Shown piece by piece: positions 1 through 32,000 of a stretch of 32,000 nucleotides of DNA. The position numbers were made by a program, and so were the translations under genes. Each line of letters starts with the position of its first letter. The first letter of the stretch is position 1. The notes under the pieces are model-generated. The model made no database searches. It had not been told where the DNA came from and saw only the letters and a list, made by a program, of their open reading frames with translations. This stretch comes from Desulfobulbus propionicus DSM 2032 (lineage in GTDB: Bacteria > Desulfobacterota > Desulfobulbia > Desulfobulbales > Desulfobulbaceae): positions 600,001 through 632,000 of the forward strand of contig NC_014972.1 in assembly GCF_000186885.1 (NCBI RefSeq), read 5' to 3'.

Positions 1-85
1 ATAATTTTATGAAGATAATTTTCCACAGGGTCCGCCCGACCGTCATCTGGCGAAAGCCATCGCGGTAAAAACGATAGACGCGCAC
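1..85 (-). CDS. 5' end of a small DUF4492-like membrane protein (the short ORF that commonly precedes cydAB); continues off the window
   Basis: Absent from the ORF track because no stop lies in the window. A minus-strand GTG at 85..83 opens MRVYRFYRDGFRQMTVGRTLWKIIFIKL. This matches my recollection of the conserved Y-x-DGFR-x-MT-x-G-x-x-LW-x-II-x-IKLF core of DUF4492. It lies 32 nt downstream of the Rrf2 stop. There is no clear SD, and a competing ATG at 95 in another frame gives a peptide that does not look membrane-like. Confidence 0.4.
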   Translation of the reverse strand, partial: MRVYRFYRDGFRQMTVGRTLWKIIFIKL

Positions 86-117
86 TGGCAGCCATGGCCG
101 ATCGCCCGGTGGGCCGC

Positions 118-597
118 TCATTGCAGATCCTCATGGGCAGTGGCATCGTGCCCTTTTGGTTCAAGCAGCATGTCGGCAAAGGCGGGGAGACAGGTGGAGT
201 CGGCGCTCAGCTGGTCAAAGTTGACCCGGCGCAGGGTGTCGCGCAACTGGTCGCGGGCGTCCAGCCACACCCGGTGGACGGCACAGTACCGCTGAGCTTT
301 GCAGGCGGCCGGGCGGGCAACGCAGTCATTGAGATAGATTTCGCCGATCATGATTTCCACCACCTCCAGCAGGGAGATGGCCGCAGGGTGACGGTTGAGG
401 ACCAATCCCCCCCGCGCCCCCTGGCGAATTTCGATCAGGCCGGTTTTGGCGAGATCCTGGGCAATCTTGGCAAGAAAATTCGGGGGGATATCCGCTTGGG
501 CGGCAATCTCCTGGCGACTGGTCAGGACGCCCTGTCCTTGTCGGGACAGATAGATCATGCAGCGGATGGCGTATTCGGCGGCTCGGGTTAAACGCAT
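118..597 (-). CDS. Rrf2-family (IscR/NsrR-like) transcriptional regulator with Fe-S ligand motif
   Basis: ORF 118..669 trimmed to the ATG at 597. MRLTRAAEYAIRCMIYLSR...IPPNFLAKIAQDLAKTGLI is the canonical Rrf2 winged-HTH N-terminus. CVARPAACKAQRYCAVH gives Cx7Cx5Cx2H, a three-Cys-plus-His cluster ligand set like IscR. Confidence 0.9.
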   Translation of the reverse strand: MRLTRAAEYAIRCMIYLSRQGQGVLTSRQEIAAQADIPPNFLAKIAQDLAKTGLIEIRQGARGGLVLNRHPAAISLLEVVEIMIGEIYLNDCVARPAACKAQRYCAVHRVWLDARDQLRDTLRRVNFDQLSADSTCLPAFADMLLEPKGHDATAHEDLQ

Positions 598-634
598 GGT
601 TTGTTGAATGAGACAAATAGGATGAATAAAGTCC

Positions 635-663
635 TGTATAGGGAAATTAGGGTGGGGTGTCAA
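635..663 (-). promoter_or_regulatory. Candidate sigma70 promoter for the Rrf2 gene
   Basis: On the minus strand: TTGACA (663..658), a 17-nt spacer, then TATACA (640..635), ending 38 nt upstream of the ATG at 597. The palindrome GCAAATTGC sits just upstream (about 666..674). Confidence 0.45.
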
Positions 664-762
664 CAGCAAATTGCGGAATTGAATAAGGAAAAATGGGAGC
701 GATGCGCTGGGTGCCGTTGGCAGAGGCTGGCTCCGATATGGCGCGTCACCGGAGGGGGTATC

Positions 763-3700
763 TCAGGCGGTATAGGACAGTCCTTGTTTTTTCGCCATTT
801 TTTCCCGGATCTTGCCCATCTCGGCCATGTCATGGAGATAGGTGTCGGATCGGTCGAGGTAAAAGGAGAGGGCCTTGGCAAAGTTTCTCCCCACCAGACC
901 GTCAACGAAAACCTGGCTGATTTCCCGATGGCGGTTAAGCACCAACTGCGAACGGTGAAAGATCAGCCATTCCTCGGTGGACATGGTGGCGGCGATCTGC
1001 TGCAAGGCTTTACGGGAGCGCGGCTGAAACATCCAAATGTACATCAGGTCCAGGGCATTGACGATGATGACCTTTTCCAGCTCGCGGGCCTCGTCATGGA
1101 TGGCGGCGATCAAAATTTTCGGATCCTGCAACAGATCCAGCACATCCTCTTCCGGAAAGAGCACGTCCAAACGGGCGAAGACCGAAAACAGCTGGGAAAT
1201 CTTGTCCCGATAGTCGATCAGCCGGATGCGAATGTTGTTCTGCCGGTCGGCCAACCCCTCGATCACTGCGGCCACGCAGTCTGAAGCCAGTTTGGAGATC
1301 ACCGCCGCCCATTTCTGCAGCCCGTCTTCGACCCCTGGGACGTTGGCCATGTGCAACCCCATGGCCAACGTATCGTTGAACAGGATGGCCAGGGGAATGG
1401 AGAGAAGCGATCTGAACAGGTTGCCGACGGCGGCGCTGCGGGGAAGACCGCGAAGGATGTTATGGGTGGAAATGTAGATGCCGTTGGCCAGGGCCATCAC
1501 CGAATAGAGTGCCAGCGGACTGGTTGAGGTGGTGACGCCCAGGTGTTGCTGCAAGAATAGTGTCTTGACCAGATAATCGAGCAGCGGCACGGAAAAGCCG
1601 GTGAAAAAAAGGGAGTCGGCGATCCTGCTCCAACTGACCAGCGAGTTCCAGGGCAAAAGCGGCGAACGCTTGAGTCCGCCACCGCCGAGGATCGATTGGA
1701 TGATGTTGCGTATGCCAGTGATGCCGAACCAGATGAAGGCCCCGAGATAGGCCAGCACCCACCAATCCTTGGTCAAGCTGAAGGTGAGGAAGGCGGGAAT
1801 GAAACCGGCCAGCACCTTGAGGGTGTTGCGCAGATGGGAGTTGAGATAGCGGAAGGGTTGGCCGATCTTTTCACTGTTGACGGACAGCTCCGGATGAATC
1901 TCCACCCTGGGGCTGCGACGGATCCCCCCCAAGGTACCGATGTTGCCATCGATTCCCGGATGGATCTCGAAGCGGTCAAGGGTCCAGTCGTGCCAGGTTT
2001 GGGTTCCGTTGCGGCGAAGTCCGGGGAGACGATGAAGTGCCCGGCGGTGCCAGGGCACGGAGACCGGATCGCTGCCGCGAACATGCTGATGGCTGATCAT
2101 CCGGGCGGTGACCGGAATGAGTTTTCGCTGCCCTGCCCGGTGCTCGCGGAGGACCGTGCGCACCGCCCGCGGCGGCAGGGTGTCGAGCGCCACCAATCCC
2201 ATGCCGTATTGCAGCTGCGACTGGCCGGTTGAACCGGAGCCAATGCGGGAGCCGAGATAACGCTTGTTGTAGTGGTTATGAAAGGATTCGATGTTGAGCA
2301 AAATGTCGAGCAACGCGGTTTTGCGCCGGTTCATTGCCTCGCATTCAGCCCGTAGTTTGGTGTTGTCCTCGGGCGGTGTTTTCTCCCGGCTCTCTTCGAG
2401 CCTTTTTTCAACCAGCAGGCGGGTGCGTTCAAAATCCCAGATGATCGAGCGGATCGCCCGTTTGAGGGAGATGACGTTGTCCTCGTTGAGCGCCTTCTGC
2501 AAGGCATTGATCAGCTGGTAGTTGCGGGCCGGGCTGGTGATATCCACCGCTTCGCCGGCAAAACCGCTGTCCTTGACCGAGGCGAGGGCTGTCATGCCGT
2601 GGGCCGAATCCTTGAGGTTGAAGGATTCGATATGGGTGATGCGGCCTTCGCAGACAAAGAGCAGCTCCAAGGTGTCCTGAATGGTGAGGTTGCTGAGATT
2701 GAGGGTGAAACGGGAGCCGGAATGCATTGAGGCCAAACGAGCCAGCAGTTCGGGCGGCGAGAGATTCAGCAGCGGCGGCATTCCTTGCTCGTGGGGGACC
2801 GTGGGGTCATGCAGGCCGGGGTTGCGGTACGGCTGGAGAAAGCGGTTGATCAGGCTTTCCAGGCCAAGAAGCTGCATCTTGCGGGAACAATGGAGCAGCA
2901 ATTCTTCCCGTTTTTTCACGTCACCGGAGTGATGCGCATGGATCTCGAGGACTTCGGCATCGAGCAGGGTATGGTACTGGTTCTGGATGAACTTGGCCAA
3001 ATGGAGCAGGGACGGTTGGCCGGTGCCGACAAAGTGAAGAAAGTCGGCCAGGTGCAAGGGAGTGCTTTCCAGGCCGAGTTCCTCATCCAGGGTCAGCCGG
3101 TGCTTGGTGTTGAACTCATTGAACACGTCAAGCACATAGTGTTGCTGATAGAGAGAAACTTGGCGGCCCTGTTCCATCATCTCGGCCACCGATTTCTCCT
3201 GGAGAAACTGCAACAGGTTGTTGGTGTCGAAAAATCCCTCCAATTCCCAGATAAAACGGACGAACTTATCGCGAAACCGCGCGGACAGCTCAATGCCGAT
3301 ACGCACATGGATATCAAGGATGGCGCCGGCCTCCAGCAACTCTTCCACCACTTCACGCTCGACATGGTTGTAATAGACCACGGTCAGCTTGCGGATGCCC
3401 TTGATCCAGGCATCCATCAGCAGGTGGGTCGGCGATTTCCGGCCCTTGGTGTTGGCATCGTGGACATGGTCGTCGAAGGCGAACTGGTTCCATTCCTCCG
3501 GCATTTCAAGCAGATGATATTTGGCCAGTTCCTCGCGGACCCTGCGGGGTTTGCCGGTATAGACCATGCGAAAATCATGGGCCAGTTTCAGCTGCCGCAG
3601 CTGATTGCCCTCACTACGCACCAGCTCCTTCATGATCTGCACCAGTACCCGAGCGGTATTCTTGTGATAGAAACTGGTGGCGGAGCTGAACACTTCCTCG

Positions 3701-3954
3701 CGCAGGCTGCGCAGGGCGGCGATACGATCTTGGGCCTTGCCTGCCTCGAGCGAGCCCAGCAGGCTGACAATGGCATAGGCGATCCGCAGACCGCTGGGGG
3801 CGGCCATCTCCTTGATGCCGTGCGGATGCATGTAGGGCGCCATCAGGGAACTCAGCGATTGCGGTCGGCTGCCCCGCTTGAGAACATCGTTGACGATGCT
3901 GAGCAACTTGTAGTCGTTGCGGTCGAAAAACAGCCGTGACGGCCTTTGATTCAT
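763..3954 (-). CDS. Large uncharacterised inner-membrane protein (1063 aa): about 700-aa soluble N-terminal region, about 5 TM helices, about 190-aa C-terminal region
   Basis: Uninterrupted 3.2-kb ORF with an ATG at 3954 preceded by GGAGAG. Hydrophobic helices are encoded around 1330..1810 (VLAGFIPAFLTFSL, WWVLAYLGAFIWFGITGI, LFFTGFSVPLLDYLV, LALYSVMALANGIYI, LFRSLLSIPLAILFNDTLAMGL). I recognise no catalytic motif and found no P-loop or HKD motif. Coding quality is clearly better than the antisense ORFs that overlap it. Confidence 0.85.
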   Translation of the reverse strand: MNQRPSRLFFDRNDYKLLSIVNDVLKRGSRPQSLSSLMAPYMHPHGIKEMAAPSGLRIAYAIVSLLGSLEAGKAQDRIAALRSLREEVFSSATSFYHKNTARVLVQIMKELVRSEGNQLRQLKLAHDFRMVYTGKPRRVREELAKYHLLEMPEEWNQFAFDDHVHDANTKGRKSPTHLLMDAWIKGIRKLTVVYYNHVEREVVEELLEAGAILDIHVRIGIELSARFRDKFVRFIWELEGFFDTNNLLQFLQEKSVAEMMEQGRQVSLYQQHYVLDVFNEFNTKHRLTLDEELGLESTPLHLADFLHFVGTGQPSLLHLAKFIQNQYHTLLDAEVLEIHAHHSGDVKKREELLLHCSRKMQLLGLESLINRFLQPYRNPGLHDPTVPHEQGMPPLLNLSPPELLARLASMHSGSRFTLNLSNLTIQDTLELLFVCEGRITHIESFNLKDSAHGMTALASVKDSGFAGEAVDITSPARNYQLINALQKALNEDNVISLKRAIRSIIWDFERTRLLVEKRLEESREKTPPEDNTKLRAECEAMNRRKTALLDILLNIESFHNHYNKRYLGSRIGSGSTGQSQLQYGMGLVALDTLPPRAVRTVLREHRAGQRKLIPVTARMISHQHVRGSDPVSVPWHRRALHRLPGLRRNGTQTWHDWTLDRFEIHPGIDGNIGTLGGIRRSPRVEIHPELSVNSEKIGQPFRYLNSHLRNTLKVLAGFIPAFLTFSLTKDWWVLAYLGAFIWFGITGIRNIIQSILGGGGLKRSPLLPWNSLVSWSRIADSLFFTGFSVPLLDYLVKTLFLQQHLGVTTSTSPLALYSVMALANGIYISTHNILRGLPRSAAVGNLFRSLLSIPLAILFNDTLAMGLHMANVPGVEDGLQKWAAVISKLASDCVAAVIEGLADRQNNIRIRLIDYRDKISQLFSVFARLDVLFPEEDVLDLLQDPKILIAAIHDEARELEKVIIVNALDLMYIWMFQPRSRKALQQIAATMSTEEWLIFHRSQLVLNRHREISQVFVDGLVGRNFAKALSFYLDRSDTYLHDMAEMGKIREKMAKKQGLSYTA

Positions 3955-4107
3955 GGCTGACAGCTCTCCATGGTCGCTGGTTGTGTTCTCGGGAAATAGT
4001 GACCCATGGCGGCCATTATATATGTAAAGGCGGAAAAAGAGAAAGAGGCTTGGCAGGCTTCATCGGGAAAAGATCACCCAAAGACGGGGTCAGCGCATGG
4101 TCCGTGC

Positions 4108-7053
4108 TCAAGATCGACCGTGTTCCGCCAACAGGTAGCGAAGGATATCGGCGTCGGAAACCGGACGGGAAAAGTAATATCCCTGGGCTTCATGGCATCC
4201 CATGGCGCCTAGGCCGAGCAATTGTTCTTCGGTTTCCACGCCTTCGGCCACCACATTGAGATGCATCTGTTGGCTGATGGCGATGATGGTGGCGATGATG
4301 CCGCTATTGGCGTCGAGATTGTCGACAAATTGCTTGTCGATTTTCAGGGTATTGACCGGCATCTTGTTCAGCGAGCCCAACGACGAGTAGCCGGTTCCAA
4401 AATCGTCGATCGAGAAAAGAATGCCGAGTTCTCGCAGCCGGGACATGACCGCGAGCGTGTGCTCGACATCCTTCATTGCCGTGGTTTCGGTGATTTCGAA
4501 TTCCAGATAGTGAGGGGCGACCTGATAACGGCCGAGCAGGTCCTCGACCAGGTCGACGAAATCGGCGTTATGGAATTGGCGCGGCGAGATGTTGACGCTC
4601 ACCGGCACGGCGATATCCTGCTCCTTCATGACCACGTGAAAGGCACAAGTCTCTTCCAGGACAAAGAGACAAATATCGTCGATCAGGCTCGATTCCTCGG
4701 CGATGGGGATAAAGACGCTGGGGCTGATCAGCTTGCCCCCTTTGTTCCAGCGGATCAGGGCTTCCAGGGATGAAGTCTTGCGGGTGTCGATGTTGACCTT
4801 GGGCTGATAATGGACCACAAATTCCCGATGCAGCAGGCCAAAGCGGATACCGTTTTCGGTTCGGAATTTTTCGTAGAGCTCCTGGTGCATGCCCTTGGTG
4901 AATAGCACGTAACGGTTTTTTCCCTCGCGCTTGGCCCGGTGCATCGCCATGTCGGCGCTGCGGATCATTTCCATGGCCGTGTCACCATCGTCCGGATACA
5001 CCGAAATGCCGATGCTCGCGTTCACATAGATCTTTTTGAATTCGAGCAGAAACGGTTTTTTCAATACCGCCTGGATGCGGTTGGCCATCAGGTAGATAAA
5101 GGACTCGTTGTCGATCCGTTCCATGAGGAGAATGAATTCATCGCTGCCAAGGCGGCAGAGGGTGTGGGCACCGCCCAGAATCGAGGAAAGCCGTTGGCTG
5201 ACCTGAAGCAGCAGGTCATCGCCCTGATGGTGTCCGAAGACATCGTTGATGTTTTTGAAATTGTCGAGATCGATGAAAAAGACCGCCATTCGTCCGCCTT
5301 GCTGCTTGGCGTCGTGAATGGTCTTGGCCAGTTTGCGCTCCAGGAAGGCGCGGTTAGGCAGGCGGGTGAGGATATCGTGGTAGGCCATGAAGGCGATTTG
5401 CTTTTCCCGTTTCTTAAGTTCGCCGATCTCATAGAATGTGGCGAAATAATACAAAATCTGTTTGCGTTCGTTCCGGATGCTATTGATGGTCAACCATTCG
5501 GGATAGACGGTACCGTCCTTCTTTTTGTTCCAGATTTCGCCTTCCCAAGAACCTTTGCCGATCAGGCTCTGCCACATTTGGCGAAAAAAATCGGCATCAT
5601 GCTGGTCTGATTTGAGCATGCTGGGGTTCCGGCCGATGGCCTCGTGCGCCTCGTAGCCGGTGATGGTGGTGAAGGCGTCGTTGACCGCGAGAATCTTGCC
5701 GGTTTGGTCGGTGATGAAGATGCCCTCGGTGGCGTTGTCAAAAATGCGCTTGTAGATTTGTAGAAAATTTTCGGCACTTTTGCGAAAGTGAATTTCGGCG
5801 TTCAGCTTGTCGTTCGTTTGCTGGAGTTGTTCCACATACTGTTGAAATCGCGAGACGAGGAAGGTCGTTTCACAGCCTCCTTGGTAGTCTGTGCCGTCTT
5901 GCTCCGGCAGGTGCAGCTGCATGGCGAAGCGTCGCAGTGGCGCGGCCAGCAGTCGGCTCATGAAAAACGCCACCCCGACGGCCAGCAGGGCCGCTGCCAG
6001 GCTGACCAAGACAACCACATTGCGGCTCGACATCAGGCCGGCGTACGCTTCGGCCGTGTAGGTCGTCACGCCGATGATCAGGCCAAACTGGGGGATCCGC
6101 CTAAAAAAGAGGATTTTCTCCCGTTCATCCTGTTCACCCGGGTTTTTCCACAAGTACTTGACCATGCGGGTGTTGCCGGTGCCGGCGCGGGCGATGATTT
6201 TTTGTATCTGCTCAGCGAATCGTGGTTTGTCTGCATCGCTCAAATGCGGGTGGACGAGAAACTCTCCCTGTTGATTGAGGATGATGGCATAGCCTGAGCG
6301 ACCATATTTGAAAGCGGCGATGCGCTGTTCGATCACCTTGAAATCGATGATGCTTTGAAACTCTTCACGATAGCAGCAGACGGAAATAATCCAGTCCCAC
6401 GGTTTGAAATGGACCATGTAGAGGGCTTTGGGACGGAATGTCTTTTCATCCGGATTTTTCCATACGTATTCCATGTATCCGGTTTTTTTTGTTATTTGCT
6501 CGGTAATGAAGGACCAGGCCGGGCTGTATGTCTCCATCTTGAGGATGGGTTTTCCTTCCAGGTCACTGTTGGGATGAAATTGGAACACTCCCTGTGAGTT
6601 AAGAATGGAGATGTATCCGGATCGTCCGATCTGCTGGGAACGCAAAATGGCGGTTACCGCCATTTTCGCCATATTTTCACTCAATTCCCCGGTCAGCTGT
6701 TTTTGATGATAATTTTTGATGATCTCTAGATTTTTCTCAGCGATGGCACGCAGATAACTTTGGATGGAACTGTTGACGGTTAACTCGATCATGTCAACAA
6801 TCGATGAGCCGGCCGCTTCCATGCCTTCTTCAATCGTGGCGTTGAGTTGAGTGAAGGTAAAGTGCAGAATGAAAGCGAAGATGCCCAACAGCGGTGCGAT
6901 AAGCAGAAAAATGTTGCCGACAAAGATTTTTTTCCCGATGGACCACTTGCTCAGGAAGCGTGCCAGGTTTGTCGGAGGGTGAGGGGAAATCATGCTGCCG
7001 TTCTCTCGCTGTGCGAACAGGAATTGTCGAGTCTCTCGGGTGGGGTGAGACAA
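4108..7053 (-). CDS. Membrane c-di-GMP signalling protein: periplasmic double-Cache sensor, PAS, degenerate GGDEF (GSDEF), EAL phosphodiesterase
   Basis: Two TM helices (IFVGNIFLLIAPLLGIFAFILHF and VVVLVSLAAALLAVGVAFFM) flank an approximately 280-aa Cache-like region. The PAS segment reads FDNATEGIFITDQTGKILAVNDAFTTITGYEAHEAIGRNP. The GGDEF domain carries RLGSDEF. The EAL domain has EALIRW, DDFGTGYSSL and AEGVETEEQ. The TTG start at 7053 is preceded by GGGAGA with 4-5 nt spacing. An alternative ATG at 6993 has a weaker SD. Confidence 0.9.
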   Translation of the reverse strand: MSHPTRETRQFLFAQRENGSMISPHPPTNLARFLSKWSIGKKIFVGNIFLLIAPLLGIFAFILHFTFTQLNATIEEGMEAAGSSIVDMIELTVNSSIQSYLRAIAEKNLEIIKNYHQKQLTGELSENMAKMAVTAILRSQQIGRSGYISILNSQGVFQFHPNSDLEGKPILKMETYSPAWSFITEQITKKTGYMEYVWKNPDEKTFRPKALYMVHFKPWDWIISVCCYREEFQSIIDFKVIEQRIAAFKYGRSGYAIILNQQGEFLVHPHLSDADKPRFAEQIQKIIARAGTGNTRMVKYLWKNPGEQDEREKILFFRRIPQFGLIIGVTTYTAEAYAGLMSSRNVVVLVSLAAALLAVGVAFFMSRLLAAPLRRFAMQLHLPEQDGTDYQGGCETTFLVSRFQQYVEQLQQTNDKLNAEIHFRKSAENFLQIYKRIFDNATEGIFITDQTGKILAVNDAFTTITGYEAHEAIGRNPSMLKSDQHDADFFRQMWQSLIGKGSWEGEIWNKKKDGTVYPEWLTINSIRNERKQILYYFATFYEIGELKKREKQIAFMAYHDILTRLPNRAFLERKLAKTIHDAKQQGGRMAVFFIDLDNFKNINDVFGHHQGDDLLLQVSQRLSSILGGAHTLCRLGSDEFILLMERIDNESFIYLMANRIQAVLKKPFLLEFKKIYVNASIGISVYPDDGDTAMEMIRSADMAMHRAKREGKNRYVLFTKGMHQELYEKFRTENGIRFGLLHREFVVHYQPKVNIDTRKTSSLEALIRWNKGGKLISPSVFIPIAEESSLIDDICLFVLEETCAFHVVMKEQDIAVPVSVNISPRQFHNADFVDLVEDLLGRYQVAPHYLEFEITETTAMKDVEHTLAVMSRLRELGILFSIDDFGTGYSSLGSLNKMPVNTLKIDKQFVDNLDANSGIIATIIAISQQMHLNVVAEGVETEEQLLGLGAMGCHEAQGYYFSRPVSDADILRYLLAEHGRS

Positions 7054-7287
7054 CGTTTCTCCCTATCCGAATAGGGAAGGGGAGCCACATTTTGAATTTT
7101 AATGTAGCGCACTCCTTGTGCGCTGCAAAATCATATTTGCGGCAAGAAAACAGGAGAAGCAGGAGGACTGGTGGAAGGCACCGGTGATCGTGGGGAGCGT
7201 TAGCTGAGGCTAAAGTATATTGCCGCTGTAATGCATTGAAAACATGTAATATTTTTTTTATTGTCAAGGGTTTGTTGGCGCAAATCC

Positions 7288-7316
7288 TTGACAAAAGGCA
7301 TTTCGCACATTTTAAT
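7288..7316 (+). promoter_or_regulatory. Candidate sigma70 promoter for the YcbK/MepK-like gene
   Basis: TTGACA (7288..7293), a 17-nt spacer, then TTTAAT (7311..7316), inside a markedly AT-rich intergenic region about 87 nt upstream of the ATG at 7403. The -35 element is the right arm of a 9-bp inverted repeat (see findings). Confidence 0.45.
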
Positions 7317-7402
7317 AGGGACCAATTTTGGCTGCAACCACTCAGAGTGGGCGCTTTTTTGTCTAAAGGACAAACAAGATAAACCCTTGAACAAAGAGGA
7401 TA

Positions 7403-7969
7403 ATGGTTACAGATAAAAGTCTCGATCCACAATTGTCCCGTCGCTCTTTTCTTTGCAAATCAACACAAATCGCTCTTGGCTTGGGTGTGGTTTCCGTCCC
7501 AAGTATCAGTTGCGCCAAGGCGCTGGGCAAGCGGTCCCTGTCCTTTGTTCATACCCGCACCCAGCAGGAATTGACGCTGACTTATGCCTGGGGACAGGCA
7601 TACAATCCAAGGGCCCTGGCGCAGATCAGCCAATTTCTGCGCGATTACCAAACCGGTCAGACCCATCCCATCGATCCCAAGCTTCTTGATATTCTCTGGG
7701 CCATCCAGGGGGAGATGGGGCGAAAGGGGGTCTACGAGGTGATTTCCGGTTTCCGTTCGCCGCAAACGAACCGCAAACTGCGGCGCACCAGCAGTGGCGT
7801 GGCTGGTCACAGTCTGCACATGCAAGGCAAGGCCGTCGATATCCGTTTTCCAGGAATCGATACCGACCAAATCCATCAATGCGCTGTTGAAATGCGCACC
7901 GGAGGCGTGGGTTATTATGCCAAGGCCGATTTTGTCCACTTGGACTCCGGGCAGTATCGGACTTGGTAG
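7403..7969 (+). CDS. mepK: Tat-exported DUF882 / peptidase M15 family protein (YcbK/MepK-like murein endopeptidase)
   Basis: Twin-arginine signal LSRRSFLCKS...CAKA. The body parallels E. coli YcbK: FLRDYQTGQTHPIDPKLLDIL, ISGFRSPQTNRKLR, HSLHMQGKAVDI, GGVGYY..ADFVHLDSG. An AGAGGA SD lies 5 nt before the ATG. Confidence 0.85.
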   Translation: MVTDKSLDPQLSRRSFLCKSTQIALGLGVVSVPSISCAKALGKRSLSFVHTRTQQELTLTYAWGQAYNPRALAQISQFLRDYQTGQTHPIDPKLLDILWAIQGEMGRKGVYEVISGFRSPQTNRKLRRTSSGVAGHSLHMQGKAVDIRFPGIDTDQIHQCAVEMRTGGVGYYAKADFVHLDSGQYRTW

Positions 7970-8093
7970 GTGAGTGTGGCCCCGCCCGGGGAACGCGATT
8001 GACCTCAAACACGTGGCGGTAGTTCTGAAAACCGTCACGCGGCCTTGATGTGCTCGTTCTTTTTCTCCACAAGACGCGGATCGGGAGAGTATC

Positions 8094-8813
8094 CTAGCGG
8101 GAAAGGCTCCTCGCCAGGGTAAAGACCTCGATTCGCGTCGCGCCTCCCGCCCGTAATACTTTGCTGCACTCGTTTACCGTGCTGCCGGTGGTGAAGACAT
8201 CGTCGATCAGCAAAACTCGCTTGCCCTGAACCGATGCGGGCATGGAGAGGATGAAGGCATCCTTGAGGTTGGTCCGTCGTTCTTTGCCAGAGAGGTGGGC
8301 TTGCGGTGTGGTCGGCCTGCGGCGAAGCAGGAGGCTGGGGGTGATCCTTGTGCGCCACTGTGGAAAACAGCTGCGGGCCACGAGGAGGGACTGGTTGAAT
8401 CCCCTTGTCCGTAGGCGGCCCGAGTGCAAGGGAACGGGTGCTATAACCTCGGGTTCGGCAAACAGGCGCAGGCATTCGGACCGGCCCGCCAGGGCGCCGA
8501 GGGTGGCGAGTCCAGTCAAGCTAGTGCTGAATTTCAACCCAAGAATGAGAGCGGAAACAGGGGGCTGGTAAACAAACAGGGCCCTCGCCAGGTCAAAGGC
8601 GTAGCACCCTGTCAGGCAGTCGCCGCAGAGGTGATCGGCGCCGTTGGCAAACGGCAGGCCGCAACCCGGACAAACAGGAGAACTGATCTCGGCAAGCGCG
8701 CCCAGGCAGTCGCCGCACAAAAGTGGTGGCTGGGAGGAATCCAGCCGGCGCTCGCATCCCAGGCACGCCGGGGGAAACAGCAGGTCTTGGAGGGCCTTGA
8801 AGTAGGAAGGCAC
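8094..8813 (-). CDS. comF: ComF family protein (phosphoribosyltransferase-like, ComFC type)
   Basis: N-terminal zinc-ribbon Cys pairs (CLGC...CGDC...CPGCG...CGDC). C-terminal PRTase motif VLLIDDVFTTGSTVNE. GTG start at 8813, 19 nt downstream of the icd stop. Confidence 0.85.
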   Translation of the reverse strand: MPSYFKALQDLLFPPACLGCERRLDSSQPPLLCGDCLGALAEISSPVCPGCGLPFANGADHLCGDCLTGCYAFDLARALFVYQPPVSALILGLKFSTSLTGLATLGALAGRSECLRLFAEPEVIAPVPLHSGRLRTRGFNQSLLVARSCFPQWRTRITPSLLLRRRPTTPQAHLSGKERRTNLKDAFILSMPASVQGKRVLLIDDVFTTGSTVNECSKVLRAGGATRIEVFTLARSLSR

Positions 8814-8832
8814 CTGCTGTGCCGAACAGTGG

Positions 8833-10050
8833 TTACATGTTGTTGATGATGGCGCTGCCGAACGCGGAGCAGGAAAGCTCTGTGGCGCCCTCCATCAACC
8901 GCGCGAGGTCGTAGGTGACCGTCTTTTTGGAAATCGTTGTTTCCAAGGCCGATTTGATCAGCTCAGCAGCTTCCTTCCACCCGATGTAGTCCAACAGCAT
9001 GACGCCGGAGAGCAACACGGAGCCGGGATTGACCTTGTCGAGTCCGGCATATTTCGGCGCGGTTCCATGGGTGGCTTCAAACAGGGCGACGCCGTCGCCG
9101 ATATTGGCGCCGGGCGCCATGCCCAATCCGCCCACCTGTGCGGCGAGGGCGTCGGAGATGTAGTCGCCATTGAGGTTGGGCATGGCGAGCACCGAGTATT
9201 CGCTTGGCCGGAGAAGAATTTGCTGGAACATGGCATCGGCAATTCGATCCTTGATGACGATTTTGCCTTCGGGTATCGCCCCGTTAAACTGTTCCCACAG
9301 GGCCGTCTCGGTAATGGTCGACTCGCCGAATTCCTCGGCGGCCAATTCGTATCCCCAGTGGCGAAAGGCCCCTTCGGTAAATTTCATGATATTGCCCTTG
9401 TGCACCAAGGTCACGGAATTCCGTCCTTCATCCAGGGCATACTGAATCGCTTTGCGCACCAATCGCTTGGTACCGAATTCGGAAATCGGCTTAATACCGA
9501 TGCCCGAATTGTCACGGATGGATGCCCCCATTTCGTTGCGGAGGAAATCGATCACCCGGTTGGCCTTTTCCGTGCCCGCTTGCCATTCGATACCTGCGTA
9601 CACGTCCTCAGTGTTTTCCCGAAAAATGACCATGTCGACCAAGCCCGGTTCCTTGACCGGTGAAACCACCCCCTGGTAATAGCGGACCGGACGCACGCAG
9701 GCGTAGAGATCGAGCACCTGACGCAGGGTCACGTTGAGGCTACGCATGCCCTCGCCCACAGGGGTCGTCAGGGGACCCTTGATACTGACCGTGTATTTCT
9801 TCAAGGCGTCGATCGTCTCCCGCGGCAGCCATTCGCCGGTCACACGAAAGGCCTTTTCTCCGGCCAACACCTCCAGCCATTCGATTTTTCGCGATTGGCC
9901 ATAACTCTTGGCTACCGCAGCGTCGAGAACCTTCTGGGCAGCGGCCCAGATGTCCGGCCCGGTTCCATCGCCTTCAATGTAAGGAATAATCGGGTTTGCC
10001 GGCACGTTCAGGGCGCCATTTGCTTTGAGAGTGATGATGTCTGCAGTCAA
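8833..10050 (-). CDS. icd: NADP-dependent isocitrate dehydrogenase
   Basis: [59 protein letters not shown] and HGTAPKYAG parallel E. coli Icd throughout. I trimmed the tracked ORF (8833..10230) to the TTG at 10050. That start is preceded by a perfect AAGGAG SD (10062..10057) at 6-nt spacing and gives a homolog-like N-terminus, (M)[16 protein letters not shown]. Confidence 0.92.
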
Positions 10051-10351
10051 AATAGACTCCTTGATAGATGACAAGTCACCGTATATCCGCACGAAGCTGC
10101 AACGGTGCATGGAACGCATTACGAAGTGCGGACTATATTCGATTGCACGTCTTCCGTCAATCGTGGCGCATTCGCCCTTGTAATTGCTCGCCGGCGTATT
10201 GATTTGGCTGGAGGCGGTTGCACGGTTCATCTTGCTCTTGAGGCCTTTGCCTGCTAAGTAGCTTCTGGAATTTTTGCAAACCTCTTGTGCACCGGTCCAG
10301 CGCCGACCCCTTCGAGGCGGGACACGGGCATTTCAACCATTGGTTTCCTGT

Positions 10352-11116
10352 ATGTCGCCACTCCAAGTTGTTCGAAGCCTTTGCACGCTCATCCTCGCGC
10401 CGCCCCTGACCTTTATTGTTTCCGCGCTCTCCCTGATCGACCTGAAATGGGTGCGCAAATCGGAAATCAAAGCCCAGATTTTTCCCCGTTACTGGGGAAG
10501 GATACTGTGCCGATGTGCCGGGGTGCGAGTCAAGGTGGAAGGTTTTGCGCATATTGATCCGCAGCGCACCTATATTTTTGCCGGCAACCATTGCAGTCAG
10601 TATGACATATTTTCATTTCAGGGCTACTTTCCCCATGATTTTCGCTGGATCGCCAAACAAGAACTCTTCCGCATTCCTCTGTTTGGCCAGGCCATGCACC
10701 GGGTCGGCTATATCCCCATCGATCGTTCCCGTGGCCGGCAGGCAATGAAGAGTCTGGATGCGGCAGCCGGGCGGATAGCGGCGGGCAGTTCCGTGCTTAT
10801 TTTTCCCGAGGGGACCAGGAGCGCCGACGGGATGGTACGGGAATTCAAGGCTGGGGCGGTGTTGCTGGCGATCAAGGCCGGGGTGCCCATCGTGCCCCTG
10901 GGGTTCAACGGCTCGTATGAAGTGCTGCCCAAAGGCAAACTGTTGCCTCGCAGCGGTACGATCACCATACGTATTGGTGCCCCGATCGACACGGGCCACT
11001 ACAAAAGCGCGGACAAGCAGACGCTGGCCTTCGAATTGCAAAAGGCTGTCCAGCAGTTGCTCGAAGAGCGCTATGTCCCGGACAATGAGCGCTATCGCGG
11101 AGTTGTTCAGGGATGA
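10352..11116 (+). CDS. plsC: 1-acyl-sn-glycerol-3-phosphate acyltransferase
   Basis: Acyltransferase motifs NHCSQYD (HX4D), FPEGTRS and VPIVPLGF. I chose the ATG at 10352 over the TTG at 10274 because the 26 extra codons are Arg/Pro-rich and look non-coding. Confidence 0.88.
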   Translation: MSPLQVVRSLCTLILAPPLTFIVSALSLIDLKWVRKSEIKAQIFPRYWGRILCRCAGVRVKVEGFAHIDPQRTYIFAGNHCSQYDIFSFQGYFPHDFRWIAKQELFRIPLFGQAMHRVGYIPIDRSRGRQAMKSLDAAAGRIAAGSSVLIFPEGTRSADGMVREFKAGAVLLAIKAGVPIVPLGFNGSYEVLPKGKLLPRSGTITIRIGAPIDTGHYKSADKQTLAFELQKAVQQLLEERYVPDNERYRGVVQG

Positions 11117-11151
11117 TTTCGATAAACATCGAAAACATAAGAGAGAATTTC

Positions 11152-11179
11152 TTGCAAAAACAAGTAAACCTGTCATAAT
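11152..11179 (+). promoter_or_regulatory. Candidate sigma70 promoter upstream of bamA
   Basis: TTGCAA (11152..11157), a 16-nt spacer, then CATAAT (11174..11179), in the AT-richer plsC-bamA spacer about 120 nt upstream of the bamA ATG. Confidence 0.35.
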
Positions 11180-11301
11180 GACCACCAATTTGTGAGGTGA
11201 TCAACCGGAGGTCGTTAATCCGCTGATTATCCCCTCTTTTTTCAGGTGGTTAGCTTGAGTGCCACCTGGCAAAGGCATAGACTCAACCAGGAACTTTTCC
11301 C

Positions 11302-13983
11302 ATGCAGTCGACATCAAGAATCCAGCCACCCCCTCTGAGCTTTTCACTCTTGTTCTGCGTTCTGCTATCAGGGCTTTTCGCCTGGCAACCGGGCGTGTGC
11401 CTGGCGCTGGAACGCAACACCGTTTTTCTGCCGTTCAAGATCAATGCCCCCGATGCCGCCAACGTGGCAGGGGCGGCCGATAGGGTGCTGTCCCAGGAGG
11501 CCATGGCCAAGGGAATGAAGATGGTTCCCCGGGCGCAGGCGGAGAAACTGGTGGATTATTCCGGCCCCTGGCCACCCGCCGCCTCAGTCCTGACTAAGGT
11601 CGCGGAATCTGCCGGCACTGACTACGTCGTGGTGGGCAGTCTGAACAAGCTCGGCAATCGAATCAGCGTCGATTGCGCGATCGTCGACGTGCTCACGCCC
11701 CAGGCTCCCTACTCGGCCTTTCGGGAAGCAGATTCGCTTGAGGGGTTGGAGAAGGTGACGGGTGAGGTAGTCGGCACCATGCTGGCCTATTCAAATCGCG
11801 GGGCCACGGTGGCCTCCATCACGCCGGAAGGCAACGAGCGTATCGACGCCGGCGCCATTTTACAGAAGATATCGACCAAGCCCGGAGATCTCTATGACCC
11901 CACCACCCTGCGGGAGGATCTGAAAGCCGTTTTCGCCATGGGCTACTTCGACAATGTCGAGATTGAAGCCAAAGAGAGCGAGGGGGGGAAGAATGTTGTG
12001 TTTCGGGTCAAGGAAAAACCGCTGATCGGCAGTGTGGTCATTGTCGGCGCCGAGGAAATCAAGGAAGAGGACGTGCGTGATGCGGCCAGCATCACAGCCA
12101 ATGCCATCCTCAATCCGGCCAAGGTCAACGAGGCGGTGCAAAAGATCAAGGAGCTTTATAAATCCAAGGGATACTACAACACCGAGGTGGGCGCCAAGAT
12201 AAGCTACCCTGCCGATGCCAACGCCGAAGTCCGCTTTGATATTCAGGAAGGAGAAAAGATCACCATCGAGAAGATTGCCTTTACCGGCAACACCAGCTTT
12301 GATGAGGACGAGTTGGAGGATGCCATTCAGACGGGCACCCATTCTTGGTGGCATTCCTGGTTGACCGACGCCGGAGTGCTCAAAATGGAGGTCCTCAAGC
12401 AGGACGCGGAACGGATCAGTACCTTTTACCAGAACCAGGGCTTCCTTGAAGCAAAGGTCGGCGAGCCGATCGTTGAGCAGAAGGACGACGAGCTGTATGT
12501 CACCTTTCCCATTGAAGAAGGCCCCCGGTATCAAGTGGGTACCGTTGACATTGAGGGCGACCTGATCAAGAGCAAGGAGGAGTTGGTCGACCTGCTCAAG
12601 ATCCGCGAGGAAGAATACCTGAACCGCCAAGTACTGCGGGATGATGTCACCCGGCTGACCGATCTGTATGCCGAGCAGGGATATGCCTTTGCCGAGATCA
12701 ACCCCAAGGTCAACAAATCGGATGCCGCCAAACGGGTCGATGTCCTGTTGCACGTCGACAAGGGCGCCATGGCCTACATCAATAGGGTCGAAATTCAAGG
12801 CAACACCCGCACCCGTGACAACGTCATCCGACGCGATCTCAAGGTGCAGGAGGGCGGACGTTTTGATTCCAAAGCCATCCGCACATCCACCCAGAAGCTC
12901 AATCGCCTGGGATTCTTTGAGGAAGTCAACGTGACGCCGAAACCGACCCTGATTGAAAATCAGATGGACATTCTGGTCGACGTCAAGGAAAAATCCACTG
13001 GTCAATTCAGCATCGGCGCCGGTTATTCGTCGTCGGAAAATGTTCTGTTCATGGGAGAGATCTCCGAGGACAATATTTTCGGTACCGGCAACAAGCTGTC
13101 CCTTGCCGCCAGTACCAGCAGCAAGAGCACCAAGTACAACATGAATTTCACCAATCCCCGGCTCTACGATTCCCAGGTTTCGGGGAGCATCGATCTGTTC
13201 AACTGGGAGCGGGAGTACGACGATTTCACCAAGGATTCCACCGGTTCCACCCTGCGGCTCGGCCATCCGCTGTTCGAGGAATGGCGTATCTATTACGGGT
13301 ACACCATTTCCGACACCGACATCACTGATATCGACGACGACGTCTCGGAATATATCAAACGTTCCGCGGACATCCATCTCACCAGCATGGCGGAGCTTTC
13401 CTTGGTCCGTGACACCCGCGACAAAATCTTTTCGCCGACCAAGGGATCGCGCAACAGCATCAGCGTCGATTATGCCGGCGGCCCGCTGGGCGGCGATGCC
13501 CAGTTCACGAAAGTAGAGGGAGCGTCCTCCTGGTACTTTCCATTGTTCTGGAGCACCGTTTTCCACGTGAAAGGTGCGGCTGGCCAAGCCTTTGAAAACG
13601 AAGACGGCAAATTGCCGGTGTATGAACATTTCTTCCTTGGCGGCATGAACTCCATTCGTGGTTTTGATTCCGCCTCCATCAGTCCGCGCGACCCGAAAAC
13701 GGATGACAAGATTGGTGGCGACAAAATGTGGTACGGTACCGTTTCGATCATCTTCCCCTTGGTTAAAGATCTGGGTATGGATGGCGAAATCTTTCATGAC
13801 TTCGGTAATGTATACGATGTCGACGACAATTGGGATTTCAGCGATTATAAGAAAACCGCCGGTGTTGGCATCCTCTGGGCCTCTCCGTTGGGACCGCTCA
13901 GACTGGCCTGGGGCTTCAATCTGGACAAGCAAGATGACGAAGACAGCTCGAATTGGGACTTCAGCATGGGCGGCACCTTCTGA
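11302..13983 (+). CDS. bamA: Outer membrane protein assembly factor BamA, with an extra N-terminal domain before POTRA1
   Basis: Signal peptide, POTRA repeats (for example INRVEIQGNTRTRDNVIRRDLKVQEGGRF), a C-terminal Omp85 barrel (GGMNSIRGF, GVGILWASPLGPLRLAWGF), and a terminal F. It is 893 aa against about 810 aa for E. coli BamA. Confidence 0.95.
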   Translation: MQSTSRIQPPPLSFSLLFCVLLSGLFAWQPGVCLALERNTVFLPFKINAPDAANVAGAADRVLSQEAMAKGMKMVPRAQAEKLVDYSGPWPPAASVLTKVAESAGTDYVVVGSLNKLGNRISVDCAIVDVLTPQAPYSAFREADSLEGLEKVTGEVVGTMLAYSNRGATVASITPEGNERIDAGAILQKISTKPGDLYDPTTLREDLKAVFAMGYFDNVEIEAKESEGGKNVVFRVKEKPLIGSVVIVGAEEIKEEDVRDAASITANAILNPAKVNEAVQKIKELYKSKGYYNTEVGAKISYPADANAEVRFDIQEGEKITIEKIAFTGNTSFDEDELEDAIQTGTHSWWHSWLTDAGVLKMEVLKQDAERISTFYQNQGFLEAKVGEPIVEQKDDELYVTFPIEEGPRYQVGTVDIEGDLIKSKEELVDLLKIREEEYLNRQVLRDDVTRLTDLYAEQGYAFAEINPKVNKSDAAKRVDVLLHVDKGAMAYINRVEIQGNTRTRDNVIRRDLKVQEGGRFDSKAIRTSTQKLNRLGFFEEVNVTPKPTLIENQMDILVDVKEKSTGQFSIGAGYSSSENVLFMGEISEDNIFGTGNKLSLAASTSSKSTKYNMNFTNPRLYDSQVSGSIDLFNWEREYDDFTKDSTGSTLRLGHPLFEEWRIYYGYTISDTDITDIDDDVSEYIKRSADIHLTSMAELSLVRDTRDKIFSPTKGSRNSISVDYAGGPLGGDAQFTKVEGASSWYFPLFWSTVFHVKGAAGQAFENEDGKLPVYEHFFLGGMNSIRGFDSASISPRDPKTDDKIGGDKMWYGTVSIIFPLVKDLGMDGEIFHDFGNVYDVDDNWDFSDYKKTAGVGILWASPLGPLRLAWGFNLDKQDDEDSSNWDFSMGGTF

Positions 13984-14017
13984 TCGTTCCAGATCTCGTC
14001 TGATCTGACCGCTGTTC

Positions 14018-17000
14018 ATGCAGTCGATGCTCGCGAGACTGCGTGACAGCAGTTCTCCCCCCGATATTGTCGGTCTTCACGGTGCTTCCACTGCCCTGCT
14101 GCTTGCCAGGGCAGTGGAAACCCTCCAGCACACAGTCTGTTGCATCCTCCCCGCTGATGAGCAGCTCGAGCCGTTAGCGCAGGATATTGCTTTTTTCTCC
14201 AATGTTCGGGTATTGCTGTATCCGAGCTTCGAAATTCCTCCGTACACCCCACTTTCCCCCGATCCAGCCACGGTTTGCGGCCGTTTGGCCACCTTGTATT
14301 TGTTACGGGAAGACCTTTCCCCCTGCATTGTATTGACCTCGGCAGAGGCCGTGCTCAGGCGGGTTCTGCCAGCCGCCGTACTGAACGCTCACTGTGAGCT
14401 GGTCATGACTGGCGAGGAAACGGATCGAGAGGCGCTCATCGGCTCGTTGATCGCCGCAGGCTACCAGCAGTGCGACATGGTTCGCCAGGAAGGGGATTTG
14501 GCCCTGCGCGGCGGAATCGTCGATGTGTATCCACCCACCCTTGATCCTGCCGCCAATGGTCCCTTGCGGCTTGATTTTTTTGGGGACACGGTTGAATCCA
14601 TCCGTCTTTTTGATCCACTGTCCCAGCGTTCGCGGCAAGAGCTGAGGGAAGCGATTCTGTTGCCCGCATCAGATCTGCTGTTCCCTCGTACCGATCAGCG
14701 TGCCCCTCTGTTGCAGCGACTCGAAGCCGTTGCCGATCAGTATCAATGGGCGTCCGCCGAGGTGCGCGTCCTACGGGAGCGTCTTGCCACCGGCCAACGC
14801 TTCCCGGGCATTGAATTCATGCTGCCGCTCATCTATGGTGGCAAAGATGGGGTGCAAACCCTGTTCGACTACCTGCCGCCGACCGCTTCGCTCATGGTGT
14901 ACGATCCAGCCGCGGTCGGGCAGCGGGTGCAGCTGGTTCATGACCGGATTGCCGCCAATTATCGCGAGGCCGTGGAACGGCAGCTTCCCGCTTTGCCGCC
15001 GGAGGCACTGTTTGTGGGAGAACACGAGCTGCACACGGCCACCCGGGAACGTCTGCGTGCCCGCATTCTCCCGATCCCGGATCCGGACAACCCCTCCGCC
15101 ACGCTGACTGTGCAGACAGGTGACCACAGCCTATTGGTCCAGGAGATCGAACTGCAGCGGAAAAAGCGGGGCCTGCTGGCGCCACTTGCCGATCGCATTC
15201 TCAAATGGCAGCAGGACCAGGATCGCATCGTCCTCGCCTGCCGATCAGCTCGTCAGGCCGAACATCTCCGGGAAATGCTCGGCAATTACCAACTCAAGGT
15301 CTCCCTGCTGACCCCGCCGTTCGCTCCTGCCGCCCTGATCGACGACGATCAGGTCTATTGTTACGAACACCCCCTGTCCAGGGGATTCGATTTTCCCGCT
15401 GAAAAGATTCATTTCCTCTCAGCTCTTGAGCTGTTCGGTGAAAAACGATTGCGCACCGGCCGTCAGCGCACACGAGGTCGCGACCAAGGCCAACCTGTTC
15501 AGATCGAGCAGCTTGCCGAAGGGGATGTGGTGGTCCATCGCGATCACGGGATCGGTGTGTTTCAAGGGTTGGTCAATATGGAGATTTCCGGCCAGCGGGG
15601 AGATTTCCTGCAGATTGCCTTCCGTGACGACGACAAGCTCTATGTCCCGGTGGACCGGCTCCATTGGGTGAGCCGCTATCAGGGGCTCACCGATCAACAG
15701 CCCAAACTAGACAGTCTCGGATCGCAGCGGTGGCAGACAACCAAAAAGAAGGTCACCGAGGCGGTGTGGAAGATTGCCCAGGAACTCCTGGAGATCTACG
15801 CGCAACGGGCCATGCGCCAGGGACATCGCTTTTCGCCCCCTGGTGATCTCTATCGGCAGCTGGAAGAATCCTTTCCTTATGATGAAACTAAGGGACAGGC
15901 CAAAGCCATTGATGAGGTCATCGATGATCTGACCCATGAGCAGCCCATGGATCGTCTCATTTGCGGCGACGTCGGCTACGGCAAGACCGAAGTGGCGGCG
16001 CGGGCGGCCTTCAAGGTGATCGAGGACGGCTATCAGGTGGCGATCCTGGTACCGACCACGGTGCTGGCCGAACAGCACGCCGCCACCTTTCGTGAACGTT
16101 TCGCTTCCTTTCCAGTGGAGATCGCCTGCCTCAATCGCTTCCGCACCGTCCGCCAGCAAAAGGAGATCGTCGCGCAGCTGGGCGCCGGCAACATTGACCT
16201 GGTGGTGGGCACCCACCGGCTGCTGTCCAAGGATGTCCAATTCAAGAAGCTCGGGTTGCTGATTGTCGACGAGGAGCATCGGTTTGGTGTGGCCCACAAG
16301 GAGCGGATCAAGAAATTCAAGGCCACGGTCGATGTCCTGACGCTTACCGCCACCCCCATCCCCCGCACCCTGCAAATGTCCCTGTTGGGTATTCGTGATC
16401 TTTCTGTGATCTCTACACCGCCGCAGCAACGACGTTCGGTCAAAACGTTCCTGGCCCGCTACGATCAATTGGTGATCAGGGAGGCGGTTTTGCGCGAACT
16501 GGAACGGGGGGGGCAACTCTTTTTTGTCCATAACCGAGTGCAATCCATTCATCGGATGGCTGACACCATCGCCGCCCAGGTGCCACAGGCGCGCATTGGT
16601 GTGGCCCATGGACAGATGGCTGGGCCGCAGTTGGAGGACGTCATGGTCCGATTCATCAACCATGAACTCGATATCCTGGTCTGCACCACCATCATCGAAT
16701 CCGGTCTGGATATTCCCAATGCCAACACCATCGTCATCAATCGAGCCGATCATCTTGGCCTGGCCGACATCTACCAGTTGCGGGGCAGGGTAGGCCGGGC
16801 GGCGCGGCAGGCCTACGCCTATCTGCTGGTCTCCTCGCTCGATCACCTGACGCCGGATGCGCAGCAGCGATTGCGAGCTCTCATGGACTGCTCCGAACTG
16901 GGGGGCGGGTTCAAATTGGCGATGAACGACCTGCAGATCCGGGGAGGCGGCAATCTGCTCGGTGTTTCCCAATCCGGCCATATTGCCGCTGTCGGCTACG

Positions 17001-17551
17001 ATCTCTACCTTGAGCTGTTGCAGTCAACGGTGGCTGATTTGAAACGCCGGGCACGGGAAGGGCAAGAGACGGTGGCCCGCGAGGAGATCGACCCGGAAAT
17101 CAAGCTCAAGGTGGCGGCATACCTCCCCGATCATTACATCCAGGAGACCAGCCAGCGCTACCATGCCTACCGTCGGATTTCCCTCGCCGGCAATGGCACG
17201 AGTGAAGAGTTGACGGCAATCGAGGAGGAACTGGTTGATCGCTATGGCCCCTTGCCGCGGGAGGCCGCCACCCTGCTGGCGGTGATCGGCCTGAAACAGC
17301 AGTTGCGAGTTCTGGGTATCCAGAAGCTGGAGCAGGGGCCGGAGTCGCTGATTTTTTCTTTTGTGGCCAATCCTCCCATCGATTCCGCGCGGATTCTGGC
17401 GCTGATCCAGCAAAAACCGGGGCGAAAAAGAACGGCTCAGTCTATCCGGCTCACCCCCGATCAACGGCTGATTGTCCCCTTTTCCGCGCAAGAGGACCTT
17501 TTTCGTCACATTCAGACCATCATTCATTCCTTGCAGGGACCGACATCATGA
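14018..17551 (+). CDS. mfd: Transcription-repair coupling factor Mfd
   Basis: UvrB-homology N-terminus, an RNAP-interacting region, Walker A GDVGYGKTEVA, DEEH box LLIVDEEHRFGV, and helicase motif VI QLRGRVGR. The 1177-aa length is typical for Mfd. Confidence 0.95.
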   Translation: MQSMLARLRDSSSPPDIVGLHGASTALLLARAVETLQHTVCCILPADEQLEPLAQDIAFFSNVRVLLYPSFEIPPYTPLSPDPATVCGRLATLYLLREDLSPCIVLTSAEAVLRRVLPAAVLNAHCELVMTGEETDREALIGSLIAAGYQQCDMVRQEGDLALRGGIVDVYPPTLDPAANGPLRLDFFGDTVESIRLFDPLSQRSRQELREAILLPASDLLFPRTDQRAPLLQRLEAVADQYQWASAEVRVLRERLATGQRFPGIEFMLPLIYGGKDGVQTLFDYLPPTASLMVYDPAAVGQRVQLVHDRIAANYREAVERQLPALPPEALFVGEHELHTATRERLRARILPIPDPDNPSATLTVQTGDHSLLVQEIELQRKKRGLLAPLADRILKWQQDQDRIVLACRSARQAEHLREMLGNYQLKVSLLTPPFAPAALIDDDQVYCYEHPLSRGFDFPAEKIHFLSALELFGEKRLRTGRQRTRGRDQGQPVQIEQLAEGDVVVHRDHGIGVFQGLVNMEISGQRGDFLQIAFRDDDKLYVPVDRLHWVSRYQGLTDQQPKLDSLGSQRWQTTKKKVTEAVWKIAQELLEIYAQRAMRQGHRFSPPGDLYRQLEESFPYDETKGQAKAIDEVIDDLTHEQPMDRLICGDVGYGKTEVAARAAFKVIEDGYQVAILVPTTVLAEQHAATFRERFASFPVEIACLNRFRTVRQQKEIVAQLGAGNIDLVVGTHRLLSKDVQFKKLGLLIVDEEHRFGVAHKERIKKFKATVDVLTLTATPIPRTLQMSLLGIRDLSVISTPPQQRRSVKTFLARYDQLVIREAVLRELERGGQLFFVHNRVQSIHRMADTIAAQVPQARIGVAHGQMAGPQLEDVMVRFINHELDILVCTTIIESGLDIPNANTIVINRADHLGLADIYQLRGRVGRAARQAYAYLLVSSLDHLTPDAQQRLRALMDCSELGGGFKLAMNDLQIRGGGNLLGVSQSGHIAAVGYDLYLELLQSTVADLKRRAREGQETVAREEIDPEIKLKVAAYLPDHYIQETSQRYHAYRRISLAGNGTSEELTAIEEELVDRYGPLPREAATLLAVIGLKQQLRVLGIQKLEQGPESLIFSFVANPPIDSARILALIQQKPGRKRTAQSIRLTPDQRLIVPFSAQEDLFRHIQTIIHSLQGPTS

Positions 17552-18240
17552 AGACCACCCCTCTGTATTGTGAGAAAATTTTCCCCGTTTTTCCTTGGAA
17601 GCAGATTGATACCGTGCTGCTCGACATGGATGGCACCCTGCTGGACAAACACTTTGACGATTACTTCTGGGAACAGTATCTCCCCGAACATTACAGCCTG
17701 CTGCACGACATTTCGGTGGAAGAGGCCAAGGCGCATCTGCTGGCCCGCTATCATCAGGTCAAAGATACCCTCGACTGGTCGGATCTTGATTTTTGGTCTC
17801 GTGAGTTGGACATGGATGTGCAGGAGTTGAAGTTGCGAATTAACCATCTCATTGGCGTGCACCCCTATGTCGTTGAATTTCTCGAATATTGCCTGAAGAT
17901 CCGTAAGCGGCTCTACCTGATCACCAATGCCCATTCCAGCACCTTGTCGATCAAGCTGCAGAAAACAGCGATTGGCCCTTGGTTTGATCGGATTGTGTGC
18001 GCCGCAGAGGTGGGACTGGCCAAGGAAGACCCGCAATTTTGGCAGCGGCTAGAAGAAATGCTCCAGTTCGACAAAAGACGGACGCTGTTGGTCGATGACA
18101 CGGAAAAGGTGCTATTTGCCGCTCAAAGCCATGGCCTTGGGTTTCTCCTGTTTGTTGCTCGCCCGAGCAGCCGCCAGCGGGTTCAGTATTCCTGCAACTT
18201 TCCCTCGATCGTCTATTTCAAGGAATTGCTGCCCCAATAG
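17548..18240 (+). CDS. yrfG: HAD-superfamily hydrolase, YrfG-like GMP/IMP nucleotidase
   Basis: DTVLLDMDGTLLD..FDDYFWEQ, YLITNAH, KEDPQFW and LLVDD follow E. coli YrfG motif by motif. Its start overlaps the mfd stop (ATGA), which suggests translational coupling. Confidence 0.8.
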   Translation: MKTTPLYCEKIFPVFPWKQIDTVLLDMDGTLLDKHFDDYFWEQYLPEHYSLLHDISVEEAKAHLLARYHQVKDTLDWSDLDFWSRELDMDVQELKLRINHLIGVHPYVVEFLEYCLKIRKRLYLITNAHSSTLSIKLQKTAIGPWFDRIVCAAEVGLAKEDPQFWQRLEEMLQFDKRRTLLVDDTEKVLFAAQSHGLGFLLFVARPSSRQRVQYSCNFPSIVYFKELLPQ

Positions 18241-18264
18241 AGATCGTCGCCGTTACACCTACAC

Positions 18265-18303
18265 AAAAAAGCCATCCCGCCTCTGCGGCGGGATGGCTTT
18301 TTT
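18265..18303. terminator. Bidirectional rho-independent terminator between convergent genes
   Basis: Perfect 11-bp GC-rich stem: GCCATCCCGCC (18271..18281) pairs with GGCGGGATGGC (18287..18297) across a 5-nt loop. It is flanked by A6 on the left and T6 on the right, so it reads as hairpin plus U-tract on both strands. Confidence 0.9.
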
Positions 18304-18337
18304 GTGTGCGAGAAAAACAGGGACGGTCAGATGTGGT

Positions 18338-19138
18338 TCAGGCCTTTTTCTTGGCCTTGGCACTGCTCGTCCCTTTCTTTTTCAGCCCTTCCAGCTCATT
18401 GTGCAGGGCCTCGATGGAGTCGGTCAACGGTTTGGGGTCAAACTCCCCCTTTTGCTCCAATTTTTCCAGGCGAGCGGGCACGTCGCCGAGGAACTTTTCC
18501 GGAGTGATGGCCTGCAACTGCTGAACAGTCGCGTTGAGTTTGCCTTCCAAGGTGGCCACATGGTCCTTGACCGTTCCGAGCATCTGGCCGGAAGCAGCGA
18601 TTTCAGTGGCAATGGACTCCAATTGGCCGGCGGCGGCAAATTCGCTGCTTTTTGCCTCCAGGGATTGCATCTTGGTGTTGAGAGCGGTGAACTGCTCGTT
18701 CAGGGTCTGCTGATTGTCGGCTACCTTTTTCACCTCAGCGGCAATAATGGTCTGCAACTCATCCTTGAGCACGATGGGGTCGGCGACCGGGGCGCAGGTT
18801 GCCTCCCTGCACTGGAAAGAGCCGATAAAGGAAAAAACAGGACGGAGGAGTTCACCAACGGAAACCTTGAGGGCCGCGTACATGGCCGAGGATGTTTCCT
18901 TGTTCACCAGCGAGACGGCAAAAAGGAAGATGCCAATGAGAAAAGCGATACACACGGTGAGGCCGATCACCATGGCTATGGACCATTGAACCAGACGAAA
19001 AGCACCGATGATGATCTGGCCAACGGAGTTGAGCACCCCTCCCTCGGGTGAAGCACTGGTCAGATAGGCCAGCAAGACAAAAACAAGAAGTACAACCGCC
19101 GATTTGACAAGCGGCGCACGCATCATATTCGTTTTCAT
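18338..19138 (-). CDS. Hypothetical membrane protein with a long C-terminal coiled coil and a Lys-rich tail
   Basis: ATG at 19138 preceded by a strong SD, GGGAGGAG. About 3 N-terminal TM helices (AVVLLVFVLLAYL, IIIGAFRLVQWSIAMVIGL, IAFLIGIFLFAVSLV). These are followed by about 150 aa of heptad-like, Q/E/L/A-rich sequence ending in KKKGTSSAKAKKKA. I recognise no family. Confidence 0.75.
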   Translation of the reverse strand: MKTNMMRAPLVKSAVVLLVFVLLAYLTSASPEGGVLNSVGQIIIGAFRLVQWSIAMVIGLTVCIAFLIGIFLFAVSLVNKETSSAMYAALKVSVGELLRPVFSFIGSFQCREATCAPVADPIVLKDELQTIIAAEVKKVADNQQTLNEQFTALNTKMQSLEAKSSEFAAAGQLESIATEIAASGQMLGTVKDHVATLEGKLNATVQQLQAITPEKFLGDVPARLEKLEQKGEFDPKPLTDSIEALHNELEGLKKKGTSSAKAKKKA

Positions 19139-19272
19139 AATCTACTCCTCCCTTGGGAAATTCGCTGTCCAGCTCCAAATGATCAAGATGTACGCATTGG
19201 GGAAAAGGGTTCCTGCCAGCATGCGTGTATCGGTTAATTCTGTGTGGTTTTAGTGTATTTGTTTTGGAACGG

Positions 19273-19315
19273 CAAGGGAAAATGTACAGTTGCGGCGACG
19301 CAAGTTTTTCCCTTG
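19273..19315 (-). terminator. Nested stem-loop directly after the HD-GYP stop codon (possible terminator, attenuator or RNA-stabilising element)
   Basis: Outer perfect 10-bp stem: CAAGGGAAAA (19273..19282) pairs with TTTTCCCTTG (19306..19315). It encloses an inner 5-bp stem, TTGCG (19290..19294) with CGCAA (19299..19303). No canonical U-tract follows on the minus strand, hence the low confidence. Confidence 0.25.
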
Positions 19316-19318
19316 GTT

Positions 19319-21064
19319 TCATTCATAAATTGCTTGCGCCTGTTCCTTCTTCCCGTAGGGCGCCGCGGCAGGCTCGGCGAGCGTCCGCCGAATCTCGTCA
19401 AAATCCGAGGCCGTTTGGACGAGGGCCTCGACAATGGCCGGATCAAACCGTTGGCCCGCCATGCTGACGATGTGCTGCACCGCCTCCTGATGCGAAAGCC
19501 GCTGGGACGGATCAAGGGTTGCGGTGAGCTCCTCATAGGTGTCGGTCACGGCCATGATGCGGGCTTCCAGAGGGATGTCGCCGCCACGAAGTCCATGGGG
19601 ATACCCCTGGCCATCCCAACGTTCATGATGGAAGTAGGCGATATTTTTGGCCAGCGATAAAAATAGGCTACCCTTGGCCTCCTCTTCCATGGCTTTGATC
19701 AGGTCGCCGCCTTTGCGGGGATGCTGACGCAACACGGCTTCTTCCTCCGCCGTGAGCCTGGTGCTGTTCTTGAGAATCCTGTCGGGGATGGCCACCTTGC
19801 CGATGTCGTGCAGGATGGCGCCCTGATAGAGGCTGTGCATATAGGTCGGGGTGATGCTGCTGTCGTAGGGCGGATGACGCGCGAGTTCCGCGGCCAGGAT
19901 ACGGCAATATTCGCGAATTCGTTCAAGATGATTGCCCGGCGTCACATCCCGGTATTCCGAAAGGTTGGCCAAGGCGAGAATGGCCGCATTTTCCATCTGT
20001 TTGATTTTGTCGAGTGACACAAGCAGATTCTGTTCCAACTCCTTGCGGATGCCGATATCGCGGAGAACCAACTGCAGGCCAAGGTGATCGTCACCACGCA
20101 GCAACAGGGCGCCGCTGATTTCCATCTCTAGGGGGCCCCCTTGATAAGATTGCAGGGTGATGTGCCAAGCGGAAATCGGTTTGCCCTGAATAAGCGGGGC
20201 AAACAGTTCGCTTGCTACCCGGTGCCGGTCTTCGGGAAGAACCGCGTCATAAAAGGATGCGCCCTCCGGCGGTTTCCCTCCGTAAAAATGGCGCTGGTAG
20301 GAGCGGTTCGCCTGGAGCAGATCCCCTTGCTCGCTGACCAGAATCACGTCGTCGGCAATGGCTTGATAGAGAATCATGTAGCGCTGTTCCGTGGCCTGCT
20401 GTTCGGCGGTTCTTCGCTTGACTTCCCGTTCCAGATGGTCGGCTTGCCGTTGCAGCTGATCGGCGGCTTCGTGTTCTGCCCGCCGCAACCGGTATTCCCG
20501 GCTCCGGGCCGTGGTGTCGGCCCAGCTCTGGGTGGCGGCGATGAACACGAAGCAGGTCATGAAAAACAGGTTGCTGAACAAACTTAGCCACTGGTATTCG
20601 CTCAGCGACTCCAGCAAGGAGACGGAAACGAGATAGATGCAGATCAGGGCGAAACCGCTGATCAGGGTCTGGGCAACGGTGAGCGGCGCCAGAGCGGTGT
20701 AGATGGTCATGGCGACGATCAGGCCGACGTAATAGGAGGAGGTCACGCCGCCCAGGCGATGCACGGTGAGGAGGATGACGGTACCGGCACAGAGATAGCC
20801 GGCAAAACCAATGGCCCAGGCCAGGCGGTGGTGGCGGTCGAAAAAGTTGGCCACCAGCAGAAGACCGACAAAACCGACGGCACACAGCCGGTAACGGAGA
20901 AACTCGAAGAAATGCTCGGTGATCAGCAGATAATCGAGCAGGGTGAAAAGCAGCATGACGCCCATGCCCACCCCCAGAATCAAGTAGACCCGCTGGTGGT
21001 GCAGCTGTTGTGACTCCTGCTCAAACTGGTGATCAGCGTTGCGCATGCGAAGCCCTGCTTTCAC
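19319..21064 (-). CDS. Multi-TM / PAS / HD-GYP domain protein (c-di-GMP phosphodiesterase family), paralog 1
   Basis: About 6 N-terminal TM helices, a PAS-like segment, then HD-GYP motifs LHDIGKVAIPDRIL and HHERWDGQGYPHGL. The GTG start at 21064 overlaps the upstream stop (GTGA). An alternative ATG lies at 21046. Confidence 0.88.
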   Translation of the reverse strand: MKAGLRMRNADHQFEQESQQLHHQRVYLILGVGMGVMLLFTLLDYLLITEHFFEFLRYRLCAVGFVGLLLVANFFDRHHRLAWAIGFAGYLCAGTVILLTVHRLGGVTSSYYVGLIVAMTIYTALAPLTVAQTLISGFALICIYLVSVSLLESLSEYQWLSLFSNLFFMTCFVFIAATQSWADTTARSREYRLRRAEHEAADQLQRQADHLEREVKRRTAEQQATEQRYMILYQAIADDVILVSEQGDLLQANRSYQRHFYGGKPPEGASFYDAVLPEDRHRVASELFAPLIQGKPISAWHITLQSYQGGPLEMEISGALLLRGDDHLGLQLVLRDIGIRKELEQNLLVSLDKIKQMENAAILALANLSEYRDVTPGNHLERIREYCRILAAELARHPPYDSSITPTYMHSLYQGAILHDIGKVAIPDRILKNSTRLTAEEEAVLRQHPRKGGDLIKAMEEEAKGSLFLSLAKNIAYFHHERWDGQGYPHGLRGGDIPLEARIMAVTDTYEELTATLDPSQRLSHQEAVQHIVSMAGQRFDPAIVEALVQTASDFDEIRRTLAEPAAAPYGKKEQAQAIYE

Positions 21065-22782
21065 GATGTCCGTGCCCTGTCACGGGTCAGTCGGGTGCCG
21101 GCACTTTTGAACTCCTGTTCCCTCCTCAAGAAGGCCTCCACGATGACCGGATCGAAGCGCCGGCCGCTTTCCTCGGCAATCAGTCGGCGGGCCTGCTCAT
21201 GGGGATAGGCGGGTTTGTAGGGCCTGGTCGAGGTCAGGGCATCATAGACATCGGCCAGGGCGATGATGCGGGCCGAAAGCGGTATGGCTTCTCCGGCCAG
21301 GCCGTATGGATAGCCCCTTCCATCCCAGCGTTCATGATGATAGCGGGTGATTTCCTGGCCAAGGCGGAGAAAGGAGAGACTTTCCGAGCCTTTCTCCGCC
21401 GATGCCAGGGCGTTGCTGCCGTAGGTGCAATGCCGTTGCATGGTCTCGTATTCCTCGGCGGTCAATCGGCCCGGTTTCAGCAGGATGGCATCGGAAATTC
21501 CTATTTTGCCGATGTCGTGGAGCAGGGAGGAGAGGCAGAGATCGTCGATGAAATGTTCGGTGATGACCGACTGCAGTTCCGGGACGGTGGCGAGCTCGAC
21601 CGCCAGAATTCGGGTGTAGGCACGGATGCGGAGCAGGTGGGCACCGGTGGTGTCGTCCCGGCATTCGGCCAGGCGCGCCAATCCGAAGATGGCCGCCTGC
21701 CGCGAGGTGTCGAGCAGCTGCTTGGATTCCAGGACCCGTGTTTCCATCTCCTTGGTCAGGCTGATGTCGCGGATAATCAATTGACAGCATTCTCCATGTT
21801 CTGGAAGATGGACCGTGTTGCCACTCAGTTCGACTTCGAGGGGGCGGCCCCGATAGGTCAGCATCTGCATCTGCACCCCCTTGATCCGTTCGCCCCGGCG
21901 TATGCGGGTGAGCACGTCGCCATGGAACAGCTCCCGCTCGTGCGGGGGGAGGAAATCGGAAAAGGGCCTGTTTTCCAGCAGCTGCGACGAGCATTCAAGC
22001 AGGTCGGCGCCATGCGGGTTGATCATGCGGATCATGCCGTGCATGTCGATCAGGACCACCAGATCGAGGAGGTTGTTGTAGAGGTCGCGGAATTTGAGAT
22101 CCGATTCTTCCAACAGGGCCAGCCGCTCCCGCACCAGCGATTCGAGATTGCCGGTATAGCGCTTGAGTTCGCGGCTGATGGTTTGCAAACTCTTTTGTGC
22201 CCGCAGCGAGCGCAGTTGGGTGTGGAATTCGTCAAAACACTGCACCGTGGTGACGATGACAAGGGTAAAGAAAAAAAAGCTGTTGTTGATCACATACATC
22301 AGTTCCGGCCGGTCAAGCGGCCGGTCATTGACGTAGACGGTGAGCGCATACACCAGATACATGGACGCGCCGAGCCGCAGGGCCTGGGCGACCGTCAGCG
22401 GCAGCACGGAAAAGGCCCCGGCAATCATCAACAGGATGCCGACGTAATAGCCCGAGGCGAAGCCTCCCAACTTGACGGTCATCAGGGAAATGACCAGGGT
22501 GCCGAGCAGCATGACGGCGAACATGATGGCCGGGGTGTGGCGTCTGATGGGGGGCAGATGGAGGATGGCCAGCAGGCCGAGCATGATCAGCACATAGCTG
22601 AGGCGATAGAACAAAAAGAGCGGAAAAAAAGAGCGGGCATGGACGTAATCGAGCAGGGCAAAGAGGGAGAAGAACACCACCCCCAACCACAGGCAGATAC
22701 GGGTGCGCTGATAGAAGAGTTCCTCCATCTCCTCATGCACCGGTACGGCTTGGGTACCGGTTGTCGAGGGTTTTTTGCGCAT
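21061..22782 (-). CDS. Multi-TM / PAS / HD-GYP domain protein (c-di-GMP phosphodiesterase family), paralog 2
   Basis: Same architecture as paralog 1. Motifs: LHDIGKIGISDAILLKPGRLT, HHERWDGRGYPYGL, ADVYDALTSTRPYKPA. The ATG at 22782 shares one nucleotide with the upstream TGA (TGATG) and follows AAGGAG. The tracked ORF begins one codon earlier, at the GTG at 22785. Confidence 0.88.
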   Translation of the reverse strand: MRKKPSTTGTQAVPVHEEMEELFYQRTRICLWLGVVFFSLFALLDYVHARSFFPLFLFYRLSYVLIMLGLLAILHLPPIRRHTPAIMFAVMLLGTLVISLMTVKLGGFASGYYVGILLMIAGAFSVLPLTVAQALRLGASMYLVYALTVYVNDRPLDRPELMYVINNSFFFFTLVIVTTVQCFDEFHTQLRSLRAQKSLQTISRELKRYTGNLESLVRERLALLEESDLKFRDLYNNLLDLVVLIDMHGMIRMINPHGADLLECSSQLLENRPFSDFLPPHERELFHGDVLTRIRRGERIKGVQMQMLTYRGRPLEVELSGNTVHLPEHGECCQLIIRDISLTKEMETRVLESKQLLDTSRQAAIFGLARLAECRDDTTGAHLLRIRAYTRILAVELATVPELQSVITEHFIDDLCLSSLLHDIGKIGISDAILLKPGRLTAEEYETMQRHCTYGSNALASAEKGSESLSFLRLGQEITRYHHERWDGRGYPYGLAGEAIPLSARIIALADVYDALTSTRPYKPAYPHEQARRLIAEESGRRFDPVIVEAFLRREQEFKSAGTRLTRDRARTS

Positions 22783-24296
22783 CACTCCTTGGTCGCCATG
22801 GCAAAGAGGTTGACGCCGGCCTGTTCCACCAGGATTTCCACCCGATCGCCAAAGGGGGTCGATGCGAACAGCGCGCGCAGATCGTCACTGGTGCGGTAGA
22901 TCAGCTCCCATTTGAGCAGCTTGTCGAGGAACAGGCAGTCGGGATAGAAGGTGAAGTTGCCGAGCAGCAGGGTGCCGCCTGGCTTGAGATGGCGGTGGCA
23001 CTGGTTGATCAGGGCGCGGAACAGGCGTGGGTCGAGATAATCGCACAGTCCGGCCGAATAGATGATGTCCAGCGGCTCGATGTGGTGCTTGGCCCGGCCC
23101 AGGGCCCATTTGATCACGTTTTCGCTCATCAGCCGGATGGAGGCGCGGTGAGGGAAAATGTTGACATGCTGGTTGGTGTACTGCAACGCCTCGGAGTCGA
23201 TGTCGACGCACAGGGCCTCGATGGTCTCGCTGTACTCGCACTCGGCGAGGAAATCAAACAGCTCCCGGTTGGGTCCGCAGGCCAGGTTCATGATTCGGGT
23301 GATGCCGCCCCGCGCGGCAATGGCGCCGCTGAGGCGCATCAGCTGTTCCTTGAGCAGGATGCGCCGACCGCGGATGGCCAGCGAGCCGGGCCGCTGGAGG
23401 CAGAAGTCGTCGATGATTTCGCCGAGCTTGCCATCCCCCTTGGGAATGTTGGCATAGATGTGCTCCATCATGAGGAAATCGCCGGCATAGCCCTTGGGCT
23501 TGAAGTAGGCGCGTTCGGCAAAGCGGCTGCGCATCAGATAGGGGAAGATCTCCTTGAACACATACCCCCACATTACCTCGTCATAGCCGCTGCCGGTCAT
23601 GGTCTGCTCGAATTCGGCCAGCGAGCCATTGAGCTCGCCCATGACCGCGATGCAGCGGGCCTCGCTGTCCGGGTCGCGTTTCCCCTCGGCCTCGGTCTTT
23701 TGCAACCGGTGGGAAAGATTGAACAGCTCGGATTTGAATCCCTCCATCCGGCTGCTGATCGTGTGCCATCGGGAGGAGTGGGTCAGCGGCGGGGGCAACG
23801 GCTTGGCCTCGGTGTAGCGGCTGGCGTGGCGGGTGGAGAGCGATTCGGCATACCCGGCGATCGGCTCCCGTTCCCCGGCGATCCGGCGGAATTTGCCGCA
23901 GATTTTCTGGGTGAGGAAGACGATGAAATCGGTGAACAGCCCGGGATTGCCGGCCCGCAGGCTGTCCATGACCGCGCCGTCGAAGATGGCGACCCGGGCC
24001 TCGCCCACCGCCTGGATGTCACGAACCCGCGATTCGCCGTCGAAATAGCCGATTTCGCCGAAAAATTCCCCGGAACCGATCAGGGCCACGGTGATGCGGG
24101 TATCGGATCGGTCGGTATAGCTGACCTCCACCGAGCCGCTGGCCAGGTAATAAAAGGCGTTGGTCGTCGTGCCCGGCGACAGGATCGGCTCGCCAGCGGC
24201 AAAGTCGCGCACCGTGGCAAAAGCGAGCACGGCATCGAGCAAGGGAGGGGTTTGGACGTCCGGTGCGGCGGTCGAGGTGTGGGCAAGGTGTGTCAT
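22782..24296 (-). CDS. Fusion protein: N-terminal cyclic-nucleotide-binding (cNMP/CAP-type) domain plus C-terminal class I SAM-dependent methyltransferase (PhcB-like?)
   Basis: The cNMP beta-barrel reads FAAGEPILSPGTTTNAFYYLASGSVEV...GSGEFFGEIGYFDGESRVRDIQAV. The C-terminal half has SAM motif I ITRIMNLACGPNRELFDFL, then LDIIYSAGLCDYL and LKPGGTLLLGNF. ATG at 24296 with a GAGGA SD at 8-nt spacing. Confidence 0.85.
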   Translation of the reverse strand: MTHLAHTSTAAPDVQTPPLLDAVLAFATVRDFAAGEPILSPGTTTNAFYYLASGSVEVSYTDRSDTRITVALIGSGEFFGEIGYFDGESRVRDIQAVGEARVAIFDGAVMDSLRAGNPGLFTDFIVFLTQKICGKFRRIAGEREPIAGYAESLSTRHASRYTEAKPLPPPLTHSSRWHTISSRMEGFKSELFNLSHRLQKTEAEGKRDPDSEARCIAVMGELNGSLAEFEQTMTGSGYDEVMWGYVFKEIFPYLMRSRFAERAYFKPKGYAGDFLMMEHIYANIPKGDGKLGEIIDDFCLQRPGSLAIRGRRILLKEQLMRLSGAIAARGGITRIMNLACGPNRELFDFLAECEYSETIEALCVDIDSEALQYTNQHVNIFPHRASIRLMSENVIKWALGRAKHHIEPLDIIYSAGLCDYLDPRLFRALINQCHRHLKPGGTLLLGNFTFYPDCLFLDKLLKWELIYRTSDDLRALFASTPFGDRVEILVEQAGVNLFAMATKE

Positions 24297-24366
24297 GACA
24301 AGGTCCTCGCAAGAGGTGGGGATGGCCGCCGGCTAAACGGGCGGAGGGAATGCTGGGCAGAATGGC

Positions 24367-25659
24367 TCAAAACGAGGCGATCACGCCGACGGTCACTGCA
24401 TGGGCTCCGCCGTCGGTGAAGGTGCCGTCAATGCCGGAGGCGTTCGTGACCGATCGGGTGCGGGTACGATGGTACATGTACGACATCCCCAGTTCCATGG
24501 CCGGCGAATAGCGGTAGCGCAGACCGGCGCAATAGACCGTCGCGTCGGTGTCCGGCAATTCAAAGCCCAAGGTTTCGCTGGGCACGGGCGTTTCATCGTA
24601 GGCAAAGCCCAGGGTGGTGGTCCAGCGGTCATTCCATGTATAGGTCAGACCGAGCCGATAGGCGTCGGTGTCCTGCCAATTCTTGGCCACGGCACGATCA
24701 AAGACGTCGAAAGCGGTTCCGAGAAAATCCTGTCCGTACTGAAAATCCAGCTGCGCAAACGACGACCAAAAGGTCCGGTCCCATCCCAGTTCCACGGTCA
24801 ACCGCTCAAAGGTGTAGGCTGTGGCCAGGCTGAACACGGCCGGCAGGGTGACGCCGATGGCCGAGGAGCCGGAATAGGGGGAAAGCGATGTTGCCTCCAG
24901 CAGGGCCCTGAGCTGGCCGTCACCCGAGAGGTTGAGATCGACCTCCGATCTGTAGGTGGCGGCAATGGTCCATTGTTCGACCGGCCGGAGGGAGAGGGCG
25001 AGATTGTAGCCCAGTTGGGTGTCGCTGCCGTCGGACGAGCGGCTGAGGGTGGTCAGGGGGGCGATTTGCGCCAGCGGCGGATTGAGCAACTCGCTTTCCA
25101 CCTCGCCTTTGCCGTAGATGACGCTCAGACCGCCACCAATGCTCAGCCACGGACGCACCTGGTAGGCGACCGTCGGGTTGGCCTCGACGATCAAGAGGGA
25201 AAATTCCTCGGCGCTGGCCTGGGGAAAGGGCTGATTCCAGCGCTTGGACAGGCCATAGGGATAGGTGAGCGAAAACCCGAAGCGCAGATCGTTGTATTGC
25301 GGCGACGCGGCATGGATCAGCGGCATGAAGAACAGCTCGTCCTCCGACGACCCGTTGAATGTCGAGCTGCGGTGGTCCGAGTAGGTGATCGACGGCAGGT
25401 GCAGGGCGGTCAAGCTGGTTTCCGCTTGCCATTGATCGGCCAGCCACGCCATGTTGGCCGGATTGTAGTAGCTGGAATCCGGTCCGGGCGTATGGGCGAT
25501 GTGGGCACCCGCCAACCCCACGGCGCCGAGGGATTGGTTGGTGATGCGAAAACCCGAGGCTTCGGCCGTCCCTTGCAGGGCGGCCAGCGTCAGCACCAGG
25601 CCGTGGGCAACGGCCCCGGGCCAAAGCCGACGCGGCAAGGACTTCCCGTGTGGTGTCAT
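24367..25659 (-). CDS. FadL/OMPP1/TodX-family outer-membrane channel for hydrophobic compounds
   Basis: Signal peptide ending LQGTAEA. Family N-terminal hatch motif SGFRITNQSLGAVGLAGAHIAHTPGPDSSYYNPANMAWL. Alternating beta-strand pattern with a terminal F. GGGAGA SD before the ATG at 25659. Confidence 0.88.
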   Translation of the reverse strand: MTPHGKSLPRRLWPGAVAHGLVLTLAALQGTAEASGFRITNQSLGAVGLAGAHIAHTPGPDSSYYNPANMAWLADQWQAETSLTALHLPSITYSDHRSSTFNGSSEDELFFMPLIHAASPQYNDLRFGFSLTYPYGLSKRWNQPFPQASAEEFSLLIVEANPTVAYQVRPWLSIGGGLSVIYGKGEVESELLNPPLAQIAPLTTLSRSSDGSDTQLGYNLALSLRPVEQWTIAATYRSEVDLNLSGDGQLRALLEATSLSPYSGSSAIGVTLPAVFSLATAYTFERLTVELGWDRTFWSSFAQLDFQYGQDFLGTAFDVFDRAVAKNWQDTDAYRLGLTYTWNDRWTTTLGFAYDETPVPSETLGFELPDTDATVYCAGLRYRYSPAMELGMSYMYHRTRTRSVTNASGIDGTFTDGGAHAVTVGVIASF

Positions 25660-25727
25660 GGCGGATCTCCCGAGAAAACCGGTTGTTCTTCCGGATCAGT
25701 CTCCGACTCAAGGTTAATAGCAATTGA

Positions 25728-25736
25728 ATTATAGCA
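25728..25736 (-). promoter_or_regulatory. Candidate extended -10 promoter (TGCTATAAT) for the FadL-like / methyltransferase / HD-GYP cluster
   Basis: The minus strand reads TGCTATAAT, a perfect TATAAT with a TGn extension, in a short AT-rich island about 70 nt upstream of the ATG at 25659. There is no good -35 element. An 8-bp inverted repeat abuts it upstream. Confidence 0.45.
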
Positions 25737-26025
25737 TTGATTTGAAAAAGTAAAATCAATTTAACCCGGATCGTGCCTCCAGGGGTGCTTCTGCGGCGTC
25801 TGGATAAGGCCGACGGGGCGAAGGCCCGCTTGTTGATCGGGCGGGGTGTCGCCAGTCAAGCTCATCATGGATGTTGTTGGCGAAAAAATTTTGTGCGGCA
25901 GGCCGTTTATGGCACACTGCGTTCATGAGCGTTTGTGCACGGGGTCCGTTGGTGGGCGATGACACGAAAAGAGCCTTTTCGGGGCCAGCGAGGCGAATCA
26001 GAACGGGATTGGTGAAAAAAACAAT

Positions 26026-29000
26026 ATGAGATCAATATGTTATTCTCCTATTTGGATTGCGCTGTCATTGCTGCCGGCGGTACAAGCGGCCGCGGCGCTT
26101 CCTGCGGCCTTCGATCTGCGCGACATCGACGGCCACAGCTTTATCGGCGGAGTGCGCGATCAAGGGAATTGCGGCAGTTGCTATGCCTTTGGCGCCGTGG
26201 CGGCGGCGGAGAGCACCTGGAACCGTGCCCATGGCTTGTATGACGAACAGGCCATCGATCTCTCCGAGGCATTCATGGTCTGGAGTCTCGGGCCTCTATA
26301 CGAGGGGATGGATGGGTGCAATGGCGGCAACATCCTTGACCCCATGAACGCCGTGGTTGAATACGGTGTGCCGGTGGAAAAGGTTTTTCCCTATCCCCTG
26401 CAGGATGACCAATGGACGGTCATCGAACCTGCCATCGGCCAGCATTGGGATGCTCCACGCCACCTCCTGCTCGATTGGTATCCTATTCCCCCCAACGACA
26501 TCGAGACCGTCAAACGGGTTTTGCACTCCATTGGCGCCATCCGCGCATCCGTTCTGGTCGAGGATGATTTCCAAAGGTATTCCAGTGGAATTTTTTCCAA
26601 CGACTACACGGCCATTGATTATATTATCCCCTATTATTCCAGTTCCAATCATGCGGTCAGCTTGGTGGGCTGGAACGATGCCCCCGGTCCGGAGGGCATG
26701 GGAAGCTGGATCTTGCGCAACAGCTGGAATGATTATTGGGGCGAGGATGGCTACATGCGCATCAGCTACATGTCCGCGGGCGTCAATCTGAAAAATTCCT
26801 ACCTGATCGCCGTCCCCTGGAGCGGTGAGAGCGTCGAGCTGGAAAACGACGGCCGATTGACGGCCCGTCCTTGGAGCGCCGGTGGCACGCTCAATGCCTA
26901 TGGTGTTGATCTGTGGGGCGGCGCCGCCAGCTCGGTGACCAATCGCGGCACCATCCTGGCCGAGGCGGACGGGGGGGAGGCGCTGACCACGGCCAGGGGC
27001 GTGTACCTCTGGGGCGGTCCGGAGGGATGGGTGACCAACAGCGGCGAGATTGCCGCCGTTGCCGCCAGCGCGACCAATCAGGCTATTGCCCATGGCATCA
27101 CGCTCCAAGGCGGTCTGGTGGACAATGCCGGCCGGATCAGCGCCGAGGCCGGCAGTGAAGCGAAACAGGCCCTGGCCTTTGGCGTGTGGGCCGCCAACGG
27201 CGGCAATCCTTTGACCGTGCGCAACAGCGGCACCATCACCGCCTCCACCAATGACGGTGTCCTGAACAGCGCCTACGGCATCTGGGGCGACAGCCGCGCG
27301 GGAATAACGGTCAGCAACAGCGGCATCATCGAGGCTTTTGGCCAGGAATGGGCGGTGGGCGCCTTGCTCTCCAATGGCCCCGTCCTGCTCGACAACAGTG
27401 GCACCGTCGCCGCGTCAGCCGATCCCGATACTGGAGTCGCGGTCGGCATCCTGACGACCAACCCGGGAACGATCGTCAACAGCGGCACGGTTCGCGGCCA
27501 AACCTTTTCCATCAATGCCTGGGACGATACGCAGCTGGTGCTGCGGACCGGCTCCGATCTCATCGGATCGGTGCTGTTGGAAGGACGCGCCGACCAGGTC
27601 CGACTTGCCGGGAGCGGCAGGGAAGATGAACGTTTTGCCGGAGTCGAAACCCTGATCATGGCGGGGTGGGACTGGACGCTCGCCGGTGATTCCACGTTCG
27701 GTTCCATCCGGGTCGTGGGTGGCCGGCTGGGCATCGACGGCGTGGTGCACGGGAACACCACGGTTCATGCCGGCGGCACCCTGGCAGGCAGCGGAACCGT
27801 GGTTGGTGAGGTGGTCAGTTCTGGCAGGGTGGCCCCCGGTCGCTCGATTGGACATCTGACCATCGACGGCGATTTTCGTCAAAACGCCAACGGCCTCCTG
27901 GCCATCGAAATCGGACGGGATAGCGCCGATCTGCTCACTGTCACCGGCACCGCCTCCCTGGACGGAACCCTGCGGGTCCTTCCCGACGGGTATGCTGCCG
28001 GCGGCTATTATACGTTCCTCGATGCCGGTGCCCTCGACGGCTCTTTCACCCTGGCACAAGGTGCGGCGGTTCTCGATGTCGACCTGGTGCCGCTCGGCTC
28101 CGACGGCTTGGCCCTGGAGGTCAGCCGCAACCGCTACGCCGATCTGTCGACGCCTGGCAACCACGGCATCGCCGCCAATCTGGACATGGTGCGCTCCACG
28201 GCGGCAGACGATTTCGCCGATGTCCTCGATCGCCTTGATCTGGCCATGACGAGCGACGATATGAACGCCTCGCTTGCTCAAATGACCCCGCGCATCCATG
28301 GGCTGGCCACCGTCCTTGCCCTGGATGACGGCCAGGCCGGCTTGGACAGTGTGCGCCGCCGCATGGAGCGGTTCGCCCCGACGGAGGACAGGGCGCGGGA
28401 CAACGGCCGCTCGACCACCGTCTGGATGGAGGCCCCTGGTCGCCATGGTCGGTACGACGCCGACGGGAACTCTTTCGGCGCCAGGAGCCATTCATTCGGC
28501 ATGTTGCTTGGCCTGGAGCGCACGACGGTCCATGGTCTGACCGTCGGCATGACGGGAGGGATCACGAAAAGCCGCTACCAATCGGACAGCGGCGGCGACG
28601 AAGGGGAAAACGCGAGCCTGCAGGGGTACCTGTACGGCTTTTGGCGCGATCCCCAGACCATGGACGGTTGGCGTTGGGGTGGGGCGATCGGCACCGGCGT
28701 GATCGATCTTGAAGGCGACCGCCATCTCTCCTTTGCCGGCCGACAGAGCCACAGCGACCATGACGCGCACTTGTTGGCGGGCACCCTTCTGGGCGGATAC
28801 GACTGGAGGTTCGGCAACTGGATCCTTGGTCCGACCCTGGGGCTCAACTGGGTTGCGCTCGACGAGGAGGGCTTTGCGGAATCCGGGGCCGGCAGTGCCG
28901 ATCTGATCATGCGGTCCCGGGAGAGCGATTCCCTGCAAGGAGTGGTCGGCGGGCGGATCGCCCATCCGTTCTCCTGGCAGGAACTGGTGCTTGAACCTGA

Positions 29001-29250
29001 AGTGCGGCTACAGTGGGTGCATGAATTCAGCCGCCAAACCGACGATCTGGAATCGCGGCTGGCTGGCGGGGGCGACTTCTTCGTGACCCCCGGCCGTGAT
29101 TTGGCCGCTAACGGCCTCATCATGGGAGCCGCGCTGCGGACGCGGTTCTCGGAAACGATGTTCACCCATCTCGGTTATGCGTGCACCCTGCGCGACCAAG
29201 GCGGCGAGACTGATCATGCCCTGTCCCTGCAATTGGGTTGGAGGTTTTAA
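26026..29250 (+). CDS. Type Va autotransporter with an N-terminal papain-like (peptidase C1) cysteine protease passenger
   Basis: Signal peptide ...LLPAVQA. C1 catalytic set: Q46, then GSC(52)YAF, then NHAVSLVGW, then RNSWNDYWGEDGYMRISY. Next come about 7 beta-helix-type repeats carrying N-S/R/A-G-x-I. The classic pre-barrel motif is GGTLAGSGTVVGEVVSSGRVAPGRSIGHLTIDGDFRQNANGLLAIEI. The C-terminal approximately 280-aa beta-barrel ends in LSLQLGWRF. Confidence 0.9.
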   Translation: MRSICYSPIWIALSLLPAVQAAAALPAAFDLRDIDGHSFIGGVRDQGNCGSCYAFGAVAAAESTWNRAHGLYDEQAIDLSEAFMVWSLGPLYEGMDGCNGGNILDPMNAVVEYGVPVEKVFPYPLQDDQWTVIEPAIGQHWDAPRHLLLDWYPIPPNDIETVKRVLHSIGAIRASVLVEDDFQRYSSGIFSNDYTAIDYIIPYYSSSNHAVSLVGWNDAPGPEGMGSWILRNSWNDYWGEDGYMRISYMSAGVNLKNSYLIAVPWSGESVELENDGRLTARPWSAGGTLNAYGVDLWGGAASSVTNRGTILAEADGGEALTTARGVYLWGGPEGWVTNSGEIAAVAASATNQAIAHGITLQGGLVDNAGRISAEAGSEAKQALAFGVWAANGGNPLTVRNSGTITASTNDGVLNSAYGIWGDSRAGITVSNSGIIEAFGQEWAVGALLSNGPVLLDNSGTVAASADPDTGVAVGILTTNPGTIVNSGTVRGQTFSINAWDDTQLVLRTGSDLIGSVLLEGRADQVRLAGSGREDERFAGVETLIMAGWDWTLAGDSTFGSIRVVGGRLGIDGVVHGNTTVHAGGTLAGSGTVVGEVVSSGRVAPGRSIGHLTIDGDFRQNANGLLAIEIGRDSADLLTVTGTASLDGTLRVLPDGYAAGGYYTFLDAGALDGSFTLAQGAAVLDVDLVPLGSDGLALEVSRNRYADLSTPGNHGIAANLDMVRSTAADDFADVLDRLDLAMTSDDMNASLAQMTPRIHGLATVLALDDGQAGLDSVRRRMERFAPTEDRARDNGRSTTVWMEAPGRHGRYDADGNSFGARSHSFGMLLGLERTTVHGLTVGMTGGITKSRYQSDSGGDEGENASLQGYLYGFWRDPQTMDGWRWGGAIGTGVIDLEGDRHLSFAGRQSHSDHDAHLLAGTLLGGYDWRFGNWILGPTLGLNWVALDEEGFAESGAGSADLIMRSRESDSLQGVVGGRIAHPFSWQELVLEPEVRLQWVHEFSRQTDDLESRLAGGGDFFVTPGRDLAANGLIMGAALRTRFSETMFTHLGYACTLRDQGGETDHALSLQLGWRF

Positions 29251-29458
29251 CATCGGTGGGAGGCTGGGGCGGCAGGCAAGACCGGCGGCCAAGCGACGCG
29301 CTTTCGGGGGCCACCACCGGACACAGAACCGCGTCCGAGCGCATGGGGCAAAGAGCGCAACGGCTGATTTTGCTTGACGCGGCTGCGCGAAAGCCGTCAT
29401 GATGGGCTGTTTTCCGACCACCAACGCCTTCTGGCAAAGCACGAACGGTTCGTCTCCC

Positions 29459-29893
29459 ATGTATCCTGTACGATTGATCGTTATCCTTCTATTCCTGGTA
29501 TCGTCCCCCCCGGTCTCCGCGCGCGCCGCAGGCGACGAGGAAGGGGCCACCCTGTACGGCCGAACCCTGCTTGAGCAGATCAACAATTACCGCCATGTCA
29601 ATGGGTTGAGCACGTTGCGGTTTGATCCCCGTCTGATCCGCCTGGCCCGCACCCATAGCTTCGAGATGTTTCAGCAGAAACGGGTCAGCCATCGCAATTT
29701 CAACGAGCGGTTTGAACGCGCGGGCAGCAACCTGTGCGTGGAGAATGTCGGCTGGAATTACAGCACGCCGCTCAAGCAGTTCGATGCCTGGCGCCATTCG
29801 AGCGGCCATGACGAGAACATGCTTAAAGAAGGTCTTTCCAGGGCCGGCATCGCCGAGGTTGGCAAATACGTGACTTTTTTTGCTTGCAAATAA
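29459..29893 (+). CDS. Secreted CAP/SCP (PR-1-like, YkwD-type) domain protein
   Basis: LLEQINNYRHVNGLSTLRFDPRLIRLARTHSFEM, ENVGWNY, AWRHSSGHDENML and AGIAEVGKYVTFFA follow the bacterial CAP-domain pattern. I chose the ATG at 29459 because MYPVRLIVILLFLVSSPPVSARA is then a normal signal peptide. The tracked start at 29399 would bury it. A possible promoter, TTGACG (29374..29379), 18-nt spacer, CATGAT (29398..29403), also favours the later start. Confidence 0.8.
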   Translation: MYPVRLIVILLFLVSSPPVSARAAGDEEGATLYGRTLLEQINNYRHVNGLSTLRFDPRLIRLARTHSFEMFQQKRVSHRNFNERFERAGSNLCVENVGWNYSTPLKQFDAWRHSSGHDENMLKEGLSRAGIAEVGKYVTFFACK

Positions 29894-30019
29894 GGCCGGG
29901 AAAAAGCGACTGGACGAGGACAGCGGCCAATTTCTTTCCCTGGAGCGTCAACGTGCGCCATTTGCCACTATCTTTTTTGCCCTGAATTCGCTATAAACCA
30001 CCCTGGCGCATCGGCGTGC

Positions 30020-30215
30020 GAGCCGTATGCGGTCAATCTTTCGGAGGAAACGGGTGCGATTCCCGTGCTGTCCCGCAACTGTGATTCCGCCGTCGGCGGA
30101 CAAGCCAGATACTCCTCGTGAACGCGGGTCTTCGTGGAATGAGACACCGGCGCCGTGCCTGCGGCATTCCGACTGCTCCCCGACGCATCACGCTGACTGT
30201 TCAACCCTGTCGCGG
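30020..30215 (+). promoter_or_regulatory. Cobalamin (B12) riboswitch
   Basis: GGAGGAAACGGGTGCGATTCCCGTGCTGTCCCGCAACTGTGA (30043..30084) matches the conserved cobalamin-riboswitch core pattern (GGGAA..GGTG.GAATCC....CCCGC.ACTGT). AAGCCAGATACTCC (30102..30115) is a B12-box-like segment whose CTCC can pair with the upstream GGAG. It sits directly 5' of cobU-cobS-cobC. The outer boundaries are approximate. Confidence 0.8.
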
Positions 30216-30255
30216 CCATCAGACGATCGGCCGGCAACTTTTCTGTGGTGGCTGT

Positions 30256-30834
30256 ATGGGGCGGATTATCCTGGTGACTGGTGGGGCCAGAAGCGGCAAG
30301 AGCAGCTTTGCCGAACAGCTGACCGGAGGGATGGGCGCGGAAATCGCCTATATTGCCACGGCCATGGCCCTCGATGCCGAAATGGAGGACCGGATCGCCA
30401 AGCACCGGCGGCAGCGCCCCGATTGCTGGCAGACCTTTGAAGCCCCGACCCACCCCGCCGGGGTGATCGGCGAGCGCGGCAACCACGTTGACGCCATTCT
30501 GCTGGATTGTCTGACGGTGATGGCCACCAACCGGATGCTCGATCAGCCCCCTTCCGTTGACTGGGAACACCCCACCGTGGCGCAGATGAACGCCATCGAG
30601 GCGAACGTGCTGGCCGAGGTCGAGGCGATCATTGCCGCCGCGACCGGTGTCCGGGCCGATCTGGTGGCGGTGACCAACGAGGTCGGTTTCGGCATCGTGC
30701 CGCTGTCACCGTTGTCCCGCTTCTTCCGTGACTGCGTCGGCCGGGTCAATCAGCGGATGGCGCGCGCCGCTGCGGAGGTCTACCTGGTGGTTTCGGGGAT
30801 CCCCGTGCGGATCAAGGGGGAGGGGGCGGCATGA
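30256..30834 (+). CDS. cobU: Bifunctional adenosylcobinamide kinase / adenosylcobinamide-phosphate guanylyltransferase
   Basis: MGRIILVTGGARSGKSSFAE (P-loop), IATA...DAEMEDRIAKHRRQRP, and VTNEVGFGIVP. I trimmed the tracked ORF (30118..) to the ATG at 30256 because the extra 46 codons lie over the riboswitch and leader. Confidence 0.9.
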   Translation: MGRIILVTGGARSGKSSFAEQLTGGMGAEIAYIATAMALDAEMEDRIAKHRRQRPDCWQTFEAPTHPAGVIGERGNHVDAILLDCLTVMATNRMLDQPPSVDWEHPTVAQMNAIEANVLAEVEAIIAAATGVRADLVAVTNEVGFGIVPLSPLSRFFRDCVGRVNQRMARAAAEVYLVVSGIPVRIKGEGAA

Positions 30835-31607
30835 AATCGCTCGTGCTCATGATTCAGTTCATGACCCGCTATCCGATTCCGCTGGAGATCGAGTTCACTG
30901 CCCGCCACTTTGTCCAGGGCATGAAGTGGATGCCGCTGGTCGGCCTGCTCGCGGCCTTGCCGGGAGCTGTCGGGTTTGTCCTGGCCGATGCCTGGCTCGG
31001 CCGGGAGGTGGCGGCCATTGTCGCCGTCATCCTGCTGATCACCGTCACCGGCGGCCTGCACCTCGACGGGATCGCCGACACCGCCGACGGCCTGTTCAGC
31101 TATCGGTCCCGCGAGCGGATGCTGGAAATCATGCGCGATTCCACCCTGGGGGCCAATGGGGTGATCGCCCTGGTGCTGACGATTCTGCTCAAGTTCATCC
31201 TGCTGCACAACATTGCGGATGACGGCGCGCTGCTGGCGGTGCTGCTCACCCCGGTACTTGGGCGCATGGCCCTGACCTGGCATTCGGCGGTGGCTCCTTA
31301 TGCCCGGGAGGAGCGGGGCATCGGCGATTACGTCAACCAGACCGGGCTTGCCCAGGCCGTGGCCGCCACCCTGCTGTCCCTGTGCCTGGTGAGCGTCCTG
31401 CTGGGGATGTTCGGCCTGCGGCCGGCATTGATCCCCGTGGTCACCGTGGTCCTGCATCTGCCGTCGATCGTGCTGGCGGTGCTGTTCGCCGCCTATCTCA
31501 GGCGGAGGCTGGGCGGGATCACCGGCGATACCATCGGGGCCAGCATCGAGCTGGCGGAGCTCCTCAGTTTTCTCGTCTTTCTTCTTGTGTGGAAATATAT
31601 GCTATGA
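30831..31607 (+). CDS. cobS: Adenosylcobinamide-GDP ribazoletransferase (cobalamin synthase)
   Basis: A polytopic membrane protein with FMTRYPIP, TGGLHLDGIADTADGLFS and GGITGDTIGA, which are CobS signatures. Its start overlaps the cobU stop (ATGA). Confidence 0.92.
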   Translation: MKSLVLMIQFMTRYPIPLEIEFTARHFVQGMKWMPLVGLLAALPGAVGFVLADAWLGREVAAIVAVILLITVTGGLHLDGIADTADGLFSYRSRERMLEIMRDSTLGANGVIALVLTILLKFILLHNIADDGALLAVLLTPVLGRMALTWHSAVAPYAREERGIGDYVNQTGLAQAVAATLLSLCLVSVLLGMFGLRPALIPVVTVVLHLPSIVLAVLFAAYLRRRLGGITGDTIGASIELAELLSFLVFLLVWKYML

Positions 31608-32000
31608 ACACGACCAAGCTGTATCTCATTCGCCACGGCGAGACCGAACAGAATAAAACCGGCATCCTCATGGGCAGCACCGACACCCCGCTCAACGATC
31701 ATGGACGGCTGCAGGCGGCCTCGTTGCGGGAGCGGATCAACGCCCTGGAGGTGGACACCATTTTTTCCAGCCCACTGTCGCGGGCGGTGGAAACCGCCAC
31801 CCTGGTATTTGGCGAGCAGGTCCCGATCATCACCGATTCCAGTCTGCAGGAATTCCACTTCGGCGAATGGGAGGGTATGCACTTTTCGCAGATCGCCACC
31901 CAGTATCCGGACATCTGGCAGATGTGGCTCACCGACTGGGAACAGACCCACATTCCCGGCGGCGAGGCCTTTCCCGCCTTCAAGCAGCGGGTGATCTCCT
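31604..32000 (+). CDS. cobC: Alpha-ribazole phosphatase (histidine phosphatase family), 3'-truncated by the window end
   Basis: Not in the ORF track because there is no stop in the window. The ATG at 31604 overlaps the cobS stop (ATGA). It translates to MNTTKLYLIRHGETEQNKTGILMGSTDTPLNDHGRLQAASL...SSPLSRAVETA...EFHFGEWEG, which contains the RHG catalytic motif. Confidence 0.85.
   Translation, partial: MNTTKLYLIRHGETEQNKTGILMGSTDTPLNDHGRLQAASLRERINALEVDTIFSSPLSRAVETATLVFGEQVPIITDSSLQEFHFGEWEGMHFSQIATQYPDIWQMWLTDWEQTHIPGGEAFPAFKQRVIS

What the first reader, a model, noticed from the sequence alone, without database searches (positions are those of the whole stretch)
19319..25760. FadL-like porin + cNMP-gated methyltransferase + two membrane HD-GYP proteins: candidate lipid-ester signal / c-di-GMP module
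What the sequence shows:
- Four co-directional genes sit behind one extended -10 promoter. In order they are the FadL-family channel, the cNMP-binding/SAM-methyltransferase fusion, HD-GYP paralog 2 and HD-GYP paralog 1.
- The last three are coupled by overlapping stop and start codons (TGATG at 22782, GTGA at 21061..21064).

Established background:
- FadL-family channels move hydrophobic molecules across the outer membrane.
- PhcB of Ralstonia is a SAM methyltransferase that makes volatile 3-OH fatty-acid methyl ester quorum signals.
- In Xanthomonas the fatty-acid signal DSF is read out through the HD-GYP protein RpfG.

Inference: this cluster combines those themes in an arrangement I do not recognise as described.
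- A second-messenger-gated methyltransferase could make or modify a hydrophobic ester.
- The porin would let that compound cross the outer membrane.
- The two multi-TM PAS HD-GYP proteins could sense it in the membrane and lower c-di-GMP.

No histidine kinase or response regulator is present, so the proposed output would be direct.
Basis: partly seen in the sequence, partly recalled or inferred. Interest (0 to 1): 0.75.

Follow-up and report, generated by a model that had tools for sequence, protein, structure and literature searches.

The report
Phc-like lipid-signal module with c-di-GMP output
A Desulfobulbus-type sulfate reducer carries an operon homologous to the synthase and membrane receptor of the Ralstonia "Phc" fatty-acid-methyl-ester quorum-sensing system, but the receptor is fused directly to a c-di-GMP-degrading enzyme, the synthase has a cyclic-nucleotide-binding domain, and a dedicated outer-membrane lipid channel is attached.

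Summary
Four co-directional minus-strand genes lie at 25659..19319: a FadL channel, a cNMP-binding/methyltransferase fusion and two TM-PAS-HD-GYP paralogs. They have overlapping stop/start codons and a conserved extended -10 box.

- The methyltransferase's catalytic half is homologous to PhcB of the Burkholderiales phcBSRQ operon (30% identity, E 2e-30; profile-profile 99.9%).
- The six-TM N-termini of both HD-GYP proteins are homologous to the MASE8 sensor domain of the PhcS kinase (profile-profile 99.4%, E 1.5e-21; shuffled controls E 0.15-0.5).
- In 77 of 80 genomes that encode the methyltransferase, a sensor of this type lies within 2.5 kb. The other three are contig ends.
- The sensor output is HD-GYP in about 68 loci and a hybrid histidine kinase in 9.
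- Some lineages carry tandem synthase-sensor pairs that fall into matching clades.
- FadL is a frequent, dedicated accessory (34 loci) but is not part of the core.

Best reading: a cNMP-gated PhcB-type enzyme makes a hydrophobic methyl ester, which PhcS-type receptors sense in the membrane and convert directly into c-di-GMP hydrolysis. The product, the ligand and the enzyme activities are all untested. I found no description in the searchable literature. I file it as a new variant of a known kind.

The parts
25728..25736 (-). Extended -10 promoter box TGCTATAAT, about 62-70 nt upstream of the fadL ATG. It has no canonical -35.
   Evidence: Sequence read. AATGCTATA[AC]T is conserved upstream of fadL in L001, L002, L004, L013, L017, L019, L020, L021, L028 and L049. 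It lies directly upstream of the methyltransferase gene in the fadL-less loci L022, L023, L024 and L027. The generic sigma-70 scan did not find it.
24367..25659 (-). FadL/TodX-family outer-membrane channel (430 aa). It has a signal peptide (..GTAEA/SGF), an N-terminal hatch motif and NPA.
   Evidence: Pfam Toluene_X E 1.3e-53; NCBIfam FadL is below cutoff; sequence read. Orthologs of 49-73% identity lie directly upstream of the methyltransferase in 34 loci. In a scan seeded with FadL, paralogs of 48% identity or less are not next to a methyltransferase (0 of 59), whereas the single 65% ortholog is.
22782..24296 (-). cNMP-binding / PhcB-type SAM-dependent methyltransferase fusion (504 aa), the proposed signal synthase.
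   Evidence: Pfam; family alignment A1; AF2 model with pLDDT 76.8; homologs named after PhcB function.
23958..24209 (-). Cyclic-nucleotide-binding beta-barrel (aa 30-113).
   Evidence: Pfam cNMP_binding E 1.4e-16. The PDB profile search gives CAP at E 1.8e-10. The CAP Glu72/Arg82 equivalents (E80, R89) are invariant in the family, and Ser83 is replaced by Val.
22803..23552 (-). PhcB-homologous catalytic region (aa 249-498). It includes the KPxGYAGD lid motif and the SAM-binding Rossmann fold.
   Evidence: BLASTP against Paraburkholderia PhcB: 30% identity, E 2e-30. hhalign family against family: 99.9%, E 1.7e-32. The best PDB fold is 3ocj both for this model and for a Cupriavidus PhcB model.
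21061..22785 (-). HD-GYP paralog 2 (573/574 aa): MASE8-like six-TM sensor, PAS, HD-GYP. Its start overlaps the methyltransferase stop.
   Evidence: Pfam. TM domain against PhcS: BLASTP E 2e-6; hhalign 99.4%, E 1.5e-21 with null controls. Motifs ECRDDTTGAH, LHDIGK and HHERWDGRGYP. This is the clade that always directly follows the methyltransferase.
19319..21064 (-). HD-GYP paralog 1 (581 aa), with the same architecture. Its GTG start overlaps the stop of paralog 2 (GTGA).
   Evidence: Pfam. Pfam MASE8 matches at full length but below threshold, E 0.0098. Motifs EYRDVTPGNH, LHDIGK and HHERWDGQGYP. It belongs to the clade that follows a second methyltransferase copy in tandem-pair lineages.
18338..19138 (-). 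Possible accessory gene: 266-aa protein with N-terminal TM segments, a coiled coil and a Lys-rich tail, 180 nt downstream of HD-GYP1 on the same strand. Membership of the module is uncertain.
   Evidence: It follows HD-GYP1 in all Desulfobulbus-like loci, and at 35-36% identity in L044 and L046. It has no significant Pfam hit. No terminator-like site separates it from HD-GYP1 on the minus strand.

Best explanation
This is a Phc-type lipid-signalling operon, with a synthase and cognate membrane receptors, rewired for a direct second-messenger output.

Proposed mechanism:
1. The 504-aa enzyme uses its PhcB-type catalytic domain to O-methylate a fatty-acyl carboxylate with SAM. By analogy the substrate is a 3-hydroxy fatty acid, and the product is a hydrophobic, diffusible methyl ester.
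2. Its N-terminal cNMP-binding domain makes synthesis depend on an intracellular cyclic nucleotide.
3. The ester partitions into membranes. The dedicated FadL-family channel helps it cross the LPS barrier of the outer membrane, inward and/or outward.
4. In the inner membrane the ester is sensed by the six-TM, loop-poor, PhcS-type (MASE8-like) domains of the two paralogous receptors.
5. These relay through a PAS domain to catalytically competent HD-GYP domains and change c-di-GMP hydrolysis. No phosphorelay is involved.
6. The two receptor paralogs descend from an ancient duplication of synthase-receptor pairs. This lineage kept one synthase and both receptors.

Shown here: the homologies, the conserved pairing, the operon structure and the intact catalytic motifs.

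Inferred: the product chemistry, ligand recognition, the sign of the regulation, the nucleotide bound, and cell-to-cell (quorum) use.
For: 1. PhcB homology.
- Window methyltransferase aa 249-498 against the methyltransferase of a Paraburkholderia methyltransferase-HK-RR-RR operon: 30% identity, E 2e-30.
- That protein is 68% identical to Cupriavidus proteins that sit in MT / MASE8-HK / REC-HK / REC operons, i.e. phcBSRQ. Literature says Cupriavidus has a complete Phc system (PMC2842291).
- Profile-profile comparison: 99.9%, E 1.7e-32.
- JGI and NCBI names on homologs refer to PhcB.
- Both models have the same top PDB fold, 3ocj, followed by PKS and small-molecule methyltransferases.

2. PhcS-type sensor.
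- BLASTP E 2e-6.
- Full-length but sub-threshold Pfam MASE8 hits for HD-GYP1, a Syntrophobacterales HK and PhcS.
- hhalign of 127 HD-GYP N-termini against PhcS N-termini: 99.4%, E 1.5e-21 over 205 columns. Reversed and column-shuffled controls give E 0.15-0.5.
- An HMM of the HD-GYP N-termini hits four PhcS proteins at E 1e-25 to 1e-29.
- The six TM segments are at matching positions.

3. Obligate pairing.
- 77 of 80 methyltransferase loci have such a sensor within 2.5 kb. The remaining three are contig ends.
- The output domain swaps between HD-GYP and hybrid HK.
- Tandem MT-sensor-MT-sensor loci exist. Their first and second methyltransferases and their first and second sensors form matching clades.

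4. Operon structure.
- Overlapping codons.
- Tight spacing in most relatives.
- A conserved extended -10 box that stays at the 5' end whether or not fadL is present.

5. Lipid theme.
- A dedicated FadL subfamily in this lineage, and an independent FadL-like gene in Desulfocapsa loci.
- A Myxococcales cyclase-cNMP-methyltransferase fusion next to a fatty-acyl-AMP-ligase/ACP gene.
- The same methyltransferase domain ends an Enterobacter type I PKS.
- FadL is known to modulate perception of long-chain AHLs (PMC9938287).

6. c-di-GMP theme.
- HD-GYP motifs are conserved in 54/56 and 62/69 orthologs.
- A PilZ-sigma54 activator or a HAMP-GGDEF gene follows the pair in other lineages.
Against: - No product, ligand or enzymatic activity has been measured for any member of this family.
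- The PhcB N-terminal region is not homologous to the cNMP domain, so the regulation differs.
- Catalytic-domain identity to PhcB is only about 30%. The wider family (2,692 clusters at E<1e-10) includes PKS-embedded and stand-alone enzymes, whose substrates may differ.
- MASE8 scores are below Pfam's gathering threshold.
- FadL is missing from about a third of close relatives and from all distant ones, so it cannot be essential.
- Conserved adjacency also fits an enzyme-substrate or shared-regulon relationship.
- The NJ trees have no support values.
Confidence: 0.55

Rival explanations
1. Membrane-lipid or fatty-acid homeostasis module, not a communication system. FadL imports exogenous hydrophobic acids. 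The methyltransferase esterifies or detoxifies them, or modifies an endogenous lipid. The MASE8-like HD-GYP proteins monitor the resulting membrane state and adjust c-di-GMP.
For: The same homologies and gene linkage fit this reading. FadL is classically an uptake channel (Pfam and NCBIfam). The sensors have almost no periplasmic loops, which fits intramembrane sensing. Some relatives of the methyltransferase sit in biosynthetic (PKS, FAAL-ACP) rather than signalling contexts.
Against: The only characterised homologous pair, PhcB/PhcS, is a signal synthase and its receptor (PMC8578825, PMC11960443). Duplicated, co-diverging synthase-sensor pairs are typical of orthogonal signal channels and hard to explain for bulk lipid homeostasis. 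FadL is dispensable in many lineages.
Confidence: 0.22
2. The methyltransferase is a protein methyltransferase that covalently modifies its neighbouring sensor (CheR-like adaptation), with the cNMP domain gating adaptation.
For: Strict 1:1 adjacency and paired duplication would also suit an enzyme-substrate pair. One JGI label and weak Pfam hits mention CheR.
Against: CheR similarity is marginal: E 1e-3 in PhcB, and 1 of 87 relatives. The family is homologous to PhcB, and its closest folds are small-molecule and PKS methyltransferases. There is no CheB-like demethylase in the locus. Relatives occur without any sensor nearby, in Plesiocystis and Myxococcales.
Confidence: 0.07
3. Functionally unrelated genes held together only by inherited synteny in Desulfobulbaceae.
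For: Flanking genes (orf266, HAD, Mfd, CobU/S) are also syntenic within Desulfobulbus. Synteny alone is therefore weak evidence at short evolutionary range.
Against: The methyltransferase-sensor adjacency persists after all flanking synteny is lost. It spans several orders, survives output-domain swaps and tandem duplication, and recurs in Burkholderiales as phcB-phcS. The genes also have overlapping codons.
Confidence: 0.03

Closest known systems
Phc quorum-sensing system of Ralstonia/Cupriavidus (phcBSRQ + PhcA)
   Same: The catalytic domain of the synthase is homologous (PhcB type). The six-TM MASE8-type membrane sensor domain is homologous (PhcS type). The synthase gene lies immediately upstream of the sensor gene in one operon.
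   Different: - The sensor output is PAS-HD-GYP (c-di-GMP hydrolysis) instead of HisKA/HATPase.
- There is no PhcR, PhcQ or PhcA.
- The synthase N-terminus is a cNMP-binding domain instead of the PhcB-specific beta-rich domain.
- There are two receptor paralogs per synthase.
- A FadL channel is encoded in the operon.
- The host is an anaerobic Desulfobulbales bacterium rather than a Burkholderiales one.
DSF signalling of Xanthomonas (RpfF / RpfC / RpfG)
   Same: A fatty-acid-derived diffusible signal is ultimately read out by an HD-GYP c-di-GMP phosphodiesterase.
   Different: - The synthase there is a crotonase (RpfF), not a methyltransferase.
- Sensing there goes through a hybrid kinase (RpfC) and phosphotransfer to REC-HD-GYP (RpfG).
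- Here the sensor and HD-GYP are one polypeptide with no REC domain, and none of the components is homologous apart from HD-GYP itself.
CqsA/CqsS and LqsA/LqsS alpha-hydroxyketone systems
   Same: A lipid-like autoinducer synthase is encoded next to a six-TM intramembrane-sensing receptor.
   Different: The synthase family there is PLP-dependent acyl-CoA transferases, and the receptors are histidine kinases. No homology was tested or claimed here.
FadL-assisted perception of long-chain AHLs in Sinorhizobium
   Same: A FadL-family outer-membrane channel modulates passage of a hydrophobic quorum signal (PMC9938287).
   Different: There fadL is not part of the synthase/receptor operon, and the signal is an AHL.
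Bd1971 of Bdellovibrio (cNMP-binding domain fused to an EAL phosphodiesterase)
   Same: A CAP-type cNMP domain directly gates an enzyme of a second signalling pathway. It is a top PDB sequence hit for the N-terminal domain.
   Different: There the gated enzyme is the c-di-GMP phosphodiesterase itself. Here it is the putative signal synthase upstream of the phosphodiesterases.

Membership tests
Phc quorum-sensing system (PhcB/PhcS/PhcR/PhcQ) | PhcB-type SAM-dependent methyltransferase catalytic domain | tested here: met
   30% identity, E 2e-30 to Paraburkholderia PhcB over 250 aa. hhalign 99.9%, E 1.7e-32. Both share the KPxGYAGD lid motif and the same best PDB fold, 3ocj.
Phc quorum-sensing system (PhcB/PhcS/PhcR/PhcQ) | PhcB-specific N-terminal region (about 200 aa; site of the R22C regulatory mutation) | tested here: not met
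   No alignment outside the catalytic domain (second hhalign hit E 0.83). The window protein has cNMP_binding there instead. The PhcB N-terminus has no Pfam match.
Phc quorum-sensing system (PhcB/PhcS/PhcR/PhcQ) | PhcS-type MASE8 six-TM sensor domain encoded next to the synthase | tested here: met
   hhalign 99.4%, E 1.5e-21 with null controls. The HMM hits PhcS at 1e-25 to 1e-29. Matching TM positions. Caveat: the Pfam MASE8 score (16.5 bits) is below the 26.2-bit cutoff.
Phc quorum-sensing system (PhcB/PhcS/PhcR/PhcQ) | Histidine-kinase transmitter on the sensor (HisKA/HATPase, His230) | tested here: not met
   The window sensors end in PAS-HD_5 with no HisKA or HATPase. Hybrid-HK versions do exist in Desulfocapsa, Electrothrix and Syntrophobacterales relatives.
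Phc quorum-sensing system (PhcB/PhcS/PhcR/PhcQ) | PhcR (REC-HK) and PhcQ (REC) genes in the operon; PhcA LysR regulator | tested here: not met
   No REC-containing or LysR gene in the cluster or the 32-kb window. The rest of the genome was not available.
Phc quorum-sensing system (PhcB/PhcS/PhcR/PhcQ) | Signal is (R)-3-OH palmitate or myristate methyl ester | not testable with these tools
   Requires GC-MS of culture or heterologous-expression extracts.
HD-GYP c-di-GMP phosphodiesterases | HD_5/HD domain with HD, HHExxDGxGYP and the metal-site Glu | tested here: met
   Pfam HD_5 E 4e-29 and 4e-34. LHDIGK, HHERWDG[RQ]GYP and E-x8-H are present in both paralogs and in most orthologs. The motif definition follows the bioRxiv paper 10.1101/2021.11.05.467447.
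HD-GYP c-di-GMP phosphodiesterases | Hydrolysis of c-di-GMP | not testable with these tools
   Needs an enzyme assay.
FadL/TodX/OmpP1 outer-membrane channels | Toluene_X profile match above threshold, signal peptide, N-terminal hatch with NPA motif | tested here: met
   Pfam 182 bits against a cutoff of 29.7. Signal peptide ..AEA/SGF, the GF hatch start and YYNPANM were read from the sequence. The E. coli FadL equivalog model scores far below its cutoff (76 against 585 bits). It is therefore a family member, not a FadL ortholog.
CAP/CRP-type cyclic-nucleotide-binding domains | cNMP_binding fold with the phosphate-binding-cassette Glu and Arg | tested here: met
   Pfam E 1.4e-16. CAP alignment E 1.8e-10, with E80 and R89 invariant in 17 homologs; Ser83 is replaced by Val. 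The model shows the beta-barrel. The identity of the ligand cannot be tested here.
DSF/Rpf system | RpfF crotonase synthase; RpfC hybrid kinase; REC-HD-GYP RpfG | tested here: not met
   No ECH/crotonase, HK or REC domain in the cluster. This is an analogy only.

The most novel reading that the evidence does not exclude
cNMP-gated PhcB-type methyltransferases and their cognate MASE8-like receptors form a previously unrecognised, widespread family of lipid-methyl-ester quorum-sensing systems in anaerobic Desulfobacterota, including relatives of cable bacteria.
- The autoinducer would be read directly as c-di-GMP hydrolysis by one-component membrane phosphodiesterases.
- Ancient duplications would have generated orthogonal synthase-receptor channels.
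- The synthase's cNMP domain would close a second-messenger feedback loop on signal production. By analogy with Xanthomonas Clp, the ligand it senses might even be c-di-GMP.
Probability: 0.35. Interest if true: 0.8.

Novelty: new variant of a known kind. Interest (0 to 1): 0.68.

Why it matters
- Phc signalling is known only from Ralstonia and its Burkholderiales relatives, where it controls virulence through a multi-step phosphorelay that is still not fully resolved.
- Homologous synthase-receptor pairs in sulfate-reducing Desulfobulbales, with the receptor fused straight to an HD-GYP domain, would extend fatty-acid-methyl-ester signalling to strict anaerobes.
- It would offer a much simpler system for studying how the MASE8/PhcS domain recognises its ligand, because the readout is c-di-GMP hydrolysis.
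- It would give a concrete candidate for the long-sought cell-cell signalling chemistry of sulfate reducers and biofilm- or filament-forming Desulfobulbaceae.
- It assigns a testable role to a large uncharacterised architecture, cNMP-binding plus methyltransferase: 80 of the 87 top long relatives carry it.
- It also assigns a role to a dedicated FadL subfamily.
- Several cultured strains carry the locus, so the predictions can be tested directly.

Tried and rejected
- A word-indexed homolog search with the TM domain alone returned only seven fragments and was uninformative.
- I tested whether the PhcB N-terminus is a cryptic cNMP or PilZ domain. There is no sequence signal. The AF2 model shows a small beta-rich domain of moderate confidence, and Foldseek hits were dominated by the methyltransferase domain. 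This is left open.
- A Rhizobium plasmid methyltransferase homolog sits next to a GGDEF-EAL membrane protein, but that protein's TM region is not MASE8-like (HMM E 0.007). It is not counted as a further example.
- The generic sigma-70 scan did not detect the promoter, and its terminator hits are inside genes. I relied on phylogenetic footprinting instead.
- The FadL-seeded metagenome scan returned mostly paralogs of 36-48% identity. It is useful as a negative control, but it gives only one extra ortholog.
- CheR-type protein methylation and a DSF/Rpf identity were considered and rejected on homology grounds (see rival explanations and membership tests).
- The long plus-strand ORFs antisense to the cluster were rejected as GC-rich artefacts with no Pfam hits.

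Full report
**Observation.**
- 25659..24367 is a FadL/Toluene_X outer-membrane channel (E 1.3e-53).
- 24296..22782 is a fusion of a cNMP-binding domain (E 1.4e-16) and a class I SAM methyltransferase, with a partial match to Methyltransf_20.
- 22785..21061 and 21064..19319 are two paralogs of about 33% identity. Each has a hydrophobic N-terminus, a PAS domain and an HD_5/HD domain.
- The long plus-strand ORFs that overlap them have no Pfam match, so the minus strand is coding.
- The overlaps TGATG (22784..22780) and GTGA (21064..21061) are present.
- The extended -10 box TGCTATAAT is at 25736..25728. Its supposed -35 is 20 nt away and the generic scan missed the site.
- The box AATGCTATA[AC]T is conserved upstream of fadL in ten related genomes. 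In four genomes that lack fadL it sits directly upstream of the methyltransferase gene. This is good comparative evidence for one promoter serving the whole cluster.
- Flanking genes are unrelated to signalling: a C1-peptidase autotransporter lies divergently upstream, and a TM/coiled-coil ORF, a HAD hydrolase and Mfd lie downstream.

**The methyltransferase is PhcB-like.**
- Homologs of 63-100% identity are abundant in Desulfobulbus, Desulfogranum, Desulforhopalus, Desulfopila and Desulfosediminicola. Several carry the JGI name 'extracellular factor (EF) 3-hydroxypalmitic acid methyl ester biosynthesis protein'.
- A tblastn search of plasmids with the catalytic half found a Paraburkholderia graminis gene. 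It heads an operon of methyltransferase, histidine kinase and two response regulators.
- That methyltransferase is 64-92% identical to proteins of Cupriavidus, Massilia, Janthinobacterium and other Burkholderiales.
- The loci of those proteins read methyltransferase / MASE8-HisKA-HATPase / REC-HisKA-HATPase / REC, which is the phcBSRQ operon.
- Published work states that Cupriavidus has a complete Phc system, 56-75% identical to that of R. solanacearum (PMC2842291). It also identifies PhcB (RSc2735) as the methyltransferase that makes 3-OH MAME/PAME, sensed by the kinase PhcS (PMC6989110, PMC8578825, PMC11960443).
- The window protein aligns to the Paraburkholderia PhcB over residues 249-498 (30% identity, E 2e-30). 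Family-against-family hhalign gives 99.9% probability, E 1.7e-32.
- The N-terminal halves are unrelated.
- An AlphaFold model (pLDDT 76.8) shows a cNMP beta-barrel, a helical linker and lid, and a Rossmann domain.
- The model's best PDB match is 3ocj, followed by SgvM, CurJ, AprA and PsoF, which are small-molecule and PKS methyltransferases, plus CAP/GlxR for the N-terminus. A model of Cupriavidus PhcB has the same best match.
- The cNMP domain keeps the CAP Glu72/Arg82 equivalents, invariant as E80 and R89.

**The HD-GYP membrane domain is PhcS-like.**
- HD-GYP2 residues 61-229 align to the N-terminus of the Paraburkholderia PhcS (26% identity, E 2e-6).
- Pfam MASE8, the domain precomputed on Cupriavidus, Massilia and Janthinobacterium PhcS, matches HD-GYP1 end to end but below threshold (E 0.0098). 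It also matches a Syntrophobacterales kinase (E 0.012) and the Paraburkholderia PhcS (E 0.001) in the same way.
- An alignment of 127 HD-GYP N-termini from the fetched loci, compared with four PhcS N-termini, gives 99.4% probability and E 1.5e-21 over 205 columns.
- Reversing or column-shuffling the PhcS alignment abolishes the signal (E 0.15-0.5). Hydrophobic composition is therefore not the explanation.
- An HMM of the HD-GYP N-termini hits the four PhcS proteins at E 1e-25 to 1e-29.
- Both families have six TM segments at nearly identical positions with minimal loops. They also share polar or aromatic positions: LDY after TM1, Sx(Y/F)YxG, and a Gln in TM4/5.
- Both window paralogs have complete HD-GYP catalytic motifs, including the Glu associated with a trinuclear site (motif definition from bioRxiv 10.1101/2021.11.05.467447).

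**Conservation of the arrangement.**
- A scan of species-representative genomes returned 80 loci.
- tblastn shows methyltransferase followed by HD-GYP2-type then HD-GYP1-type in about 50 loci of 63% methyltransferase identity or more. Spacing is mostly overlapping or under 10 nt.
- More distant Desulfobulbales have either a single methyltransferase-HD-GYP pair or tandem MT-HD-GYP-MT-HD-GYP.
- Where no HD-GYP follows, the neighbour is a hybrid histidine kinase with a homologous N-terminal domain. This is the case in Desulfocapsa, an Electrothrix genome, a Desulfobacterales MAG and Syntrophobacterales (Pfam; hhalign 99.7%).
- Overall, 77 of 80 loci have such a sensor within 2.5 kb of the methyltransferase. 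The other three end within 101-1342 nt.
- NJ trees have no support values but are consistent. Sensors split into an HD-GYP2-type clade, which always follows the first methyltransferase, and an HD-GYP1-type clade, which follows the second methyltransferase in tandem loci. All eight second-position methyltransferases cluster together.
- This is the pattern expected for duplicated cognate synthase-receptor pairs. The window lineage has one synthase and both receptor types.

**FadL.**
- An ortholog of 49-73% identity lies directly upstream of the methyltransferase in 34 loci. It is absent from about 16 close loci and from all distant ones.
- Desulfocapsa loci carry a different, divergent FadL-like gene after the methyltransferase or the kinase.
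- A metagenome scan seeded with the window FadL found one 65% ortholog, which is next to a methyltransferase. It also found 59 paralogs of 48% identity or less with enough flanking sequence, and none of these is next to one.
- FadL is therefore a dedicated but dispensable accessory.
- There is a precedent for FadL modulating perception of long-chain hydrophobic autoinducers (PMC9938287).

**Wider family.**
- The catalytic domain has 2,692 cluster representatives at E<1e-10.
- Among the 87 top relatives of 430 aa or longer, 80 carry a cNMP-binding domain, and two add an adenylate/guanylate cyclase domain.
- Members occur in Myxococcales, Planctomycetota and Plesiocystis, where one is annotated 'phcB, RSc2735'.
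- The Myxococcales cyclase-cNMP-methyltransferase gene is followed by an AMP-binding/PP-binding (fatty-acyl-AMP ligase-ACP) gene.
- An Enterobacter plasmid type I PKS ends in this methyltransferase domain.
- Both contexts point to acyl substrates.
- In Desulfurivibrio-like loci the methyltransferase-HD-GYP pair is followed by a PilZ-PAS-sigma54 activator. In another locus it is followed by a HAMP-GGDEF gene. This reinforces a c-di-GMP output.

**Interpretation.**
- Best-supported model: a cNMP-gated PhcB-type enzyme makes a hydrophobic methyl ester. The ester is sensed within the inner membrane by PhcS-type domains fused to HD-GYP phosphodiesterases, and FadL eases its passage across the outer membrane.
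- Shown: the homologies, the obligate linkage, the operon organisation and the intact motifs.
- Inferred: the product, the ligand, the sign of the response, the nucleotide bound, and population-level signalling.
- Rivals: lipid-homeostasis sensing, which I cannot exclude; CheR-like methylation of the sensor, which is unlikely on homology; and mere synteny, which is very unlikely.

**Novelty.**
- Full-text searches found no paper that combines PhcB with Desulfobulb*, or PhcB with cyclic nucleotide-binding. The only two papers holding both PhcB and HD-GYP are Ralstonia/phytopathogen quorum-sensing studies.
- Among signalling papers, MASE8 is mentioned only in passing in the HD-GYP census preprint.
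- I therefore file this as a new variant of the Phc-type system, not a member of it. It lacks the kinase transmitter, PhcR/PhcQ and the PhcB N-terminal region.

Noticed in passing
window 30044-30114 (+): Cobalamin riboswitch aptamer (Rfam RF00174, 42.4 bits, E 1.2e-7) immediately upstream of cobU (30118..30834) and cobS (30831..31607).
   Followed up: no
window 26026-29250 (+): 1074-aa autotransporter with a papain-family (Peptidase_C1) passenger domain. It is divergently transcribed from the fadL promoter region and followed by a small CAP/SCP-family protein at 29399..29893.
   Followed up: no
window 763-3954 (-): 1063-aa ORF with no Pfam match. The alternative plus-strand ORFs inside it also have none. 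It could be a novel large protein or a non-coding stretch.
   Followed up: partly
window 18338-19138 (-): 266-aa TM + coiled-coil + Lys-rich protein directly downstream of HD-GYP1. It is conserved in that position in Desulfobulbus, and at 35-36% identity in L044 and L046 (Desulfogranum japonicum). A 31% copy lies nearby on the opposite strand in Electrothrix (L061). It is a possible fifth gene of the module.
   Followed up: partly
window 4108-7053 (-): Another c-di-GMP protein 12 kb away: dCache-PAS-GGDEF-EAL, 981 aa.
   Followed up: no
L052 11178-13430 (+); L063 12045-13421 (+): In Desulfurivibrio-like genomes the methyltransferase-HD-GYP pair is followed by a PilZ-PAS-PAS-sigma54-activator-HTH protein, a candidate c-di-GMP-responsive transcriptional output. 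In L063 it is followed by a HAMP-GGDEF protein and then a second HD-GYP sensor.
   Followed up: partly
L089 6001-11098 (+): Myxococcales 979-aa fusion of adenylate/guanylate cyclase, cNMP-binding domain and PhcB-like methyltransferase. It is followed by an AMP-binding + PP-binding (FAAL-ACP-like) gene. This would be a self-contained nucleotide-gated acyl-methylation unit.
   Followed up: partly
L087 3625-6762 (+): A type I polyketide synthase on an Enterobacter ludwigii IncFII plasmid ends in a PhcB-like methyltransferase domain (29% identity to the window enzyme, E 5e-24).
   Followed up: no
P0171 / model macd237f008d8, residues 10-85: The uncharacterised N-terminus of genuine PhcB is predicted to be a small six-stranded beta-rich domain (pLDDT about 60-70) with no Pfam match. 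It contains the R22 position whose mutation alters Phc signalling in the literature (PMC6989110).
   Followed up: partly
window 21010-25734 (+): Three long ORFs (629, 552 and 444 aa) run antisense to the cluster and have no Pfam hits. They are probably artefacts of about 60% GC content.
   Followed up: yes
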